A stretch of 64,000 bases of DNA from an uncultured virus (IMG/VR IMGVR_UViG_3300025126_000736) (lineage: Duplodnaviria > Heunggongvirae > Uroviricota > Caudoviricetes). The position numbers were made by a program, and so were the translations under genes. The notes beneath the pieces are model-generated. The model searched no databases. It was not told where the DNA came from and saw only the letters and a program-made list of their open reading frames with translations. Below, one piece after another: positions 1 through 64,000 of the stretch (its first letter is position 1; every line of letters begins with the position of its first letter). Location of the stretch: IMG/VR virus record IMGVR_UViG_3300025126_000736. One strand, given 5' to 3'.

Positions 1-531
1 TTATATTGATATAATTTTACAAGAAAAATTTTCTTTTGGTGAATTATTTTGAATATTATCTATTTTTTGCTGATGATATTCTATTTTACGGTTAAGAACA
101 GATAGGTCTTTTTTGAGTGAATCTAATATTTCTTTTTGATTAATAATGCTATTTTTTAAGGATTTCTTTTTAAGTATGAGTTCTTTAATTTTGATGTATG
201 GATTGATATTAAATGGATTATCATGGGTGAAGTAAGATATGATAATTCCAGAATTTAACGTAGGCTCATTTTCACCTAAAACATTTTCTTGGAAATAAAG
301 AGTTTTGTAGCCAATCTCAGAATGTAAAAATTCTTCAATAATAAATTTACCAATATTTAATTCCAATGTTTTAATTGGAACCTCATTGCAATGTATTAGT
401 AAGGTGTTTTTGTTGATAACTGAAAAACGCCAATGATCATTAAGTTTAAAAAGCATTTTTTTTAAATCAATAAAAGGTATCTCTAAGTCATTAAGTTTAA
501 GACAATCAGATTCATTTAATGTGTAAGTCAT
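1..531 (-). CDS. hypothetical protein with C-terminal coiled coil
   Basis: 176-aa ORF; AAGGA RBS and sigma70-like promoter upstream. Confidence 0.6.
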   Translation of the reverse strand: MTYTLNESDCLKLNDLEIPFIDLKKMLFKLNDHWRFSVINKNTLLIHCNEVPIKTLELNIGKFIIEEFLHSEIGYKTLYFQENVLGENEPTLNSGIIISYFTHDNPFNINPYIKIKELILKKKSLKNSIINQKEILDSLKKDLSVLNRKIEYHQQKIDNIQNNSPKENFSCKIISI

Positions 532-630
532 TTAAATACATTTAATCCTTATTGTTAATTAGTAATTATTGTTAATTAGTAATTATTGTATTTTAATTTT
601 TTTAAAAGTCAAACGGTAAAAATAAGAGAA

Positions 631-659
631 AAAAAAGAGACCAAAATAGTCTCTTTTTT
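631..659. terminator. intrinsic terminator
   Basis: AAAAAAGAGAC-loop-GTCTCTTTTTT hairpin just downstream of the 673..1236 gene. Confidence 0.7.
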
Positions 660-672
660 AATTACAAATAAA

Positions 673-1236
673 TTACAGAAAATAATCAGGTGTTAATTCA
701 GCAAATTCTTTATAAGTGACCTTTTTTGCAATTCCTGATAGGTTTAGTAAGAAATATTCAACAAGTTCATAAAATGCTTTTGCATTAGATAAATGAGCTT
801 CAAGACTTTTGCTGTTTTTTCGCTGCGAGTCGGATAAAATAGAGTTTTTGATAAATTCATGATCATTTGAGTTTTTGATAATAATGAGTTCATCATATAG
901 ATAATCATTTTTGCTTTGGATGTTAATTTGATTAATATGTTCTTGAATAACATCTAAATTAAGTTCTTTTTTGAAATACAAGTGCATTAATGCAAAATCA
1001 TCAACAATAGTTCTATCAAGAATAAAATTAAGTGTTGGGTTTGCGTTCATTAAATTAATTGAGTGCCAGTTAGCAACACAAATACTTTGAATATTAAGGT
1101 CGTATCCAGCCTCGGAAAACATTTTGCTGTTAGTGAGAAAGCCACGCGCAGCCTCTGGGATCACAATAAAATTACTAATTTTTTCTACTAATGTAGACTT
1201 GCCTGTGCCAGACATTCCAGTTAAACCGATTTTCAT
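673..1236 (-). CDS. P-loop nucleoside/nucleotide kinase-like protein (AAA_28/NadR-type)
   Basis: N-terminal KIGLTGMSGTGKST Walker A, IPEAAR and ILDRTIVD motifs. Confidence 0.75.
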   Translation of the reverse strand: MKIGLTGMSGTGKSTLVEKISNFIVIPEAARGFLTNSKMFSEAGYDLNIQSICVANWHSINLMNANPTLNFILDRTIVDDFALMHLYFKKELNLDVIQEHINQINIQSKNDYLYDELIIIKNSNDHEFIKNSILSDSQRKNSKSLEAHLSNAKAFYELVEYFLLNLSGIAKKVTYKEFAELTPDYFL

Positions 1237-1315
1237 TTTTTACTTCCTAATGATTTAAATAAGAAAGCCATTATATCAATATAATGGCTTTAATACAATA
1301 GTTTAATTAATTGAA

Positions 1316-2644
1316 TTAAAATTTTCTGTAAATACTAAGAAGTAATTCATTGATTGCTTTAAGATCTGCTGTTTCAGGTAAAGGAGATTTACCACTCTTA
1401 ACAATGTCATTAAGCTCTTTACTGAGGCTTTCAGCCATTGAAATGATGTCCTCATAGGTAATTTTGCCAGCAAGAATATCTTTTGCTAGTGAAAGGTCTT
1501 CTGCTGATAGCTTAGGAGTGTATGTTCCAGTAATAAGCAACTTTTTGGCTGAAATAAGTAGTCGATACAAATGCATCCCATGCTTAACATCATAACCGAA
1601 ACGTTCTTCTAATTTAGCTCGTTTTTCATTACGATTAACTTTCCAATCCCAAATAGAACTAATTTCTTTGCAATCGCGCTTAAAATCAGAAATATTAAAG
1701 CTAACAACAAAAGAAGGGATGGAATCACTCGGTATTTTTTTAGCCGAAGGACGTAAATTACCAGAGCGAGTAAAGATCCCAGAGTTAGCGCTTTTAATTT
1801 CATGAACAAGAAATATAGTTTCATTTAACTTTGAGTAAACAGCATCATTAGTAAATAATTCTTTTAAGCCGTCTTGTTTTTGAATTGGATGAAAAGACTT
1901 ATCCTTTACCTTTAAGTAATCAAAAGCATGTGGTTTAATAAATTTATAAAGATTGAAATCAATATTATGGATATGGATAAAATCTTCCATACTAATTGTA
2001 TTATCTAAGTGCTTATGCTCTTGCGCTGTTTCATTTGATATCTTGGCAGCAAGAACACCAGAGAAATAATCAGCAATCCATTGGAAATCAATTTCTTGGT
2101 TATCAAAAGAAGTTTTAATGTATTTTTCAACTGTATAAATTTCTGGGTATGTTTTGCTCCAACGGTGATGCTGCTTCATTCTATAAAGTTGTTGCATTGC
2201 ATAACCATTAAAGCTGTCTTTTGATTTTTGAGAAATAAATAAATGTCGATTCGCAAAAATAGAACGTCCAATTTCAGTAGAAAACAAAATACTGTCTTCA
2301 TCGCTAAAAAGAATGTCCATAATATTAGGATTATTATCAATAGAAAGTTGAAAAAACTTTAAAATATCATAAAAAACAGTATCTTCCTCATCATTAATTT
2401 CGATTTGTTCAGGCACATTTTCAATAAGAGATAATCTATCTTCAGTTTTTCCAATAAATAAACCTCGAAAATCAAAATCAGATACATATTCTGGATCAAA
2501 GGGATGTTCACCTAGCTCATACTGGGTGCCATAAAGTCGAGAGCCAGTAATGCTTTTTAAAAGGACATTATAATGAAGCCCATTGTGAATAATGGTTTGT
2601 CCATCACTTGATAGTGTTCCTTTGGTTTTCGTTTCTTCTTTCAT
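1316..2644 (-). CDS. Pol-beta superfamily nucleotidyltransferase (YcgL/RlaP-like, common in large phages)
   Basis: GSRLYG...SDFDFRG signature, NNPNIMDILF, GYDVKHGMHLYRLL. Confidence 0.8.
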   Translation of the reverse strand: MKEETKTKGTLSSDGQTIIHNGLHYNVLLKSITGSRLYGTQYELGEHPFDPEYVSDFDFRGLFIGKTEDRLSLIENVPEQIEINDEEDTVFYDILKFFQLSIDNNPNIMDILFSDEDSILFSTEIGRSIFANRHLFISQKSKDSFNGYAMQQLYRMKQHHRWSKTYPEIYTVEKYIKTSFDNQEIDFQWIADYFSGVLAAKISNETAQEHKHLDNTISMEDFIHIHNIDFNLYKFIKPHAFDYLKVKDKSFHPIQKQDGLKELFTNDAVYSKLNETIFLVHEIKSANSGIFTRSGNLRPSAKKIPSDSIPSFVVSFNISDFKRDCKEISSIWDWKVNRNEKRAKLEERFGYDVKHGMHLYRLLISAKKLLITGTYTPKLSAEDLSLAKDILAGKITYEDIISMAESLSKELNDIVKSGKSPLPETADLKAINELLLSIYRKF

Positions 2645-2707
2645 GTTATTTTAATTCCGTATTTGAATAGAGAACCAGTATACAAAAAAACAATAAAATA
2701 GTCAATA

Positions 2708-3421
2708 TTAAAGTAGATTGAGTTCGAGAAATTCTTCTGAATAATCAAATTCATCGTAAATCGTTGCGCCAGCATGTTCCATAAGCTTGATTAGTGCGGG
2801 AATGGTCAATTACTCCCACCAAATCAAACAAGTTTGATTATGGAAGGAGCTTGAATAAAAATTAATAGAGATACAATCTAAAAACCCTTATTTCTTCTCA
2901 TTAAAGAAATTTTATATAAATAGTTATACTAAATTCACTCTAATTGGCTGAAAGACACAGCCACTATTGATTAGATTTCCTAGGAAACCATCACCAATTG
3001 CTTTTCTCATTATATTTAAAGCACCATTATAAAGATCTGCAATAATATTATGACTTAGAAAAAAATCTTGAAAAAGAAATATATTATCGTCACTAACATC
3101 ATCTTTTATAATTTCCCCTAAAACATCTGGCTTGTAAAATAGGTTCAATAAAACACAGCCACAATCGAGGTCGATTGCAAAATCAAAAGCACAAAAAGGT
3201 AAAGCAGATTGGCGAGTAACATAAATAAAATCAGTGCTAGAACTAATGATATTTGTTATTTTATGACATTTGTCGCAAGAAAATTGGCTCCAAGTAAAAT
3301 TGGTGTCATTAAAATTGCACTCCAGATCTAGTTTTGATAAAAATGTTTGAGTATAACTAAGCTCAATGGAATAGCTTATGCAATGTTGGCAATGTAAACT
3401 ATCTGTGTGTTTGATATTAAT
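2708..3421 (-). pseudogene. disrupted CxxC-containing hypothetical gene (ATT in the start position, four in-frame TAA)
   Basis: AGGAG 8 nt before ATT at 3421; one frame with CQHC and CDKC runs through track ORF 2924..3148 and on through four TAA codons to ...EEFLELNLL* at 2708. Confidence 0.6.
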
Positions 3422-3446
3422 AAAGTATTCTCCTGAAATGATGTAA

Positions 3447-3668
3447 TTAAGAAACGATACACCAAAGAGTATAATTACTAGAAGTTAATTCAGATAACAC
3501 TTTTTCTTCTGAAAAGGAAGTTGAAAACTTAAAAATAGCTGAAAGCTTTCTAGTGCCACGGTTTGGATTATATGCAATAAATTCAATTCCAGTTGGAGGG
3601 GTTTCCTCTAAAATAGATTTCCATTGAATACTCATTTTTATATAACCTCTTATTAAATTAACTAACAT
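3447..3668 (-). CDS. small DUF551-like phage hypothetical protein
   Basis: IQWKSILEETPPTG...YTLWC pattern; probable start at MSIQW. Confidence 0.5.
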   Translation of the reverse strand: MLVNLIRGYIKMSIQWKSILEETPPTGIEFIAYNPNRGTRKLSAIFKFSTSFSEEKVLSELTSSNYTLWCIVS

Positions 3669-3825
3669 TATAATAGCATATATACTTTAAAAAGTCTATA
3701 TGTAATTTTTAACTTAAAAATAAGTAATTTATAAATAAAACATTAGCGGTAAGAGAATGAAAATACTTGTACATAATGCAAGTAAAGAGTATAATTATAG
3801 CATATTTATAAAGAAGGAAAATTAC

Positions 3826-4308
3826 ATGAGCGCTCCAATTATAGCTGGCATTATAAACCTTAAAACAGGTGAAATAACCGATACAACTACCCTTGGAAAG
3901 GATAAGGTGTCTATTCGGCTGAAAGTGCGTGATGAATTAGGATGTAAACATGGCGTAGGCGAGTTCATGGCATTCGAATTTGGCATAACGAGTCATATGG
4001 GTTATTACCGTAAGCAAATGATTAATAAATGCCCAGATGCATTAAATGGACTGCAAATATTAAATATCAAATACTTAATTTCAGAAAGTAGAAAGTATGT
4101 TGAAAAGGCAAAAGGTAAATTAGAATTGGCTGAATCTGTTGCAGAAGAATGCGCAGGACTTTATAATTTAGAAGAAGATGTAAAAAAGTTGGCTTTCATT
4201 AATGACTTGACTGAGATTGGAGTGCAAGAGGCACAAGAGGAATTAAGTAATGCTAAATCAGCATTAAATAACTATTTGAGAAAGTTGGTAATGCTTGAAA
4301 ATACTTAA
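3826..4308 (+). CDS. hypothetical protein
   Basis: Track ORF 3757..4308; AAGGA RBS favours MSAPII at 3826. Confidence 0.6.
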   Translation: MSAPIIAGIINLKTGEITDTTTLGKDKVSIRLKVRDELGCKHGVGEFMAFEFGITSHMGYYRKQMINKCPDALNGLQILNIKYLISESRKYVEKAKGKLELAESVAEECAGLYNLEEDVKKLAFINDLTEIGVQEAQEELSNAKSALNNYLRKLVMLENT

Positions 4309-4394
4309 AAATAAGTAATTTTTGTAGAAAAAGTTTGTAAAAAGCTCCAAATAAAAGTATAATGAATGCACTAAATTAGAAGGAAATAAATGAA

Positions 4395-4640
4395 ATGCGA
4401 CTATTAAAAGATACATTCGCCCCAAAACGATTACTACCAGCGCATATTAGTCATAATGGTATGGAAGTTGTTTTAAATAAGTTGGGCGCTGAATTGTCAA
4501 ATGGCTCTATTTTGGTTGAGATTGGAGACGATAGAGAGTTAACAAGCCCAATTGTAAAAGAACTTTTGGATGATCATTTTCCAGAATTATTGGAAGAGGC
4601 GATTGAGAAAAAATGTGAATATATTTCATTTTATATTTAA
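4395..4640 (+). CDS. hypothetical protein
   Basis: 81-aa ORF with promoter and AAGGA RBS. Confidence 0.55.
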   Translation: MRLLKDTFAPKRLLPAHISHNGMEVVLNKLGAELSNGSILVEIGDDRELTSPIVKELLDDHFPELLEEAIEKKCEYISFYI

Positions 4641-4725
4641 TTAATAATGCGCAACTCGTATAACAGATAAGGTAAAGGATATTTTTCTAAAGAAGAAGAA
4701 TATCCTTAAAAAGCATAATGAGGTT

Positions 4726-5184
4726 TTAAAATTTATTAACTTTATTGGAAAGTTGCTCAAATTCAAAATAATGAGAAAACTTATGTTTTAAAAAAATCGA
4801 AATATAGTGATTAATTGTCTGAGAAAAATCCTCCCCCATAAGTATTTGTTGTTCAACATCATCTTCATCTCCATTAAGAACATGACACTCCTTTAAGAAA
4901 TCAATCCGTTCCTCATAAGACCATTCTACGGGTAAAATGGCGTTTTCCTCAGCATTAAAGTCATAGTGTTCTGAAATAAGATTGAGTATGTCTAAAAAAA
5001 TATCAATATCATTTTTTTTAAAATAATAATTATTTTCTAAAAAAGGAATATAGGCCAGTAGGATATCCTCAATTTTTAAATAAACCTTGTTTTTAATTAA
5101 GGTAGAATTAAATACATTATATTTGCAATTTATGTGAGAGTTATTGTTAATGTGAAGTTCGATGAGTTGAATATTTTTTATCAT
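4726..5184 (-). CDS. hypothetical protein, paralog of 6477..6935
   Basis: Shared MIKNIxL...STLI...LPxEW...ERI.F and QLSNK[VI]NxF* terminus. Confidence 0.65.
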   Translation of the reverse strand: MIKNIQLIELHINNNSHINCKYNVFNSTLIKNKVYLKIEDILLAYIPFLENNYYFKKNDIDIFLDILNLISEHYDFNAEENAILPVEWSYEERIDFLKECHVLNGDEDDVEQQILMGEDFSQTINHYISIFLKHKFSHYFEFEQLSNKVNKF

Positions 5185-5290
5185 TTTTTAGTAATAAATC
5201 CTATTAATTTAATTAAAGAGTGGGCTATTTATATCAAAATTTAATTAAATTGCAACTACAAAATATATATAATTTAAATAAAATTTAAAA

Positions 5291-5671
5291 TTATATAAAT
5301 ATTCCACTTTCAGGAATGCAATCATCGTTAATAAGAGCTGCAACGACCTTTTCTATAATAGTGCCATTAGTAGTATGGGATACCTTATATATTGTTTTGT
5401 TTTGCTTGAAAAAATCTTTCATATCAATAACTTTACTCTCTAAATTAATTTGTTCTTCAATCGTCATTGAGAAAAACAAATAAACTTCATCGTCAATAAG
5501 ATAGGCGAGAAAGCGATATTTATGATTAGATAAATCATACATTAAAGGATAGTCATACCAGCAATAAATAGTACGGCAGAATAATTCGCCAAATAAGTCA
5601 AAAGTTTCGGAATATTGAATGGTTCTGTCTAAAATATTTGTGCCAATCTGATCTTGTATTGTTTCAGGCAT
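5291..5671 (-). CDS. hypothetical protein, recent tandem duplicate of 5737..6132
   Basis: Near-identical protein and DNA to neighbour (YCWYDxPL, IEKVVAALI, DDCIP). Confidence 0.7.
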   Translation of the reverse strand: MPETIQDQIGTNILDRTIQYSETFDLFGELFCRTIYCWYDYPLMYDLSNHKYRFLAYLIDDEVYLFFSMTIEEQINLESKVIDMKDFFKQNKTIYKVSHTTNGTIIEKVVAALINDDCIPESGIFI

Positions 5672-5736
5672 TGTTATAATCCAAATAAATAATTATATAT
5701 TGTAAAAAAAGACAAAGCTCTTGATTGCGAGATATT

Positions 5737-6132
5737 TTAGACCGAATCAAGATTTATAAATACTCCACTATCAGGAATGCAATCATCGCTAATAAGAGCT
5801 GCAACGACCTTTTCTATAATAGTGCCATTAATGGTATAGGAGACTTTATATATTGTTTTATTTTGCTTAAAAAAATCTTTCATATCAATATTTTTATTCT
5901 CTAAATCAATTTGTTCTTTAATTGTCATTGAGAAAAATAAATAAACTTCATCATCAATAAGATAACAAAGGAAACGATATCTATAATTAGATAAATCATA
6001 TATTAATGGTTGGTCATACCAGCAATAAATAGTGTGGCAGAATAATTCACCAAATAAGTCAACAGTTTCGGAATATTGAATAGTTCTATCTAAAATATTG
6101 GTGTCAATCTGATCTTGTATTGTTGTAGGCAT
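5737..6132 (-). CDS. hypothetical protein, tandem duplicate of 5291..5671
   Basis: Near-identical to 5291..5671. Confidence 0.7.
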   Translation of the reverse strand: MPTTIQDQIDTNILDRTIQYSETVDLFGELFCHTIYCWYDQPLIYDLSNYRYRFLCYLIDDEVYLFFSMTIKEQIDLENKNIDMKDFFKQNKTIYKVSYTINGTIIEKVVAALISDDCIPDSGVFINLDSV

Positions 6133-6134
6133 TA

Positions 6135-6404
6135 TTATATGGCTGCATTATCAAGAACAATGAGTGCTTCTTCTTTACTTGTTAACTTAAAAAAGGAATC
6201 GATGTCAATAAGTGACATAGCTGAGTTATTATGTCCACCTCCATAAACAACAACAAGTCCATCTGTGCTAAATGATAAATGAGCACACTCATCATCAAGA
6301 AGTTCAGTTAAGAAACTTCTAAATGAGTCTAAAATGACTTCTGATTCATTATGCAATTTAGTTGCTTTTGATAGTAATGTTGAATTTTTCATTTTTTTTC
6401 TCAA
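6135..6404 (-). CDS. hypothetical protein
   Basis: 89-aa ORF ending 2 nt before the start of the next gene. Confidence 0.55.
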   Translation of the reverse strand: MRKKMKNSTLLSKATKLHNESEVILDSFRSFLTELLDDECAHLSFSTDGLVVVYGGGHNNSAMSLIDIDSFFKLTSKEEALIVLDNAAI

Positions 6405-6476
6405 TATTGGTAGCGCCTATAATTGAGAATAATAACATAAATGCAAAATTTAATCAATTAAAAAATAATATTGTTT

Positions 6477-6935
6477 TTAAAAGTAATTAATTTTATTGGA
6501 AAGTTGCTTTAAATTAAAATAATTTAAAAAATAATTTCGCAAGTAGAAGGCGACAATATAATCCATTGTGTAGGTAAAGTCAGAATCGTTTAATAATTCT
6601 TCTTTGAAATCATCAATAGAACCATTAAGCTTATGTGCTTTTTCATGGAAGTTAATCCTTTCTTTATGTGTCCATTCTTCTGGCAATTGAAAGTCATTAT
6701 TTATGGAAAAACTCAATTTTTTAGAAATTTCATCAAAGACATTTAAAAAAATATTAATATCATTGTTTTCGAAATATTTTTTTTGTTCTAATAATAAAGC
6801 ATATGCTGAAAGAATATCTATTGATTTGAGATAAAATTTATTTTCAATTAAGGTTGAATCAGTTACTGTATAGTTGGATGTTTTATGATTGACGTTATTG
6901 ATGTAATACCTTAATAATTTAATATTTTTTATCAT
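6477..6935 (-). CDS. hypothetical protein, paralog of 4726..5184
   Basis: Colinear similarity to 4726..5184. Confidence 0.65.
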   Translation of the reverse strand: MIKNIKLLRYYINNVNHKTSNYTVTDSTLIENKFYLKSIDILSAYALLLEQKKYFENNDINIFLNVFDEISKKLSFSINNDFQLPEEWTHKERINFHEKAHKLNGSIDDFKEELLNDSDFTYTMDYIVAFYLRNYFLNYFNLKQLSNKINYF

Positions 6936-7062
6936 AATAAGTCTTAAAGATTAGAATTGAAATAAAATTTATTAACATTATAATTTAATACAACAATACA
7001 TTTGATGTAGTCGTTATCATTTTTAGTTAAAAAAGTAATTGCCTTCATGATTTTGATACCTT

Positions 7063-7464
7063 TTAATGAATTTGGAAATTATCAGGTTGACAGCTATCCA
7101 CTTCATGTACCTCTGTATTATTTAAAAAACTTTCGTTGGTGTAAAAAATACAATATTGACCTCTATGGTTATTTATTTTAGTGTGAAGTGTTGAATTTAA
7201 TAAATAATTATCTTTACCATTAATGAAAAACCTGCCTTTATTAGTTAGTGCATAATAAATTGGGGTTTCATGAAAAATAGATATTTTCGAATTTTCAATT
7301 TTAACAACAATTTTATTGGTTTGAGTAAGTGTGTTATAACAAATTGCAAGAGAGAGAGAAAAAACTATGATTAAGAGCAATATGATTTGATTTTTTTGTG
7401 TCAAAATAAATCTCCAAAAGAAATAAAGTAGATTAATAATAGCATATATATTGAACAGAAGCAA
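7063..7464 (-). CDS. membrane-anchored hypothetical protein
   Basis: Hydrophobic N-terminal segment IILLLIIVFSLSLAIC. Confidence 0.5.
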   Translation of the reverse strand: MLLFNIYAIINLLYFFWRFILTQKNQIILLLIIVFSLSLAICYNTLTQTNKIVVKIENSKISIFHETPIYYALTNKGRFFINGKDNYLLNSTLHTKINNHRGQYCIFYTNESFLNNTEVHEVDSCQPDNFQIH

Positions 7465-7578
7465 GATATTGTAACAAGTTAGGTGTTTGCAAAAATAAAT
7501 ATTAATGCTTGATAAAAGGTTAAGGAATTGATATAATATTAGTTAGAAAATTAACCGAAATTAATAAAAGAGAAAAAT

Positions 7579-8760
7579 ATGACCAATATTATTAAAACAG
7601 AAGAAAAGGTTACTTATGAGTTAATGCTAAAAGAACATGGTGAGGGTTATATTAAAAATGATAATCGAACTCATACTGGTGCATTAATGGGGAGAACGCC
7701 AAGTCAAGATATCTTGTGTCACATGTCTATTGTGGGAGGCGAAAAAGACGTAAGATCTAATAGTTCTGTGGTAAGTAGTTTAATGGGTTCTTTTTTAGGT
7801 CATTCAAGTGTTGAGCTAACAACTGCAGCATTAGATAAGGTTTTTCATTTTCCAACCAGTAAAATGTTTAAAAAAAATGTATTAGAAATAACAAAACAAA
7901 AAATGAATACACTTTATCCGCAGTCAATGATTGAGCGATTTAATTTGGGAGATAATGTGTGTTATAGTCAAAAAACACCGATTTTCTTTTGTGTTCAATC
8001 AAATAATTTTTTTATTGCAATGGATGAAAGATTTTTAGAAGACATTACATTTAATGAAGTAATTGAGATGGTTGAAGATCGAGCGAATATAGACGTTTTT
8101 GAAGAAAAACGCTCAAATAGAAAATTCCTAGTAATAAAAGCAAAGACAATCCCATTATTATTAAAAGAGATGGCATTAGAAGATAGTGCATTTAGTAAAT
8201 TAATTGAAGGGTATAAGCAACGATTCCTAAATATGGCAAATACTGAGAGAGTTATTGTTGTTAAATATGAAATTGATAAAAATGACTTAAACGGAAGAAG
8301 AGGGAACAATCAATTTACGGCTCCTAATTATTCAGATAAGAATGCTGTAGCTAAATTAACTATGAGTCAAAAAATGGAGATGGTTATTTTTCAAGCAGCA
8401 AAATTAAATAACACATATTATTTAATTTCAGAGGAGGGAATTATTAATCCAAAAGCAATACTGTTCTTTAAAGATGAAGAAACGGAAACAAGGAAAATTA
8501 AGGCACAAAAAGATTATTTACGTAGCGACTACTCAGAAGAAGAAAAGAGTATTATGTTGCAAAATAATGGTCATGCCTTTTTGGTAATTGGCTATACAGA
8601 GGAAGATTGGAATTTTATTAAAGGTATGCACTTAAAATTAAGAAATCTTTGTGAAGAATTAGAGAGCTTCTTATTGTCAACTAAGACAACAGAGGGATTA
8701 CCAGATAAATCATTTTCAGAGGGAAAAATGGGTAATCTTGGTACAAAACTTTTGAAATAA
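7579..8760 (+). CDS. hypothetical protein
   Basis: 393-aa ORF with TATAAT promoter upstream and terminator downstream. Confidence 0.7.
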   Translation: MTNIIKTEEKVTYELMLKEHGEGYIKNDNRTHTGALMGRTPSQDILCHMSIVGGEKDVRSNSSVVSSLMGSFLGHSSVELTTAALDKVFHFPTSKMFKKNVLEITKQKMNTLYPQSMIERFNLGDNVCYSQKTPIFFCVQSNNFFIAMDERFLEDITFNEVIEMVEDRANIDVFEEKRSNRKFLVIKAKTIPLLLKEMALEDSAFSKLIEGYKQRFLNMANTERVIVVKYEIDKNDLNGRRGNNQFTAPNYSDKNAVAKLTMSQKMEMVIFQAAKLNNTYYLISEEGIINPKAILFFKDEETETRKIKAQKDYLRSDYSEEEKSIMLQNNGHAFLVIGYTEEDWNFIKGMHLKLRNLCEELESFLLSTKTTEGLPDKSFSEGKMGNLGTKLLK

Positions 8761-8775
8761 AAGATATTAAGTTTG

Positions 8776-8807
8776 AAAAAAGGAGTGATTAATTTAACTC
8801 CTTTTTT
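8776..8807 (+). terminator. intrinsic terminator
   Basis: AAAAAAGGAGT...ACTCCTTTTTT hairpin. Confidence 0.7.
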
Positions 8808-8882
8808 GTATTTAAATTTTAAATATATATTTATAAAAAAATATGGTAAAATAAAATTATATAAAAAAAATAAGGTATTTGG

Positions 8883-10079
8883 ATGAAAAGTAAAATAATA
8901 AATATAACTTTAATGCTATTAACTTTAATAACGCTAGATGTTCAATCGGAGTCTATGTTTTATTCTAAGATTGGAGGATTAGACGGTATAAAAGTCCAAG
9001 AAATTGAATTAAAAGACTCAGAAAGTGAAGTTGCTAGCAATATTTTTTCAAAAATATCATGTAAGCAACTTCATTGTTATGCAATAATGGATAATAAATT
9101 ATATGCTATTGGTAGAAACTATAATGGTCAACTAGGGCAAGGTGATAAGGTTGATAGGATGTTTTGGACTGAAGTTGTCGGAATGGAAGGAACTACTGAT
9201 GTTGTTGCTGGTGGTAATTTCGGGTATGCAATAAAGGATGGACTTGTTTATTCCGTTGGAGGGAATCAATATGGTCAATTAAGTCAAGGAAATAATATTG
9301 ACTCATCTATATGGAATGTTATTGCTGGAATTAATGATTTTAATAAGATATATGCAGGGGCATTACATGCATACGGTCTAAAAGAAGGGCAATTATATTC
9401 AGTAGGAAGTAATGGTCAAGGAGCACTTGGCTTAAGTTCAACAAACAATAAAAATAAATTTGAAAAAATACTAAATATGAAAAATGTTAGTAAAGTAGTT
9501 GCGGGAGGAAATCATGCTTATGTATTAAATAATAATTATCTTTACGTTGTTGGAACTAATGGGCAAGGAGAATTAGGTAATAGTCTTAGTAATTTAAGTC
9601 AAAGCTTTATAATGAATAATTCTGTGCAAAATGTTTCAGATATATATTCTGGAATATCAAGTGGGTACGTAATATCAAATGGAAATTTATATTCAACGGG
9701 TTATAATGGGTATGGTCAATTAGGTAGAGATGGAAGAAAAAATCAATATGGATTTGGTTTGGTTAGTGGTATAAGTGGAGTGGAAAAAATCATTGCTGGA
9801 ACCTATTCCAGTTATGCGATAAAAGATGGAAAGATTTATTCTATCGGAAAAAACAATGCAGGTCAACTAGGTAGAAATGGAGTAGTAAATAGCTATACTT
9901 GGGGATTATTTGAAGGATTAGAAGATGTAACCTCTATTGAAGTCGGTGAAGATTTTGCATATATATTTTCTGGAGGAAAATTATACACGATAGGTGATAA
10001 TAGTTATGGTCAACTTGGGACTGGCAATAAAGAAGTTCAAGCGAATTTAGTGGAAGTAGATTTGTCTTATTTAAAATAA
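8883..10079 (+). CDS. secreted RCC1/BLIP-II-like beta-propeller protein, copy 1
   Basis: Signal peptide plus about 7 repeats of LYxxGxNxxGQLG. Confidence 0.85.
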   Translation: MKSKIINITLMLLTLITLDVQSESMFYSKIGGLDGIKVQEIELKDSESEVASNIFSKISCKQLHCYAIMDNKLYAIGRNYNGQLGQGDKVDRMFWTEVVGMEGTTDVVAGGNFGYAIKDGLVYSVGGNQYGQLSQGNNIDSSIWNVIAGINDFNKIYAGALHAYGLKEGQLYSVGSNGQGALGLSSTNNKNKFEKILNMKNVSKVVAGGNHAYVLNNNYLYVVGTNGQGELGNSLSNLSQSFIMNNSVQNVSDIYSGISSGYVISNGNLYSTGYNGYGQLGRDGRKNQYGFGLVSGISGVEKIIAGTYSSYAIKDGKIYSIGKNNAGQLGRNGVVNSYTWGLFEGLEDVTSIEVGEDFAYIFSGGKLYTIGDNSYGQLGTGNKEVQANLVEVDLSYLK

Positions 10080-10106
10080 TGGTGTTTAATAATTAAATAT
10101 AATAAT

Positions 10107-10186
10107 GGAGTAATTAGTATTACTCCTTTTTTTATTTTATTTTTGGCATACAATAATATATAGTGAAAAAATAAAAGGTCATTAAA
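10107..10186 (+). repeat. repeated terminator-promoter-RBS module between RCC1 genes, copy 1
   Basis: GGAGTAAT..ATTACTCC-T-run, TGGCATACAATAATATATAGTG, AAAAGGTCATTAAA; near-identical at 11420 and 12773. Confidence 0.85.
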
Positions 10187-11392
10187 TTGAAAAATATAAT
10201 AAAATCAGTCATATTAATAAGTGCATTAATGTCAACTAATATTTATGCGGAATCAACTTTTTACTCAAAAATAAAGGAAATGGGTTATATTGAAGTGAAA
10301 ATAGCAGGAGAGGAATCCAATGAAGTGAATGAAAGTGTTGCGGAAGGAATGTTCTCTAAGATTTCCTGTGGTGCAATGCATTGTTATGGAATTAGAAATA
10401 ATAAACTTTATGTTGTTGGATATAATAACAAAGGTCAATTAGGATTGGGTAATAATGTAAATAAGTCTGCTTGGACTTATGTTAATGGAATGGATAATGT
10501 ATCTAATGTTGAGGCTGGTGATTATTTTGGTTACATTGTAAGTAATGGTGAGCTTTATGGTGCAGGTGATAACGATTACGGACAATTAGGGAGATCGCAA
10601 GAGGGAGGTAATGTCACAATAAATAATTGGGTGATAATAGAGGGAATGAGTGGAGTAACTGAGCTTGCGGCTGGTAAAAGCCATAGCTATGCAATAAAGA
10701 ATGGTAATTTATACTCAATAGGTTATAACGGTTATGGGCAACTAGGGATAGGAAATAAAACACCTCAAAGTAAATGGGTTGTCATCCCTGAAATGCAAGG
10801 GTTAAGTTCAGTAAAGTCAGGAGATTACTCTGGATATGTGATTAAAAGTAATAAATTGTATGTTGTTGGTCATGCAGAAAATGGTCAATTAGGATTGGGT
10901 GTAGGTTTGGTGGCAATTAGTCAATGGATAGAAGTGCCTAATTTTAGTAATGTAACTCAAGTATCTTCTGGTGATTTCAATTCATATATTATAGATAGTG
11001 GGAAATTATATTCAACTGGACATAATGCTTATGGTCAATTGGGTTTAGGAGATAGTGTTGTAAGGTATATATATACTTATGTTGAGGGGATGGATGGTGT
11101 AAGTAAGATAAAGTCTGGGAATTATCATACTTTTACTATAAATGATGGAAAGGTTTATTCGGCTGGATATAATGTTGTTGGGCAACTATCTCGTTCAGGA
11201 GATACCTCAATATTTAAGGAGGTAGATAATTTTAATACCCCACAATATTTGGTTGCTAACGGAGAAATGAGCTTTATTATTAAAGATGGACGTCTGTATG
11301 CTACTGGATACAATAATTATGGTCAGCTAGGAATAGGAAATACAGAAAATCAAGCTAGCTTTATTGAAGTTGATTTATCTTATTTAGATTAA
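10187..11392 (+). CDS. secreted RCC1-repeat protein, copy 2
   Basis: Signal peptide, ESTFYSKIKEMGYIEVKIAGE, GxNxxGQLG repeats. Confidence 0.85.
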   Translation: MKNIIKSVILISALMSTNIYAESTFYSKIKEMGYIEVKIAGEESNEVNESVAEGMFSKISCGAMHCYGIRNNKLYVVGYNNKGQLGLGNNVNKSAWTYVNGMDNVSNVEAGDYFGYIVSNGELYGAGDNDYGQLGRSQEGGNVTINNWVIIEGMSGVTELAAGKSHSYAIKNGNLYSIGYNGYGQLGIGNKTPQSKWVVIPEMQGLSSVKSGDYSGYVIKSNKLYVVGHAENGQLGLGVGLVAISQWIEVPNFSNVTQVSSGDFNSYIIDSGKLYSTGHNAYGQLGLGDSVVRYIYTYVEGMDGVSKIKSGNYHTFTINDGKVYSAGYNVVGQLSRSGDTSIFKEVDNFNTPQYLVANGEMSFIIKDGRLYATGYNNYGQLGIGNTENQASFIEVDLSYLD

Positions 11393-11419
11393 TAGTGCTT
11401 AGTAATTAAATTAAAGAAA

Positions 11420-11498
11420 GGAGTAATTAATATTACTCCTTTTTTTATTTTATTTTTGGCATACAATAATATATAGTGAAAAATAAAAGGTTATTAAA
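11420..11498 (+). repeat. repeated terminator-promoter-RBS module, copy 2
   Basis: Near-identical to 10107..10186. Confidence 0.85.
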
Positions 11499-12701
11499 AT
11501 GAAAATAATAATAAAGTCATCAATGTTAGTAAGTGTATTAATGTTAATCAATATGTATGCGGAATCAACTTTTTACTCAAAGATAAAGGAAATGGGTTAT
11601 ATTGAGGTAAAAATAGCAGGAGAAGAAGCAGAAGGCGTGAATGATGGTGTTGTGAAAGGAGTATTCTCTAAAATTTCTTGCGGAAATTCTCATTGCTATG
11701 GAATAAAAAATAATAAACTTTATTCTGTAGGAAATAACAGTAATGGTCAGTTGGGAACTAATGATAAGACTAGACGAGAGATCTGGACTCATATAAATGG
11801 ATTTAATAATGTAACGGAAGTGTCAGCGGGTGAAGTATATGGTTATATAGTAAATGATGGAAAATTATACTCAACGGGAATGAATAATTATGGACAGTTA
11901 GGTCGAAATGGGTTTGAAGAAAGTTCTGTTTTTGGTATTGTAGAGGGAATGGACGGTGTAAGTAGTGTTGAGTCTTCAGGTGGCTTTTCATATGCATTAA
12001 AAAACGGAAGATTATATTCAATCGGAAGTAATCAATATGGTCAACTTGGTAGAAATAATTTTGTAAATGATAGCGAATGGGGGATTATAGATGGGCTAAA
12101 TGGGGTCACAAAAATAAGTTTAGGTGGAATTCAAGCATATATAATAAACAATAATAATTTATATTCAACAGGTTACAACTATTTTGGTCAACTAGGATGG
12201 AACGCAACAAAGAATGCCTCAACTTTTGGATTAGTAAGTGAAATGGAAGGATTAAGTGCTGTAAGCTCTGGTCGATTTCATGTTTATGTAATAAAGGATA
12301 GTGAGTTATATAGTATTGGTTATAATTCAGATAAGCAACTTGGGATAAATAGTTTAGAGAATAGGTCTACTTGGAGTAAAATAAATTCAATGAATGGACT
12401 AAGTAGTGTTTATGCTGGATCAAGTAATGGTTATGCAAGAAAAGATGGTTTAGTTTATAGCGTTGGCGATAATTACTTTGGGCAATTAGGTAGAGACGGG
12501 ACAACTGATTCTGGAATCTGGAGGCTTATTAATGGACTAACAGATGTAGAATATATAGTTCCAACAGGTAGTGCTGTGTTTTTTGTAAAGGAAAATAAAT
12601 TATATGTAGTGGGAAGTGGAGCTAACGGTCAACTTGGTATGGGAAATAGAGATACACAGTATGATATTGCAGAGGTAGATTTGTCTTATTTAGGAATGTG
12701 A
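11499..12701 (+). CDS. secreted RCC1-repeat protein, copy 3
   Basis: Signal peptide, same N-terminal block, GxNxxGQLG repeats. Confidence 0.85.
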   Translation: MKIIIKSSMLVSVLMLINMYAESTFYSKIKEMGYIEVKIAGEEAEGVNDGVVKGVFSKISCGNSHCYGIKNNKLYSVGNNSNGQLGTNDKTRREIWTHINGFNNVTEVSAGEVYGYIVNDGKLYSTGMNNYGQLGRNGFEESSVFGIVEGMDGVSSVESSGGFSYALKNGRLYSIGSNQYGQLGRNNFVNDSEWGIIDGLNGVTKISLGGIQAYIINNNNLYSTGYNYFGQLGWNATKNASTFGLVSEMEGLSAVSSGRFHVYVIKDSELYSIGYNSDKQLGINSLENRSTWSKINSMNGLSSVYAGSSNGYARKDGLVYSVGDNYFGQLGRDGTTDSGIWRLINGLTDVEYIVPTGSAVFFVKENKLYVVGSGANGQLGMGNRDTQYDIAEVDLSYLGM

Positions 12702-12772
12702 GCGGGAATTCTCGGTAATTTATTGACGAGAGGAAGTTACAGTAATAAGATTTAATAATTAAATATAATGAT

Positions 12773-12853
12773 GGAGTAATTAATATTACTCCTTTTTTTA
12801 TTTTATTTTTGGCATACAATAATATATAGTGAAAAAAATAAAAGGTCATTAAA
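12773..12853 (+). repeat. repeated terminator-promoter-RBS module, copy 3
   Basis: Near-identical to 10107..10186. Confidence 0.85.
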
Positions 12854-14047
12854 TTGAAAAATATAATAAAATTAGTAATGTTAGTAAGTGTATTAGTATC
12901 AATTAATATGTATGCGGGATCAAATTTTTACTCAAAGATAAAGGGAATGGGTTATATTGAAGTAAAAATAGCAGGAGAAGTGAATGATGGTGTTACGGAA
13001 GGAGAAATTGTACATTCAGGAAAATTTAATAAAATAGATTGTGGAAATAGCCATTGTTATGCAATAGGAGATGGAATGCTTTATGTTATTGGAAATAATG
13101 AATCTGGTCAATTAGGAATAGGAGATAATATATCTAGAAACGCATGGACATATGTTGCGGGATTTAAAAATGTAACAGATATTAGTGCTGGACAAGATCA
13201 TGGTTATATAATAAGTGATAACAAACTGTATTCTGCTGGTGGAAATAATAATGGGCAGCTAGGTAGAGGGTCTGAAACAAATAATAAATGGGGATTATCA
13301 GTTGGAATGGAAGGGGTGACAGCCATTGCAGCAGGAGAGTATTGTGGTTATGCAATTATTGAAGGATTGATTTATTCTATAGGGTATAACGTTTATGGTA
13401 AATTAGGTAGAAATGGAAGTGTAAATAGTTCAGAGTGGGGGGTTTCAAAAAATATTGATAATGCAACAGATGTTGTTGCGGGTAAGTACCATGCTTATGC
13501 AATAAGGGATAAGACAGTCTATGCTGTGGGTTATAATGGTAGTGGACAGTTAGGTAATAATATGAGGGTTAATTCATCTGTGTGGGTAAGATCATTTATT
13601 AATAATGTTGATAAGGTGTCTGCTGGTCAATATAGTGGATATGCATTAAGTGGAGGGAAGGCTTATTCGGTAGGAAAGAATAGTTATGGTCAGTTAGGCA
13701 TAAATAATAAAGATGATAAAATGTCTTGGGTATTGTCAAGTAGTATATACACAGTTAATGATATTGATTCTGGTTTAGGCCATGCATATATGATAAGTGG
13801 CGGCCAATTATACTCAACAGGTTCTAATTCAACAGGTCAATTAGGTATAGTTTCTGGTGACTTACAAAAATGGACTTTGGTTGAGGGAATGAATAACGTA
13901 AGTAAAATTTATGCAGCAGATAATTCCGCTTATGCAATAAAAGATGGTGAGTTATATGTAGTTGGTTCTAATAGTTTTGGAATGCTTGGTATTGAAAATG
14001 TTAATAAAAACATATTTACAAAAGTTGAAGTAAAAATAAGTCAATAA
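12854..14047 (+). CDS. secreted RCC1-repeat protein, copy 4
   Basis: Signal peptide, FYSKIKGMGYIEVKIAGE, GxNxxGQLG repeats. Confidence 0.85.
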   Translation: MKNIIKLVMLVSVLVSINMYAGSNFYSKIKGMGYIEVKIAGEVNDGVTEGEIVHSGKFNKIDCGNSHCYAIGDGMLYVIGNNESGQLGIGDNISRNAWTYVAGFKNVTDISAGQDHGYIISDNKLYSAGGNNNGQLGRGSETNNKWGLSVGMEGVTAIAAGEYCGYAIIEGLIYSIGYNVYGKLGRNGSVNSSEWGVSKNIDNATDVVAGKYHAYAIRDKTVYAVGYNGSGQLGNNMRVNSSVWVRSFINNVDKVSAGQYSGYALSGGKAYSVGKNSYGQLGINNKDDKMSWVLSSSIYTVNDIDSGLGHAYMISGGQLYSTGSNSTGQLGIVSGDLQKWTLVEGMNNVSKIYAADNSAYAIKDGELYVVGSNSFGMLGIENVNKNIFTKVEVKISQ

Positions 14048-14146
14048 GTATACTATTGGCTATTTGAGGTATTTTACGATTTAATTTGTAGTGTAGAGTG
14101 ATAATTGTGATTATTTTTTTATAAAAAATAAAATGGGATAAAAAAA

Positions 14147-15343
14147 ATGAAGAAAATAAAAAGTATAATTTATGTATTAATTGTATTTATGTCAACAGGA
14201 ATTTTGGCAGAGAGTAAGTATTATTCAAAAATAAATGGTAATAATATTGTTGTTGTGAAAGATGGTATTGTAGAGGAAGAAATTCCAGAAGTAACCAATT
14301 TTGAAGAAATAGGTTGTAATTTATATAATTGTCTTGCAATAGCTAATAATAGGCTTTATGGAGTGGGATATAACTTAAATAAGGTTTTTGGAAACATAGA
14401 AGTGAAAAAATATGAAAAATGGATTTATATTGAAGGGATGGATGGTGTAACACATTTGTCGGTAGAAACTAATAATAGTTATATAGTGAAAAATGGAAAG
14501 ATATATGGATCTGGCTATAATTACAAAGGGCAGTTAGGCTATACTGGAAGTACGGACGCTGTACTAGGTTGGAAGTTAATCGAAGGATTGGAAGACGTAT
14601 CTGAAATAAAAGCTGGATATAACAGTGTTTACGCACTAAAGGGAGGAAAGCTATATTCACTAGGAGATAATACGAGTGGGCAGTTAGGTAGAAATGGTTA
14701 TACCGATTCTGATAAATGGGGTATTGTGTCTGGATATAGTAATATTGCGAAATTAAAGGTTACAGGTAGTTCAGTATACATAAAGGTTGGTAATAGTATA
14801 TATTCAGTGGGACACAATATGTATGGTCAACTAGGTAGAAATGGAACAGTAAAAAATAATACATTTGGTGTAATAACAGGTATAAATAATATAGCTGATT
14901 TATATGGGGGGAGGTATAATTTATTTGTAAAAGTAAGTGGAGATCTTTATGGTATTGGTATTAATACTCAAGGTCAAATGGGCTTAGGCAATAAAACTAA
15001 TCAAACAAGTTTTAAGAAAATATCTGGATTTACTAATACTGTAACAGAAGTTGTAGGAAGCATATATGCGACCTTTATTATAAGTAATGGTCAGTTATAT
15101 TCTTCTGGAACTAATAGTTCTGGTGTGTTAGGTAGGAATGGCGGTAGTGACGATTACATATTTGGGAAAGTGCAAGGTTTAAATAATGTTAAAAAAGTTG
15201 GAGTGACTGCAACAAGTGTTTATGTGATAACCGAAGAAGGACTATATTCATTTGGAAATAATAGTCATGGACAATTAGGAATAGGAAATACAGAAGGCAA
15301 GAACGAGCCAGTAAAAGTAGGTTTGTCACATCTTAATAAGTAA
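14147..15343 (+). CDS. secreted RCC1-repeat protein, copy 5 (more divergent)
   Basis: Signal peptide, ESKYYSKI, GxNxxGQLG repeats. Confidence 0.85.
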   Translation: MKKIKSIIYVLIVFMSTGILAESKYYSKINGNNIVVVKDGIVEEEIPEVTNFEEIGCNLYNCLAIANNRLYGVGYNLNKVFGNIEVKKYEKWIYIEGMDGVTHLSVETNNSYIVKNGKIYGSGYNYKGQLGYTGSTDAVLGWKLIEGLEDVSEIKAGYNSVYALKGGKLYSLGDNTSGQLGRNGYTDSDKWGIVSGYSNIAKLKVTGSSVYIKVGNSIYSVGHNMYGQLGRNGTVKNNTFGVITGINNIADLYGGRYNLFVKVSGDLYGIGINTQGQMGLGNKTNQTSFKKISGFTNTVTEVVGSIYATFIISNGQLYSSGTNSSGVLGRNGGSDDYIFGKVQGLNNVKKVGVTATSVYVITEEGLYSFGNNSHGQLGIGNTEGKNEPVKVGLSHLNK

Positions 15344-15356
15344 GAAAACAAAAGAT

Positions 15357-15740
15357 TTACTTATTATTTTTAAAAGCAAGAAATTCAAGAGATTTCTTCC
15401 AAAGTTCGACAGACTTTCTTGTTGAAGATATAGGTAATTTTCTTTTTTTATTTTTTACAACATTTGGATTTTTAGCATACCAAAAATCTCTATCCCAGTC
15501 TTGATTAATATCATCAACGGGTACATGGATTTTGTATGAGTCAAGGTTGGGTTCTTCTTCTAAGTGCAGACGTTCGATATGTACTGAGTGAAAATATTTT
15601 GTATAATGAAATTTTGAAGCCCAAGCTTGATATTCATCAAATGATAAACTATTGATAAGTTGTTTAAAATTAATAATCCCCACGTCCTCATATCGAACAA
15701 GTCCATAGTTTTCAGTATTGTGTTTGGTAATCTTACTCAT
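15357..15740 (-). CDS. hypothetical protein, paralog family A (1 of 3)
   Basis: YGxxxYExxG...VPxDDINxDW...WY...KLPI shared with the next two genes. Confidence 0.7.
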   Translation of the reverse strand: MSKITKHNTENYGLVRYEDVGIINFKQLINSLSFDEYQAWASKFHYTKYFHSVHIERLHLEEEPNLDSYKIHVPVDDINQDWDRDFWYAKNPNVVKNKKRKLPISSTRKSVELWKKSLEFLAFKNNK

Positions 15741-15801
15741 AAGTTATAGCCTTAAATTATTTTACTTATAATAACATTTTAGGTAATCAGCATCAAGCAT
15801 A

Positions 15802-16206
15802 TTACTTATCTTTTAAGTAAATATTTTGTAAATGATTTTTCCAAACGGTAACTTGTTTTCTTGATGTTGTTATTGGTAACTTTTGTTTTTTTGCTTTCTT
15901 TATGTAAGGATATTTATTGTACCAATATTCTGGATTCCAATCTTGATTAATATCATCAATAGGAACAAAGACCTTGTAGGACGCTAGATCGTTATTTTCT
16001 GGAAATAATTTACTCTCCGCAAATTTTTCAATAAAAAAAGATTCAAAGTAGCTTATATAATGATATTTGTCTTGCCAAATCAAGTAGTCTTTTTGTCCAA
16101 GTAGTTTAATGAGTTTGGAAAAATCAACAATGCCTACCATTTCATAATTAATAAATCCATAATTTTCGCTAAATACCTTTACTATATTGTTTATTTTTTT
16201 ATCCAT
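15802..16206 (-). CDS. hypothetical protein, paralog family A (2 of 3)
   Basis: Same motif set. Confidence 0.7.
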   Translation of the reverse strand: MDKKINNIVKVFSENYGFINYEMVGIVDFSKLIKLLGQKDYLIWQDKYHYISYFESFFIEKFAESKLFPENNDLASYKVFVPIDDINQDWNPEYWYNKYPYIKKAKKQKLPITTSRKQVTVWKNHLQNIYLKDK

Positions 16207-16214
16207 AAAAAGTT

Positions 16215-16613
16215 TTAATCCTTATTAATTAAATTATAAATGCTAGTCAGTTTTTTTTGCCAAATCACAACATTCTTTCTGGAGACACTTATTGGGAGTT
16301 TTCGCTGTTTAGTCCTTTTAATCGTTGGGTTATTGTTATACCAGTGTTCTGGGTTCCAATCATGATTTATATCATCAGTTGGGACAAAAATATTGTAAGT
16401 AGCCAATTCCTGATTAGCAAGAGAAATCTCAGTATTTGGGATTTTTTCAACATATGATGTTGGAAAGAATTTTCGATAATGATATTTATTATACCATTTA
16501 AAAAAAACATCTGCTTCTACATTTTGAATGATTTTTGGGAAATCAACGGTTCCAATCATTTCGTATTTTACAAAACCATATGTTTTACTAAATTTCTCAA
16601 TATTACTCATCAT
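16215..16613 (-). CDS. hypothetical protein, paralog family A (3 of 3)
   Basis: Same motif set. Confidence 0.7.
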   Translation of the reverse strand: MMSNIEKFSKTYGFVKYEMIGTVDFPKIIQNVEADVFFKWYNKYHYRKFFPTSYVEKIPNTEISLANQELATYNIFVPTDDINHDWNPEHWYNNNPTIKRTKQRKLPISVSRKNVVIWQKKLTSIYNLINKD

Positions 16614-16625
16614 TAAAGTCAGCGA

Positions 16626-17138
16626 TTAATGGTTATCGGTTTTATCTAAAAGAGGCTTAAAAACAAACCCCTTAATAAAGTTACCATCTGAACGCTTAAC
16701 GTCTCTAAATGCCAGAGATAATGATTCATGTATTTCTATTAAAAAATCTGTGCTTGTTCCTAAATGTAGTGACAAGTAATATGAATCATCTTCTGATTTA
16801 TATTTTATTGTAAAGCCGCGCCAATCAAAACGATAAGATTTTAAGTTACTAGCTTCTTCTAGAAACTCGAAATAATCATGTTCCTCATGTTTTTTAAATT
16901 TATGCTCTTGAAATAGTTTGTGGTGGTAATCATCCATGTTGGAAACGATATCCCAAGACTTTGCAATATGATTATCAATAATATTTAATAAATCCTCTTT
17001 AATTTCCTTATTGTATTTTTTTTCTTTTTTTTCATCAAACATAAGCCAAAAAATAAGTAAGAGGACTGCAAAAATAACAATCGCAAAAAGGGAGGCAGTT
17101 ATTGTGAAATCGCTATATTGTGATGTGAGATTAGTCAT
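16626..17138 (-). CDS. single-pass membrane hypothetical protein
   Basis: N-terminal TM helix; overlaps the end of the upstream gene. Confidence 0.6.
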   Translation of the reverse strand: MTNLTSQYSDFTITASLFAIVIFAVLLLIFWLMFDEKKEKKYNKEIKEDLLNIIDNHIAKSWDIVSNMDDYHHKLFQEHKFKKHEEHDYFEFLEEASNLKSYRFDWRGFTIKYKSEDDSYYLSLHLGTSTDFLIEIHESLSLAFRDVKRSDGNFIKGFVFKPLLDKTDNH

Positions 17139-17595
17139 TTTTATCTTCTTCCTTTTTAAGAAAATCTTCGGTCAATTTAACTAAAAATAATATTTTATAA
17201 AAATAGGTGCCTGAAAATATAGTAAGAAATAAAAGTAATGGTAACAACCCATCAATCCAGCTATCTTCGAGATATTGTGTTGTAACAATTGAGTTGATAA
17301 GGAGTAAACAAGAAGTAGTCATTATAAAATAATTAATAAAATGATATATTAAAAATAATCGGATATAAGCTCGTAAAAGAAATGATAAGTAAATTGCAAT
17401 TATAGAAGCAACAAAGATTGTAACAAATAAAGCAGAGTAAGGTTGCAATTCAGCGAATAATAAAAGTGTTTTATCTTTGCCAATTAAGTAAAAATAGACA
17501 TTATTTAAAGAAAACGTAAATACCATTGCCGTAAATATAGTTTGTCTGTATAGGCTAAATTTAGGCATAAAATGTAATATTATTTTTTCAATCAT
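17131..17595 (-). CDS. multi-pass membrane hypothetical protein
   Basis: About four hydrophobic segments. Confidence 0.6.
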   Translation of the reverse strand: MIEKIILHFMPKFSLYRQTIFTAMVFTFSLNNVYFYLIGKDKTLLLFAELQPYSALFVTIFVASIIAIYLSFLLRAYIRLFLIYHFINYFIMTTSCLLLINSIVTTQYLEDSWIDGLLPLLLFLTIFSGTYFYKILFLVKLTEDFLKKEEDKND

Positions 17596-17663
17596 GATGT
17601 TCTCTTTATTTATTTATGGAAATCAATTATACTATATGGTGATTATTAAGTCAAATAAGATAG

Positions 17664-18206
17664 TTAAAAACATTCTATCTTATTTGAAACGATAAGTCTT
17701 TGCTGTTGTTTGAATAAATTCTTGTCTTTTTCTATCAATTTTGATGAAATTAATTTATGATATTTCTGAAAAAGCAAGAATGTTGAGTCATTTTTAAAAA
17801 AAACACTGGTAAGCCTATGTTGAAGAGACTTATTTCTTCTTAAATTAATGATTTTTTTGCATAATTTTTTACTTAAATCTTTATTGTTTTGCTTTAATAA
17901 AAGTTTGGCAATTAAATTAACGTGATTATATTCGGCATATTCAAAATAATATGATATAAGATTTTCAATGCAATACTCTGCAATATCTTTTGATATTTTA
18001 TTTTCATTTAAAAGTTGAGTATAAAAACTAAAATCAGATCGAAAAAGTGAAATAATGATATTTCTATAGAAATAAGGTTTTAATTGAACTTCCGTGTTTT
18101 TAACTTCTTTTAATAGTTTTTGATGTAGAACGCAATTAAAACTAGGGTGGCTAATTATCCAATCGAATACGTCTTCAAATGCTTTATAATGAACTTGAGT
18201 TAACAT
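17664..18206 (-). CDS. hypothetical helical protein with KIxxF C-terminus
   Basis: 180-aa ORF ending VSNKIECF*. Confidence 0.6.
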   Translation of the reverse strand: MLTQVHYKAFEDVFDWIISHPSFNCVLHQKLLKEVKNTEVQLKPYFYRNIIISLFRSDFSFYTQLLNENKISKDIAEYCIENLISYYFEYAEYNHVNLIAKLLLKQNNKDLSKKLCKKIINLRRNKSLQHRLTSVFFKNDSTFLLFQKYHKLISSKLIEKDKNLFKQQQRLIVSNKIECF

Positions 18207-18315
18207 ATTTTTCTCTTTTAGTGGAATAATTATATTGTATTGTATGAATTTTTAGAGGATAAGTCAAATATTAAAACTCCAATAACTTTAATATAATTAA
18301 TGGAGTTTTAAGAAA

Positions 18316-19104
18316 TTATAAACAATTAGTATTGGATATGATAATAGAAAGTTTTTTCAGTGTTTCCTCACTTATTGAGATGAGTTCTTTTTGAGGATGA
18401 ACACTTTTATAGAAATTATCATGAATGATATAAATCATTAGTTGAGTAATTTCATATGACAATAATTCAAAACTAATTCCATTAATACTTGATTTGTGAC
18501 TATTGATATCAATAGAGTAATCTGAGTTTGTATAAAACTCCATATCGATTTCTAATTCTGTATTATCATTAAAACTTAAAATATAAAGCAACTCGTTTTC
18601 ATGATCTTCACTAAATGAGTCAATATGAATAGATTTGATATTGGTGGAAAAACTTTTTAAAATAAGATTGAATACATCTTGGTCTTCACCAGCAAGATCA
18701 TCGCCTTCAAGAAACTTAAACTCTTCTGATTGAGATAAAATAAGAAGATTTGATTTAGCCTTCTCTAAAATAGTGAAGTATTGACTACTATTATCTTGGT
18801 TAGATAAAGTATCAATAATATTTTTTAGTCCTAAAATAATATTTTGCTTACTTAAGCTTTCTTTTGTTTTGGCTTCTGCAATAGCTGCATTAATGTCATT
18901 TTGGCCTAACATTTTTTTTGTTAACTCAAGAGCTTGACTGTTTTTAATAGTATTTGCACCTTTAGAGCCAATAGCTCGTTCAAGCAATTCAGCAGTATTT
19001 GGATCGGTGATAATAGGTTTTATTAACCAAGACACAGTATCTAAATTAAGTGTTGTTTTGAGAGAGCTTGAAAGCGAATTAATTTCTTTTGAAGTAAGTT
19101 GCAT
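18316..19104 (-). CDS. hypothetical protein with Glyoxalase_8-like N-terminal motif
   Basis: IKNSQALELTKKMLGQNDINAAIA resembles the (H/N)SQALELxAxxxGxxDWN motif; GAGG RBS. Confidence 0.5.
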   Translation of the reverse strand: MQLTSKEINSLSSSLKTTLNLDTVSWLIKPIITDPNTAELLERAIGSKGANTIKNSQALELTKKMLGQNDINAAIAEAKTKESLSKQNIILGLKNIIDTLSNQDNSSQYFTILEKAKSNLLILSQSEEFKFLEGDDLAGEDQDVFNLILKSFSTNIKSIHIDSFSEDHENELLYILSFNDNTELEIDMEFYTNSDYSIDINSHKSSINGISFELLSYEITQLMIYIIHDNFYKSVHPQKELISISEETLKKLSIIISNTNCL

Positions 19105-19265
19105 GTTATATAACCTCTATTAGTTTACAATATAATTAGTTTTCTTCGTTACCATTAATTGTAATAATAGGAATTATATTTACAATAATGTTTTTTTAAA
19201 AATAATCTGTTGCACACAAGGAAGAACGCACAGAAGATCAATCTGTATCTCAACGAGACAACATT

Positions 19266-19294
19266 ATTATAGCAAGAAGATTATTGTGGTGCAA
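19266..19294 (-). promoter_or_regulatory. sigma70 promoter for the 18316..19104 gene, giving a long leader
   Basis: TTGCAC-17 nt-TATAAT on the minus strand. Confidence 0.65.
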
Positions 19295-19404
19295 GCTATA
19301 TTTAGGTTTAATGGGTTTTTAATTAAATAAAATTTATTGATATTGTTTGAGAAATTTGTTATAATGATTAAATTAATAAATAATGGCTTATAAGGTGATA
19401 TAGA

Positions 19405-20298
19405 ATGCTAAAGAAAATAAAAAAAGAATTGGTTGCCTCACTAAAAAAAGATGTAATAAGACTTGGGAGTGATTTCTTCTCTAAATTTAGTTCTTCATTT
19501 TCATTTTCATCAATTAATAAACAAGATATTATGCATTACATAAATAATAATGGGTACAGAAAAGACAGTATGCTAATCGGTGATGGTTTTACAATAGCTA
19601 GGGAGTTAAGAGATTATTTATTTGTATTTTCTTTTGGTACACTATTGGAGGCGAATAATGAAAAGCACATTATAGATAATGCGCTAATTAACATATCTAT
19701 TTGTAAAAAAAACCAAAATAGCGCAAAAAATGGAATAATGAAATATAGTGAATTTACTGAATTTTTAAATGAATTTATTGAAATATATAGCTTTTTTGAA
19801 GAAAATGAGGTATTTAATTATTCGCAAAAAAGCCCGATAGGAATTCGAATTGATTTTCTAGAAAAAATAATGATGAGTAGAAAAAAGGAAAGAAATGAAT
19901 TTTTATTTAATTTTAATAAAAACAAGGATGAACTTCGTGACGTTTTATTATATAAAAATAAGTTTCTTGAATGTAGGCGTGAAGTTAATAAAAATGTGAA
20001 GAAATACAAAACAATTGATAAAGGTTTTTCAAGTAAGGAAGTAGACAATAATGAAAAAGAAATAAAAAGACTGAAAAGCGAAATACGTAAATTAGAGAAT
20101 AATAATAAAGAAATTAAAGAAAATTCATTAAAGAATCAATCTGAAAAATTGGAAAATAGTTATCGCTTAAAAAGTGAAAGTGAGGCTGAATATTTGCGTT
20201 GTGCAAGAAGTGCAGCTAATGAGATATTTATACAAAAAAGACAGCCTAGTGAGAATTTTAAAGAATTATATAGTTATATTTTTGAGACTCAATATTAA
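19405..20298 (+). CDS. hypothetical coiled-coil protein
   Basis: 297-aa ORF, AAGGTG RBS, TATAAT promoter. Confidence 0.65.
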   Translation: MLKKIKKELVASLKKDVIRLGSDFFSKFSSSFSFSSINKQDIMHYINNNGYRKDSMLIGDGFTIARELRDYLFVFSFGTLLEANNEKHIIDNALINISICKKNQNSAKNGIMKYSEFTEFLNEFIEIYSFFEENEVFNYSQKSPIGIRIDFLEKIMMSRKKERNEFLFNFNKNKDELRDVLLYKNKFLECRREVNKNVKKYKTIDKGFSSKEVDNNEKEIKRLKSEIRKLENNNKEIKENSLKNQSEKLENSYRLKSESEAEYLRCARSAANEIFIQKRQPSENFKELYSYIFETQY

Positions 20299-20313
20299 TG
20301 ATGAGTTCATTGT

Positions 20314-20344
20314 AAAAAAAGATGCTAAATTAGCATCTTTTTTT
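20314..20344. terminator. bidirectional intrinsic terminator
   Basis: A-run GATGCTAA-AT-TAGCATC T-run between convergent genes. Confidence 0.75.
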
Positions 20345-20347
20345 ATT

Positions 20348-21142
20348 TTAAATAAAGTCTGTATCAAGATTATCTTTTATGTATATTTTTATTTTGCTTT
20401 TTTCACCGCTCTTAAAATTACCCCATTTTTTTTGTTTAATTATTTTATAAAAATCTTCAAGAGAGTGTTCTTTAAAAATCCCTTCATTACAAGGGTATGA
20501 AGATAGGGTGTCATCAATGTAAGATAGTCCGTTAACGTCAAAAAGTTGGTAATCGTCAATTTTTACAAAGGCATGGACAAGGCATTCCTCATCAATATAT
20601 CCTCCTTCCTCTGATTCCGCACTAAGATCATAGTATGCAGAAATATTTTTACCAAACAACTCTGCTGCAACAATAGCGAATAAATGACATCTACCATGAG
20701 CATAAGTTTGAGTGAAGTTACTTAAAGTATTTTCTTTTATATTGTTTTGTAAAGATTCTTGCCATTCATTAACTTTATGATCAGAATAAATTGGGTCAAT
20801 ACTTGCTGATTCTTGTACAATATTATTGATAAACTCTTTATTGTGTGTGTGTTTTTTGTAAAATAAAAATAAAAATTTATTATCAATAAAGTGAGTGAGC
20901 AATTTTTTTGCTTCAAATAAAGTAAGAAAGTGTAAGTTATTAAGAGTTGAGTTATTAATTAATTGATAATTTTCGGAATCGACAAAAGAGATCCCTAGCT
21001 TTAAAGTATCATCTTGGCTATTAATAAGGAAGTTAACTGCTTGATGAAGATTTGAGTGTGCAAAAAAAACCGTTTTAATGGTAGGATTAAACACACTAAT
21101 TTCTTTGCAGCTAATATAAAACATTAATTCTGGATTATACAT
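20348..21142 (-). CDS. hypothetical protein with possible Cys-His-Asp (papain/transglutaminase-like) triad
   Basis: YAHGRCHLFA...LVHAFV...LFDVNG. Confidence 0.5.
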   Translation of the reverse strand: MYNPELMFYISCKEISVFNPTIKTVFFAHSNLHQAVNFLINSQDDTLKLGISFVDSENYQLINNSTLNNLHFLTLFEAKKLLTHFIDNKFLFLFYKKHTHNKEFINNIVQESASIDPIYSDHKVNEWQESLQNNIKENTLSNFTQTYAHGRCHLFAIVAAELFGKNISAYYDLSAESEEGGYIDEECLVHAFVKIDDYQLFDVNGLSYIDDTLSSYPCNEGIFKEHSLEDFYKIIKQKKWGNFKSGEKSKIKIYIKDNLDTDFI

Positions 21143-21163
21143 TTATATTCCTAGAAAATATAA

Positions 21164-21424
21164 TTAACACTCATTCAAGGAATAATCGCTATATCGATAA
21201 TAACGCTTACCATTATCGCCTTGGATAATAACTGCCGAAAGTTTGGTTTTTGGACAAATTGTTTTAGATTTTGGGATCGCTTTTCCATTACAAACTTTGA
21301 TGTAATTAGTTTCGCTATTTGAATTTGTTGAATTTCGATCTGCCGCATCTTCTTCAAGCATCCAATATAAAGTGCAAGCATTTTTTTTAATACAAAACTT
21401 AGAGAAAACAGACCGTTTAGACAT
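21164..21424 (-). CDS. hypothetical protein
   Basis: 86-aa ORF, AAGGA RBS. Confidence 0.55.
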   Translation of the reverse strand: MSKRSVFSKFCIKKNACTLYWMLEEDAADRNSTNSNSETNYIKVCNGKAIPKSKTICPKTKLSAVIIQGDNGKRYYRYSDYSLNEC

Positions 21425-21499
21425 TTTAAATCCTTAGTATGACTTAATTGAGCAAGGTTATTATATCAAATAGTATAATCTATTTCAATGATATTTTAA

Positions 21500-22888
21500 T
21501 TATAAAGGCTTAATGAACTTATTTTTAGTTGATAAATTAATTGTTGAGCCGTCAACAAGTAATTTTCTTGCATCTGGGAGCATAATAAGTCTGTAATTTA
21601 GTTCTCTACCTACAATAGATAGGTGCGCAACTTGATTACCAACCTCAACAATAACTGCACCATTTCCATTTTGACAAGCTTTTTTCATAAATGAATCAAA
21701 TTCAATACCACCATGAGAAAGAATAATAATGTCACCTTCATTAAAATCAGTTGTGCTTTTAGGATATATAACAATATTTCCAGTGATATTAGGTAAGTCT
21801 TGACCTGATAAAACTGTGATTTCATCTAGGGTTTGCTTGCCAATACACGATGCTGCAAACGTTGATAACGCTTTATTTAAAGGTAAAAATTTAGATCCAT
21901 TAAATGTTAAATCATAACAATCAATAGGGAATCCCGCGCCAATCCACCAATCTGTATGGTATCGATTATCTTCGTATGTTTTAACACTTTCAGGTGAAAG
22001 TGGACGCCAAGTGTGATTGTGTATTGTGTATTTACTTTTATGTATGCAATCGTTATAAGCCCAAGCTAATAAAGGTAATTTTGGGATCTGATAAGAATTA
22101 CCTTTATATATAAATTCAATAAAACCACCATTTAATTTTGCTTGTTTTTTAATCTTATTATGTAATTCTAAAAAATCTACTTTTAAAATATCGGAATGCT
22201 TTTTATAATCAGAACACAACACAAAATCAGGTTCATTTTTAATGTCTTCTGCCTCTTTTTTATCCCAATCGATTTTTTCATAATTCTTTAAAGTAGGTTC
22301 ACTTTTTGTCGTTTTATTAAAATGGCAGAAAACTTTTTTCAATGTTTTTAAATCAATAAAGCTTTTATTGTAATGACTGATTTTGGTTGATTTTGTTGCT
22401 GATCTAGCAATTTCCTCAACAATACGGTTAGGAGACATAATTTCAGGAATAAAATCATTGGCGGTGCAATAATCCCAAACTGCCTGTTCTGGCGAACGAG
22501 TAAATTGTTCCGTAATTGAAATATCTTCAAGATATGTTTTAAATACAAATGCGGTATTAAATTTACTTAAAAAGCAAAAGTGTGATAGTGGTTCTAAATT
22601 AAAGTGTATTAATTGAAGCGAAATTTGTTCTGCTAAATTTAAATTATATTTATTCCCATAAAGAGGAACTTCTGGAATCCAACTGCCGTGAATGCCCTTA
22701 ATTTGAAAATCAAGAGCAACTTTTGATATAGGGAGTGAACCCTCAAAGCTACACATTAATTCATTATTATTGAAATGAGAAAACCAACCTATAAACTCAA
22801 AAACAGTTGTTCCACTCTTAAAAAGTCCTTTTGGGTTATTAGGATTGGCAACTAACATAAAGGTTTCATCTGCTGGCTGAATATTCAT
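21500..22888 (-). CDS. protein with C-terminal PEP-utilizing mobile (phosphohistidine swivel) domain
   Basis: EGDIIIL...GAVIVEVGNQVAHLSIVGRELN...DARKLLVDGS matches the GxxxSHxAIVARE pattern. Confidence 0.65.
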   Translation of the reverse strand: MNIQPADETFMLVANPNNPKGLFKSGTTVFEFIGWFSHFNNNELMCSFEGSLPISKVALDFQIKGIHGSWIPEVPLYGNKYNLNLAEQISLQLIHFNLEPLSHFCFLSKFNTAFVFKTYLEDISITEQFTRSPEQAVWDYCTANDFIPEIMSPNRIVEEIARSATKSTKISHYNKSFIDLKTLKKVFCHFNKTTKSEPTLKNYEKIDWDKKEAEDIKNEPDFVLCSDYKKHSDILKVDFLELHNKIKKQAKLNGGFIEFIYKGNSYQIPKLPLLAWAYNDCIHKSKYTIHNHTWRPLSPESVKTYEDNRYHTDWWIGAGFPIDCYDLTFNGSKFLPLNKALSTFAASCIGKQTLDEITVLSGQDLPNITGNIVIYPKSTTDFNEGDIIILSHGGIEFDSFMKKACQNGNGAVIVEVGNQVAHLSIVGRELNYRLIMLPDARKLLVDGSTINLSTKNKFIKPL

Positions 22889-22891
22889 TTT

Positions 22892-23479
22892 TTATCCGTA
22901 ATATTTATTATAACTTAATTCAAAAGCTTTAACAGCATTAATTGGATCGTAATACTTACAAATCTCTTTAATGTTGTTACCACGATATTTCTCAACTAAG
23001 TAGAAGCGTTTATTATAATACATAATAAACTCTGCATCAACAAAATTATGGTGTCCTAACTTATTCATAATTGAAGATATTTCGTCAAAATAAGTGAGTT
23101 CTTTTCCACAAAATAACTTATCCTCAAGTGAGTTAAGTTCTTTAATGTAATCATGAGTTACTGCAATTTTTGATAAATCAAAATCAAAGCAGTTAGTGAC
23201 TTGATAATTAACATTTTCAATCTTAATAAGAAAGTCATAGTTTTCTAAAATTTGACTCACTTCCTCTGCATAGTCCTCATCAATAAATTCTTTACCTAGG
23301 AGAACATTGTCACCGTCAATCGAGTAGCCAATCTCACCTTTAAGCAGTTGAATGATGGTTTCAGTTGGCACTTCTTCTTCATTAAAGCAGTCTCGCAAAA
23401 TAGCGATAGCTTGTGCAAAGCTTTCTGATAGAAAAAGATCTTGTGATTGCTTAATAATGCTTAATGGTGTAGCGAACAT
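22892..23479 (-). CDS. hypothetical protein
   Basis: 195-aa ORF co-oriented with and abutting the downstream gene. Confidence 0.65.
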   Translation of the reverse strand: MFATPLSIIKQSQDLFLSESFAQAIAILRDCFNEEEVPTETIIQLLKGEIGYSIDGDNVLLGKEFIDEDYAEEVSQILENYDFLIKIENVNYQVTNCFDFDLSKIAVTHDYIKELNSLEDKLFCGKELTYFDEISSIMNKLGHHNFVDAEFIMYYNKRFYLVEKYRGNNIKEICKYYDPINAVKAFELSYNKYYG

Positions 23480-23638
23480 AGTAAGTACCTAAGTTGATTT
23501 TCAATAAAGCTATTATATCAATAACTGATATAAATGTCTAATGTTTTTAAAAATTTTATAAAAAAAATTTAAAGGTTGATATTAAATAAAAAATACCTTA
23601 TAATAAATAATTATTTGCATATAAAAAAGGAACAGGAA

Positions 23639-24265
23639 ATGTCAAGTCTAACAATATATAAAGACTTTAATACAGAAACGCCAAGAGAAAGAAAATATAA
23701 CGAAACAAATCTAATTTCAGGCGATAAAGAAGGTTTATTAGGTGATAAAAATGTGAAAGAAAAATTACTTGCAGAAGTAAGGAATTCAAGTAAATATAAG
23801 AGAGAGTTTGAGGCTGGATATGATGTTAATGATACTATGGATTTATTTAAATTGGCCTTAAAGATGGATGTCATTGCCGTTTACAAAGATCTTTATGTAT
23901 TTAATTGTAATGGTGTAAAAGGTGTGTCCACAGATAAAGAAAAGCATAAAGGGTGTAATCAGTTTGGTTATGGCTTTATCACTAAAAAGGAAGTTGATGA
24001 TTTATTTGGTTTGAAAAAAATATCTAAGAAAGCAAAGTTAATGCTTGAAGATAAAATAGACTTTGAGTTAAATGAGCTTAATAGTTATTTAATGGGTGAA
24101 GTATATGGATTTAAAGTTTGTCATAATGATGGTGAAGTTATTGACTCTTGTGAAGGTTTCTTTTCGATTGATTTTGATAAAAATGGCTTTAAAGAGACTT
24201 TGGATGAAAAATATCACCATTTAATACCTGAAGCATTGGAGAAATTATTAAAAGGTAATACTTAG
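23639..24265 (+). CDS. phage/plasmid-type hypothetical protein
   Basis: Track ORF 23576..24265, RBS favours 23639; ETPRE...YLMGEVYGF...IDSCEGFF motif. Confidence 0.65.
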   Translation: MSSLTIYKDFNTETPRERKYNETNLISGDKEGLLGDKNVKEKLLAEVRNSSKYKREFEAGYDVNDTMDLFKLALKMDVIAVYKDLYVFNCNGVKGVSTDKEKHKGCNQFGYGFITKKEVDDLFGLKKISKKAKLMLEDKIDFELNELNSYLMGEVYGFKVCHNDGEVIDSCEGFFSIDFDKNGFKETLDEKYHHLIPEALEKLLKGNT

Positions 24266-24305
24266 GATGGCGGGAAGTAATTTTTCAATATATTAAAGAA
24301 AAAAT

Positions 24306-24339
24306 AAAAAAACACTACCATAATTGGTAGTGTTTTTTT
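24306..24339. terminator. bidirectional intrinsic terminator
   Basis: AAAAAACACTACCA-loop-TGGTAGTGTTTTTTT. Confidence 0.8.
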
Positions 24340-24350
24340 ATATAATAGAA

Positions 24351-25361
24351 TTAAAAAACAATTAATCCAAAATCACGTTTAACACGATCACAAGTTTCTT
24401 GAGTGATAGAACGAGATATAATGCTACCTTTATGTAAAATATTAAGAAGTTCTTGCTTGTCGCTCATTAATATTTCTCGTTTTGCACGAATTGGTGTAAT
24501 TAATTCAACTAACAAATCGGTAAGAAGTGATTTTAAAGTTCCATCACCAAGTCCACCAGCGCGATAATTTTCTTTCATTTCTTGTAAATGGATTTTGTCT
24601 TGATAAAAAGCATCTAGGTAAGCAAAAACAACATTTCCTTCTACCTGACCTTTGGATTCAATGGTTAAATGATTAGGATCAGTGTACATTTTTTTTACAA
24701 TTTTTTTAATTTCATTGTTTGTTGAATCAAAATTAATTGTAAATCCAGCAGATTTAGACATTTTTGACTTACCATCAACACTAGGTAGTCGCGACACTGT
24801 ACTTAAAAGTGAAGAACATTTAATAAGTGTATTTTTCCCTGAGACTTGATTGACTTTTTTTACAATTTCATTGGTTTGTTCAATCATGGGTAGCTGATCA
24901 TCCCCTACTGGAATAATTTCTGCATTAAATGCCGTGATATCCGCAGCCTGACTAATCGGGTAATTAAGGAACCCAACGGGGATATTTTCAGAATAAGATT
25001 TATTCTTTTTTTCCATAGAAAGTGTTGGGTTACGTTCCAGTCTTGCAAGAGTGACAAGATTGCTATAAAGCATAGTAAGTTCTGGTAATGCTGGTAATGC
25101 TGATTGCAGACATATTGTTGTTTTTAAAGGGTCAATGCCAACAGCAAGATAATCAGCCATAACATTAAGAATATTAGAGGATACTTTACTTGGTTCATAA
25201 CCATTATCAGTCAACCCTTGCATATCAGCAATGAGAATAGTTTGACTATTGTGTTCCTGTAGTGCAATTCTTTGCATAAGAGAACCCGCAAAATGACCTA
25301 AATGAAGTTTGCCAGTTGCTCTATCACCTGTAAGAATTGTTTTGTTTTTTATTGGTTCCAT
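24351..25361 (-). CDS. trpS: tryptophanyl-tRNA synthetase (TrpRS-II-like)
   Basis: LTGDRATGKLHLGH (HIGH), YPISQAADI, VGDDQLPMIEQT, KMSKS, MYTDP. Confidence 0.95.
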   Translation of the reverse strand: MEPIKNKTILTGDRATGKLHLGHFAGSLMQRIALQEHNSQTILIADMQGLTDNGYEPSKVSSNILNVMADYLAVGIDPLKTTICLQSALPALPELTMLYSNLVTLARLERNPTLSMEKKNKSYSENIPVGFLNYPISQAADITAFNAEIIPVGDDQLPMIEQTNEIVKKVNQVSGKNTLIKCSSLLSTVSRLPSVDGKSKMSKSAGFTINFDSTNNEIKKIVKKMYTDPNHLTIESKGQVEGNVVFAYLDAFYQDKIHLQEMKENYRAGGLGDGTLKSLLTDLLVELITPIRAKREILMSDKQELLNILHKGSIISRSITQETCDRVKRDFGLIVF

Positions 25362-25430
25362 TATAATTCCTTAATAATATATTTTGAATATAATATCATA
25401 TTGGCTGAAAACAAACAAGAATTTTAATTA

Positions 25431-26003
25431 TTAAAAATTAAGCACCTTTTGTTCTACAGAAAGCTTTTTATATAATTCTAAGTTATCGTTTTTAAAGTTT
25501 TCCTTTTGATGTAGAGGTAGTGCATTAAAAATAATCTCTGGTATGCCTACTCGTTTAAATTTTTCAGCCATAAGGATTGGGAGATCGCAAGGCTCATAAA
25601 GTAATACTGAGTCATAAGATAATAAAAGCTTTACCACTTCAATATTTCCATATTGTGCAGCACGGAAAAGGGCGCAATTACTACGAGAGGCGGGATTAAC
25701 CCCTAATTCGATCAATGTTTTTACAGTTATGAGATCGTTATAGTGTGCCGCTAAAATAATAAGAAATGAATTATATTTAAAGGCATCAAACCATTTTGTT
25801 TTAATGAATTCATGAATAAATGAAGTTAAGTTATAGCTGTAAAGTTTTGTAATTACTTCTGGGTAATAATTAGTTTTCTCATCTTCATCATTTATGTTTG
25901 GGATGGTTAATTCAGCATATTTAAGGAAATTGGCAATATCTTTTTCATAAATAGACTTAAAAAGCTTTTCTTTATGTTTATCTAACACTAACACTCGCTG
26001 CAT
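25431..26003 (-). CDS. ankyrin-repeat protein carrying an IscB-derived N-terminal peptide
   Basis: LILAAHYNDLITVKTLIELGVNP and ALFRAAQYGNIEVVKLLL ankyrin repeats; first residues MQRVLVLDKHK resemble an IscB N-terminus. Confidence 0.8.
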   Translation of the reverse strand: MQRVLVLDKHKEKLFKSIYEKDIANFLKYAELTIPNINDEDEKTNYYPEVITKLYSYNLTSFIHEFIKTKWFDAFKYNSFLIILAAHYNDLITVKTLIELGVNPASRSNCALFRAAQYGNIEVVKLLLSYDSVLLYEPCDLPILMAEKFKRVGIPEIIFNALPLHQKENFKNDNLELYKKLSVEQKVLNF

Positions 26004-26300
26004 ATTATTCCTTTTGGTTAAATTTTCCCATAACAGGACACCTCTTACGAGGGTAAAATACTCCTAGACAATGTTAAATAAGGTTTATTGAACTACGCAC
26101 TGCTTCTTACCCAAAAGTCACTGTTTAACGTAGATCCTGAGTTTGTGGAACTGGAGTAGCATTCCGAACTCACTATATATTCTTACTTAACGTAGTGAAT
26201 GCAAAAATGCAAACACTGAGTTGGGTCAACCATAATCTTGCGATCTCACCTTAATTTGTTGACTTTTTCAAGCCCATTCCTTTAGGTGTGGGTGATTGAC
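26004..26300 (-). ncRNA. omegaRNA/HEARO-like scaffold (left end of an IS200/IS605 IscB element), orphan
   Basis: Minus strand begins GTCAATCACCCACACCTAAAGGAATGGGCTTG; contains GTTGACC, CTACGTT, TGCTACTCCAGTTCC, TAAACAG and AACATTGTC blocks typical of omegaRNA, then AAGGA RBS and MQRVLVLD. Confidence 0.8.
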
Positions 26301-26347
26301 TTGTGGTCAATTAATTTACCTTATTATTTTATTGGATTTGCAGTAAT

Positions 26348-26376
26348 AGTATAGCTTAGTAAACACTGAAAATCAA
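26348..26376 (-). promoter_or_regulatory. sigma70 promoter driving omegaRNA plus the ankyrin gene
   Basis: TTGATT-17 nt-TATACT on the minus strand. Confidence 0.6.
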
Positions 26377-26470
26377 AACATATTAATAGTTTTTTTAGAA
26401 AAAAATTATTTTATTTATTTTGTTTTAAACTTTAGTATAAGTGTGAGGTGAATTAGGAAAAGATAATTTA

Positions 26471-26510
26471 ATTTATTAATTTATTAATTTATTAATTTAT
26501 TAATTTATTA
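26471..26510. repeat. microsatellite (ATTTATTA)x5
   Basis: Five perfect 8-mers. Confidence 0.9.
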
Positions 26511-26606
26511 ATTTAATTATAAAAATAATTAAGTAAATGATCTATTATTTATATTTTTATATGTAATAATGATTTTTATAAAGAGTTTAATTAAAGGAAG
26601 TCAGAA

Positions 26607-28034
26607 ATGAAAAAAATAATATTATTACTATTAATGCTAAGTGCTTTTGGTGTGAATGCTGATACACATTTGTTTAAATTAATTGTTTGTAATGACTATA
26701 ATAAGGAAGATTGTAATTTAAAGAAAATTGATGTTATATCGGGAACAGATAGCGCTGCTGGCGTAACAGATCCAGTTGTTGTTGGCGGTGGTGGCAGTGG
26801 TGGTGGACTAGGTGACGCAACTGAAGCTGCTCCTATTGCTGGTAATGGTGAATTTCCAGTAGGAAAGTGGAATAATTTATTGTTTGGAACTTATGAGCCA
26901 AAAACAATTGAATTACAACCAAATTTAACATATATGATAGTGACTAGTGGAAAAAATGAGGCAAATTTAATAATTAATGATAGAACTGTTAATTATGATC
27001 AAGACGATATTAGATGGACTTCACCTCCAGACGATTGGTATGGATATGCAAGTGCTGTTTGGGTAACAACAGGTGAAGATGCGAAAATGCTAACATTAAA
27101 ATTTGGAACGTATACAGATCCAGAACAAGTGATGGATTATTTTTACGCATATCCAGTTGCAAGTTCGGGTGCTTACCCAACTAATTGGAACTGGAATCAG
27201 TTAGGTGTGGATTTAATGCAACCGATAGTAGTGCCAGAAGTAGGTAGTGTTGCTCTTGGTTCATGGAAAGTAATGGATTTTACCGCAACGACTAAGGAAA
27301 CAGTAGTATTAGAGGCGAACAAAACTTACTTTTTTACAACAAGTGGTCAAACTGATACAAAGATTAGATTAGTTAATTTTAATAGATCTTTTGGTGATGA
27401 TGATACATATAGTTGGAATAATAATCCTGTAGATTGGTATGGTAAGCCAGATGCAGTCTGGTATAGACCATCTGAAAGAGAAGAAGTTGAAATTCAGTTA
27501 ACACCATATTCAGGTAGTGGCCCCGCTGCAAGTGGGTTCTTCGCCACCGAAGTATCTGGCCTCAATGTTTACCCAATTGACTGGAATTGGCCTTCACTAA
27601 CAGGTGTTGACTTAATGTCTCTTCCAGAGAGAGAGGAAATACCATTCACAGATGCATCAACAGTGGTTGAATATAGGTTTTTGCTATGGGATTACTCTCG
27701 CGGTGATAGTCAAGCGATAGTCATGTTAAGAAATATAGACGCAGCATATACAGTTGGTAGCTTTAAAACAGGAACAGATATAATTGATGAATTTACTGCA
27801 CTACTAGATAATGACTTTGAAACTCTTAATGGTGTTGCAAGTTTAAGTGGTCAATGTGATCTTAGTAATTTGAATTCTTATAACTTTAAGACATTAACAT
27901 CAGCAGATATTTCAGCTAATAGAATTCCTGATATACTTTTGGAAAGATATTTAGAAGTAGACTGCGTAAGCAATGAAGGTGAAGGAATTAGATATTATAT
28001 AGCGTATACTGTTGGTGAAAGTCCTGGATGGTAA
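26607..28034 (+). CDS. secreted protein with two internal repeated domains (PPC-like beta-sandwich, tentative)
   Basis: Signal peptide, Gly-rich linker, duplicated TY..TSG...DWYG..AVW...YP..WNW...GVDLM units. Confidence 0.7.
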   Translation: MKKIILLLLMLSAFGVNADTHLFKLIVCNDYNKEDCNLKKIDVISGTDSAAGVTDPVVVGGGGSGGGLGDATEAAPIAGNGEFPVGKWNNLLFGTYEPKTIELQPNLTYMIVTSGKNEANLIINDRTVNYDQDDIRWTSPPDDWYGYASAVWVTTGEDAKMLTLKFGTYTDPEQVMDYFYAYPVASSGAYPTNWNWNQLGVDLMQPIVVPEVGSVALGSWKVMDFTATTKETVVLEANKTYFFTTSGQTDTKIRLVNFNRSFGDDDTYSWNNNPVDWYGKPDAVWYRPSEREEVEIQLTPYSGSGPAASGFFATEVSGLNVYPIDWNWPSLTGVDLMSLPEREEIPFTDASTVVEYRFLLWDYSRGDSQAIVMLRNIDAAYTVGSFKTGTDIIDEFTALLDNDFETLNGVASLSGQCDLSNLNSYNFKTLTSADISANRIPDILLERYLEVDCVSNEGEGIRYYIAYTVGESPGW

Positions 28035-28062
28035 TGACACATTAGTTTAAAAAAAAATAATC

Positions 28063-28096
28063 AAAAAAGGTAAATAATATTATTTACCTTTTTTTT
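28063..28096. terminator. bidirectional intrinsic terminator
   Basis: AAAAAAGGTAAATAAT/ATTATTTACCTTTTTTTT palindrome. Confidence 0.75.
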
Positions 28097-28108
28097 ATTG
28101 CTTACAAA

Positions 28109-28732
28109 TCAAAAATGGCTGATATTTTGGATTAAAATAGCCTTATTATATAAATTTGGGTGAGCTATTTTAAAATTTTCTTTTTTTGAGGCACAAAATG
28201 TATTAAATACAATTTGCAGAGTATTGAAATGACCATTTAATGCACAAGTGGAAAGTCCCCAGAATTTACATTCTGGATCATATTTCTTAACACAATCATA
28301 TGAGAATAGTATTTTTACCATTTCCTCTCTACCATTTTCAATTGCATAAATTATCGAACTATTAAATCCAGAGTTGAGTGGATCGGCACCTAATGATAAG
28401 GCTTTTTTAAAGGTATCTAGGTCATTGTAAATAGTCGCTTGAAGTAAAACATATGAATTGCCAAATGAAGGCTCAAACCAATGATAATGACAAAGCTTAA
28501 GGATAAGGTCATTTCTGCCTAATGCATAAACGCTTTTAATAAGTTGTTTATAATCAATGGGAGTATATTGTGTTTTTAGAAAAGACTTGAACAATGTAAA
28601 AAACAAATCAGAATTTCCACTTTTAGCAGCAATAATTGCTTCTTCTTTTAATTTTGTCAAAGTAAGTCCTTTATCTATTATATTTGTAGAAAATATATTA
28701 ATTGGGATATCTATAATGTAAAAAGCCTTCAA
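28109..28732 (-). CDS. ankyrin-repeat protein, paralog of 25431..26003
   Basis: LLQATIYNDLDTFKKALSLGADP, IIYAIENGREEMVKILFSYD. Confidence 0.75.
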   Translation of the reverse strand: MKAFYIIDIPINIFSTNIIDKGLTLTKLKEEAIIAAKSGNSDLFFTLFKSFLKTQYTPIDYKQLIKSVYALGRNDLILKLCHYHWFEPSFGNSYVLLQATIYNDLDTFKKALSLGADPLNSGFNSSIIYAIENGREEMVKILFSYDCVKKYDPECKFWGLSTCALNGHFNTLQIVFNTFCASKKENFKIAHPNLYNKAILIQNISHF

Positions 28733-28762
28733 TTGAAAGCTTTTTTAATTAAAGACTTAATT

Positions 28763-29149
28763 TTACTTTAAAAAAACGCAAAGAAGATCATTTTTAAATT
28801 TTTCTAAAAAAGCTCGTTCTTCTGCATTAATATCCGTGACGAGTGTGGCTGCACCTTTTGTTTGAACCGCTAAAAATGGTTTAAATGTGTAATTTAAAGG
28901 CTTAATTAGTTTTTGAAAAGGACGCTTAAAAAATTTAATATATGTTACCCCATCTAAAAAATCATCAATTTGTTTAACAATTTGAATGACGGCATCTTCT
29001 TTTGATTGTTTGCTGGCAATAAAATGTTTATCAATGCGAGTTTTAAATAGTTGAGAATTTTTAGAATTAATGTAATGAAAAAGAATCATTTGAGATGTAG
29101 TTAGGTTATTGCCAGAGATTTGATGTTTTGAACGTAATGTTAAGCTCAT
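28763..29149 (-). CDS. hypothetical protein
   Basis: 128-aa ORF, AGGT RBS. Confidence 0.55.
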   Translation of the reverse strand: MSLTLRSKHQISGNNLTTSQMILFHYINSKNSQLFKTRIDKHFIASKQSKEDAVIQIVKQIDDFLDGVTYIKFFKRPFQKLIKPLNYTFKPFLAVQTKGAATLVTDINAEERAFLEKFKNDLLCVFLK

Positions 29150-29316
29150 TTGTTTTACCTGTGTGTAAGTTTTAATAAGGAAACTAATTGTAACAACAAT
29201 AATTAGTAAAGTCTATGTTTTTTTTGCATTAAATAAATTAGTTAAAAATAAATTTAGTGCAATTTAAAAAAAATGCTATATAATGGCTAATTCATTATTA
29301 GTATTAAGGCAATATT

Positions 29317-29865
29317 ATGGAACGTAGAGAAGTTTTTGAGTTTGATTTAAAAATGGCACTTCAAGGTTATGAGGTTCAAACAAAAGATGGTCGAAAGGTA
29401 ACAAATGTTGTGGAAGAAAACCCAATGGCGTACCCAAATGCAGAAGCTGCCGCAAGTGATGATATTAATTATGAACAAGGTTTAACTGCTATTGTACATA
29501 ATGTAGGAGGTGAGCATAAACACGTTTTTTACCATGACGGCAAAGCACACAAATATGGATTAAAAACAGGTTCAGATCTCGTTATTATTAAATCTGAATT
29601 TACACGAAAGTTTGATTTAGTATTAGCCTTGGTTGGTGAGGCAGTACAAACAAAAGATGGTCGAAAAGTATCAATGGTGAAAGAAGTAGATCCAGACGCT
29701 TGTATGAGTGTAGAAGAAGCTGTGAGTAATAATAGATATGTTCAAGGTTTAACAGCCAAAGTACATAATGAATCAGATGTAGAAGTATATTCATTTTACC
29801 ATGATGGTACCGCTGACAAAAATGGCGTAGAGTCAGAATCAGACTTAGTTATGTGCGTTAAATAA
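29317..29865 (+). CDS. hypothetical protein made of two tandem approx. 90-aa repeats
   Basis: FDLxxAL.G..VQTKDGRKV...QGLTA.VHN...FYHDG.A...SDLV occurs twice. Confidence 0.75.
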   Translation: MERREVFEFDLKMALQGYEVQTKDGRKVTNVVEENPMAYPNAEAAASDDINYEQGLTAIVHNVGGEHKHVFYHDGKAHKYGLKTGSDLVIIKSEFTRKFDLVLALVGEAVQTKDGRKVSMVKEVDPDACMSVEEAVSNNRYVQGLTAKVHNESDVEVYSFYHDGTADKNGVESESDLVMCVK

Positions 29866-29904
29866 TTATTAAATAGCGATAAGTTATTATAAGGAAACCT
29901 AAAT

Positions 29905-30219
29905 ATGACACAAAAGATAGTAAAAAATCAAATAGTAATTATTCAAGGATGGGAAGAAAGCGGCTGGTCAGTTAGACAAGACGGCTGCTCGGTTCATTTA
30001 ACCGTTCAGGATAAGGAAGATTTTTGTAATGAGTTTATGGCCGCTCAAAGAAAAAGATTGGGTGAGAGCACTCCAGAAGAATATGATCGCCCAATGATTA
30101 ATGGAACGATTAAAGGCTATATTACGGAAGAAAAAATGGAAGAGTTGGTTAAGTCTAAAAATGGAATTAGAACATATGATAGAAATCCAAAATGGATTTC
30201 AAGAACGCCTTTTGAGTAA
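29905..30219 (+). CDS. phage-type hypothetical protein
   Basis: WEESGWSVRQDGCSVHL...PEEYDRP motif; AAGGA RBS. Confidence 0.65.
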   Translation: MTQKIVKNQIVIIQGWEESGWSVRQDGCSVHLTVQDKEDFCNEFMAAQRKRLGESTPEEYDRPMINGTIKGYITEEKMEELVKSKNGIRTYDRNPKWISRTPFE

Positions 30220-30241
30220 ATAATTAATTTTAAGTAAAACT

Positions 30242-30272
30242 AAAAACACCTTTTTAATTAAGGTGTTTTTTT
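30242..30272 (+). terminator. intrinsic terminator
   Basis: AAAAACACCTT-loop-AAGGTGTTTTTTT. Confidence 0.75.
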
Positions 30273-30351
30273 ATTTTTTTAATTTTGGTTTAATGGCTAA
30301 TTTAATTAATATGATATAATGCCTATATAAGGAAATTAAAAGGAAAAAAGC

Positions 30352-30732
30352 ATGGAAAAATTAATAGGCTATAAGGTGATGACAATGGAAAATAATAACT
30401 TAGTGTCATTAGCTAAAAAAGATGTAAGATTTAAGGCTGAGATAGGAAAAGAAATGTTTATGGATGGAAAGGGTGTTTGGTTAAGCACAAATAAGGATTT
30501 TGTATTAGATTACTATTCGAACGAAAATGAAAAAAACGAAGTTTTATTAACATTGGAATTTGATAAAGACTTTATAACAAGTGGTGAATTAACATTAAAT
30601 GATAGAGAGCCTGTTTTGACGGTACCTATTGTAAAAATATTGGAGATCCACAAAATAGTGGACGGTGAGTTAATTAAATATGATGAAAAAGAAAAATTAA
30701 GTGCAAATAGGAAAATTAAAAATAAAATATAA
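30352..30732 (+). CDS. hypothetical protein with basic C-terminal tail
   Basis: 126 aa, GYKVM...GKGVWLS; ends RKIKNKI. Confidence 0.65.
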   Translation: MEKLIGYKVMTMENNNLVSLAKKDVRFKAEIGKEMFMDGKGVWLSTNKDFVLDYYSNENEKNEVLLTLEFDKDFITSGELTLNDREPVLTVPIVKILEIHKIVDGELIKYDEKEKLSANRKIKNKI

Positions 30733-30741
30733 TTTAAAATT

Positions 30742-30776
30742 AAAAAAAACACCTTAAATTATAAGGTGTTTTTTTT
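30742..30776. terminator. bidirectional intrinsic terminator
   Basis: A-run CACCTTA-loop-TAAGGTG T-run; same stem as 30242. Confidence 0.75.
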
Positions 30777-30805
30777 GGTTAATTAAAAAAGTTTTAGAAC
30801 AATAA

Positions 30806-31066
30806 TCAAGACCATTGAGATGTATCAGTGTCCCAAATGGAACCATTTCCGTCAGGATGTGATAAGTATGGCGTAGACATAAGATTAGTAGAGGAAGCAC
30901 CGTCCATTGCTTCATAATGTGCCATCCACTTATCTAATCCTTTTAATGTAGCAGTAAATCCAACATATTCTTCATCGAAATCACCTCCACCTTCTGAAAA
31001 TCGAGTGACAACAAAAACTTCATCTTCTTTAAATTCTTTACTTGCCTCTAATATTGATTTATCCAT
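30806..31066 (-). CDS. hypothetical protein
   Basis: Track ORF 30806..31117; GAGG RBS favours MDKSIL, overlapping the upstream stop. Confidence 0.55.
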   Translation of the reverse strand: MDKSILEASKEFKEDEVFVVTRFSEGGGDFDEEYVGFTATLKGLDKWMAHYEAMDGASSTNLMSTPYLSHPDGNGSIWDTDTSQWS

Positions 31067-31565
31067 AAACAGCCTCTTGATATTCATTATACGCATTAAT
31101 AAACACTTGGTATTCATTTTTTTCAGATTTTTTTATTTTATTAAGGGTTCCTTTGTTAATGGTGAGAGTTTCGCCTATTGAAAGTCGTATTGTCTGATGG
31201 TTTTTAATGAAGTTTTGGTTAACTGGATCATAAACAATTCCAAGATTGGTACAAGCGTTAACACAATTGATCCCATAGTCAATATAATGTAATCCTGAAA
31301 TTTCAGTGAAATGAACCTTAAGATATTTACTAAGAAGATCTGTTGTGCTAGTTAAATAATCTAAAAGATCTTCATATGAATGGTTTTCGCCACTTTTAAA
31401 ACCACCACAAATATCATCGTAAAGATCAAGATCTGTGCCTAATGGTGCTTGACGTGGGTCAAATGAAGAAGGAATAAGAGCGGCTAATATAATCTTTTTA
31501 TCAATCTCAGTAATAAGATTATTGATTTCTGTTTTTTGTGAAGGTGTCATTTTTTTTGTTCTCAA
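31059..31565 (-). CDS. hypothetical protein
   Basis: 168-aa ORF. Confidence 0.6.
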   Translation of the reverse strand: MRTKKMTPSQKTEINNLITEIDKKIILAALIPSSFDPRQAPLGTDLDLYDDICGGFKSGENHSYEDLLDYLTSTTDLLSKYLKVHFTEISGLHYIDYGINCVNACTNLGIVYDPVNQNFIKNHQTIRLSIGETLTINKGTLNKIKKSEKNEYQVFINAYNEYQEAVYG

Positions 31566-31623
31566 TGGTGTTATTAATGAGTGTTTATTATATCAAAATT
31601 AGAGAATAAAGCAAGTAATTTTT

Positions 31624-31687
31624 AAAACAAAGTGTATCTAAATAAGGATACAAAAAAAACAAAGTGTATTTAAATAAGGATACAAAA
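31624..31687. repeat. 32-bp tandem duplication, each unit containing TGTAT(C/T)-N8-GATACA
   Basis: AAAACAAAGTGTATCTAAATAAGGATACAAAA x2 with one mismatch. Confidence 0.8.
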
Positions 31688-31688
31688 G

Positions 31689-32216
31689 CTAATGATGGTG
31701 CAAAATATTAACTCTTGCATCAAATGCATCTTCAAAAGTTTTAAATGAAAGAGTTTCTGTTTGATCAGAGAAATTGATTGAGAAGGAATATTTTGCATAC
31801 TCTTCACCATTATAGGGAATAAAATAGTCCTCGGTAATTTTTGATATTGTTGTAATGGTTGGAAAATAAAATGTGGTGTCATTGATTGTAATAAAGTTTG
31901 GGTCTAGAATAATAGGTGTGTTTTGAGTAAGAGTGTATTTTTTAAGTAATACATTGTTGATAATATCAGGATTGCACAACGACAAAAAATTATTTACTTT
32001 TTTACTCTCAGCAATCTCAATAACTTGCTGATTATTGAGTAATAAATGTAAGTCGGAGCTATTACATAATTTTCGAATATTAATCTCAGCGATACTATCA
32101 TGATGATTCTTGTTATTATCCTTAAAATCAATATTATTTGACGCAATAGCAAGTGCAGTAACTGCAGTAATAATAAAAATTAAGAGCATAATATTGAATT
32201 TAGTGTTTTTCTGCAT
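31689..32216 (-). CDS. membrane-anchored/secreted hypothetical protein
   Basis: N-terminal hydrophobic helix; AAGGGA RBS. Confidence 0.6.
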   Translation of the reverse strand: MQKNTKFNIMLLIFIITAVTALAIASNNIDFKDNNKNHHDSIAEINIRKLCNSSDLHLLLNNQQVIEIAESKKVNNFLSLCNPDIINNVLLKKYTLTQNTPIILDPNFITINDTTFYFPTITTISKITEDYFIPYNGEEYAKYSFSINFSDQTETLSFKTFEDAFDARVNILHHH

Positions 32217-32270
32217 AATGGAATGTCCCTTATTTAATAATAAAATTTATTATAATGGAATCAGTGCAAA

Positions 32271-32330
32271 AAGTAAACAAAAAAACCTCTTAATAAGATG
32301 TTTTTTTTGTAAAATGAAATATAATTTAAA
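32271..32330. repeat. approx. 60-bp intergenic module, copy 1
   Basis: AAGTAAACAAAAAAACCTCTTAATAAGATGTTTTT...AAATATAATT, repeated at 33181. Confidence 0.75.
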
Positions 32331-32403
32331 AAAATCTCATATCCAATTAGCGATAATTGGGAAAAGATAAATAAAAAGTAATATAAAGATTTTTCTAAAC
32401 ATA

Positions 32404-33144
32404 TTAATAAGCTCCGTAAATATAACCTTTATTATTTTTAACTTTAATTATTTCTGCAATACCTCTATAGCTGAAAACCCCCTCTACATAATTAGAAGAT
32501 AAAAACTTTGTTAGCCTTAAGTATCCTTTTGCACCATTATGGCAATAAATATATGACCAAGAATCATGGTATTCTATTTTACAATTGCTGTAAGACATAA
32601 AATCCTCTTGATTAGCTCTAAGCATTTTAAATTCTTTAACCTTACCAGATTTAAATCCTTCAACCATTAAGTCAAAATCTAGTTCTATAGGATACGAATG
32701 TGTTATTTTAAGATCATTCTTGGCTTGAGGAGTTTCAGAGATGTTCCATCCAACAGTATCTTCGTCAATAATACTGTAAGGAATAATTTCTTTTTTATCT
32801 TCATCAGTATATTCGAAAGTATGATTAGCTAATTCAGATTCTCTTTTTTTCTTTTGGAAATCTTCAATGTATTTTCTTTTGCGTTCTTCCATAAAAGAAG
32901 CAATTTCTTTATCTTTCTTTTCTTTGTCTATCTGCTTTTGAGTATCTTTTTCTAATACTGATGGATTGGATGATTCAGTAGTGGGTTTATTTTGTTCAAT
33001 ATGGACAGTATCGTTGGATACTAAATTAGAATTATCTTTTTCATTAATATAATAATTGTAAAGTAAAATAGAGGATGCTCCCGCTATTAAACCTATTAAT
33101 GAAGGTGTCAAAGTTTTTTTATTCAAAAAAATCTCCTTTTTCAA
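32404..33144 (-). CDS. membrane-anchored hypothetical protein
   Basis: N-terminal TM segment followed by a charged linker. Confidence 0.6.
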   Translation of the reverse strand: MKKEIFLNKKTLTPSLIGLIAGASSILLYNYYINEKDNSNLVSNDTVHIEQNKPTTESSNPSVLEKDTQKQIDKEKKDKEIASFMEERKRKYIEDFQKKKRESELANHTFEYTDEDKKEIIPYSIIDEDTVGWNISETPQAKNDLKITHSYPIELDFDLMVEGFKSGKVKEFKMLRANQEDFMSYSNCKIEYHDSWSYIYCHNGAKGYLRLTKFLSSNYVEGVFSYRGIAEIIKVKNNKGYIYGAY

Positions 33145-33180
33145 TGAAAGTTAGTTAATAGTATGTGCTAAATAGTGGGA

Positions 33181-33240
33181 AAGTAAACAAAAAAAACCTC
33201 TTAATGAGATGTTTTTGTTGTAAGATTAAATATAATTAAA
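33181..33240. repeat. approx. 60-bp intergenic module, copy 2
   Basis: Direct repeat of 32271..32330. Confidence 0.75.
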
Positions 33241-33649
33241 AAACCTCATATCCAGAGACATTAATTGCCATTTTAGCCTGTTCTTCTGAATCTGCATGTT
33301 CTGTAAAAGATAATCCATTAAAGATATACGCTTGATCACCATTATCGAAAAAAGAATCATTTATGGCTTCTCCTTCAATTGCCTCATAGTAATAGGCAAA
33401 AACGCAAAACGTATTAAAATCTTCTCCTGTGCTCTCATCAATTTCCTCCATAAAGGAATCAGAAGATTCAGTGGAGTGCTTAATTACTTCTAAGCTTCGA
33501 TCTTTATTTTTAAATGTAGAGAAGAAAGATTTTACTGAATCAGGTGCTTTGGAAAGATTTAAAACATAAATTATGTCAGGATAAGAAAATAATGAACATT
33601 CTGAAAGTAAGATGTCATAACTAACCTCATTCCAATTATTTTTAGACAT
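33236..33649 (-). CDS. acidic hypothetical protein (possibly N-terminally truncated by a premature TAA)
   Basis: 137-aa ORF; the upstream in-frame reading is MKKAIYREV*KIKDYPKEVINF-MSKNN. Confidence 0.55.
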   Translation of the reverse strand: MSKNNWNEVSYDILLSECSLFSYPDIIYVLNLSKAPDSVKSFFSTFKNKDRSLEVIKHSTESSDSFMEEIDESTGEDFNTFCVFAYYYEAIEGEAINDSFFDNGDQAYIFNGLSFTEHADSEEQAKMAINVSGYEVF

Positions 33650-33840
33650 GAAATTAATAACTTCTTTTGGGTAGTCTTTGATTTTTTAAACTTCACGGTA
33701 AATAGCTTTTTTCATAATTTTAAAGAGATGTTCAGTCTCAAATCCTTAATTAGTATTAATGTTAGTGGGTTACATTTATAATTAAAAAAAAGGCATTAAT
33801 GATATTAATGCCTTAAATTTAAAAGTACAATTATATGTAA

Positions 33841-34206
33841 TTAAACTTCAGTTTCGTCCAAGTCTAATTCAACACTAGCATATCGAATGGTTTCAGCACC
33901 TTTATTATTTTGCTTACCTTTGATTTTTCGCATTTGTTTTAATACGATTTGTGCCGCTTCTTCGATAGTTTTGTACATTTCGTCACCTGTGTGAGAAACA
34001 TGAATGTCGTTGCCAGCAATAGGTACGTGGGCTTTAACTTCTGCTTTGCCTGTTGACTGTGTTGAGTGATCAATAACTGTGACGATAATATCTTCTACTA
34101 CAAAATTTTCAAAATTATCTAAAACGCTTAAGAAATGCTCGTTAATTGAAGAGTTAATCGCGTCTGTCATTGTCATGTTGATTGCTTTTGAAGTGATTTT
34201 TGTCAT
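33841..34206 (-). CDS. hpf: ribosome hibernation promoting factor / RaiA (S30AE family)
   Basis: ITSKAINMTMTDAI...AEVKAHVPIAGNDIHVS...DEMYKTIEEAAQIVLKQMRKIKGK; AGGAG RBS. Confidence 0.8.
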   Translation of the reverse strand: MTKITSKAINMTMTDAINSSINEHFLSVLDNFENFVVEDIIVTVIDHSTQSTGKAEVKAHVPIAGNDIHVSHTGDEMYKTIEEAAQIVLKQMRKIKGKQNNKGAETIRYASVELDLDETEV

Positions 34207-34438
34207 ATGTGTCTCCTGACTGTTTATTTTACTAAACTTTGATTGTAAAGCTTAGTTCGTTTGCATGAATAGCTTCTCTATTCAATATGGCTATAATATA
34301 CTAATAAAAGATAGAAATCAAGTCATATCAGTAGAAATACAGAAAAAGTAGTATAAGAAAAGCTTTTGTATTAATGGAAAATATGCTGAAAATTAGTTAT
34401 TTCTAATAATTATTTTAAAACATTAATAAGTGTTAATA

Positions 34439-34894
34439 TTAAAAACAACTAACTTTGTTGCTAATGATATTCTGAAACAAAAATCGTTCAAATACAGAAT
34501 AAAAGTAAAAAACAACTACGTTAACTGGATATATTTCATCCTTAATTGCAATCTTGCTAATAAGCTCTGACTTATTTGTAAACATTTCTGTTTTTTTTGG
34601 AAATCCATTGATGAATAAAGTAAAATCTATTTTATTAAAAACGCTGGTAAGTAAAATTTCTAGATTAAAGGAGCTAGATCTCACAATAACAGAAAAAGAA
34701 CGACATCGAGCATTACCATCTCTGGATTGTAAATACTCCATAGTTTTTTTAAAGTTATTTTCTTTCTTATCAATAACGAAAAATATATGTTTAAGAAAAT
34801 TTTCTTCTTTAACGGAAAAGCGATTAAAAAGGAAACTAAATTCGTCCATAATTAAACTAATATCAGATACGGAAAAATCGTTTTCGTTATCCAT
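34439..34894 (-). CDS. hypothetical protein with KVxxF C-terminus
   Basis: 151-aa ORF coupled to the HNH gene; ends ISNKVSCF*. Confidence 0.6.
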   Translation of the reverse strand: MDNENDFSVSDISLIMDEFSFLFNRFSVKEENFLKHIFFVIDKKENNFKKTMEYLQSRDGNARCRSFSVIVRSSSFNLEILLTSVFNKIDFTLFINGFPKKTEMFTNKSELISKIAIKDEIYPVNVVVFYFYSVFERFLFQNIISNKVSCF

Positions 34895-35357
34895 GAGATT
34901 TTAACTCTCTATATAAGTCATCATCCATATTTTGTTTTTCATAATTACATAAAGTACAGAATGTAATGTAATTGGATAGTTCGTCTTTGCCGCCTTTGGA
35001 TTTTGGAATAATATGATCCTTTGTCATAAGGACTTCCTCACCTGCTTCATTAATGGCGTAGAGGTTGAAGTGATAGCTTTCGCTTGTAGGAACGCCATGT
35101 TTGTTGAGGCTTCTCTCCTTCGCCATAAAAGAACCTTTAATGTGGCAGATATCACATGATAAAGATTGCTTAAAAACATAATAGCGATCAGACCCCATTT
35201 TCATTAAATCACCATCATAATCTTTTTTAATGGTTTTTAATTTAAAATATTTTGGGTAATCACTAGGGTTAGGAAGAAAATTGAGAATTTCTTCTGGCTT
35301 ATATGTTTCTTTGCGTTCGTAAGTGTTTCCTACTGGCTTTTTTGTTTTGGTTGGCAT
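34887..35357 (-). CDS. HNH endonuclease
   Basis: CDIC...MTKDHIIPKSKGGKDELSNYITFCTLCNYEK. Confidence 0.85.
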   Translation of the reverse strand: MPTKTKKPVGNTYERKETYKPEEILNFLPNPSDYPKYFKLKTIKKDYDGDLMKMGSDRYYVFKQSLSCDICHIKGSFMAKERSLNKHGVPTSESYHFNLYAINEAGEEVLMTKDHIIPKSKGGKDELSNYITFCTLCNYEKQNMDDDLYRELKSHG

Positions 35358-35449
35358 TGTAGTAAATCCAAGTAAATAAAGTATGTTATAATTATAGAGG
35401 ATTGGATCGTAAAGGTCAAAGAGTATTTTGGAAATTTAACTTTAAGAAA

Positions 35450-35644
35450 TTGACAATTATTAAAAATATTATATATTAATTAGTAAGTGTTGAGAGTTAT
35501 CAATCACCTAAAATAAATAAATGAAAATAAATAATTATAAATCAATAACTTAAAAATAGTTAAAAAAATAGGTAATTCGATTATATAGTTATAATTAATA
35601 TAGTTATTTTAGTAGATAAAGGATTTTTTAAAAAACAATGCAAG
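35450..35644 (+). promoter_or_regulatory. CRISPR leader with sigma70-like promoter and IHF consensus site
   Basis: TTGACA at 35450; AT-rich; AATCAATAACTTA at 35540..35552 matches WATCAANNNNTTR. Confidence 0.7.
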
Positions 35645-37170
35645 GTTTACCGCATACGTGCGGCTTTGAAGGTTTCCACTTTTTCCATTTATATATATTA
35701 CCTTGTTTACCGCATACGTGCGGCTTTGAAGAGAAAGAGCACCAATAATAACTTTGTCGTCTTTGTTTACCGCATACGTGCGGCTTTGAAGAATAGATAA
35801 CTTACTATATAGATTATACATTGGGTTTACCGCATACGTGCGGCTTTGAAGATCTGATGCTATCGCGTTTTTATCACCTGATGCGTTTACCGCATACGTG
35901 CGGCTTTGAAGAACCTTCGTTGTCAGATATTTTAACATAATCTAGTTTACCGCATACGTGCGGCTTTGAAGTTGTTTTTTTTGGTTTATTTTAGACTATA
36001 CATGGTTTACCGCATACGTGCGGCTTTGAAGTTGATCGTTTGGTCTCATATCTAAAACGTTGTCGTTTACCGCATACGTGCGGCTTTGAAGGTCAAGTTA
36101 GAATAAAGTCAATTTCTCACATCTGTTTACCGCATACGTGCGGCTTTGAAGTTTCTTTAAGTTGAAAAGTATTTATTTCAAACAGTTTACCGCATACGTG
36201 CGGCTTTGAAGAATAGATTCCTTTTTCATTAAATAGATCTTCTAGTTTACCGCATACGTGCGGCTTTGAAGTGACTCTGGAATGCCGATTCGTTACGCTC
36301 TTAAGTTTACCGCATACGTGCGGCTTTGAAGATCTTCTGTGCATTTCAACATTGATTCTTCATAGTTTACCGCATACGTGCGGCTTTGAAGTTCATCAAT
36401 AATTCCAACTGTGAAATAATTGTCGTTTACCGCATACGTGCGGCTTTGAAGAACTTTACACAAGCGTAGCGCGGTGAAAGTAGGGTTTACCGCATACGTG
36501 CGGCTTTGAAGTCAATCTGATGGCACTCCTCATTCTCATTTTTTAGTTTACCGCATACGTGCGGCTTTGAAGAATTTATCACGTCCACGTTTTACGCCTT
36601 TGCCGTTTACCGCATACGTGCGGCTTTGAAGTAAAATAGATAGGTTAATGCCCTTCTTTATCTTGTTTACCGCATACGTGCGGCTTTGAAGATAAAATCC
36701 ATTTTGCAAAATATCTAAATCAGCGTTTACCGCATACGTGCGGCTTTGAAGAGTATTAGCAGGCGTATAAATAATTAATTTGTCGTTTACCGCATACGTG
36801 CGGCTTTGAAGTTGCAATATGACTATAATTTATTAAAAAAAAGGTTTACCGCATACGTGCGGCTTTGAAGTATGAGTGAAGATCAATTTAGTTATTTTGA
36901 TAAGTTTACCGCATACGTGCGGCTTTGAAGTCTGGTGCTGTTTTAAGAGATATAATTCAATGTGTTTACCGCATACGTGCGGCTTTGAAGAAGTGATTCT
37001 TCATCACTAAAAGTGTATGTATTGTTTACCGCATACGTGCGGCTTTGAAGAAATCCAAATCCTATAGACTCTTGAATGTCAAAGTTTACCGCATACGTGC
37101 GGCTTTGAAGTCTTATATTTAAAGCCTCCTCTTGTTATTGCTTGTTTACCGCATACGTGCGGCTTTGAAG
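35645..37170 (+). CRISPR. CRISPR array, 26 identical 27-nt repeats GTTTACCGCATACGTGCGGCTTTGAAG and 25 spacers (mostly 33 nt)
   Basis: Direct 60-nt periodicity; CCGCA-TACG-TGCGG hairpin followed by 8-nt handle CTTTGAAG (type I-F-like). Confidence 0.99.
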
Positions 37171-37320
37171 TGAAATGAAGGTATTGGAAGAATTCTGATT
37201 ATGAAACATATCTAAGTTGTGCGTTGGATTGTATTTTAATGATGGAAAGTCTTGATAAAGAAAAAAGAAGAAAATTGAAAAAAATATTTTTAATGAATTA
37301 TTTAAATGGAGAATAGAGAA

Positions 37321-37623
37321 ATGAAAACAAAAATAATAGTAGACAAAGATTGTAAACTTAAAAGACCGTTACTTGAAGAAGAAGGTAAAAGGACTGGGTA
37401 TAGCATTCAGTTATTAGATATTAATAATATACTGCCTGTTAGTATCAGAATGACGCAAAATATAGTATTACACAATGTTGAAATTTTTAAAAATTTTGGC
37501 GTTTACAAAAATTTAAAGGGTGAAAGAATGCGATATTATGTTTATGAAAATAAGATTGACTTATTTGTAGAAGAATTAAAAAAACACAAATATACGCATT
37601 TGAATAAATGGGGGCTAAAATAA
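37321..37623 (+). CDS. small basic hypothetical protein encoded inside the CRISPR array
   Basis: Track ORF 37306..37623; GGAG RBS 9 nt before ATG 37321; lies between repeats 26 and 27. Confidence 0.6.
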   Translation: MKTKIIVDKDCKLKRPLLEEEGKRTGYSIQLLDINNILPVSIRMTQNIVLHNVEIFKNFGVYKNLKGERMRYYVYENKIDLFVEELKKHKYTHLNKWGLK

Positions 37624-37681
37624 TTATAAAAATATCTTTAAATAAAATGGTATCTCACTTAAGAATGATATCTGAAATTAA

Positions 37682-37828
37682 GTTTACCGCATAAGTGCGG
37701 CTTTGAAGAGTGATGTCAGCACTTGCGAATACCGCTTGGGCGTTTACCGCATACGTGCGGCTTTGAAGTTTTGTCGTAGACGAAAGCCGACACAATAACC
37801 AGTTTACCGCATAAGTGCGGATTTAAGG
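37682..37828 (+). CRISPR. distal CRISPR segment: 3 repeats (variant, consensus, degenerate terminal) and 2 spacers of 33 nt
   Basis: Repeats at 37682 (ATAAGTG variant), 37742 and 37802 (GTTTACCGCATAAGTGCGGATTTAAGG). Confidence 0.95.
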
Positions 37829-37925
37829 TTGTATTTAAAAAAAATATATAGTCGTGCAAAGGTATTTATGTAACAATTTAAATTTAAATTATTTTTATGC
37901 AATAAAAAATAAACAATAGAAAAAG

Positions 37926-37955
37926 TTGACTTTATGTTTTATGCTGATATAAACT
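37926..37955 (+). promoter_or_regulatory. putative cas operon promoter
   Basis: TTGACT at 37926 followed by a TATAAA/TAAACT -10 candidate. Confidence 0.5.
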
Positions 37956-38018
37956 AATTATATAAAAGAAGTTTTTAAGAAAAATAAATCATTGTATTGT
38001 ATAAGGAAAGACAACGTA

Positions 38019-40658
38019 ATGAAGGCAAATAAAACTCAATCACTAATAAATCACAGTAGAAAAATAGAGGATTTATCTTATAAAATACTGGATAATTTGA
38101 GTATAAATTATAATGATTTTCTTCCAGAAAAAACAATAAAAAAAATAATAAAATATGTGGCACTGTTCCATGACATAGGAAAAGTAGATCCTAATTTTCA
38201 ATTATTTATTGATGATAAAGCAACGAGTGATTATTCTAGTAATGGTGTGCATTTAAGTAAAAAAGGATTTTCTTTTGAGGATTACTTTAGGCATAATGAG
38301 TTATCTTTTTTCTTAGTAAATGAGTTAGTTGAGAAAATAAATGGACTAAATGCAATTCAATTAAAAATAGTTAAAAACATAGTGCTTTGGCATCACGCTG
38401 CCCCCATAAGAAAAGAAAGTATTACGTCTTCTTTTATTAAGGGAAAGCTAAGGCCGTCAAAAGATTTATTGAAGATTAATTTTGAAAAATATATTAATGA
38501 GATGAATGAGCCAGATTTAAAATTAAGAGATTTTGAAAACATTTGGTGTTGTGATGAATACAATATGTATAAATACAAAATGTTTTACAGTGAAGACGCA
38601 AGAGATAAGACTTTAGTAGATATAAAAGACGATATTAATATAGAGGCGACAATATCATTAATTAAAACAATAATAATAACTGCTGATCGCTTAATATCAT
38701 CTTTAGAGGGAAGAATTGATAATTTTGAAAATATTTTTAAAGATATTTTTAGTGAGAATTTGGAAGAAAGTAATTTATCAAAACAAATAGGATTAATGGA
38801 AAAGAATTTTTATCCAGAAAGCGCACAAAGTAAAAAGCAGAGTAGTGCTTGTAAGGAATTATTAAAATTTAAAGACAGAATATCAATATTGGATGCCCCT
38901 GCTGGTGCAGGAAAAACAAAAACTTCATTGCAGTGGGCTAAAATAAATAATGCAAAAAAAATATATTACATTGTGCCTAGGGCTATTATAGCTGAGGAAC
39001 TTTTTCAAGAAATGAGAAAAGATTATTTACCTTCGCATGTAAAATATGAGCTTGTGACGGGTGATAAAAAAATAAGATGGGATGGAAAAAAAGAGGTAGA
39101 ATTAGATCATGATAGTGTATTATTTAATTCAGAGATAATATTTACGACAATAGACCAAGTTATTAAGTCAGTGACTACGCATAAAAATATAACACTTTTG
39201 CTTGATTTAATGTTAAGTCATATAGTTTTTGATGAATATCATGAATATTATAAAATGTCTGGAATTGACTTATTATTTGCTGAAATAATAAGATTGAAGG
39301 GGTTAATGAAGGAGCCAAATACATTAATTATGTCAGCTACTCCGAATTATTATATGTTAGAGAATTTTTTAGGAATATATAATAAAAGAAGCAGTAATAA
39401 TTCAATAGTATGTTTTGAAAGTGTAAACCAAGAAAAGTTTTTGATTGAGTATTTGCCTTATGAGGAAAATGATTTTATTACAGCTAACACTATTTTATTT
39501 GAACAAGAATGTTCTGACTTAAAATTAAAAAGAGCTGAGGTTGATAATATTGAAAAAGAAAAGAATCCGTTTTTCCAAACTCATAAAAATGATATAAAAA
39601 CAATAGTTATTTCAAATACTGCAACAACTGCACAATTGTCATATATAGTGAATGGTGAGAAAGAAAAGTCATTATTAGCACATTCAAAATATAATAAGTC
39701 TGCTAAAAAAGATATATTAAGTAATATAAAAAAGGAATTTAAGTTATTAGATAGTAAGGAATGCACTGTGTTGAGGAGTGGCCCTATTGTCCAAGCATCA
39801 TTAAATATAACATCAAATAAATTAATTACAGAAGCAACTACAATTGAAAATACTCTTCAGCGATTGGGTAGATTAAATCGTTTTGGTGATAAAATTGTTG
39901 GAGAATTTATTATAGCGATATCAAGTAATTTTTTTATTGTAGGAGATGATTATAAGGTCAAAGATAGTAAGGTATTTGATTTATTAGGGAAGAATAATTC
40001 TAAAAAATCAAGTATATTATGGTTAAAATTTTTACAAAAAGAATTAGGAGTAAAAGTTGGCTTAAAAACAAGTTTTAGTATAAAGGAAATGTACGATATT
40101 TATAAAGGATTTTATAGCAAGGAAGAACATTTGGAGGTATTAGGTGAAGAATTAATAGTTTCTCTTAGAGATAGTTGTAAAAATATAGATAAAAACATTG
40201 TAGACCCAATCGAATTAATAGGTAAGAAAAATATAAAAGAAAAGGTAGTTAAGTTATCAAAACATTCATTAAGATCACAAGGATTTTACACTAAGATGGC
40301 GATTTACAATATGAATGAGAATTCTATGGTATTGGATAATGAATATATGGAGGAAGTTTCAATATCAAGAAGAGATTTGCTTTTATATAATGAAGATTTT
40401 AAATTTATAAGTGATACAAAGAAGAAGCTTGATATTATTTATAAAGATATGAAGAAAAGTGAAATAAAAAGAATAAAAAAACTAAACGATCAGCAGTTTT
40501 TGAGTTTATCTAGAGATTTAAGTTGTCCAATATTTGTATCATATAGTTTGGAAGACTTAGAGAAAATGAATAAGAGTGAGCAAGATGAAGAATCTATAAT
40601 TTATATAAAATCAAAAAAACAAGATGTAGGTTATATAAAAATAAAAAAATTAAAGTAA
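38019..40658 (+). CDS. cas3: Cas3 HD nuclease-helicase (no N-terminal Cas2 domain)
   Basis: LINHS, HDIGK, RHNE, WHH, ADRL HD motifs; APAGAGKT, DEYH, SAT, QRLGRLNR helicase motifs; track ORF 37992..40658, ATG at 38019. Confidence 0.95.
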   Translation: MKANKTQSLINHSRKIEDLSYKILDNLSINYNDFLPEKTIKKIIKYVALFHDIGKVDPNFQLFIDDKATSDYSSNGVHLSKKGFSFEDYFRHNELSFFLVNELVEKINGLNAIQLKIVKNIVLWHHAAPIRKESITSSFIKGKLRPSKDLLKINFEKYINEMNEPDLKLRDFENIWCCDEYNMYKYKMFYSEDARDKTLVDIKDDINIEATISLIKTIIITADRLISSLEGRIDNFENIFKDIFSENLEESNLSKQIGLMEKNFYPESAQSKKQSSACKELLKFKDRISILDAPAGAGKTKTSLQWAKINNAKKIYYIVPRAIIAEELFQEMRKDYLPSHVKYELVTGDKKIRWDGKKEVELDHDSVLFNSEIIFTTIDQVIKSVTTHKNITLLLDLMLSHIVFDEYHEYYKMSGIDLLFAEIIRLKGLMKEPNTLIMSATPNYYMLENFLGIYNKRSSNNSIVCFESVNQEKFLIEYLPYEENDFITANTILFEQECSDLKLKRAEVDNIEKEKNPFFQTHKNDIKTIVISNTATTAQLSYIVNGEKEKSLLAHSKYNKSAKKDILSNIKKEFKLLDSKECTVLRSGPIVQASLNITSNKLITEATTIENTLQRLGRLNRFGDKIVGEFIIAISSNFFIVGDDYKVKDSKVFDLLGKNNSKKSSILWLKFLQKELGVKVGLKTSFSIKEMYDIYKGFYSKEEHLEVLGEELIVSLRDSCKNIDKNIVDPIELIGKKNIKEKVVKLSKHSLRSQGFYTKMAIYNMNENSMVLDNEYMEEVSISRRDLLLYNEDFKFISDTKKKLDIIYKDMKKSEIKRIKKLNDQQFLSLSRDLSCPIFVSYSLEDLEKMNKSEQDEESIIYIKSKKQDVGYIKIKKLK

Positions 40659-40678
40659 ATAAAAAAAAGGAAAATAAA

Positions 40679-41650
40679 ATGGAAAAAGTTGAAGGAATAA
40701 AAAGTGTTGATTTTTTAATAAGGGCTTCAGGAAATGGTGTTGTTAACTGGAATGGTACCACTCCAGTGCGTGGTTTGGATGGTAAGGAATTAAATAATCA
40801 TATGTTGCCAAAACTAAGAGGTTATAATAATGAGACAGGTAAAATAAAAGAAGAAAATGGATATCGTTATAAAAAATTAGCAACTGAGATAAATTTTAAA
40901 GAAACCCCGCTATATGTTAGTCAGAATTGTATAAGACATCATTTATTTAAAGACCAATCAAGTGATATGCATTTTGCTTCAAAAAAAGGAAGTAATTTGG
41001 ATTCAAAGTTTTTACTAATGTCAATTAGTGGTTTACTGAGAGGCTATGTTATACCAAGCACTCAATGTAAAAGAAAATCAGCATTAATAATGACTGATTT
41101 TGTTGACGAATTAGGAAATGGAAATTTTGAACAATTTGGAAATTCTGGTGAAAAAGATTCTAATTCAATTTACTCTAAAACAACGTTTGGAGAGACAAAA
41201 TATAATGCTAAAGGATCTATATCAATTGAAGACTTGCAGTTTATATCATTGGATAAGAAATTTGATAGAGAATCATATGTTGTAAAAAATGAAGTAGAGG
41301 GTCATAAGTTAGCAAAAGAATTAACGGAATTTTTGAAAGAACTTGACCCATTAAGTAATAGTAAACCTTTAGCTGAATTTGGAGAATACTATAGAAAGGG
41401 AAGCATTTATAGAGAGTGTGAAAGCGGAATATTAATAAATCAAGATGGGTTAAAAATATTAATAAAAATACAGCTTGAGTTAATAGAAAACTTATCTATA
41501 AAGCAAGCAAAGGGCTGGTTGCAGGTGGAATCTTTAGAATTGGATTATAATAACTCTTCAAAAATGTTTAGACTTGAGAAAAACAAGATGGAAGTATTAG
41601 AGGATTTAGAGGACGATTTTGCGGTATACTACGTAAAGAAGGGGGAGTAA
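40679..41650 (+). CDS. cas7fv: type I-Fv (I-F2) Cascade backbone Cas7fv
   Basis: GIKSVDF...GVVNWNG...NHMLPKLRGY...TPLYVSQNCIRHHLF...LGNGNFEQ...LQFISLDKKFDR, recognisably like Shewanella putrefaciens Cas7fv. Confidence 0.93.
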   Translation: MEKVEGIKSVDFLIRASGNGVVNWNGTTPVRGLDGKELNNHMLPKLRGYNNETGKIKEENGYRYKKLATEINFKETPLYVSQNCIRHHLFKDQSSDMHFASKKGSNLDSKFLLMSISGLLRGYVIPSTQCKRKSALIMTDFVDELGNGNFEQFGNSGEKDSNSIYSKTTFGETKYNAKGSISIEDLQFISLDKKFDRESYVVKNEVEGHKLAKELTEFLKELDPLSNSKPLAEFGEYYRKGSIYRECESGILINQDGLKILIKIQLELIENLSIKQAKGWLQVESLELDYNNSSKMFRLEKNKMEVLEDLEDDFAVYYVKKGE

Positions 41651-41703
41651 CATAGCTGATATTTAATTAATTTAAATCAGATAAGTTATTTAGGAATAAA
41701 ATT

Positions 41704-42738
41704 ATGATAATAAAAATAGTATATGAGTCAAAATGGGGGAACTCATTTTTGGATGGTATCGCTGGTGAAAATAGAAATTATGCAGTGTCGTTATCTAAAA
41801 TGAATAACGGAAGTAATAAGAATAATGCAAAATCAATATATAAAGAAAGGGATATTTCTATAAACACGGTGTATGGTTTGTTATATCGTTTCCTTGGCGC
41901 AAGGAAGCCATTGTTTAAAATGTTGGAAGAAATAAATAATGAAGATGTTTTAGGGAAAATAATAGACGAAGATAAAATTAGTTTTAATAATGAAATAAAG
42001 ACAAAAACAGATGAATTAGTTTTTTTAAGAAGCACGATGTTGAGTAATGATCAAAATAGTTATTCAGGCATACCAGATGAGTCAATATTATTAAATAATG
42101 GTATACAAGAGATATTTAGTATTTTCGAATACAGTAGAGCAGAATTAATTAATTATATTGTTAATAACAATAAAGTGTTAAAGAAAATAAAAAATATATC
42201 AATAATTGAGTTGTCAGAAAAATTAGAAAACGCAAGAAAAGATAGTGATTTCAAGATAAATGATAAAGACCAAGTTGAATTATTAAGTAATATAAATAAT
42301 TTACTATTTGGTGTTCCTTTAATTGTAGATAAATCTAACTTAATGTTGGTCGCATTCAATAAAATGTCAATTGATTTTTTTTCAAACAATACTATTAATG
42401 AAAAAGATTTGAGATTTTTATCAAGCAAAAAAACATTTGCGGGGATAAGTTTGAATGGAAATTCATTTACTTTAAAAGATTTTATGAAAAAGTTTTCAAA
42501 TTCAAAAATAGTATATGGAAATCCATATAAGACAGATTTTTGGGTAGAAAATCCAAGTAATGGAAAAAACATGAAATTTAATAAAGGGTTAACAAAGCAA
42601 AACGGTGTATTAACAATTGATATTGACATTGATTATGATGAATCATTAGAATTAAAAAAGTTAATAGATTTTGCTGGTGTCCCCAGTTTTTATCTGGGGA
42701 AAAAGGGGTTTGCATATATAGATGAAATAATAATTTAA
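41704..42738 (+). CDS. cas5fv: type I-Fv Cas5fv
   Basis: I.YES.W.NSFL N-terminus, TVYGLLYRFLG, AGVPSFYLGKKGFAYI C-terminus. Confidence 0.88.
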   Translation: MIIKIVYESKWGNSFLDGIAGENRNYAVSLSKMNNGSNKNNAKSIYKERDISINTVYGLLYRFLGARKPLFKMLEEINNEDVLGKIIDEDKISFNNEIKTKTDELVFLRSTMLSNDQNSYSGIPDESILLNNGIQEIFSIFEYSRAELINYIVNNNKVLKKIKNISIIELSEKLENARKDSDFKINDKDQVELLSNINNLLFGVPLIVDKSNLMLVAFNKMSIDFFSNNTINEKDLRFLSSKKTFAGISLNGNSFTLKDFMKKFSNSKIVYGNPYKTDFWVENPSNGKNMKFNKGLTKQNGVLTIDIDIDYDESLELKKLIDFAGVPSFYLGKKGFAYIDEIII

Positions 42739-42749
42739 GGAATAAGAAA

Positions 42750-43373
42750 ATGTATTATGAATATTTAATTTTTAGCGAAATAATGCCAACTAGATTAACC
42801 TTGCATTCTGTGGTTTCTCATTTTTTTGGAACGAAAGACTTAAGTAAAATAAAGTACAGAGTAGAAATGGAAGCTAATATAATAAGGATAAAAACCGATA
42901 AATTTTTAGAAGGTGATTTTGAAATAGAATTGGTTAATTTAAAAAACAAAAAATTTAAATGTAAATTATTTAAAGTTAATGAATGTAAGAATATTGATTT
43001 CAAAGAAGATTCTTATACTGTTTGTGGCATTATAGAATATGGAGTTAATTCATTAGCTCCAATAAAGGAATCAGTGAAGCGAGTGAGATGTAAGCGTTGT
43101 CCTATACATTTAGGCAAGTTTCAAGGTGGGTTAGAGAAGATTTTTAAGGAAAATATAGAAAAAAAAATGGGCGTAAAAGTAATTGAAATGACAAACACTT
43201 CATTTAATAGAATGCCTTCAGAAGAATTGCTGAAAGATAAAGTACAGTTAAATAATTTAATTTATATGAATTTGAAGGTTAAAGTTGTTAATAAAGATCT
43301 TTTTAATGAACTTCAGTATAAATCTATTTTTCAGAAAAAAAGCTATGGACTTGGAAATATAAATATTATATAA
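42750..43373 (+). CDS. cas6: divergent Cas6 family endoribonuclease
   Basis: Last gene of the cas operon; C-terminal IFQKKSYGLG G-loop; N-terminal LHSVVSHFF. Confidence 0.7.
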   Translation: MYYEYLIFSEIMPTRLTLHSVVSHFFGTKDLSKIKYRVEMEANIIRIKTDKFLEGDFEIELVNLKNKKFKCKLFKVNECKNIDFKEDSYTVCGIIEYGVNSLAPIKESVKRVRCKRCPIHLGKFQGGLEKIFKENIEKKMGVKVIEMTNTSFNRMPSEELLKDKVQLNNLIYMNLKVKVVNKDLFNELQYKSIFQKKSYGLGNINII

Positions 43374-43572
43374 GTAAAAAGAAATTTGATTTAAATCCAA
43401 AATATAAAAAAAAGAAGTATTATGTTATGGTGGATAACTATTAAAGAATCAGCTTGCATTTTAAATAGATATATGAGGGAAAATATTGCATAAATAATAT
43501 AAATAACTCTTTTATAATAATTAAATAGTAAGCTTAATTAAATAAAAATAATCATTAAATAGAGGTGGCAAA

Positions 43573-44001
43573 ATGAATGGGCTTAGTAAATTAGAAAAAA
43601 AAGATTACACAACAGTGTTAATTATAAATAAACTTTTGAAAGAATATCCAAATAAAATTGATTTACGTCATTTAGATTTGTATGAAGATTTTTCTATTAT
43701 TTATGATGATGTTGGAAAAAAGAAATTTGCTAGTTATTTTAGAGAATCTGTTAAGGGGTTGAATGAAAAAAAAATAATATCAATAAGTAATAATGATTAC
43801 GAAACAAGTAAAAACAACACTTTGAGCGGCTCAGGAGAATACTCATTAGCACTCAATATAATACTAAAAGAAGCAGGGTTAGAAAAAATAGAAAAATCGA
43901 GCTTAATTAAAATTATTCCAAAAGACATTAAGAAAGGACTAGTAGATGCCGCAACAGCAACATTGATGAAAAAAGCAATAGATTATATTTTTGGTATTTA
44001 A
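43573..44001 (+). CDS. hypothetical protein
   Basis: 142-aa ORF, GAGGTG RBS. Confidence 0.6.
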   Translation: MNGLSKLEKKDYTTVLIINKLLKEYPNKIDLRHLDLYEDFSIIYDDVGKKKFASYFRESVKGLNEKKIISISNNDYETSKNNTLSGSGEYSLALNIILKEAGLEKIEKSSLIKIIPKDIKKGLVDAATATLMKKAIDYIFGI

Positions 44002-44147
44002 TGGATTCAAATTAATAAAAATAAGAAAGTATGATCACATTTATATGTGATTAAAAGTTAGTAAAAAATAAGATAATTACAAAATAACAGCAAATAATTT
44101 AAATAAAAAAATCCATATTTGATTAAAAATATAGATTTTTATTTTAA

Positions 44148-44315
44148 TTATTTAATTAAGTAGTGCGTTGTAATTTTTTGGTCAAAAAACTTTTTGGTAA
44201 TTGTTTTTACTCGACAAAAGCAAAGCACTTTTGTTTTTGTCATAAATGATTTTGCAGAACCAACAACCACAGATCTTGGCAAAAATATAAAATGTTCTTT
44301 TTCTTTAATCATCAT
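44148..44315 (-). CDS. small hypothetical protein (55 aa, not in the ORF track)
   Basis: AAGGGTGG RBS; MMIKEKEHFIFLPRSVV...HYLIK*; TTGACT promoter upstream. Confidence 0.45.
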   Translation of the reverse strand: MMIKEKEHFIFLPRSVVVGSAKSFMTKTKVLCFCRVKTITKKFFDQKITTHYLIK

Positions 44316-44397
44316 AAATCCACCCTTAGTTAAATATCTATAATATGTTATAATTATATCATTATTGCTGAAAAAGTCAATATAATGTAGTCAAAGG

Positions 44398-46368
44398 TTA
44401 AAACTTAAAATAATTTCCTTTTTCAATTTCAGTAATACTGGTGCCTAACTCATTAAAACGATTAATGATTGTTTTTTTATCTTTATTTCCAAGTAATAAC
44501 GTTGCTGAAAGTAAAGGAATATTATTGAACCAGCGATAAATCTCAAAATCAGTTTCAAGATCGGTAACAGTGAAAAAGTTTGCTTTAATTCCACTGTTAT
44601 TTAATGTTTTGGCTCTAATTTTTTCAAGTTTTAAAGAAATATCATAGAAAGTAACAAAATATTGTAACTCTTTTGGTAATGATAAGCCATACTTTTGTGA
44701 AAAAAGCTCAAATATTTCTGTTTTACTTAATGATAAGTTAAGCAAATATTTTATTTTTGTATCTTCATGTAAGTATTGAATATTAGATAGTGTAAGCGCC
44801 TTTTTAACTGTTTTGGTTGCCACGACATTTTCAAAAAGATCGATAATTGGAATAGTATGTTTTTGATTTTTAGTCACTGCAACACCGTCAATAAGTGATA
44901 GAAACTCAGAATCAACAAGTAATGCATCCATATTTTTAATAAGAAATGTTTGCATTGAGCGTTTAAAATCATCGTAAAATAAGTCAAAGTAATGAATATT
45001 GTAATATGTATATAGCGTTAACTTATTCATTTTGGCTAATTGAAGTTGGCCTTTACGAAGTTCTTCAACAGTGCCAATATTATTGCTTCTTAAAGGGTTA
45101 ATAAGAAGCCCATCTCGCTCAATACCTAAGTATCCTTTGGCATAAGGTGAGTGGCTAATAGTATAGGCATTAAACTCTTCTTTTGAGAAAGAGTTTGGTT
45201 TAACGACTTTCTTAAAGTAGTCGCCTAAGTCACAATCATTTTTTTTAAAGTTCGTTTTAATATCAAAAAAACAATCAACATCATCACTTTTATAATTGAC
45301 GACATCCATATTTAAAATGTCTTGATATAAATCATCAAGTGGCGCTAAAAAATCATATTTACCCGTAAATCGTAAATCATCAAAAGTGACATCTTGAATT
45401 GCTGTAGTGGGTAAGTCACGCAACATAGGTAGAGTGCTATGCTCTGTCTCATTTGAATGAGTAGAGATTAAAAACTTGCTGTCAGTTTCATTGTCTTTAC
45501 GTTTTTCACTACTTGAAAGAATATTGATGACGCTAATAATAATAAGTTTATTAATAAAAGGTAGTGCCTGAAAATCACTAATATTATTAAGTATTGAAAG
45601 ATCTGTGCCTTGATCTGTGCTTTTATTTTTGCTAATAAGTTTGATTTCATGGTTTTTATTGGCGATATGGTTTGTGTTAATGCTATTGCCTGATAACCCT
45701 TGTCGCCCAATAACTTTGCTGTGGAAGTCAACAATTGTGATCCCATTAGATTGGAGGGATGCAAGAATAAACCCACCACCATGTTTAAATGCGTTGCCGA
45801 TAGTTTTATTGTATGGGGCATTAAATAAGTAAAAACCATACTCTTTCCCTTTTAACTCAGAAAGGACTTGACTGTGGAACTTTACTTTACCAATACTTTC
45901 ATTAAATTTATTAGAATAAGTTGTTAGCTCTTGATTGGAAGGAATAAAAACAATGTTTGCTTGTGAGTACTCAATAATTGATTGGGTAATAACGTATGCA
46001 ATAATTTCGTCCCAGTTTTTATATTCATCAAGATTAATGATTGCTTCAAACTCTTTTTTAATTTTATTGAGTTCACTAACATGTTTTGTTAAATATTGTT
46101 GACTAAAATTGTTGTAGTTTTTTAGAAAAGACACAAAGCTATTAGACTCAATAAAGCTGCCAATTTGTAGTGACTCCGACTTTATATTGGAGTAAATATT
46201 TGAAATAATAGTATTTTTTGCAAACTCATTTTCAGCACTATCATTAAGGATTGTTTTTAATGTGCTAAATTTTGAAAGAAAGTTTGTGTCATTACTTTTA
46301 ATGGCGTGTGCATTTTCCTTTTTAACAAAAAAGTCTAAGACGTCATTAATTGTGTTGTTGTTGTCCAT
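44398..46368 (-). CDS. large hypothetical protein
   Basis: 656-aa ORF, TTGACT-17-TATAAT promoter. Confidence 0.75.
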   Translation of the reverse strand: MDNNNTINDVLDFFVKKENAHAIKSNDTNFLSKFSTLKTILNDSAENEFAKNTIISNIYSNIKSESLQIGSFIESNSFVSFLKNYNNFSQQYLTKHVSELNKIKKEFEAIINLDEYKNWDEIIAYVITQSIIEYSQANIVFIPSNQELTTYSNKFNESIGKVKFHSQVLSELKGKEYGFYLFNAPYNKTIGNAFKHGGGFILASLQSNGITIVDFHSKVIGRQGLSGNSINTNHIANKNHEIKLISKNKSTDQGTDLSILNNISDFQALPFINKLIIISVINILSSSEKRKDNETDSKFLISTHSNETEHSTLPMLRDLPTTAIQDVTFDDLRFTGKYDFLAPLDDLYQDILNMDVVNYKSDDVDCFFDIKTNFKKNDCDLGDYFKKVVKPNSFSKEEFNAYTISHSPYAKGYLGIERDGLLINPLRSNNIGTVEELRKGQLQLAKMNKLTLYTYYNIHYFDLFYDDFKRSMQTFLIKNMDALLVDSEFLSLIDGVAVTKNQKHTIPIIDLFENVVATKTVKKALTLSNIQYLHEDTKIKYLLNLSLSKTEIFELFSQKYGLSLPKELQYFVTFYDISLKLEKIRAKTLNNSGIKANFFTVTDLETDFEIYRWFNNIPLLSATLLLGNKDKKTIINRFNELGTSITEIEKGNYFKF

Positions 46369-46451
46369 AAAAATCTCTTTAATGATAATTTGAGTGAGTT
46401 TGAATTATAACCAAAATAGTTAGGTTAGTCAAGAAAAATAGCAAGGTAGTG

Positions 46452-46958
46452 TTAAGTAATTAGCTGATGATAGTCAAAAATGTCACCAGTCTTAACATTA
46501 TATCTCACTATTTGTGCGTCAATGATAAAAGCAATATGATTAGCCATAATGTCAAATGATTTATTGATTTTGTCTTTATTAACGCCAAGTTCTTCAATGT
46601 GTTTTTTTATCTTAAAGGCTTCTTTGGTATTAAGAAGGCTAATAATAGGCATAAGATAGTCACTGTCTTCGTGTAGGATTTCAGTCCCACAAAACTGATT
46701 AGTCATTACATTGTAAAATATATCAGTGTTGCCTTTGGTTAGCGCCATAATAACCTGAAATAAAATAGGATCAGTGTAAAATAAATCACCTCGTTTTAAA
46801 AAAGGCTTGAAGAATGTTTTGTTAGAAATAAACTGATTTAAAAATAAAATTAATGCAGTGTTTTCAATATTTTTACTAGGTATTTCAAGTGTGTTGCATT
46901 GGCTTTTAATGCTACCTAAGATATGTGCCATTGTAAAAATTTCAAGATCATAGTTCAT
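46452..46958 (-). CDS. hypothetical protein
   Basis: 168-aa ORF. Confidence 0.6.
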   Translation of the reverse strand: MNYDLEIFTMAHILGSIKSQCNTLEIPSKNIENTALILFLNQFISNKTFFKPFLKRGDLFYTDPILFQVIMALTKGNTDIFYNVMTNQFCGTEILHEDSDYLMPIISLLNTKEAFKIKKHIEELGVNKDKINKSFDIMANHIAFIIDAQIVRYNVKTGDIFDYHQLIT

Positions 46959-47122
46959 GGTAAATGCTCGTTAAGACTAATTACTGATATTTTAATTGAA
47001 TGAAGATAAATAGTCAATATCTAATTTTTTTTAAAATAAATAAGTGCGTTTTATTTAAAAATGTTGATAAAGCGATAAAAATGTTGTAAAATAAGCAATA
47101 ATATAAGAATTAGAGGTGCAAA

Positions 47123-48343
47123 ATGTCATTAAGCTTTTTACTTGAAAAAATCCATACGGTCAATGATTTCATTGCACTGTGGGGTGAGGACTTCCCATTA
47201 TTAAAAGAGTTGAAAACGACTATTCAAGATAAAGAGTGGCATGGTGAAGGTGATGTGCATATTCATACTGATTTAGTGCTTTACGAGGTGTATAATATTA
47301 TTAATGACAAGTTATGTAACTTGTGTGAAGATGATAAGATTGCGCTCATTTTAGGCGCTATATTTCATGATATTTGTAAGCCACTTACGACAAAAGAAAA
47401 AGAGTTGAATGGAATTATTAGAGTGGTTGCGCCAAAGCATGAAGAGTATGGTCGAAATTATTTATTTTATAAATTAAATACAATAATTAAAAATAAAAAA
47501 ATATTTAATAACGTATTAGGTATTGTAGGATTTCATCAAACACCCAAAATGTTAGTAATTAGGAACCAGCCAAAAGGTAAGTTTTTTCAACTCGCAAGAC
47601 GAGTGCCATTAAAACTTATTTATCTGTTAGAAATTGCAGATATAAAAGGTAGAACCTGCCCAGACAAAGAAAATCAAATTGATTATTTAGAATTATTTAA
47701 AATATATGCCCAAGAATATAATTTATGGGACGCAAACAATGTATATAAAGATGAAAAAGCATTTATTGACTCTGAATTGACTGATTTTTCTGACTTGACT
47801 AAGCAATATGTGTTTTCTGAATATTGTCGTCAATTTGAAAAGGGAGCAATAGTTTGTCCAGAAGAAGAAATAGCAAGATCTTATCAGTATAGAAATGGTT
47901 TTCCTCACCTAATTGTGAATTGTGGTGTGTCAGGTGTGGGTAAATCTACCTATATTGAAGATAACTATAAAGAGTATAATGTAATATCATTAGATGGGTT
48001 AAGAGAAGAGTTGCTTGGTTCTAGATCAGATCACAGTCATGAGCGAAAAGTATTAGACGAAGCCAAGGCAAGATTAAAAGTATTGCTTGCTAAAAAAGAA
48101 AAAATAATTTGGGATGCAACCAGTTATCGTTCTGATTTTAGAAAGGTGCCATTGGGTTTAGGTTTTAATTATAGGGCTTTTACCGAAATTTCATTATTTA
48201 ATAAGACAAGAAAGGATATATTGGCGCAAAATAAACAAAGAGATACAGATGTTACTGAAAAAATTATTGATATTCAAATGAAAAAATTTGAAGTGCCACA
48301 TATTGAAGAATGTCATAACATTAAAGAAATATATGGCTTTTAA
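47123..48343 (+). CDS. HD-domain phosphohydrolase fused to a P-loop (AAA_33/polynucleotide kinase-like) domain
   Basis: QDKEWHGEGDVHIHT, FHDICKP, ADIKGR; CGVSGVGKST, ISLDGLR, WDAT. Confidence 0.85.
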   Translation: MSLSFLLEKIHTVNDFIALWGEDFPLLKELKTTIQDKEWHGEGDVHIHTDLVLYEVYNIINDKLCNLCEDDKIALILGAIFHDICKPLTTKEKELNGIIRVVAPKHEEYGRNYLFYKLNTIIKNKKIFNNVLGIVGFHQTPKMLVIRNQPKGKFFQLARRVPLKLIYLLEIADIKGRTCPDKENQIDYLELFKIYAQEYNLWDANNVYKDEKAFIDSELTDFSDLTKQYVFSEYCRQFEKGAIVCPEEEIARSYQYRNGFPHLIVNCGVSGVGKSTYIEDNYKEYNVISLDGLREELLGSRSDHSHERKVLDEAKARLKVLLAKKEKIIWDATSYRSDFRKVPLGLGFNYRAFTEISLFNKTRKDILAQNKQRDTDVTEKIIDIQMKKFEVPHIEECHNIKEIYGF

Positions 48344-48427
48344 ACAAAAAGTTTGGTAAAATAACATTGGTAATAAAAAAATACATCAAACGATTAATTA
48401 TTTTTAAATAAAAAGAGGTTTAGATTA

Positions 48428-49480
48428 ATGGATACAGTAACTAGCGCAGTAACCGAAAATGAAGAGATCATTAAATTAACGCCAATGGAAGAATTAATTA
48501 ATGCATTTAAAGTTCTGGATGTTGAAAAAGTAAAGCAATTAACAAAATTACCAGAATTAAACTTTTTAGATGACGCTGTAATATCATCGTTGTATAATTT
48601 TGTATACAGCAAGGTTGATAGTAAAGAAGTTGAAGTTTCTGCCGCTGCAAAAACTATGGTTGAAGTTTATAAGCAGAATTCAAATGTGGTCATTTTAGAA
48701 AAAATGGAAGAATGGTCATTAGAAGAACTTGAAGTAAAGGTGAATGAGTCTGGATTGTCTCATTTATCAAGTAAATTAGTATTGAATTTAATTAAGGCTG
48801 CTGAATGTAATAAAGCATTGGTTTTGATTAATTCTGTAAACTTGCACTTGCCGTTAGAGTTAGTGGATAAGTTTAAGGCGACAGCATTATTATTGGAAAG
48901 TATTAAGGAAGATAGTCCTCTTGAAGATTTAAAAGAAAGTCTAAAAGGAAATTATGATAAAGATATTGTTAAAGAGCTTTTGTTGACTGCTCGTGATATT
49001 TCAGAATCAAAATTGCTATTATTGAAAGATGCAAAACTGTATTTACTAACGGATGTTCTGAGCGAATTAATTAGAGGTGATTTTAAAGATTTTAGTAAGT
49101 TATTTTTAGAGTCATTAAATGTATTAAGTGAAGAAGATAAACAAAATTTATTGGTAGAAGCGACATCAAAACGCAGAGAAATAGTATATGAATTAATTCA
49201 GGAACATGTAACGGAGATCCCAGATAAAGTAGCACTTAATTTATTAAATTCTGAGCAGCGTGTAGAATGGTTAAGAAAAGTGTTAAATGATCCAAAATTT
49301 GTTTGTGATTGTAAGGAGTTTATTAATTATTCTCGCAGTCAAAAGCAATTTGATTTAATTATGGAAAATCCAAAAATCAATAAATATGTGAAAGAAAATC
49401 AGTATGAAGTTAAAGTGACTGCATTTTTTAAGCATCATATGGCTAAAGCATCGGTAAAACGCAAGTTTGACGATTTTTAA
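48428..49480 (+). CDS. helical-repeat hypothetical protein
   Basis: 350-aa Leu/Glu/Lys-rich ORF ending VKRKFDDF*. Confidence 0.65.
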   Translation: MDTVTSAVTENEEIIKLTPMEELINAFKVLDVEKVKQLTKLPELNFLDDAVISSLYNFVYSKVDSKEVEVSAAAKTMVEVYKQNSNVVILEKMEEWSLEELEVKVNESGLSHLSSKLVLNLIKAAECNKALVLINSVNLHLPLELVDKFKATALLLESIKEDSPLEDLKESLKGNYDKDIVKELLLTARDISESKLLLLKDAKLYLLTDVLSELIRGDFKDFSKLFLESLNVLSEEDKQNLLVEATSKRREIVYELIQEHVTEIPDKVALNLLNSEQRVEWLRKVLNDPKFVCDCKEFINYSRSQKQFDLIMENPKINKYVKENQYEVKVTAFFKHHMAKASVKRKFDDF

Positions 49481-49608
49481 AAATAAAAGTAAGTAATATG
49501 GTATAAGAGATTGTGCGTAAATTAAGTAAAAAGTCAATTGGTAAACAATTTGATTGCGAAATTTGCGCATTTTTTTGGTTATTAATTTGAGATGTATAAG
49601 GGGAAAGT

Positions 49609-49821
49609 ATGAGTGACGAAAATAAAGGTGACTTTTTTGTGATGCTGACCACTCAAAAAGGTGATTTTACGCCTTTAATGTTATGTGAAGATATTGCAAC
49701 GTCTGAAAGTGAACTCGCTAAATTTAAGACAAAAAAAGCAGCTCGTGTTGGTGCTTTAAGCTCAGTCCTTGGTGAGAAATTTGGGTATGAAATTTTTGAA
49801 ATAGGAACTGGTGATAGTTAA
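49609..49821 (+). CDS. small hypothetical protein
   Basis: AAGGGG RBS, 70 aa. Confidence 0.55.
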   Translation: MSDENKGDFFVMLTTQKGDFTPLMLCEDIATSESELAKFKTKKAARVGALSSVLGEKFGYEIFEIGTGDS

Positions 49822-49872
49822 TTAAATAGGCTAATAATGTTGGTGAAAAACTTTGCAAAATAAGGAAAAATA

Positions 49873-50649
49873 ATGAATTTAATAAATAAAGTAATAATGA
49901 GCTTATGTGTTGTAGGGACAATATTTTCTAGTCAAGTAATGGCAAAAGATATTGAACTTAAAGAAAAAAAATTAGTGATAAGATTTGAAGATAATTTAGC
50001 TCACACAAATTTAAAATATGTTGACGGAACAGAAATATCAAAGCCAGAAGATTTCAACGTAAAAGGTTTCTTAGAATTAAAAGAATTAGCTGATGATAAA
50101 ATGGATGTTGTTGCTTATAAGGTAATTGATTTTACTGGTGATTTAGGTAGAGTTGATGTTCTAAAAGATGATGAATTGATAAAAGATGTAGATTATTACA
50201 AGATGGATTCCAAGACTTATGTTAAGGTTGAGCATAAGATCCTTCCTATTGAAAAAGAAAATGCTGCAAAAATAGAAATACAAAAGAACGCAGATGGCTA
50301 TAGTGTATACGTTAACGAGTATGAGATTAAGTTCATCAATTATAAAGCAGAAGGGTTAGAAGTAAGTTTTAAAAACAAAATAGATTATTCATACGGTGAT
50401 ATGTGCTACTATTTAACATTTTGTAATGATAAATTATTATTAAATAAGGAGCAAAAAGATATTGTTAATATTGGTGATGGTGATGGTAATGACAATATAA
50501 AAGAGGTGTCTAAAAGAAGTATTTTGGTTACAAATAAGGGGTTCCCTCAAAAATTAAGTGTATTTGTAAGGATAATTGATGATGGTGTTATTATAACAAA
50601 GAGATTGATTATTGACTCTGAGACATTTGAAATTCAATTAGATGAGTAA
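49873..50649 (+). CDS. secreted hypothetical protein
   Basis: Sec signal peptide ending in VMA. Confidence 0.65.
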   Translation: MNLINKVIMSLCVVGTIFSSQVMAKDIELKEKKLVIRFEDNLAHTNLKYVDGTEISKPEDFNVKGFLELKELADDKMDVVAYKVIDFTGDLGRVDVLKDDELIKDVDYYKMDSKTYVKVEHKILPIEKENAAKIEIQKNADGYSVYVNEYEIKFINYKAEGLEVSFKNKIDYSYGDMCYYLTFCNDKLLLNKEQKDIVNIGDGDGNDNIKEVSKRSILVTNKGFPQKLSVFVRIIDDGVIITKRLIIDSETFEIQLDE

Positions 50650-50676
50650 GATTTTGGATTAAATTTTGTGAACATT

Positions 50677-50702
50677 AAAAGCCCTAATTAATAGGGCTTT
50701 TT
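50677..50702. terminator. bidirectional intrinsic terminator
   Basis: AAAAGCCCTA-loop-TAGGGCTTTTT. Confidence 0.75.
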
Positions 50703-50723
50703 GTTTTTGGAAAAACCTAATAT

Positions 50724-51041
50724 TTAATTTAGCTTTTTCGTTTTATCTGTGCTGGTGTAATAACACATTCTTTTTGATTCTTTTTTTAGAAAATCCGCAT
50801 CGGCTTTTGAAATGCTCCATACATCCGTTGCCTCACCATCAATAAATTTAATTGTTTTTTTAGAAAACAAAAAATAAGAATCCGAATCTGTCTTAATTAA
50901 ATGGAAGTATGCACGATGATCACTCTCAAATGCAAATTCCTTGCATTCAACTAAGTTATCAATATTGTTAATGTTGTCTTGAATTAATAAAGAAAGTTCA
51001 GTAGGGATATTGAATTGAACTCGTTGTGTTGTGTTGTTCAT
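50724..51041 (-). CDS. hypothetical protein, paralog of 51109..51489
   Basis: Shared FNxPxE, KExAFESDxR, SKRxCxYTSxD. Confidence 0.65.
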   Translation of the reverse strand: MNNTTQRVQFNIPTELSLLIQDNINNIDNLVECKEFAFESDHRAYFHLIKTDSDSYFLFSKKTIKFIDGEATDVWSISKADADFLKKESKRMCYYTSTDKTKKLN

Positions 51042-51108
51042 AATTTGCCTAATAATGTGATTAAATAATAACTAATTATAACAACTTGTAACGTAAAATG
51101 CAAGGAAG

Positions 51109-51489
51109 TTAGAAAGACTTAAGTTTGTAAAAAAAATGAGGATTAATTAATAAATTATTTAAAGCCAAAGATCTTAATGTATTTTTTCGATCAGGACTGG
51201 TGTAAAAACAAAGCCGTTTCGATTGATTAAATACATCATTATTATCAACAATTAGGCAAGTCCAAGTTTCAAAAACTTCATTATTTGTGATGGACTTAAT
51301 GACTTTGTTTGATATAATAAAATGAGATTTTGTTTCTGATTTAATAAAATGAATAAATGAACGAAAGTCACTTTCAAAAGCGACTTCTTTAATATATTCT
51401 ACCTCTCCAATAATATCAATTTTTTTAGATAATAAAGATATTATCTCTGCAGGAGTGTTAAAGGTAAAGTCTTTGAAAAAATCTTTCAA
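51109..51489 (-). CDS. hypothetical protein, paralog of 50724..51041 with an added KLxxF tail
   Basis: Same motifs plus an extension ending FYKLKSF*. Confidence 0.65.
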   Translation of the reverse strand: MKDFFKDFTFNTPAEIISLLSKKIDIIGEVEYIKEVAFESDFRSFIHFIKSETKSHFIISNKVIKSITNNEVFETWTCLIVDNNDVFNQSKRLCFYTSPDRKNTLRSLALNNLLINPHFFYKLKSF

Positions 51490-51666
51490 TTGAATATCCT
51501 TTTGATATAAATAATATGAATTATATCAGCATTAATAGGAGAATACAATAATAACTTATTTATATTATTAAGACTACTATATTTTGATTTATTTAAGAAA
51601 TAAATTGCGATATAAGTATTAATGAGTTATAATAATGATTATATTTTGTAAAACGGAGTTAATATC

Positions 51667-52146
51667 ATGAACTTTAAAGAACAATTATTGCAAGCACTAT
51701 CAGAGGATACAGCATTTAGAGAGGAAGTGGCTTTTTTGCTGGCAGATGATTTAACTGACGCATTAATACTTGATACAAGTCATTCTTATGTAACTGTAAC
51801 TAGAAATGAATGTGAACATGAAGTTGAAGTTATTACGGAAGTATCATTAATGTCAAACAATTTGCCATCAGATGAAGATAGGCTGGCGAAGTTGCGTTAT
51901 GAAAAGAATAGATTAATATCAAGTGGTTATGAAAAATTGTGGAGAAAAATTAAAACAAAAAATAGAGTTAGGCGCGAGGAAACAAGAGGTATCTATACCG
52001 ATTTAGTTGACTCTAAAATAGTTGAGGGTAAACCAATTAATTATATTAAATCAATTGTTGATATTATTGAGAACATACAAGATAATGTATTGAGTAATAT
52101 AGATAAGGCAGAAGCCTTGCCAGATTTTTTACTAAAAATAAAATAG
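51667..52146 (+). CDS. hypothetical protein
   Basis: GGAG RBS; TTGCGA-17-TATAAT promoter. Confidence 0.65.
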   Translation: MNFKEQLLQALSEDTAFREEVAFLLADDLTDALILDTSHSYVTVTRNECEHEVEVITEVSLMSNNLPSDEDRLAKLRYEKNRLISSGYEKLWRKIKTKNRVRREETRGIYTDLVDSKIVEGKPINYIKSIVDIIENIQDNVLSNIDKAEALPDFLLKIK

Positions 52147-52156
52147 GTGCAATATC

Positions 52157-52525
52157 ATGGCTAAGAAAAACATTAAATTGACAGCAGAAGAACAAGAGAT
52201 TGTTAATAAGGCGAAAAATATTGAGCCAGTAAATTGTGAAGATAAAGAAGCTAATTATATTTTTGATAAATTTGCTCCTGTTGGAGATGTTACTGGTATG
52301 ATTTTTTCAACTGAATATGTTCCATTAGTTAGAGGTTTTTTTTCAAAAAAATATTATTTATTAAAAATGAAGTGTGGGTCAACTGATTTGCCAAAAGCGA
52401 GAAGTGTAACTGAGTGGTGCGATCATATTTTAAAGTTTAAAAATAAGGAAGATTTTGAGAACTATTGTGCATACTGGCGATTAGTGATTAAATCTCAGAA
52501 TAACGTTAGAATTACAATGCAGTAA
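52157..52525 (+). CDS. hypothetical protein
   Basis: AGGTG RBS, 122 aa. Confidence 0.6.
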   Translation: MAKKNIKLTAEEQEIVNKAKNIEPVNCEDKEANYIFDKFAPVGDVTGMIFSTEYVPLVRGFFSKKYYLLKMKCGSTDLPKARSVTEWCDHILKFKNKEDFENYCAYWRLVIKSQNNVRITMQ

Positions 52526-52536
52526 AAATATATATT

Positions 52537-52570
52537 AAAAAAAACCTTACTATTTAGTAAGGTTTTTTTT
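52537..52570 (+). terminator. intrinsic terminator
   Basis: A-run CCTTACTA-loop-TAGTAAGG T-run. Confidence 0.75.
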
Positions 52571-52692
52571 GTATTATTGAATTAAAATAACAAAAGTGAT
52601 TAATGGTCACAAAGATAAGGTTTATTTTAAAAATTGACAAAAAAAACAAATAAATGTATAATAGAAGATATTTTAAAAGTTAGGTGTAAAAA

Positions 52693-53337
52693 ATGTACAA
52701 GTATTTTTCGATCAAAGAAATAAAAATTATTGAAGGCAAAGATATTGATTATATTGTAAATTTAGCTTACGCAAAAATAACAAAAAATGGACAAAATATT
52801 CGACTAGAAGGAATGTCTGAAAAACACATTATAGAGTTTAACATATCTATGAAAAACAAATTTGATAAAAAAATATCGAAACTAACCATTGATGACATTC
52901 TTTATACGCTAAATATTAGAAAATCTTTTTTTAGAAACAAAAATTTAGAAAAAATAATTAATTATGTAAAAAACCTAAACGCTAAAATTCAGTTTTCTGA
53001 TAAAGTGTTATTAAATGAAGTGTCTGCTTTGTCGAGTTCAATTGAGGAAGAAAGCTTAATAATCAAGGAAATGGTTAGTAGGCAGAGAAAAATAAAAAAA
53101 GGTCTTTATGAGTTAAGAACAGTAATGCGCGAAATAGAATTGTTTGTTGATGGAAGAATGTTGTTAGATAATAGTGATGATTTTTTAATAAAACAAGTGG
53201 AAAGATTTGGTGAGGGAACTGAAAACTTAATTATGTTAAGGGAGTTAACAAATAAAATAAAAGAGCAGGACAAGAAAATAATGGAAATAATGCAAGAAAA
53301 AAGAAAGGTAATTGATAAGCTAAAAATAATCATTTAA
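52693..53337 (+). CDS. coiled-coil hypothetical protein, probable distant paralog of 55186..55848
   Basis: TTGACA-17-TATAAT promoter; similar length and layout (Y.V.L...SFF...EK.IN..K) to the gene after IscB. Confidence 0.6.
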   Translation: MYKYFSIKEIKIIEGKDIDYIVNLAYAKITKNGQNIRLEGMSEKHIIEFNISMKNKFDKKISKLTIDDILYTLNIRKSFFRNKNLEKIINYVKNLNAKIQFSDKVLLNEVSALSSSIEEESLIIKEMVSRQRKIKKGLYELRTVMREIELFVDGRMLLDNSDDFLIKQVERFGEGTENLIMLRELTNKIKEQDKKIMEIMQEKRKVIDKLKIII

Positions 53338-53365
53338 ATTAATTATGGTAAGACTGAAATAAGGT

Positions 53366-53590
53366 GTGAATAACCACACCCTAAAGGATGTGGCTTCTTA
53401 TTGAAGCCAAATTCTTAGGACTCAAGTTGCTTCGGCTTCTTGTGGTTATTTTAATCCCACTTTTTAGTTGAAAAACTAAAATATGATATGAGTATTACCT
53501 ACAAATTTTTCCAGTTTGTAGCACTATTAATCTGATATCAAGGGTAGGAAGAAATAACAACCTTCGGGTTGATTTAACGTAAATAAGAGG
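53366..53590 (+). ncRNA. omegaRNA scaffold of IscB
   Basis: Structured non-coding region directly upstream of iscB (GGCTTC-TTATT-GAAGCC, CTACAAA..TTTGTAG, AACC-TTCG-GGTT hairpins). Confidence 0.75.
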
Positions 53591-53596
53591 ATAATA

Positions 53597-55123
53597 ATGC
53601 AAAAAAACAAAAGTAATGATGGGCAATATTACGTTTATGTCCAAGACATAGATGGAACTCCGCTTATGCCGACCAAGCGTTTTCGCAAAGTGAGACTTTT
53701 ATTAAAAAAAGGTGAGGCTAAAGTCGTTTCTTACGACCCATTCACCATTAAAATGCTTTATAATGTAGGAAAAGAAGTTCAAACGCTTAATTTGGGCATT
53801 GATACAGGCACGTCAAATATTGGCGTTTCCGTCACAACAAATGAAGGTAAAGAATTGCTTTCTTCTACATTTAAAACAAACACATTAAAGATAAAAGGCA
53901 CTATGGAAAAACGCCTTTCTCATAGACACACAAGAACACGACTCAAACGAGAAAAGAAAAAACGTAGAGCCATTGCCAATAACACTCATTTTAAGGGTGT
54001 TAAAGAATTTATGGCCTATGGCGCAAAAACCACCACAAAATACAAAGTAATTCGTTCTTCAATTTGTCGCTTAGAAAAGAAAGTTAACGCTGGTAAATTA
54101 TCAAATACCGCGCAACATTGCCTTGACAATCATATCAATGTAGTCAACAAAATAAAGAAAATATTGCCCATTAAAAACGTAGTGGTAGAATATGCTTCAT
54201 TCGATCTTCATAAGTTAATTAACCCCAGTGTGAAAGGAGTTGATTATCAAAAAGGGGCGCTTTACAATGAGTTAAATCATAAATCTTATGTATTGAGTAG
54301 AGATGATCATACTTGTGTTTTGTGTAACAAAAGAAAAAAAGATAAGTTTCTTGAAGTACATCATGTTATTTATAAATCTAATGGTGGTGCAGATCATTTT
54401 AATAATATGGTGACGTTACACAGTGAATGTCATAAAAAAGTGCATAATGATGTTAAAATAGAGGAAAATCTTTTTAACATAATTAAAAAGAGAGATATTT
54501 TAAAAGAGACTCTTCAAACAAGGCAAGCCACTATTTTAAACAGTGTTATGTCACGATTTTTTCTATTTTTACATAATAATTTTGAGTATGTAGAAGAAAC
54601 CTTTGGTTATGAAACAAAAGCAAAACGTTATGAATATGGGATTGATAAATCGCATAATAATGATGCATTTGTTATTTCCTTTGGGAATAATAAGCCCAAA
54701 AAATTAAGTCGTGCGGTGGAAATTGAATACGAACAATTTGCCAATAACAAGCGTGTATTCATTTATGCAACGACAAAAAGAAGGTATACCTCCATTATTG
54801 ATGGTAAAAAAGTCACTGTTTATAATCGAAAAAAAGCAATGAACCAAAAAGAAGATTCTCTTGAAGAGTTCAGAGAAAAATACACTCAAAAACACGTTTC
54901 TCAACTAAAAGTATTGAAAGGTACAGTTAAGTTTCAAGATCGGTCACATTATTCGTTTGAAAAGGGAGATTTGGTTAAGCTCAATGGAAAATTAAGGGTA
55001 ATTTCAGGCAATACCAATAACGGAAAGTATGTAAGATTGAAGAATGAGGGGACAACTAATTTCAGTCCTAAAGAGTTAATAATGCTTAACCCTCGCCAAA
55101 ATTTCAGAAGGATTAATTGGTAA
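53597..55123 (+). CDS. iscB: IscB RNA-guided endonuclease (PLMP/RRXRR, split RuvC, HNH)
   Basis: GTPLMPTKR; RuvC-I LGIDTG; Arg-rich bridge helix; RuvC-II VVEYASFD; HNH EVHHV..SNGG.D...N..TL...CH..VH; RuvC-III KSHNNDA. Confidence 0.93.
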   Translation: MQKNKSNDGQYYVYVQDIDGTPLMPTKRFRKVRLLLKKGEAKVVSYDPFTIKMLYNVGKEVQTLNLGIDTGTSNIGVSVTTNEGKELLSSTFKTNTLKIKGTMEKRLSHRHTRTRLKREKKKRRAIANNTHFKGVKEFMAYGAKTTTKYKVIRSSICRLEKKVNAGKLSNTAQHCLDNHINVVNKIKKILPIKNVVVEYASFDLHKLINPSVKGVDYQKGALYNELNHKSYVLSRDDHTCVLCNKRKKDKFLEVHHVIYKSNGGADHFNNMVTLHSECHKKVHNDVKIEENLFNIIKKRDILKETLQTRQATILNSVMSRFFLFLHNNFEYVEETFGYETKAKRYEYGIDKSHNNDAFVISFGNNKPKKLSRAVEIEYEQFANNKRVFIYATTKRRYTSIIDGKKVTVYNRKKAMNQKEDSLEEFREKYTQKHVSQLKVLKGTVKFQDRSHYSFEKGDLVKLNGKLRVISGNTNNGKYVRLKNEGTTNFSPKELIMLNPRQNFRRINW

Positions 55124-55185
55124 CTAAGGCGCAATTTATCCCTGACCTGAAGGACAGGGTATTATTGCTAGAATTTGAGTACTAA

Positions 55186-55848
55186 ATGATAAAAATGAAG
55201 GATAAAAAAATGTTAGATAAAATAAGTATTTTAAGTGCAAATGTAGTCAATGACATTATAGAGTACAGTGTCGATTTGGGAAGTGTGCGAGTGGCTAGAA
55301 CAGGTAATAAAATTATAATGAAGATGTTTAATGAAGATAGTATCTGTCTTAATTTTGACGTGGAAAATAGTTATAAATTATGTGGTAGTGATAATTCAAG
55401 TATGAGTAAAATTATGTTCTTTATAATTATGCTTGATAAGAAAGGGTCTTTTTTTAAAAGTAAAAGTGAAAAAGTTATTATAAATTTTATAAAAAAAATA
55501 GATCAACAATTTCAAAATAAAAATAAAGAAAAGTTGTTTAATCTAATAAGTAAAATTGAACAAATGAATATAATAAGTAAAGATAAAAAAAATCTTGATG
55601 GATTAATTAAAAACCAAGAGGTTAGTTTAAAAGCAATAGATGAAGATTTTTTTGAAATAAAAAAATTTTTAAATAGTGAAGTAGAAGAAGAAGAGTCAAT
55701 TTTTTTAGAAAAAATAGAATCAAATTATATTAAAAACACAAGAAGTTTAATTGGTCTTAGAAAATTAAAGTCAGACCTAGTTTTAGTGAAGTCAAAAATA
55801 GAGGAATTAAAGAAAGAACAAGATGAAATTATGAAATTAGAAATTTAA
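55186..55848 (+). CDS. coiled-coil hypothetical protein
   Basis: 220-aa ORF just after the IscB right end. Confidence 0.6.
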   Translation: MIKMKDKKMLDKISILSANVVNDIIEYSVDLGSVRVARTGNKIIMKMFNEDSICLNFDVENSYKLCGSDNSSMSKIMFFIIMLDKKGSFFKSKSEKVIINFIKKIDQQFQNKNKEKLFNLISKIEQMNIISKDKKNLDGLIKNQEVSLKAIDEDFFEIKKFLNSEVEEEESIFLEKIESNYIKNTRSLIGLRKLKSDLVLVKSKIEELKKEQDEIMKLEI

Positions 55849-55858
55849 GAAAAAGTAT

Positions 55859-56509
55859 ATGTTAGGGAGGTTGATGATGGACTTTATTGAATTAGAGAAG
55901 AAGCTTGAAGATTTTGTTGTTAATAAAATGAACAAAGATGCAGCACATGATTTGGCACACATAAAAAGAGTATTGGTGACGGCAAAAAAAATGGCTACTG
56001 AGTTAAAAGCTGATTTAGCTGTTGTTATCCCTGCTTGCTGGTTGCATGATTGTGTTAATGTTGATAAATCGACTGATCAAAGAAGTTTAGGATCAAAGTT
56101 GAGTGCTGATGCTGCAATTGAATTTTTGGCTGAAATTAATTATGATAAAAAATATTATAAAGCAATTTATAATGCTATTCATGCTCATAGTTTTTCAGCA
56201 AATATTAAGACAAAAACGCTAGAAGCTGAAATAGTGCAAGACGCAGATAGGATAGATGCATTAGGTGCAATAGGAATAGCTCGTTGCCTTATGTATTCTG
56301 CTTCAAAAGGACGTCAATTGTATGTAATAGAAGATCCATTCGCTAAAAATAGAGATTTGGACGATAATAGTGCGGCAATAGATCATTTTTATACTAAATT
56401 AGAAAGTATTCATAAAACAATGAAAACTGATTTAGGCAAGAAGATTGCAAAAAAACGATGGAAATATATGGAAGGCTTTATAAATCAATTAAATGGGGAA
56501 ATAAAATGA
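55859..56509 (+). CDS. HD-domain phosphohydrolase (YedJ-like)
   Basis: DAAHDLAHIKRV, WLHDCV, AHSFSA, VQDADRIDALGAIGIAR, DHFYTKL. Confidence 0.9.
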   Translation: MLGRLMMDFIELEKKLEDFVVNKMNKDAAHDLAHIKRVLVTAKKMATELKADLAVVIPACWLHDCVNVDKSTDQRSLGSKLSADAAIEFLAEINYDKKYYKAIYNAIHAHSFSANIKTKTLEAEIVQDADRIDALGAIGIARCLMYSASKGRQLYVIEDPFAKNRDLDDNSAAIDHFYTKLESIHKTMKTDLGKKIAKKRWKYMEGFINQLNGEIK

Positions 56510-56859
56510 GTAAATTAATACCACTTGTATTGGCGATAATTTTAGTAGGAATGATGTTGATGTTAGGGCAGGATTTTGGAGATAAAACATTTTCTCCAAA
56601 TAAAATCACTTTATCAAGTTTTGAAGTAAAAGATAATATATTGCAATTTAATGATAATAATCTAAACAGTAATTATTCTAACAAAAGCAATGGCATATCA
56701 TTAAAAAATATTGTTTTTAAAAATAGTGACAAAATTGAGTTAAGTTATAATTACGACAAAGGTATTGTTATAGGTGTAAGGGAGTTGTATGTTAATGGTA
56801 ATTTGGTTTGGAAAAAAGGCGACTTAAAAGAGTTGGAATTTAATTTCAATAAGCAATAA
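56506..56859 (+). CDS. membrane-anchored hypothetical protein
   Basis: Track ORF 56458..56859; MSKLIPLVLAIILVGMM TM start. Confidence 0.55.
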   Translation: MSKLIPLVLAIILVGMMLMLGQDFGDKTFSPNKITLSSFEVKDNILQFNDNNLNSNYSNKSNGISLKNIVFKNSDKIELSYNYDKGIVIGVRELYVNGNLVWKKGDLKELEFNFNKQ

Positions 56860-56874
56860 GTAACGGGGGTTATT

Positions 56875-57189
56875 TTGGTAAAAAAAATATTAATTAGTGA
56901 GCTTATTGGGAAAAATGCAATAACCTACAAGCAATCAGAGTTACTATATAATGCACTAATGAATAACATGAGAAAGTCTGAAAAATCAATAATTAATTTT
57001 AAAGATGTGTCTGTAGTAACAAGTTCATTTTTTAATGGATCTGTATGTCTTTTATTGAAGGATTATACTATTGAAGAAGTGAAAATAATGATATCATTCG
57101 AAGATCTTTCAGAAGATAGCAGAAATGTACTAAATATATCAATTGCAAATGCAATTGAATTTTATGAAAAAAAGGAAAAAAAAACTTGA
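56875..57189 (+). CDS. STAS-like domain protein (DUF4325-like)
   Basis: IGKNAIT...LY...INFKDVSVVTSSFFNGSV. Confidence 0.7.
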   Translation: MVKKILISELIGKNAITYKQSELLYNALMNNMRKSEKSIINFKDVSVVTSSFFNGSVCLLLKDYTIEEVKIMISFEDLSEDSRNVLNISIANAIEFYEKKEKKT

Positions 57190-57671
57190 ATATTACAAAA
57201 GCAGAAGTGTTTAGTTATGATAATTGTAAAACATTTGGATATTATCTAGAAATGGACAATATTAGTGTTGAAATGCATTTAAATAAGATAAGTTTGACGG
57301 TAATTATAAAAGAAGATTTTATTTATGATAAAATTAATATTTTATTGAATATTGATGATAATTATAAGATACTAAGTAGTATAAGTGCAGTATCATTAAG
57401 AAAAATGATGTCAGTTTTATCTATGCAAAAATGCAATAAAAAATCAGCCGCAGAGACAATGGTAGTGCGTTGGGTTAGAGATATTAATATTAATATGCAG
57501 TCTGCTGAAAATCAAGGCGTGTTTGAAAAATACGTAAATAAAAACGAAAAACACCTTGATTATTTAGAGGGGGATATTTCCGAGGCTGATAAAAATCATT
57601 ATAAGAATAAAATGGCAGAAAATGATGTAGAATTGATAAATCATTTAAAAACTATATTGCTTTTAAGTTAA
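57186..57671 (+). CDS. hypothetical protein
   Basis: 161-aa ORF, TTGA overlap with the upstream gene. Confidence 0.55.
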   Translation: MNITKAEVFSYDNCKTFGYYLEMDNISVEMHLNKISLTVIIKEDFIYDKINILLNIDDNYKILSSISAVSLRKMMSVLSMQKCNKKSAAETMVVRWVRDININMQSAENQGVFEKYVNKNEKHLDYLEGDISEADKNHYKNKMAENDVELINHLKTILLLS

Positions 57672-57687
57672 AAAAATTAGTAAATAA

Positions 57688-57716
57688 CAAAAAAGTCCCT
57701 TTATGAGACTTTTTTT
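57688..57716. terminator. bidirectional intrinsic terminator
   Basis: CAAAAAAGTC-loop-GACTTTTTTTG. Confidence 0.65.
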
Positions 57717-57726
57717 GTATATATAT

Positions 57727-58077
57727 TTAATTATTATTGGAGAGTAATTCAATTATTTTTTTTTGCATTTCAGAATTATGTATTCTGTTTTGATAATAAT
57801 TAAGCTCTTCTGTACTGGCTAATGCAAGTAGATTACTTCCAGTTTTTTCAAATCCAATAAAGTCAGAAAACATAATAATGTCTTTGCCATAGCAGCGAGT
57901 GGAACTTAATGCTTCTGAAAGGTCAATATTTAGCTTTTTAAGTACTTCTGTAACACTTGCACTACTATTAACCGAAACAAGCTCACAAAGCGTCCTGTTT
58001 TGCTCTTGTTTGTCGCTTGATTGCGCTGAAAAAGATATAAGCGCAATAATTGCGATTAAGAATATGTTTTTTTGCAT
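57727..58077 (-). CDS. secreted DUF3718-like protein
   Basis: Signal peptide; LCELV....LKK.......RCYGKDII.F pattern typical of Alteromonadales DUF3718. Confidence 0.6.
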   Translation of the reverse strand: MQKNIFLIAIIALISFSAQSSDKQEQNRTLCELVSVNSSASVTEVLKKLNIDLSEALSSTRCYGKDIIMFSDFIGFEKTGSNLLALASTEELNYYQNRIHNSEMQKKIIELLSNNN

Positions 58078-58098
58078 AATGAAATTTCCTATTAATTA

Positions 58099-59376
58099 TT
58101 ATTTTAAAAATTGTATTTGATTGTATTTTTTTATTAAATCTAAATTTTGAATAAACAACTCTTTTGTTTGTTCGCTTGAATCCTTATGATATTTATCAAA
58201 TAAAGATTCCGCATGGGCAATTGTATCATCAATTTTCGTTTTCCATTGTTTATTAATACTTTCTGGATAACTAAGCATAAGTGGAGAATTACAAATAATA
58301 AGGTATTCTTCATTAGGGATAGCAATGTAATCAATGAGATGAAGATAATCAACACCAATGATATTGCCTAGATTATAAAGTGAGTCATTGTGCCATACGT
58401 AATCACTATTTGATAGGAGTTGATACTCTGTAAACAAAAGCTCATGTGGTTGGATGCGTTTATTAGCGTCCATTATATTGTGTTCTTCAAATAAATAATG
58501 TTTTAAAGATACTAGTTCAGCAGTGATAGTGAAAAAATCATTAAATTCTGGAACATTATTCTGTAAATTAGATAAATCAATATATGAATGATGTTCTAAT
58601 TCTGATATTGTTTGATTGTAGCGTTCAATAAAATCTTTTGTTGAGAAGTCAATAAGCCCATCAGTATTAAGTTCTTCATCCGTAAAGTCCATTGTATTAA
58701 TGTTATATATTTTAATATTATCTTCAACTAATGTAATGATAAGTTTATTTTGGTTATTATCTTGAATGCACAAATTATCATTAATAACAGTAAATAAATT
58801 GCGTTCTGAAAGATCTTCCTTGGTATCTTCGCTTTGTAAAATAGGATTTTCTTTATACGTGTTAAATAAATCCTTAATCATGAAGGTTGTAGTTTGAATA
58901 ATTGAATTAAATTCTTTATTATAGAGGTCAATCATAATTTTAGAATCAGCTTCAGGCAATAAAGAACAAAAATTATAGAAATCAGTTTTATTAAAAGAAG
59001 AAAATGATGTAAATCGATTATAACGACTGCAAAGATAATCAATTTTATTTAATGAGTTTAAGCTTTTTTTTACGGTTATCGCTTCAATTGGTTCACTATC
59101 GAAAATGGGAAATGTGAAAGGGGTTTGGAAAACAACTTCTTCATAAAGGTATGTTAATATTGATTCTTTGCTATGAATTCCCTTAACAAAAGAAATAGAC
59201 ATATCCTCAATAAGATTTAAAATAAGAGAGTATTCTTTATTGTTAATAAAAAAGTGTGCAATATTAAATCGTGTTCCTGTGATAATAGAAGTGTGATTAT
59301 TTAAGATGTAATTAAGCAATCTTTCTTGATTTTTTTTAAAATAAACCGAAGGTGATAATATTAAATTATTAATCAT
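58099..59376 (-). CDS. hypothetical protein
   Basis: 425-aa ORF with TTGACT promoter. Confidence 0.7.
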   Translation of the reverse strand: MINNLILSPSVYFKKNQERLLNYILNNHTSIITGTRFNIAHFFINNKEYSLILNLIEDMSISFVKGIHSKESILTYLYEEVVFQTPFTFPIFDSEPIEAITVKKSLNSLNKIDYLCSRYNRFTSFSSFNKTDFYNFCSLLPEADSKIMIDLYNKEFNSIIQTTTFMIKDLFNTYKENPILQSEDTKEDLSERNLFTVINDNLCIQDNNQNKLIITLVEDNIKIYNINTMDFTDEELNTDGLIDFSTKDFIERYNQTISELEHHSYIDLSNLQNNVPEFNDFFTITAELVSLKHYLFEEHNIMDANKRIQPHELLFTEYQLLSNSDYVWHNDSLYNLGNIIGVDYLHLIDYIAIPNEEYLIICNSPLMLSYPESINKQWKTKIDDTIAHAESLFDKYHKDSSEQTKELFIQNLDLIKKYNQIQFLK

Positions 59377-59449
59377 AAATGTAAGCCTTATATATTTTTA
59401 TATGAAATATTATTTTAGCAAAAATAAGTTAAAAAGTCAAATAATAAGC

Positions 59450-59502
59450 TTACGTGCAGAAAAGTGTAAAGAACTAGAGAAGTTACGCGCAGAAAAGTGT
59501 AA
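59450..59502. repeat. 20-bp direct repeat TTACG(T/C)GCAGAAAAGTGTAA x2
   Basis: Copies at 59450..59469 and 59483..59502, 33-bp spacing. Confidence 0.8.
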
Positions 59503-59514
59503 TTATACTAAAAG

Positions 59515-60438
59515 TTGTTATTGTTTTGCAAGTGTGCTATATTATATCACTATCTTACGAGATACTTAGCAATTCTAATGACTGGAGTAAATATTATGAC
59601 ACCTGTAGCCTTGAGATTACCATATAACTGCCTTCCTGAATTTTTTGAGATAATTAATGCTTATGGAGCGTATATCAGAGAGCGAGATTTTGTGAAAAAG
59701 GAGAATAAACAAAATAAGATTTCAACAGTATTAAGCCAAGAATTATCACTATATTTATATGATCGTTATGAAAAATATGCAAGTAACACTATTACTGAAA
59801 GCACAAAGTTAGATATTGAAGCTAAAATCAAAACTATTTTGGAAGATGAGAAGAGTGTTAGGGTAAAAAATCTTATTTCTACTCAAAAATATTATAAAAA
59901 ATTAAAGCATAAATTTAAAGAGAATTATCCATCTTTAGATGAGATATTTGACTTAGAACTAAGTAACCATCAGTCTTATATGGAAAATAAAAAACGAGTT
60001 GCCTATCATAAGCATAATGAAATCCTTGCATTGTCTTCTAGATTTATTGCATTTTTTAATTATCATTTTGATGGAGGTAAAGCGCAGCGTATAGCTTATA
60101 AAGCATTTGCAAATAATATCCTTAATCGTACAGATTATTTAGGTCTTAGTAATGTTGAAATCCAATCATTGCATGATAACTTGGGGACATGGAAGAACTA
60201 TGCCAATAACTATAAATTAACTTTATCTGAAATTGAGTTACTGGCGAAAGCGTTAAAGATATTTGTTGACTCCATTAATGAAGGTGATACTCAGAATATT
60301 GAACGATATATTATTAATGTTGACGATGGAAATATTTCTCTCGAAAATAAGAAGGAAATAGCGTTAAGTATTATAGTTAAAAACATTGAGAGATTTACTG
60401 AGTTACTTTCAGTTTATGAGAAAGTGTCTAATAAGTAA
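59515..60438 (+). CDS. hypothetical protein (true start probably 59596)
   Basis: 307-aa track ORF; GGAG before MTPVAL; terminator downstream. Confidence 0.65.
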   Translation: MLLFCKCAILYHYLTRYLAILMTGVNIMTPVALRLPYNCLPEFFEIINAYGAYIRERDFVKKENKQNKISTVLSQELSLYLYDRYEKYASNTITESTKLDIEAKIKTILEDEKSVRVKNLISTQKYYKKLKHKFKENYPSLDEIFDLELSNHQSYMENKKRVAYHKHNEILALSSRFIAFFNYHFDGGKAQRIAYKAFANNILNRTDYLGLSNVEIQSLHDNLGTWKNYANNYKLTLSEIELLAKALKIFVDSINEGDTQNIERYIINVDDGNISLENKKEIALSIIVKNIERFTELLSVYEKVSNK

Positions 60439-60455
60439 GTTTTGTAAATAGTTGT

Positions 60456-60485
60456 AAAAAAAGAGTGCAATATTGCACTCTTTTT
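60456..60485. terminator. bidirectional intrinsic terminator
   Basis: AAAAAAGAGTGCAAT/ATTGCACTCTTTTT palindrome. Confidence 0.75.
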
Positions 60486-60598
60486 CTTATAAATTATTTA
60501 ATTTAAATTTTTATCAGAAAATTATCTTCTGGAGTAACGTTTGTAGGTAATGTAATTAGCTCACTTATATTGGAAAATATAACTAAAATAAAGTGTAA

Positions 60599-61081
60599 TT
60601 ATGCCAGAATATAGTCATCTAAAATCGATTTATCAAGAATAGGTAGCTCTATACAATGTTTTCCTTTGTTAAATAATGGATCGTCTTGGTTTATAAAACC
60701 TTTATCATCTATTAAAAAATTATCATTATAGTTATTATCAGGAGTAAATGTATTATCTTGGTTGTAAAGGTATATGGTTAGTGTATCGTATGTAAAATCT
60801 ACTACAATACCTTTGCCATATTTTGTATTAAGTAACTTACCAATATGGAAAGAAGAATTTTTAAATTTAAAAGGTGTATCAATGATAGTAAATTCTTTAG
60901 AATACTCTTGCGTATAATGTTCGCAATTAATATCACCGTAAAAAGAGGTAGATTTAAACCATACAGTAATGTAATCCGCAGTCTCAGAGTATTGAGATTC
61001 AACTACAACACCTGAATGTAATTCTTTTTTGTTTTTGCGGATAAGTAGTCTTGTGCCGATTTCCATTATTTTGTTACTCAA
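60599..61081 (-). CDS. hypothetical protein
   Basis: 160-aa ORF. Confidence 0.55.
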   Translation of the reverse strand: MSNKIMEIGTRLLIRKNKKELHSGVVVESQYSETADYITVWFKSTSFYGDINCEHYTQEYSKEFTIIDTPFKFKNSSFHIGKLLNTKYGKGIVVDFTYDTLTIYLYNQDNTFTPDNNYNDNFLIDDKGFINQDDPLFNKGKHCIELPILDKSILDDYILA

Positions 61082-61086
61082 GAGAT

Positions 61087-61407
61087 TTAATGACTATCTT
61101 TGTAATAAACATGATATAAGTCATTAGGTAGGCTACCTGACCATATAGCTGCTGAAACTACATCTTTAATGTAAAAGTAATATTGCTTTCCAAAAACAAT
61201 ACTTTTTGACATCAATTCTTCACGACTAAATAAAAAATCAACTTCAACAACAGAAAAAATATCAGATTGACTAACGCAATCAAAAGGTTTATCGGCCATT
61301 AAATAACAATCAGCCATCAAAGAATCAGATAGATATTCCTTTAACCATATTTTTAATGATTCACCATCGATACAAGGAGGTGTGTCAATCTGTATTATTG
61401 TTTGCAA
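61087..61407 (-). CDS. hypothetical protein
   Basis: 3' part of track ORF 61087..61653; AAGG RBS and TTG at 61407 with own promoter. Confidence 0.55.
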   Translation of the reverse strand: MQTIIQIDTPPCIDGESLKIWLKEYLSDSLMADCYLMADKPFDCVSQSDIFSVVEVDFLFSREELMSKSIVFGKQYYFYIKDVVSAAIWSGSLPNDLYHVYYKDSH

Positions 61408-61492
61408 AAATTTTCGCCTTATTTGATAAAAAGTATTGTAAATTATACTATTAATTGGTATATAAGTCAATTTTATTAATATTATTTCTGTT

Positions 61493-62047
61493 TTAAAAAT
61501 GACCAATTTTAACACTAATATTATATTGTTCAACCTTTTTAATAATATTGTCAATATCTTTATTGTTAATAATATTAATGGAATCAGTTGAAATTCCATG
61601 TTCAAATAAGAATTTAGTGACATGAAGTTGGTTATAATTGTAAGATAATACAATAGGATGGTTTTCTGGATCTAATTTTTTATTAATGAAAGGTAGTGCA
61701 GGTATAATAAAATTAATGTAGCCAAATTCACAAGCTCCAACATAACATTTGAAAAATGACAATAAATAAGGAGTTTTTATTAAATTGTGTCTTTTTAGCA
61801 TTATTTGAAAAAACTCTGGTTCTTCAATTTCAATTTTTTTTAGATAAAATAAATGAAATAATTCTCCTGAATCAAAACAGTTTTCTTCTAAAAAAGAAAA
61901 AATTAATCCAACAAGATCAGGATCAGTAATTTTTTTATGATTTTCTATAATGGTTTTTTGAAATAAAGAGTCATCAATATTGTTAGTTTGATGGTCTAGG
62001 TATTTTTGTATATAAGATCTTAGATCCCTATCAAGAGTGATTTCCAA
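61493..62047 (-). CDS. degenerate ankyrin-repeat protein
   Basis: ACEFGYINFI, PIVLSYNYNQLHVTKFLFEHG; ends SVKIGHF*. Confidence 0.65.
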   Translation of the reverse strand: MEITLDRDLRSYIQKYLDHQTNNIDDSLFQKTIIENHKKITDPDLVGLIFSFLEENCFDSGELFHLFYLKKIEIEEPEFFQIMLKRHNLIKTPYLLSFFKCYVGACEFGYINFIIPALPFINKKLDPENHPIVLSYNYNQLHVTKFLFEHGISTDSINIINNKDIDNIIKKVEQYNISVKIGHF

Positions 62048-62061
62048 TTAAGCATTCCTTT

Positions 62062-62658
62062 TTAAAATGTAGATAATTTTTGATTAATATTATATTTATA
62101 AATACTTGATAATATCATTTCTTTATGCACTAGTCCATTATTTTTATTAAAAACATTTAAAAATGCAGGTTGCGAAAGTAAGTAGGATGTTATATTTAAA
62201 TGATTAGAATGGAATGATAGAGATACAGGATCAATTTCAGTAGAGATAATGTCAAAATTGTAATCGCACATATATCGAACAATATCGATGCGACCATATG
62301 TGCAGGCAGTATGAAAATAATATTCCAATGCTGTTTCAAGTTCGAAATTATCAAAAAAAATAATATTTTCAGATTTTTTTAATATAATTCTTGTTATGTC
62401 TAAATTGCCTTCTTTAATGCAGTTTAAAATAAAACTTTTATCCAACAATAGTCGTTCAGGACTCAATGAAGTTAATATATGACAGCAAATTATAAAAGAG
62501 TCTTTATATTTTATTGTTTTATTATTTTTAATAAGCCAATTTAAAAAATCCATAATTTCTTCTTTTTTGGAGTGACAACCAACAATATACATTAAATGAT
62601 TTTCAATATTTGCTTTTAAAAAGCAACTTGTGCTAAAGTTATTGTTTGTATAAGGCAT
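62062..62658 (-). CDS. ankyrin-repeat protein
   Basis: CIKEGNLDIT, ACTYGRIDIVRYM, SFHSNHLNITSYLL; ends NQKLSTF*. Confidence 0.7.
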   Translation of the reverse strand: MPYTNNNFSTSCFLKANIENHLMYIVGCHSKKEEIMDFLNWLIKNNKTIKYKDSFIICCHILTSLSPERLLLDKSFILNCIKEGNLDITRIILKKSENIIFFDNFELETALEYYFHTACTYGRIDIVRYMCDYNFDIISTEIDPVSLSFHSNHLNITSYLLSQPAFLNVFNKNNGLVHKEMILSSIYKYNINQKLSTF

Positions 62659-62672
62659 ATTTAATTCCTTTG

Positions 62673-63311
62673 TTAAAAATCATGTAATTTATTTTGAATG
62701 TCATACTGTTTTATTTTTAAAAGAACATTATTTTTATCAGGAATATTTAATTTTAAAAATAATTGAAATATTTTTTCTTTTTTTATTAAAAATGAGGCAA
62801 TATGTGGTTGCTGATGATCAAATGCTCTGGATATTTGATTTACGTGAATACTTGTTGTTTCTTTATACGTGTTGTAAATAAAATCAACAATACTAATGTG
62901 ACCAAATCTACAGGCCGTGACAAAATAATGATTAACCCTAGTATGTTTATTAAAAACGTCAAGGAATCCTTTTTCATTTTCGTATTTTTCAAATATTAAG
63001 ATAACAATATTTAATTCACCAATCTCGATATATGTGTCAAGAAACCCAGTAGATAATTTAGAAGGAGAAATATTGCTAGATGAGAGAATTTTGTGACATA
63101 TATCGTAGCTTTTTTTATATTTAATTCTATTATGGTTTTTAGAGAGCCACTCTAAAAAAAAGACTTGCTCATCACTACTCAATCCATTATTAAGAAAGCA
63201 TTTAAGGTGGGTTTCAATATTTTTCTTTGAAAAACTTTTTGCATTAAATGGAAGTTCTAATTTTAATTCATCCGTTGTATACCTCATATAATCTAATCCT
63301 AAACTTAACAA
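62673..63311 (-). CDS. ankyrin-repeat protein
   Basis: ACRFGHISIVDFI, AFDHQQPHIASFLI; ends QNKLHDF*. Confidence 0.7.
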   Translation of the reverse strand: MLSLGLDYMRYTTDELKLELPFNAKSFSKKNIETHLKCFLNNGLSSDEQVFFLEWLSKNHNRIKYKKSYDICHKILSSSNISPSKLSTGFLDTYIEIGELNIVILIFEKYENEKGFLDVFNKHTRVNHYFVTACRFGHISIVDFIYNTYKETTSIHVNQISRAFDHQQPHIASFLIKKEKIFQLFLKLNIPDKNNVLLKIKQYDIQNKLHDF

Positions 63312-63646
63312 TACGTTGAAGCAACACGAACTTTTTTTATTTCAGTTTCGTCAGTGATGACTACAACAGGTTTACCATTAAATTCCCTAAGATCAAAATC
63401 TAACCGTAATTCAGGGGAGTCAGCAAAATAACCAGCACTATTGACAGTATAAAGAAATTTAGGAATTTCATTATCTTTATGGAACAATCCAATATTATTA
63501 ATTGAAAAATAGGCGTTTTCAACGGAAACAATATCCTTGACTCTCAAAACAACATTGGAAATAAAAGAAAATGTTAATCCACTAAAAGGAGTCCCTTTAG
63601 CAGAAATATTGGGTGTCATTACCTTATTTATATTACTTTTGGTCAT
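63305..63646 (-). CDS. hypothetical protein
   Basis: AAGGA RBS, 113 aa. Confidence 0.55.
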   Translation of the reverse strand: MTKSNINKVMTPNISAKGTPFSGLTFSFISNVVLRVKDIVSVENAYFSINNIGLFHKDNEIPKFLYTVNSAGYFADSPELRLDFDLREFNGKPVVVITDETEIKKVRVASTYC

Positions 63647-63762
63647 TTAAAATCCTTAGTGTTAGTAATTAATAGCATCTTATTATATAGGTACTTTAAG
63701 TTAAAGTCAAAAATAAGTTTTATCGGAACGACAGCCTTCTTTAATTGTGAATATATTTGATG

Positions 63763-64000
63763 TTAAAATTCTTGTATTTTTTTAGACAAATCTAATAAAT
63801 TAATTGCTGTAGTAATATCTTTTTTATATTGAAAAAATTTATTATAAAATAAATCTTGTGTAACTTTGTATTGTAAAAGAAGTTGACAAATATTTATATG
63901 GTTATTTAAAAACGCAGTTGATAATGGATTGTCATCAATGCGGAATTGAGTAATTTTTTTGCTTTCCATTAGCACTCTAACAATATCGATATGCCCATTT
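63763..64000 (-). CDS. ankyrin-repeat protein, 5' end outside the window
   Basis: Frame continues upstream of the track start (GHIDIVRVLMES...PLSTAFLNNHINICQLLL); ends SKKIQEF*. Confidence 0.65.
   Translation of the reverse strand, partial: NGHIDIVRVLMESKKITQFRIDDNPLSTAFLNNHINICQLLLQYKVTQDLFYNKFFQYKKDITTAINLLDLSKKIQEF

Follow-up and report, generated by a model that had tools for sequence, protein, structure and literature searches.

The CRISPR-Cas locus in the 64-kb stretch of DNA analyzed here, which we call the window, is a real, under-described I-F2 variant. It is a member of a separate I-F2 lineage, and not a canonical I-F2 system minus Cas2. We consider it probable that this distinct lineage resides on very large AT-rich plasmids and has the full form cas3-cas7fv-cas5fv-cas6(e-like)-cas1-cas2-array, with cas1-cas2 lacking at the window locus. 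The most unusual feature of the locus is its Cas6e-like Cas6. By position in the window, the features are:

35450..35644, + strand: AT-rich leader that includes a sigma-70-like site (35450-35477)
35540..35552, + strand: IHF consensus site, 105 nt upstream of repeat 1
35645..37170, + strand: main CRISPR array of 26 identical 27-nt repeats and 25 spacers, mostly of 33 nt
37171..37681, + strand: AT-rich stretch of 511 nt splitting the array, containing an ORF at 37306-37623
37682..37828, + strand: trio of older repeats differing at 1, 0 and 4 positions, with two spacers of 33 nt
38019..40658, + strand: cas3 of I-F2 type, HD and helicase, 879 aa, without a Cas2 domain
40679..41650, + strand: cas7fv, 323 aa, on a branch separate from Cas6f-linked Cas7fv
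41704..42738, + strand: cas5fv, 344 aa, equivalents of the PAM-reading residues kept
42750..43373, + strand: cas6, 207 aa, Cas6e-like and not Cas6f, with an invariant H19 and a C-terminal glycine loop
43573..44001, + strand: ORF of 142 aa at the site occupied by cas1-cas2 in the relative L003

The four interference genes, which together encode 1,753 aa, are full-length frames with intact catalytic motifs. The effector genes match I-Fv profiles only, and Cas8e, Cas11, Cas7e and Cas5e of type I-E are absent. As originally predicted, cas7fv, cas5fv and cas6 stand without cas8, for which there is neither room nor a match in the operon. Cas7fv passes NCBIfam NF040577 with 384.8 bits against a cut-off of 200, and in a tree 28 variant-side sequences, 3 of them seen in genomic context and the other 25 without it, split from 25 Cas6f-linked ones (SH-aLRT 99). 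Cas5fv has a profile match at E 3e-50 and lies above the PF20158 cut-off; when it is aligned to 5O6U chain F, with positions counted by hand, Q117 and K258 are the equivalents of the PAM-reading Q113 and K253. The Cas3 match to the PADLOC Cas3fv profile begins at position 105 of 951 (E 2e-171), and the likely start of the gene is the ATG at 38019. The HD and helicase motifs, predicted to be intact, are all present: HD (H51-D52), Walker A (296), DEYH (405), SAT (439) and QRLGRLNR (614). The Cas3 N-terminus was also correctly described as having no Cas2 fusion, since it bears no likeness to 68 Cas2f domains (HHalign 0.1%). For comparison, a Cas2 domain lies within a frame of over 800 aa in 64 of 80 I-F2 loci from GTDB (best 80 of 286).

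The original prediction recognized the last gene as a cas6 and overlooked its type. No Cas6f profile matches the window Cas6, and in direct comparison its family profile scores 90.8% against 4 Cas6e and 1.8% against 74 Cas6f, the profile of close relatives alone reaching 42.7% against the four Cas6e. With a structural model of middling quality (pLDDT 74, TM 0.45), Cas6e/Cse3 come out on top of the fold searches, in all 8 Foldseek matches at E<=0.001 and by VIA (Z 8.2, rmsd 5.3, 164 aligned), identity in the structural alignments is 9-12%, and Cas6f is absent among the top 50 fold matches listed. PF08798 is matched by 10 of 73 members of the Cas6 family, and a Cas6f family by none of the 73. 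The I-F2 loci in GTDB (again the best 80 of 286) carry Cas6f in 76 cases and the window type in none; a Cas6 profile search, run without a positive control, gave zero matches in sets of 5 and 401 GTDB genomes.

The lineage is known as DNA from three loci only: the window, L003 and L004. L003, whose sequence is without the start of cas3, holds the full gene set, with cas1 and a free-standing cas2 directly after cas6, and its repeat differs by one base from that of the window. L003 Cas1 forms a long branch outside Cas1e and Cas1f (tree support 100/99), with ICP1 as its best phage match, and the free Cas2 is similar to the Cas2 domain of type I-F (82%). A reading of this pair as an I-E module is thus unsupported, Cas1 being of a third lineage and Cas2 I-F-like. 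L004 shares the Cas6 of the window, and its Cas3 is likewise unfused and its arrays 27/33, with cas1 absent within its 20.6 kb, and the Cas6f HMM has no match in either relative. Because a locus with a near-identical repeat has a distinct-lineage cas1 and a free cas2, the unfused Cas3 is a trait of the lineage. The original prediction had taken the Cas2-less Cas3 as a mark of lost adaptation; that inference is unsupported, since Cas3 is also unfused where cas1-cas2 are present, in L003 and in plasmid pMEGA4 as described in the available text of PMC12633466. Scans of IMG/VR and GTDB with single proteins and with the repeat returned no close relatives. A Neptuniibacter record of 949,422 nt contains both a Cas6 homologue and a Cas7fv homologue.

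Repeat and spacer geometry (27/33) is common to the window, L003 and L004. In the window, 24 of the 27 spacers in both array parts are 33 nt long, as are all 21 in L003. Canonical I-F2 shows 28/32 in 66 of the tallied arrays and 32 nt in 1248 of 1285 spacers; the available text of PMC12956352 gives 27/32 for I-F2 instead. Because the 27/33 geometry is common to the relatives, including L003 with its own Cas1-Cas2, and is unlike canonical I-F2, it points to an integrase belonging to the lineage and not to a host I-F module. A 33rd spacer base derived from the PAM in I-E style is unsupported, because an A/T first base (68 of 77 variant spacers) is also common in canonical ones (1003 of 1285). 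Spacers also show no significant bias toward the antisense strand (17/27, 15/21 and 17/29).

The 26 identical repeats and unique spacers that had been predicted are confirmed at 35645-37170, and what had been overlooked of the array is the set of three repeats at 37682-37828, past the 511-nt gap, which are probably its original trailer end. Each repeat has a 5-bp stem, a 4-nt loop and an 8-nt 3' tail; its hairpin energy by itself is not beyond shuffles (z -1.3). The main array holds 22 spacers of 33 nt, two of 32 nt and one of 34 nt, with zero similar pairs among the 25. One contig spans the gap in each of two DNA runs, and the ORF within it (105 aa) has no family and only weak DNA-binding-like leads; as a hidden Cas2 it is ruled out (HHalign 0.15%). 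The three trailing repeats were also considered as a regulatory mini-array against the cas promoter, for which no match was found. RNA-library contigs from two runs cover the array and the cas genes and leave 34500-35471 uncovered, with zero depth in the three bins preceding 35472. This suggests that the leader drives array transcription. The sigma-70-like site matches 11 of 12 consensus positions, and 48 such sites occur in the region against 56.8 in shuffles. The predicted IHF site is indeed present at 35540..35552, as one of 11 exact matches in the whole window, and such a match arises by chance in about 5-7% of shuffled leaders. The L003 leader has an exact IHF site on the opposite strand at a comparable distance.

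Neither tblastn nor HMMs on six frames, for which L003 served as positive control, detected cas1 or cas2 in the window, in agreement with the original prediction. The 142-aa ORF at their expected place has only a weak PADLOC match (E 0.0017) and is ruled out as a hidden Cas2 (HHalign 0.09%). The relatives have their own spacer-capture genes, absent near the window locus; therefore, the locus probably still attacks its stored targets and may have ceased to acquire new ones. That a mobile element lacks adaptation genes through loss is ordinary in itself.

The carrier is probably a giant AT-rich megaplasmid. The window has a GC content of 28.6% and most of its ORFs are without a family; one gene matches solely plasmid records of 0.8-1.3 Mb (PLSDB). 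The term megaplasmid is our inference, because the 64-kb window shows no replication or transfer genes. Spacers searched against phages and plasmids gave no significant match (best E 0.05, lying outside spacers), the loci of relatives gave 16-nt chance matches only, and the window itself gave no match to its own spacers with up to 7 mismatches allowed; no PAM was found in these searches. The original prediction also placed the system in competition between mobile elements. That role is likely by analogy with the megaplasmids in the available text of PMC12633466, although no protospacer was found that would identify a target.

We propose the following course of events. Transcription would run from the leader into the array, and the Cas6e-like nuclease, judging from its fold and invariant His, would cleave every hairpin to yield 60-nt crRNAs. 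By analogy with S. putrefaciens I-F2, Cas5fv, six Cas7fv and Cas6 would form a Cas8-less Cascade, Cas5fv would read a GG-type PAM, and the Cas2-free Cas3 would dock on Cas7/Cas5 and degrade the target. Targets would probably be rival AT-rich plasmids and phages. The array would have been written by the lineage's own Cas1-Cas2, since lost or separated from the locus, presumably recently because the repeats are still identical, and any new spacers would come via a co-resident relative.

Several other explanations for the missing adaptation genes were weighed. The lineage's cas1-cas2 could lie elsewhere on the same large replicon, in line with the distant Cas1-Cas2 of the original prediction, forming a complete but split system that still adds spacers. 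Only 64 kb is seen of an element possibly approaching 1 Mb. Compared with L003, in which the array follows cas2, the locus is rearranged, its array preceding cas3; the 26 repeats show no differences, and an IHF consensus persists in the leader. Indirect evidence against it is that among 99 Cas1 relatives listed, none has a longest contig of 138,961 nt, the length given for the window's Cas6 and Cas7. Also against it, in each of two DNA runs a single contig extends from the leader across spacer 1 to repeat 2, with no joint listed at the leader end and at cas-gene depth (48.6 vs 49.3 and 40.9 vs 38.5), bearing in mind that contigs drop rare variants and that both runs may be the window's source. 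We regard the split system as rather unlikely. A host I-F (or I-E) Cas1-Cas2 feeding the array in trans, as the original prediction supposed, has a precedent in plasmid systems such as type IV-A3 (available text of PMC11656645), and both the IHF consensus and a repeat tail resembling that of I-F fit it. The geometry speaks against this supposition: 33-nt spacers are the rule in the window and in L003, the latter with its own Cas1-Cas2, and not the canonical 32 nt. In addition, about 5% of shuffles contain an IHF match by chance alone. Supply by a host is very unlikely.

The carrier could instead be a jumbo phage whose system acts on competing phages or host defences. PHROGs holds the window's cargo types (RlaP-like nucleotidyltransferase, HD-kinase, HNH, TrpRS and HPF), a 363-kb phage (L005) carries a canonical I-F2 without adaptation genes, and a related Cas1 is found on a 162-kb phage (L086). 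Against this, the 59 window ORFs scanned contain no virion or packaging family save one marginal tail match (E 0.0009), the window repeat and Cas6 have no match in IMG/VR, and the PLSDB match is to plasmids only, so that we consider a phage carrier improbable. Least plausible is a functionless, decaying relic. Absent adaptation genes, an interrupted array and targets not found would suit decay, but the four frames retain their length and catalytic motifs, the repeats are identical, and RNA contigs lie over the array and cas genes and not over 34500-35471. We therefore retain a distinct plasmid-borne I-F2 lineage as the preferred reading.

Comparison with known systems places the variant further. 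Like S. putrefaciens CN-32 I-F2 (5O6U, 5O7H, 9G44; available text of PMC12956352), the window has Cas7fv, a Cas5fv bearing the PAM-reading residues and an I-F2-type Cas3, is without Cas8 and Cas11, and has a repeat-spacer unit of 60 nt. It differs in its Cas6e-like Cas6, unfused Cas3, 27/33 instead of 28/32 and lack of adaptation genes at the locus, and its relatives differ in a separate Cas2 and a third-lineage Cas1, both after cas6. The I-F2 hallmark of Cas1f upstream of cas2-3 is not found, as the window is without Cas1 and the relative's Cas1 groups outside Cas1f. According to PMC12956352, Cas3 truncated of its Cas2 part is still able to dock on I-F2 Cascade; the construct has 882 aa, and the alignment of the window Cas3 to it starts at about residue 40.

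The nearest described layout is the 'type I-Fv' system of pMEGA4 (Guitor et al., bioRxiv 10.1101/2025.09.30.679422 = PMC12633466). In the available parts of that preprint, consecutive ORFs 568-573 are listed as Cas2, Cas1, Cas6, Cas5fv, Cas7fv and Cas3, Cas6 having its top match in E. coli I-E Cascade and Cas1 in ICP1. Likened by gene order and listed structural matches, pMEGA4 shares with L003 the order cas3-cas7-cas5-cas6-cas1-cas2 and a separate Cas2, and with the window a separate Cas3, Cas7fv, Cas5fv and I-E-like Cas6 in order and an AT-rich carrier. Unlike pMEGA4, the window is without cas1-cas2 after cas6 and was found in aquifer runs. In those parts, megaplasmid GC is 25.7-29.6%, spacers match other plasmids, CRISPR components vary among plasmids, and the supplementary tables label the six-gene layout plain I-Fv with no remark by the authors on Cas6 type or variant status. 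The window repeat is not in the preprint's available supplement text, and cas7fv has no DNA match in complete E. coli genomes. Type IV-A3-like adaptation-less systems of plasmids and jumbo phages (available text of PMC11656645) resemble the window in their mobile carrier, the lack of cas1-cas2 at the locus and a probable role in competition between elements; unlike them, the window keeps its Cas3 nuclease, and the geometry of its array suggests an integrase belonging to the lineage and not a host module. An 'I-F variant intermediate between I-F1 and I-F2' is mentioned in the available text of PMC12669027, with its gene set in Extended Data Fig. 1. No named description of the variant was found in the literature searched, which lay mostly outside subscription journals. 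Type I-E Cas6e (Cse3/CasE) is the best structural and profile match for the window Cas6. E. coli I-E repeats have a 4-nt hairpin loop, as do those of the window; unlike type I-E, the window is without Cas8e, Cas11, Cas7e and Cas5e, and its repeat has an I-F-like 3' tail.

Tentatively, and at somewhat less than even confidence, this may be a chimeric type I variant, as yet without a name, that is native to giant plasmids and combines an I-F2 Cascade core with a Cas6e-like nuclease, an array of 27/33 geometry, a Cas3 free of fusion, a third-lineage Cas1 (common to phage-borne type V-like loci) and a free I-F-like Cas2. It may preserve a state preceding the Cas2-Cas3 fusion, and copies without cas1-cas2, such as that in the window, may continue to learn from co-resident rival megaplasmids. 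If so, a natural tool with a Cas2-free Cas3 would be available in its four genes (1,753 aa).

Both Cas6f and the Cas2-Cas3 fusion are regarded as fixed marks of type I-F. That an I-F2 core occurs with another Cas6, with a Cas1 of its own and with Cas3 unfused indicates that these modules are exchangeable. The lineage is a natural test of the purpose of the fusion, for example in primed acquisition, and of what determines spacer length. It also provides a small DNA-deleting system of four proteins, whose crRNA hairpin is unlike that of the I-F2 tools in use, and it marks a class of giant AT-rich replicons, so far hardly sampled, beyond the gut.

The CRISPR-Cas locus is a real variant of type I-F2 (I-Fv), and its odd component is Cas6. 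Cas6f profiles in PADLOC, NCBIfam and Pfam gave no match to the window protein, which the ESM Atlas groups with PF08798 (Cas6e) clusters. When an AlphaFold model (pLDDT 74) was used as the query, Cas6e/Cse3 accounted for 8/8 Foldseek matches at E<=0.001 and for the best VIA-align match (Z 8.2, rmsd 5.3, 164 aligned). Consistent with this, a profile of the whole Cas6 family (73 members) gave 90.8% against four Cas6e and 1.8% against 74 Cas6f; built from the 15 closest members alone, it gave 42.7% and 0.2%. PF08798 matched 10 of the 73 members, and no Cas6f family matched any. All 15 close members share His19 and a glycine loop at the C-terminus; in E. coli Cas6e the histidine used is His20. Further relatives of Cas6 and Cas1 (P0016-P0076, P0221-P0301) form a broader set, some of them on contigs of 300-740 kb.

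The remaining effector genes follow the array in the order cas3, cas7fv, cas5fv, cas6. As originally predicted, Cas3 lacks the Cas2 fusion, its match to the Cas3fv profile beginning only at position 105 of 951, and its HD and helicase motifs are present; the most likely start is the ATG at 38019 (879 aa). In the available portion of the I-F2 Cascade study (PMC12956352), I-F2 is defined by a Cas2-3 fusion and Cas6f2, whereas the window has an unfused Cas3 and a Cas6e-like Cas6. That structure was solved with a Cas2-truncated Cas3, to which the window Cas3 aligns from residue ~40, and the window Cas5fv retains equivalents of Q113 and K253, the Cas5 residues described there as PAM readers.

The locus belongs to a lineage and is no isolated case. 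The window Cas7fv shares 60-72% identity with about 25 Cas7fv clusters, which rank above canonical, Cas6f-linked ones. In an unrooted Cas7fv tree of 53 rows, the window, these clusters and two related loci from a metagenome scan (L003 and L004, the latter on a long branch) split from 25 Cas6f-linked rows (a random 22 of 73 and three others) with an SH-aLRT of 99. Among the best 80 of 286 GTDB I-F2 loci, Cas6f was found in 76, the window-type Cas6 in none, and Cas2 within a long fused frame in 64. Canonical GTDB loci have 28/32 (repeat/spacer nt) geometry in 66 tallied arrays, with 32-nt spacers in 1248 of 1285, while the window, L003 and L004 have 27/33 arrays, with 33-nt spacers in 70 of 77.

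L003 contains the end of cas3, then cas7fv, cas5fv, cas6, cas1, cas2 and an array whose repeat differs from that of the window by one base. Its Cas1 scores above the general Cas1 cut-off and below both the I-E and I-F cut-offs; it groups with 17 close clusters and 13 rows at greater distance on a long branch apart from I-E and I-F Cas1 (100/99). Its free Cas2 gives 82% to the I-F Cas2 domain and 1.2% to Cas2e. Clusters of variant Cas7fv and of L003-type Cas1 have equal longest contigs (47286, 6787, 10065, 6665 and 6933 nt), indirect evidence that the two sit together in further loci. L004 has a window-type Cas6, an unfused 858-aa Cas3 and degenerate 27/33 arrays; no cas1 or cas2 was found within 20.6 kb of its 63-kb contig. 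At 10804-16340 of L004, two arrays of heterogeneous 27-nt repeats flank cas3 and adjoin a type I restriction-modification-like cluster. The same long Cas1 branch includes a Cas1 from a 162-kb phage record (L086), 39% identical to that of L003; at 8466-11666 that record has a 511-aa ORF, TnpB/Cas12-like by eye, and a 28/32 array.

The window array (35645-37170) comprises 26 identical 27-nt repeats separated by 25 unique spacers. The spacer length is 33 nt in 22 cases, and the spacers have a GC of 31%. The prediction of a homogeneous array stands for these repeats, but it had overlooked three further repeats at 37682-37828, 511 nt beyond. Because repeat 26 is perfect and the final one of the trio is degenerate, we infer that these three repeats formed the original end of a single array that was later interrupted. 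The gap contains a 105-codon ORF; across 37171-37681, a short open frame runs into this ORF (37306-37623), resembling a piece of a foreign operon inserted between two repeats, and the stretch is possibly an oversized acquisition. A single contig spans 37084-44200 in each of two DNA runs. The layout is therefore no artefact of joining, although the window may itself derive from these runs. Searches of phages and plasmids found no protospacers for the window spacers.

The predicted absence of cas1 was borne out: tblastn searches with three queries each for Cas1 and Cas2 returned chance matches only, and HMMs that detect both genes in a relative matched neither in any window frame. The suggestion that a host Cas1-Cas2 supplies spacers fared less well, as an I-F module is expected to add 32-nt spacers and those of the window are mostly 33 nt. 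The geometry common to the window and L003 points to the lineage's own integrase as the writer of the array. The predicted IHF site in the leader exists and is echoed in the L003 leader, but such a site arises in 5-7% of shuffles. That cas1-cas2 lie elsewhere on the replicon is an unlikely, though sizeable, alternative. Across 99 Cas1 relatives, the 138,961-nt contig recorded for the window's own proteins is never listed, and in two runs a single full-depth contig holds both the leader and spacer 1; both observations fit a recent loss of cas1-cas2, and neither proves it. A 363,531-nt phage record (L005) is of the canonical kind, given its Cas6f, 28/32 array and lack of a detected Cas1. Neither it nor three other canonical loci (L006, L021, L051) showed a Cas1f or Cas2 match upstream of cas3, and adaptation loss therefore recurs in the canonical lineage too.

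At the level of assembled contigs, two RNA libraries show coverage of the array and cas genes in 25/30 and 23/30 bins and zero depth at 34500-35471, which suggests that array and cas genes are transcribed. Cas6 would cut at the base of the 5-bp repeat hairpin, which would give a 33-nt guide and an 8-nt handle that can be aligned with that of I-F; Cas5fv-Cas7fv-Cas6 would locate targets next to a GG-type PAM, and Cas3 would degrade them. The targets would probably be rival AT-rich elements, in line with the 31% GC of the spacers.

The window has a GC of 28.6%, and the majority of its ORFs are without a family. Among 59 scanned ORFs, no virion or packaging family was found beyond one marginal match. 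The TrpRS shares ~63% identity with proteins of Vibrio and Photobacterium. One window gene has matches in just five PLSDB records, each 0.8-1.3 Mb long, and a 949,422-nt Neptuniibacter sp. QD37_11 record is the source of one homologue each of Cas6 and Cas7fv. The DNA was found in aquifer metagenomes. We infer that the carrier is a giant plasmid of a gammaproteobacterium; it could possibly be a jumbo phage. Other window genes include:

34887-35357, minus strand, HNH gene immediately preceding the leader, with zero depth in two RNA runs and no sign of membership in the CRISPR system
4726-5184, 6477-6935, 17664-18206, 25431-26003, 28109-28732, minus strand, examples of ORFs with a K-[IVL]-x-x-F-stop-like end
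34439-34894, 61493-62047, 62062-62658, 62673-63311, minus strand, further examples of such ORFs
8883-15343, plus strand, six tandem ~400-aa genes with signal-peptide-like starts; the first of the six, the one scanned, is RCC1-repeat
53597-55123, plus strand, IscB-like gene (RRXRR and HNH)
1316-2644, 24351-25361, 33841-34206, 47123-48343, translation and RNA-repair cargo: RlaP-like nucleotidyltransferase, TrpRS, ribosome hibernation factor, HD-kinase (Pnkp-like)

The K-[IVL]-x-x-F-stop motif ends 11 of 85 frames of at least 100 codons, in otherwise different ORFs, several of them ankyrin-like; Phe is the last residue in 18 of the 85. The motif is a possible sorting or secretion signal.

A preprint (10.1101/2025.09.30.679422) describes, in its accessible portion, plasmids of 1.3-1.6 Mb and 25.7-29.6% GC, one of which, pMEGA4, has a 'type I-Fv' system on consecutive ORFs: Cas2, Cas1, Cas6, Cas5, Cas7, Cas3, the gene order of L003. 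Top matches there are a P. aeruginosa Cas3-AcrF3 entry for Cas2, ICP1 Cas1 for Cas1, E. coli I-E Cascade for Cas6, and 5O6U for Cas5 and Cas7. According to its authors, system components are not conserved across all plasmids, and spacers match other plasmids as well as cas genes carried by other pMEGAs; in that portion the system is not treated as a variant. PMC12669027 mentions, in a figure only, an I-F variant that lies between I-F1 and I-F2 and is possibly the one described here. Adaptation-less systems of phages and plasmids are reviewed in PMC11656645 (available part). Mobile elements commonly lose adaptation genes. The window variant is probably active, and it is under-described: one complete instance seems to stand without comment in the available tables of the preprint.

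Follow-up and report, generated by a model that had tools for sequence, protein, structure and literature searches.

Type I-Fv (I-F2) CRISPR-Cas systems are known from Shewanella putrefaciens CN-32 and from Acinetobacter and Legionella plasmids. In these systems, the number of Cas7fv subunits follows the spacer length, Cas6f remains at the 3' hairpin and acts there as a roadblock, and filaments of Cas7fv also form on unspecific RNA (PMC4937334). Almost all CRISPR systems of phages lack Cas1, Cas2 and Cas4, and some of their repeats are similar to those of their hosts, as outlined by Al-Shayeb et al. 2020 (PMC7162821). In the Sulfolobales, spacer-repeat irregularities have been described as rare (PMC4390879). 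CvkR, a repressor of the MerR type, has been described as controlling type V-K CRISPR-associated transposons (PMC9938897).

Here, we analysed a window of 64,000 nucleotides (IMG/VR record IMGVR_UViG_3300025126_000736), in which two arrays that share a repeat are separated by a 511-bp insert and followed by cas genes (Table 1). Judged from its sequence, the operon after array 2 is type I-Fv-like and lacks cas1 and cas2; tblastn with Cas1 and the putative Cas2 of L002, a locus with the same repeat, detected neither gene in the window (E <= 0.01). Cas3 matched the PADLOC Cas3fv profile (4.5e-171, profile positions 112-593 of 951) and aligned to residues 114-984 of annotated Cas2-3. The putative Cas6 showed no relevant match in Pfam, NCBIfam or PADLOC and none to the annotated Legionella plasmid Cas6f (blastp, E <= 1), and shared 41% identity with the syntenic ORF of L002. 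For the Cas proteins, identity between the window and L002 was 41-67%. The repeat of array 1 is identical at 27/27 positions to that of the arrays adjoining Cas1 and putative Cas2 in L002, but the Cas proteins have diverged and the window has no cas1/cas2. Thus, the history of the arrays is partly separate from that of the cas genes.

The surrounding genome is AT-rich and ORFan-rich, with genes for a tRNA synthetase, HPF and HNH proteins. The window showed no gene for a phage structural protein and had no match in phage or viral collections, so that calling the element a phage is only a guess.

Table 1. Features of the CRISPR-Cas locus and their positions in the window.
Feature	Position	Strand	Remarks
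Leader of array 1	35358..35644	+	Carries TTGACA-16-TATATT at 35450-35477, the region's best sigma-70-like site
Array 1	35645..37170	+	26 perfect 27-nt repeats, 25 spacers
511-bp gap ("giant spacer")	37171..37681	+	GC 0.245, within the values found elsewhere in the window
X tail	37179..37316	+	Stop-to-stop open frame of 45 codons, ...YWKNSDYETYLSCALD...NYLNGE*; possible 3' stump of an upstream gene
ORF100	37321..37623	+	100 aa, conserved; predicted winged-helix DNA-binding fold; GGAG 9 nt before ATG
AT-rich 58-nt stretch	37624..37681	+	From the ORF100 stop to repeat 27; candidate native leader of array 2; no promoter-like site
Array 2	37682..37828	+	Three repeats (C13A; perfect; C13A and 3 changes), two spacers
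Weak promoter-like site ahead of cas3	37926..37955	+	TTGACT-18-TAAACT; 9/12 matches, not above chance density
cas3	38019..40658	+	879 aa from ATG 38019; HD and helicase; Cas3fv type without N-terminal Cas2 domain
cas7fv	40679..41650	+	NF040577 3.1e-115, 384.8 bits vs cutoff 200; PADLOC Cas7fv 5.9e-136
cas5fv	41704..42738	+	PF20158 8.9e-08, above cutoff; PADLOC Cas5fv 3.2e-50, full profile
Putative Cas6-type endoribonuclease	42750..43373	+	By position only

Array 1 is built from copies of GTTTACCGCATACGTGCGGCTTTGAAG with 0 mismatches, and its spacers are 32-34 nt long with a GC content of 0.16-0.48 (mean 0.29). After position 37170 the next repeat begins only at 37682. The three repeats of array 2 (repeats 27, 28 and 29) start at 37682, 37742 and 37802; the first has a single change, C13A, in the hairpin loop, the second is perfect, and the third is degenerate with 4 changes including C13A. 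The sequence-only reading had described exactly this arrangement: a gap of 511 bp, a main array closing with a perfect repeat (26/26 are perfect), and a degenerate terminal repeat found only past the gap. The repeat hairpin (5-bp stem, 4-nt loop, then an 8-nt tail) is kept in all three repeat variants. C13A is found in 2/3 repeats of array 2 vs 0/26 of array 1; as a loop position it may be neutral. Its presence in repeats 27 and 29 and absence from 28 fits no simple model. The spacers of array 2 have GC contents of 0.55 and 0.42, the former (spacer 27) exceeding all 25 spacers of array 1, and all 27 ordinary spacers of the two arrays are 32-34 nt long.

The leader and spacers 1-19 of array 1 are identical in L003, an independent metagenome contig. 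Three bona fide leaders adjoin the GTTTACCGCATACGTGCGGCTTTGAAG repeat, in the window, L001 and L002, and they cannot be aligned with one another. It had been argued earlier that the insert does not resemble the leader; this is true, but it says nothing, since genuine leaders are not alignable either. The spacers of the window, L001 and L002 gave no match beyond 21 nt with mismatches when compared with the window and these loci, and the arrays gave only chance-level matches to phages and plasmids (E 0.05-0.7). The repeat was not found in viral contigs and species genomes by exact or relaxed search, and no Rfam family was detected in 35300-38100 at E <= 1.

Repeats collapse in short-read assembly graphs, and in Logan the array itself is split into contigs of about 150 nt. 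Both points would favour an assembly artefact or chimera in which two arrays were joined through their shared repeat. However, a Logan contig of 16,312 nt was found in 2/2 DNA runs, which may include the source sample, and it carries repeat 25, spacer 25, repeat 26, the insert, array 2 and cas3 at an even depth of about 50 (49-53). These contigs from a second assembler show 0 differences and no alternative join. The junctions repeat 26/insert and insert/repeat 27 are also bridged by RNA-library contigs from two other samples (37084-37393, 37374-37635, 37161-37311 and 37614-37775); DNA carry-over is possible, and these contigs carry no information on strand, ends or processing. In addition, the sampled words of the insert were complete in 20/24 runs listed. 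Because the unique spacer 25 is linked to cas3 on one contig in each DNA run, and because the same junctions and words recur in other libraries, we regard an artefact as extremely unlikely. Some 21-nt "joints" and loose ends in the DNA runs (37261-37296, 37629 and 37875) were rejected as k-mers of other organisms; they lie in A-rich low-complexity sequence with sides of <30 nt.

The insert has a GC content of 0.245 vs 0.284 +/- 0.034 for 511-bp windows of the stretch, and a GC3 of 0.22-0.23 vs 0.19-0.34 in 12 genes. Its composition is native. As had been noted from the sequence, it has no IS ends: there are no terminal inverted repeats and no clear target duplication, and neither of its ORFs matched a transposase or integrase family. 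The 6-nt TGAAAT, noticed by eye at or near both insert ends, is the sole candidate for a target-site duplication and is not significant. No hidden repeat remnant was detected in the insert (best 14-15/27; shuffled sequences reached 13.4 on average and 18 at most), and no terminator. AT-rich inverted repeats are present on both sides of ORF100, at 37280-37303 and 37618-37639. With the rest of the window and L001-L003 the insert shared at most 16 nt, and no tblastn match fell below E 0.25; the insert and cas region gave nothing against phage records (blastn). An alternative genetic code was considered and rejected (stops TAA 50, TAG 3, TGA 3), as recoding gives little ORF gain.

The frame called X tail ends in TAG, 4 nt ahead of the next ORF, and is closed on its other side by an in-frame TGA at 37176-37178, 5 nt past repeat 26. 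It had been described as a gene-like 3' fragment. The 45-codon frame is present, but an open run of at least 45 codons is expected by chance in 5.8% of cases (one of three forward frames, 150 random bases of the same composition), and no homologue or family was found for it in Pfam, NCBIfam, phages (tblastn) or longer proteins. The chance value makes the gene-fragment reading plausible rather than established, and we take the case for it as marginal. We also considered a degenerate adaptation module, with a Cas1 C-terminus as the X tail and Cas2 as ORF100. It was rejected, as shuffled queries did just as well in Smith-Waterman alignment (140-296 out of 300 scored at least as high); Pfam gave no Cas2 family for ORF100 at E <= 10.

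A complete ORF of about 100 aa with a ribosome-binding site on the pre-crRNA strand had been proposed for the remainder of the insert, and it holds; an alternative start at ATG 37306 would give 105 aa. Its family comprises its own 90%-identity cluster and 10 others, with 42-56% identity, lengths of 91-113 aa and 20 invariant columns. None of the clusters is annotated, and they come from aquifer and marine metagenomes. By this pattern of conservation, ORF100 is a real gene. No family match was found for it in Pfam, NCBIfam, PHROGs or PADLOC, and no Pfam HTH family at E <= 10 for the 4/4 family members scanned. Homologues were traced to contigs of 32.8 kb (P0007), 15.6 kb (P0010), 44 kb (P0014), 46 kb (P0019) and 39 kb (P0022). 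Searches of phages by tblastn with ORF100, the 45-aa tail and the homologues P0022 and P0010 gave nothing, as did searches of viral contigs and species genomes with ORF100 and its alignments. The ORF100-family HMM recovered ORF100 alone from the six-frame translations of the window and loci.

The AlphaFold (AF2) model of ORF100 has a pLDDT of 76.2 and a pTM of 0.69, with elements H29-34, H42-51, E60-64, E70-75 and H76-88. The predicted topology is a strand, a helix-turn-helix, a two-strand wing and a C-terminal helix. A first model from 4 sequences had been discarded (pLDDT 50.6, with a Foldseek list that was noise). Residues ~25-90 were superposed on winged helices of the MerR, GlnR, TnrA, BmrR, CvkR, Xis, RdfS and Cox types with Z 3.0-4.8 (VIA-align; bar ~8) and rmsd 2.3-4.0 A over 49-64 residues. 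The weak Foldseek list consisted mostly of regulators of the ArsR/SmtB/MarR type (best E 0.19). The ORF100 profile matched Lmo1102 in the PDB (E 0.021), covering the recognition helix and wing; in our own judgement, made by eye from the alignment and not from annotation, Lmo1102 appears ArsR/CadC-like. All fold and profile matches lie under the reliability bars of the tools (Z <= 5.3, Foldseek E >= 0.19, HMM E 0.021). The ~25 extra N-terminal residues, which include strands, resemble KilA-N, APSES or Bro-N at similarly weak scores. ESM Atlas gave Bro-N, DUF771, Cox and Rha as leads, all below that tool's bar. From the model, the small ORF100 protein probably binds DNA; its family is unannotated. 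Among the roles proposed earlier, that of a DNA-binding regulator is favoured by the fold evidence, and nothing points to a toxin.

The 511-bp segment looks most like a rearrangement scar and not like the product of a novel gene-capture route. We give an even chance to the reading that ORF100 and the short array natively adjoin each other ahead of cas3, and that a rearrangement attached the long array and in doing so cut the gene upstream. The 511 bp would then be resident DNA of the AT-rich element and not a spacer. ORF100 would have its native place directly upstream of the short, old array 2 and cas3-cas7fv-cas5fv-cas6. Array 1 has a leader and promoter of its own, and a deletion or an illegitimate or homologous recombination would have joined it to this unit. 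The left breakpoint would lie 0-8 nt past repeat 26 and the right one within the gene preceding ORF100, of which the last ~45 codons would remain.

The sequence-only reading had instead proposed one array interrupted at a spacer position, and the edges of the insert do not bear this out. The right edge (intact ORF, 58 nt, first repeat) looks like a native gene-to-array junction, comparable to the junctions of gene, leader and array in L001 (100 nt) and L002 (121 nt), and a truncated frame is found at the left edge only. Because of the TGA between repeat 26 and this frame, the gene-derived part does not start at the repeat border, contrary to a spacer-precise event. The strong promoter-like site in leader 1, vs none in 37171-37320, was also counted for the rearrangement, as were the native composition of the insert, the differences in repeats and spacer GC between array 1 and array 2, the partly separate history of arrays and cas genes, the conservation and predicted fold of ORF100, and the RNA-library contigs. 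Against it stand the 58-nt stretch, which has no promoter-like site, and the leaders, which are not comparable. No relative with the intact arrangement (full gene X, ORF100, array) was recovered in the phage, viral-contig and species-genome searches, so that the native adjacency is argued from the anatomy. A left break 0-8 nt past a repeat has a probability of about 15% under random breakpoints (9/60 positions), which leaves room for a repeat-guided event.

Alternatively, an originally continuous array could have been interrupted, if a spacer recombined with a matching protospacer in gene X of a related element and a second crossover downstream placed the X tail and ORF100 between the present repeats 26 and 27. 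In that case, the opening ~32 nt of the insert would be a guide against relatives with intact X. The insert does start right after a perfect repeat and end right before another, and its composition indicates the same kind of genome. There is also a precedent, as recombination between spacers and phage protospacers was reportedly observed in staphylococci by Varble et al. in 2019. Our literature search on genes inside arrays and on spacer-protospacer recombination returned nothing directly relevant. We consider this capture rather unlikely for the following reasons. With the in-frame TGA only 5 nt inside the insert, the presumed protospacer would not be wholly within the frame of the fragment unless later decay occurred. 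Searches of the window and the loci, of phage and plasmid collections and of viral contigs revealed neither a donor nor a protospacer, and the flanking repeats differ at position 13 (C vs A). Moreover, the second crossover still needs a donor with ORF100 beside an array, and so presupposes the very adjacency that the rearrangement reading takes as native.

Aberrant integration by Cas1-Cas2, also raised earlier, would make the 511-bp fragment an oversized spacer. It would account for the spacer position of the insert and for the intact hairpins of the flanking repeats. During normal spacer integration the first repeat is duplicated, and acquisition is polarised. Here, repeats 26 and 27 differ where a duplicate would be expected, and if repeat 27 had been the template, the 25 later repeats should carry the A variant, as we infer from polarised acquisition. 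The window has no cas1/cas2 and its Cas3 has no Cas2 domain, 27/27 ordinary spacers are 32-34 nt, and the fragment would have to end by coincidence in intergenic DNA just past an intact gene. Together these points make such an origin barely credible.

If the rearrangement reading is right, ORF100 and array 2 would now lie in the transcription path of the leader promoter of array 1, and ORF100 would be co-transcribed with the pre-crRNA. As ORF100 is flanked by two cleavable repeats, release of a separate RNA by Cas6 is expected. This RNA would start with CUUUGAAG (the crRNA 5' handle), continue with the ORF100 message and end in the 3' hairpin. The sequence-only reading expected a processed RNA of approx. 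540 nt, which is sound, since an 8-nt handle, 511 nt and a 19-nt hairpin add up to 538 nt.

Whatever its origin, ORF100 might have been co-opted as a CRISPR-coupled regulator. Cas6 would release a giant crRNA-like message, coating by Cas5fv and Cas7fv would control its translation, and the protein would regulate array or cas promoters. In favour of this idea are the absence of a promoter-like site belonging to ORF100, its predicted fold of the DNA-binding type, the CvkR precedent (PMC9938897), and the type I-Fv properties given above (Cas7fv number tracking spacer length, the Cas6f roadblock, filaments on unspecific RNA; PMC4937334). On the other hand, the spacer extensions in PMC4937334 are only +18 nt, vs about 480 nt here, and the putative Cas6 has no family match. 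We hold such co-option to be unlikely. More improbable still is that the array-embedded gene is a working part of the immune locus. The 538-nt RNA would then be a "giant crRNA" on which Cas5fv seeds at the 5' handle and Cas7fv polymerises, so that translation of the regulator is tied to free Cascade subunits (a protein-level Cascade sensor), and its first ~32 nt would guide against sister elements with intact X. If true, this would be a natural case in which an mRNA is packaged and controlled like a crRNA.

Should the rearrangement reading be right, the locus would be a clean natural example of how recombination remodels CRISPR loci on adaptation-less mobile elements. It would also be a natural construct that places a protein-coding message between a pair of Cas6 sites, and in this subtype the backbone protein grows along longer RNAs. 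If the relatives of ORF100 are unlinked to CRISPR, the insert would be a passenger gene in the ordinary scar of a rearrangement. The ORF100 family is small and new, and its members are probable DNA binders.

Compared with known systems, Cas7fv and Cas5fv of the window are clear members of type I-Fv, with identities of 53-55% and 30%, respectively, to the annotated I-Fv plasmid proteins, and the repeat has the short hairpin and 8-nt 3' tail of this type. Unlike in type I-Fv, Cas3 has no fused Cas2, cas1/cas2 are absent, the Cas6 candidate matches no family, and the arrays, located upstream of cas3, are interrupted by a gene-carrying segment of 511 bp. The lack of adaptation genes, the identity of the repeats to those of Cas1-bearing loci elsewhere and the AT-rich, ORFan-rich surroundings recall the CRISPR-Cas systems of huge phages, whereas the 26 repeats of array 1 are far above the median of six reported for those loci (PMC7162821). 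The insert is comparable to the segments in arrays interrupted by IS elements, prophages, plasmid remnants or passenger genes in being a gene-bearing non-spacer segment near the old end of an array; it differs in lacking a transposase or integrase gene, terminal inverted repeats and any clear target duplication, in its size of only 511 bp, and in its one native-like edge. ORF100 differs from winged-helix proteins of the MerR/excisionase and ArsR types in belonging to no sequence family, in Z <= 4.8 and a PDB profile E of 0.021, and in its ~25 extra N-terminal residues. It resembles these proteins, including CvkR, in its predicted topology, and it is likewise a small regulator-like gene beside CRISPR components.

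The repeat that follows array 1 (26 repeats) starts only at 37682, and so a gap of exactly 511 bp exists at 37171-37681. These coordinates agree with the sequence-only reading, which had described the gap, here called the insert, as a giant spacer within one array. Behind it lies array 2, in which two spacers are found between three repeats. All three repeat variants are predicted to form one and the same hairpin, with a stem of 5 bp, a loop of 4 nt that includes position 13 of the repeat, and a tail of 8 nt behind it. The two array 2 spacers (37709-37741 and 37769-37801) have GC contents of 0.55 and 0.42, compared with 28.6% for the genome; the former exceeds all 25 spacers of array 1 (average 0.29). 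No targets of these two spacers were found in the window, the related loci, phages, or plasmids.

Features of the CRISPR locus and of the rest of the window (for single repeats, the first position is given)
Feature	Coordinates	Strand	Remarks
Six tandem paralogous ORFs	7579-15343	+	~393-401 aa; the one scanned is an RCC1-repeat protein (PF25390, 2.4e-52); GC skew strongly positive over the block
tRNA synthetase	24351-25361	-	class I (Trp/Tyr-type)
HEARO (IscB omega-RNA)	26053-26300	-	strong match, 110.8 bits; adjoins ankyrin-repeat ORF 25431-26003, no IscB gene there
Ribosome hibernation factor (HPF)	33841-34206	-	
HNH endonuclease	34887-35357	-	
Leader of array 1	35358-35644	+	287 bp, AT-rich
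Array 1	35645-37170	+	26 identical copies of 27-nt repeat GTTTACCGCATACGTGCGGCTTTGAAG; 25 spacers of 32-34 nt
45-codon frame	37179-37316	+	stop 4 nt before ORF100 ATG, operon-like spacing
ORF100	37321-37623	+	GGAG 9 nt upstream of start
Repeat 27	37682	+	one change, C13A
Repeat 28	37742	+	perfect
Repeat 29	37802	+	four changes, same C13A among them
cas3	38019-40658	+	Cas3fv type without N-terminal Cas2 domain
cas7fv	40679-41650	+	NF040577, 3.1e-115
cas5fv	41704-42738	+	downstream of cas7fv
ORF at cas6 position	42750-43373	+	family assignment not possible; cas6 candidate by place
142-aa ORF	43573-44001	+	after cas6 candidate; faint CARF-like match (PADLOC, E 0.0017)
HEARO-like match	53366-53600	+	weak (30.4 bits, E 7.8e-4, below gathering threshold); upstream of IscB-like ORF
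IscB-like ORF	53597-55123	+	RRXRR + HNH, 508 aa

Such a join could be caused by misassembly. Sampled words of the insert were complete in 20 of the 24 public runs listed (all 20 are aquifer metagenomes, the source sample possibly among them) and partial in two aquifer metatranscriptome runs (shares of 0.82 and 0.22). We compared the contigs of four runs, comprising DNA runs and RNA libraries, over 36700-38400. Each of the two DNA runs has a 16,312-nt contig, produced by another assembler, that extends from 37084 past 38400 with zero differences. Within it, spacer 25, which is unique, stands between repeats 25 and 26, and the insert, array 2, and cas3 follow; the depth is 49-53. No alternative join at the insert was found among the contigs of the four runs. 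Misassembly is unlikely to be the source of this join. RNA-library contigs lie over 37084-37393, across the junction of repeat 26 with the insert; over 37161-37311 and 37374-37635; and over 37614-37775, where the insert joins repeats 27-28. The 5' part of cas3 is covered as well. These contigs are consistent with co-transcription, short of proof, because contigs carry neither strand nor ends and DNA carry-over is possible. The anatomy of the insert is real, reproducible, and unusual.

The exact repeat was found in three metagenome contigs. One of them, L003, holds the same array as array 1, with identical leader and spacers 1-19. The gene order in L002 is cas3, cas7fv, cas5fv, cas6, cas1 (PADLOC, 1.6e-35), and a putative cas2, after which come a leader of 121 nt and a regular array with 15 repeats; the cas1 of L002 stands where the window has the 142-aa ORF. 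What we take to be cas2 was read from its sequence and position, without a family match. L001 has the same putative cas2, and its array, which is regular, is preceded by a leader of 100 nt. Neither an array gap nor a relative of ORF100 was found in L001 and L002. Between the window and L002, the repeats agree at 27 of 27 positions, and identity is 44% for Cas3, 67% for Cas7fv, 51% for Cas5fv, and 41% for the Cas6 candidate. The sequence-only reading had also stated that the insert does not resemble the leader. This is true but uninformative, since the three true leaders (window, L001, and L002) are mutually unalignable.

The composition of the insert is that of the surrounding genome: its GC content is 0.245 versus 0.284 ± 0.034 in 511-bp windows, and its GC3 is 0.22-0.23 versus 0.19-0.34 in 12 genes. 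Terminal inverted repeats, Rfam families, and terminator-like sites were all absent from the insert, and no decayed repeat was detected in it (best 14-15 of 27 positions, shuffle mean 13.4). Neither the sequence ahead of ORF100 nor the final 58 nt of the insert showed a promoter-like site; the region's best sigma-70-like site (TTGACA-16-TATATT, 35450-35477) is in the leader of array 1. The 45-codon frame is closed on its 5' side by an in-frame TGA (37176-37178), which lies 5 nt past the repeat. Long ORFs stop with TAA (50), TAG (3), or TGA (3), and the genetic code is thus standard. Open runs as long as this frame occur in 5.8% of random 150-mers of the same composition, and the frame has no homologue and no family in Pfam or NCBIfam. 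Its similarity to Cas1 C-termini was no greater than that of shuffled sequence. If the frame is the remnant of a gene, that gene was broken up to 8 nt into the 'spacer' position and not where the repeat ends.

ORF100, the 100-aa ORF of the insert, is a real gene. Exhaustive phmmer searching gave three relatives, and a profile search listed 11 clusters, its own included (91-113 aa, 42-56% identical to ORF100). All members listed are stand-alone and unannotated; their sources include aquifer and marine metagenomes, among others. Their alignment has 20 invariant columns, and a protein identical to ORF100 occurs on 38 + 15 contigs. ORF100 had no match in Pfam, NCBIfam, PHROGs, or PADLOC, and no similarity to Cas2. 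The insert carries a new small gene family, for which no evidence of a link to CRISPR exists yet.

An AlphaFold model of ORF100 was built from 14 aligned sequences (pLDDT 76.2, pTM 0.69). It has N-terminal strands, a helix-turn-helix (H29-34, H42-51), a two-strand wing (E60-64, E70-75), and a C-terminal helix (H76-88). Structural search against representatives gave no strong match (best Z 5.3). The list consists mostly of winged-helix DNA binders over residues ~25-90 (Z 3.0-4.8); the matches include MerR-family domains (GlnR, TnrA, BmrR, CueR, SoxR, TipAL, CvkR), excisionases (Tn916 Xis, RdfS, Pukovnik Xis, P2 Cox), TraN, RacA, and BldC. Regulators of the ArsR/SmtB/CadC, MarR, and PadR types likewise prevailed among the weak Foldseek matches (best E 0.19), and the family profile matched 'Lmo1102 protein' in the PDB (E 0.021) over the presumed recognition helix and wing. 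Each match alone is below the reliability bar. Taken together, they suggest that ORF100 may well be a small DNA-binding protein, which is our best guess. AT-rich imperfect inverted repeats bracket the gene (37280-37303 and 37618-37639; 13 nt at 92%, 22 nt at 73%), which may serve as operator sites or may have arisen by chance, given how AT-rich the DNA is.

The insert has dissimilar edges. At the right edge, the intact conserved gene is followed by 58 nt of AT-rich DNA and the first repeat of array 2; the passage from gene through leader to array looks similar in L001 and L002. At the left edge, a frame is cut and a stop lies between repeat and frame. Array 2 has a repeat variant of its own. 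Because of these edges, the native composition, and the repeat variant and high-GC spacer of array 2, we propose that ORF100, array 2, and cas3-cas6 would form an older unit. Array 1 would have been joined to it by deletion or recombination, and the gene upstream of ORF100 would have been destroyed. Such an ordinary rearrangement is the most likely origin. Spacer-protospacer recombination could instead have produced the left junction; however, a donor with ORF100 already beside an array would still be required. Both explanations need ORF100 next to an array, and thus they differ only in the origin of that junction. Aberrant Cas1-Cas2 integration, another origin proposed earlier, is unlikely, because neither cas1 nor cas2 is present in the window and the 27 ordinary spacers have lengths of 32-34 nt without exception. 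Moreover, integration would duplicate one template, yet repeat 26 differs from repeat 27.

Today, a transcript from the leader of array 1 would continue beyond that array into the insert and array 2. If repeats 26 and 27 were cut at the base of their hairpins, 8 + 511 + 19 = 538 nt with the ORF100 message would be freed. A type I-Fv study describes a Cas7fv backbone that lengthens with the spacer, Cas6f that remains on the 3' hairpin, and Cas7fv filaments on unspecific RNA, all for extensions of at most +18 nt (PMC4937334). By analogy, putative Cas coating of the 538-nt RNA, and with it Cas-dependent control of ORF100 translation, is conceivable.

The window (GC 28.6%) contains mostly ORFs without a family, and it also encodes ankyrin proteins, an IscB-like protein, HEARO RNAs, and HNH genes. 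The tRNA synthetase and HPF genes were noted as well, and so was the HNH gene directly next to the array leader, amid ORFs mostly without a family. No tRNA genes were found in the window, and it had no match in phage and viral collections. That it is a huge-phage genome is a guess by analogy, because no structural phage gene was seen.

Identical repeats beside divergent Cas proteins and leaders, together with the missing cas1 and cas2, suggest array exchange or the use of another genome's adaptation genes. Among annotated systems, the nearest are the type I-Fv loci carried by plasmids of Acinetobacter and Legionella, whose Cas7fv is 53-55% identical to that of the window. The window Cas3 aligns with an annotated Cas2-3 from a plasmid over residues 114-984 of the latter, and with the Cas3fv profile from position 112 onward (PADLOC). 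A report on huge phages describes CRISPR systems without Cas1 and Cas2, with repeats sometimes common to hosts (PMC7162821), and the window is similar to the genomes of such phages.
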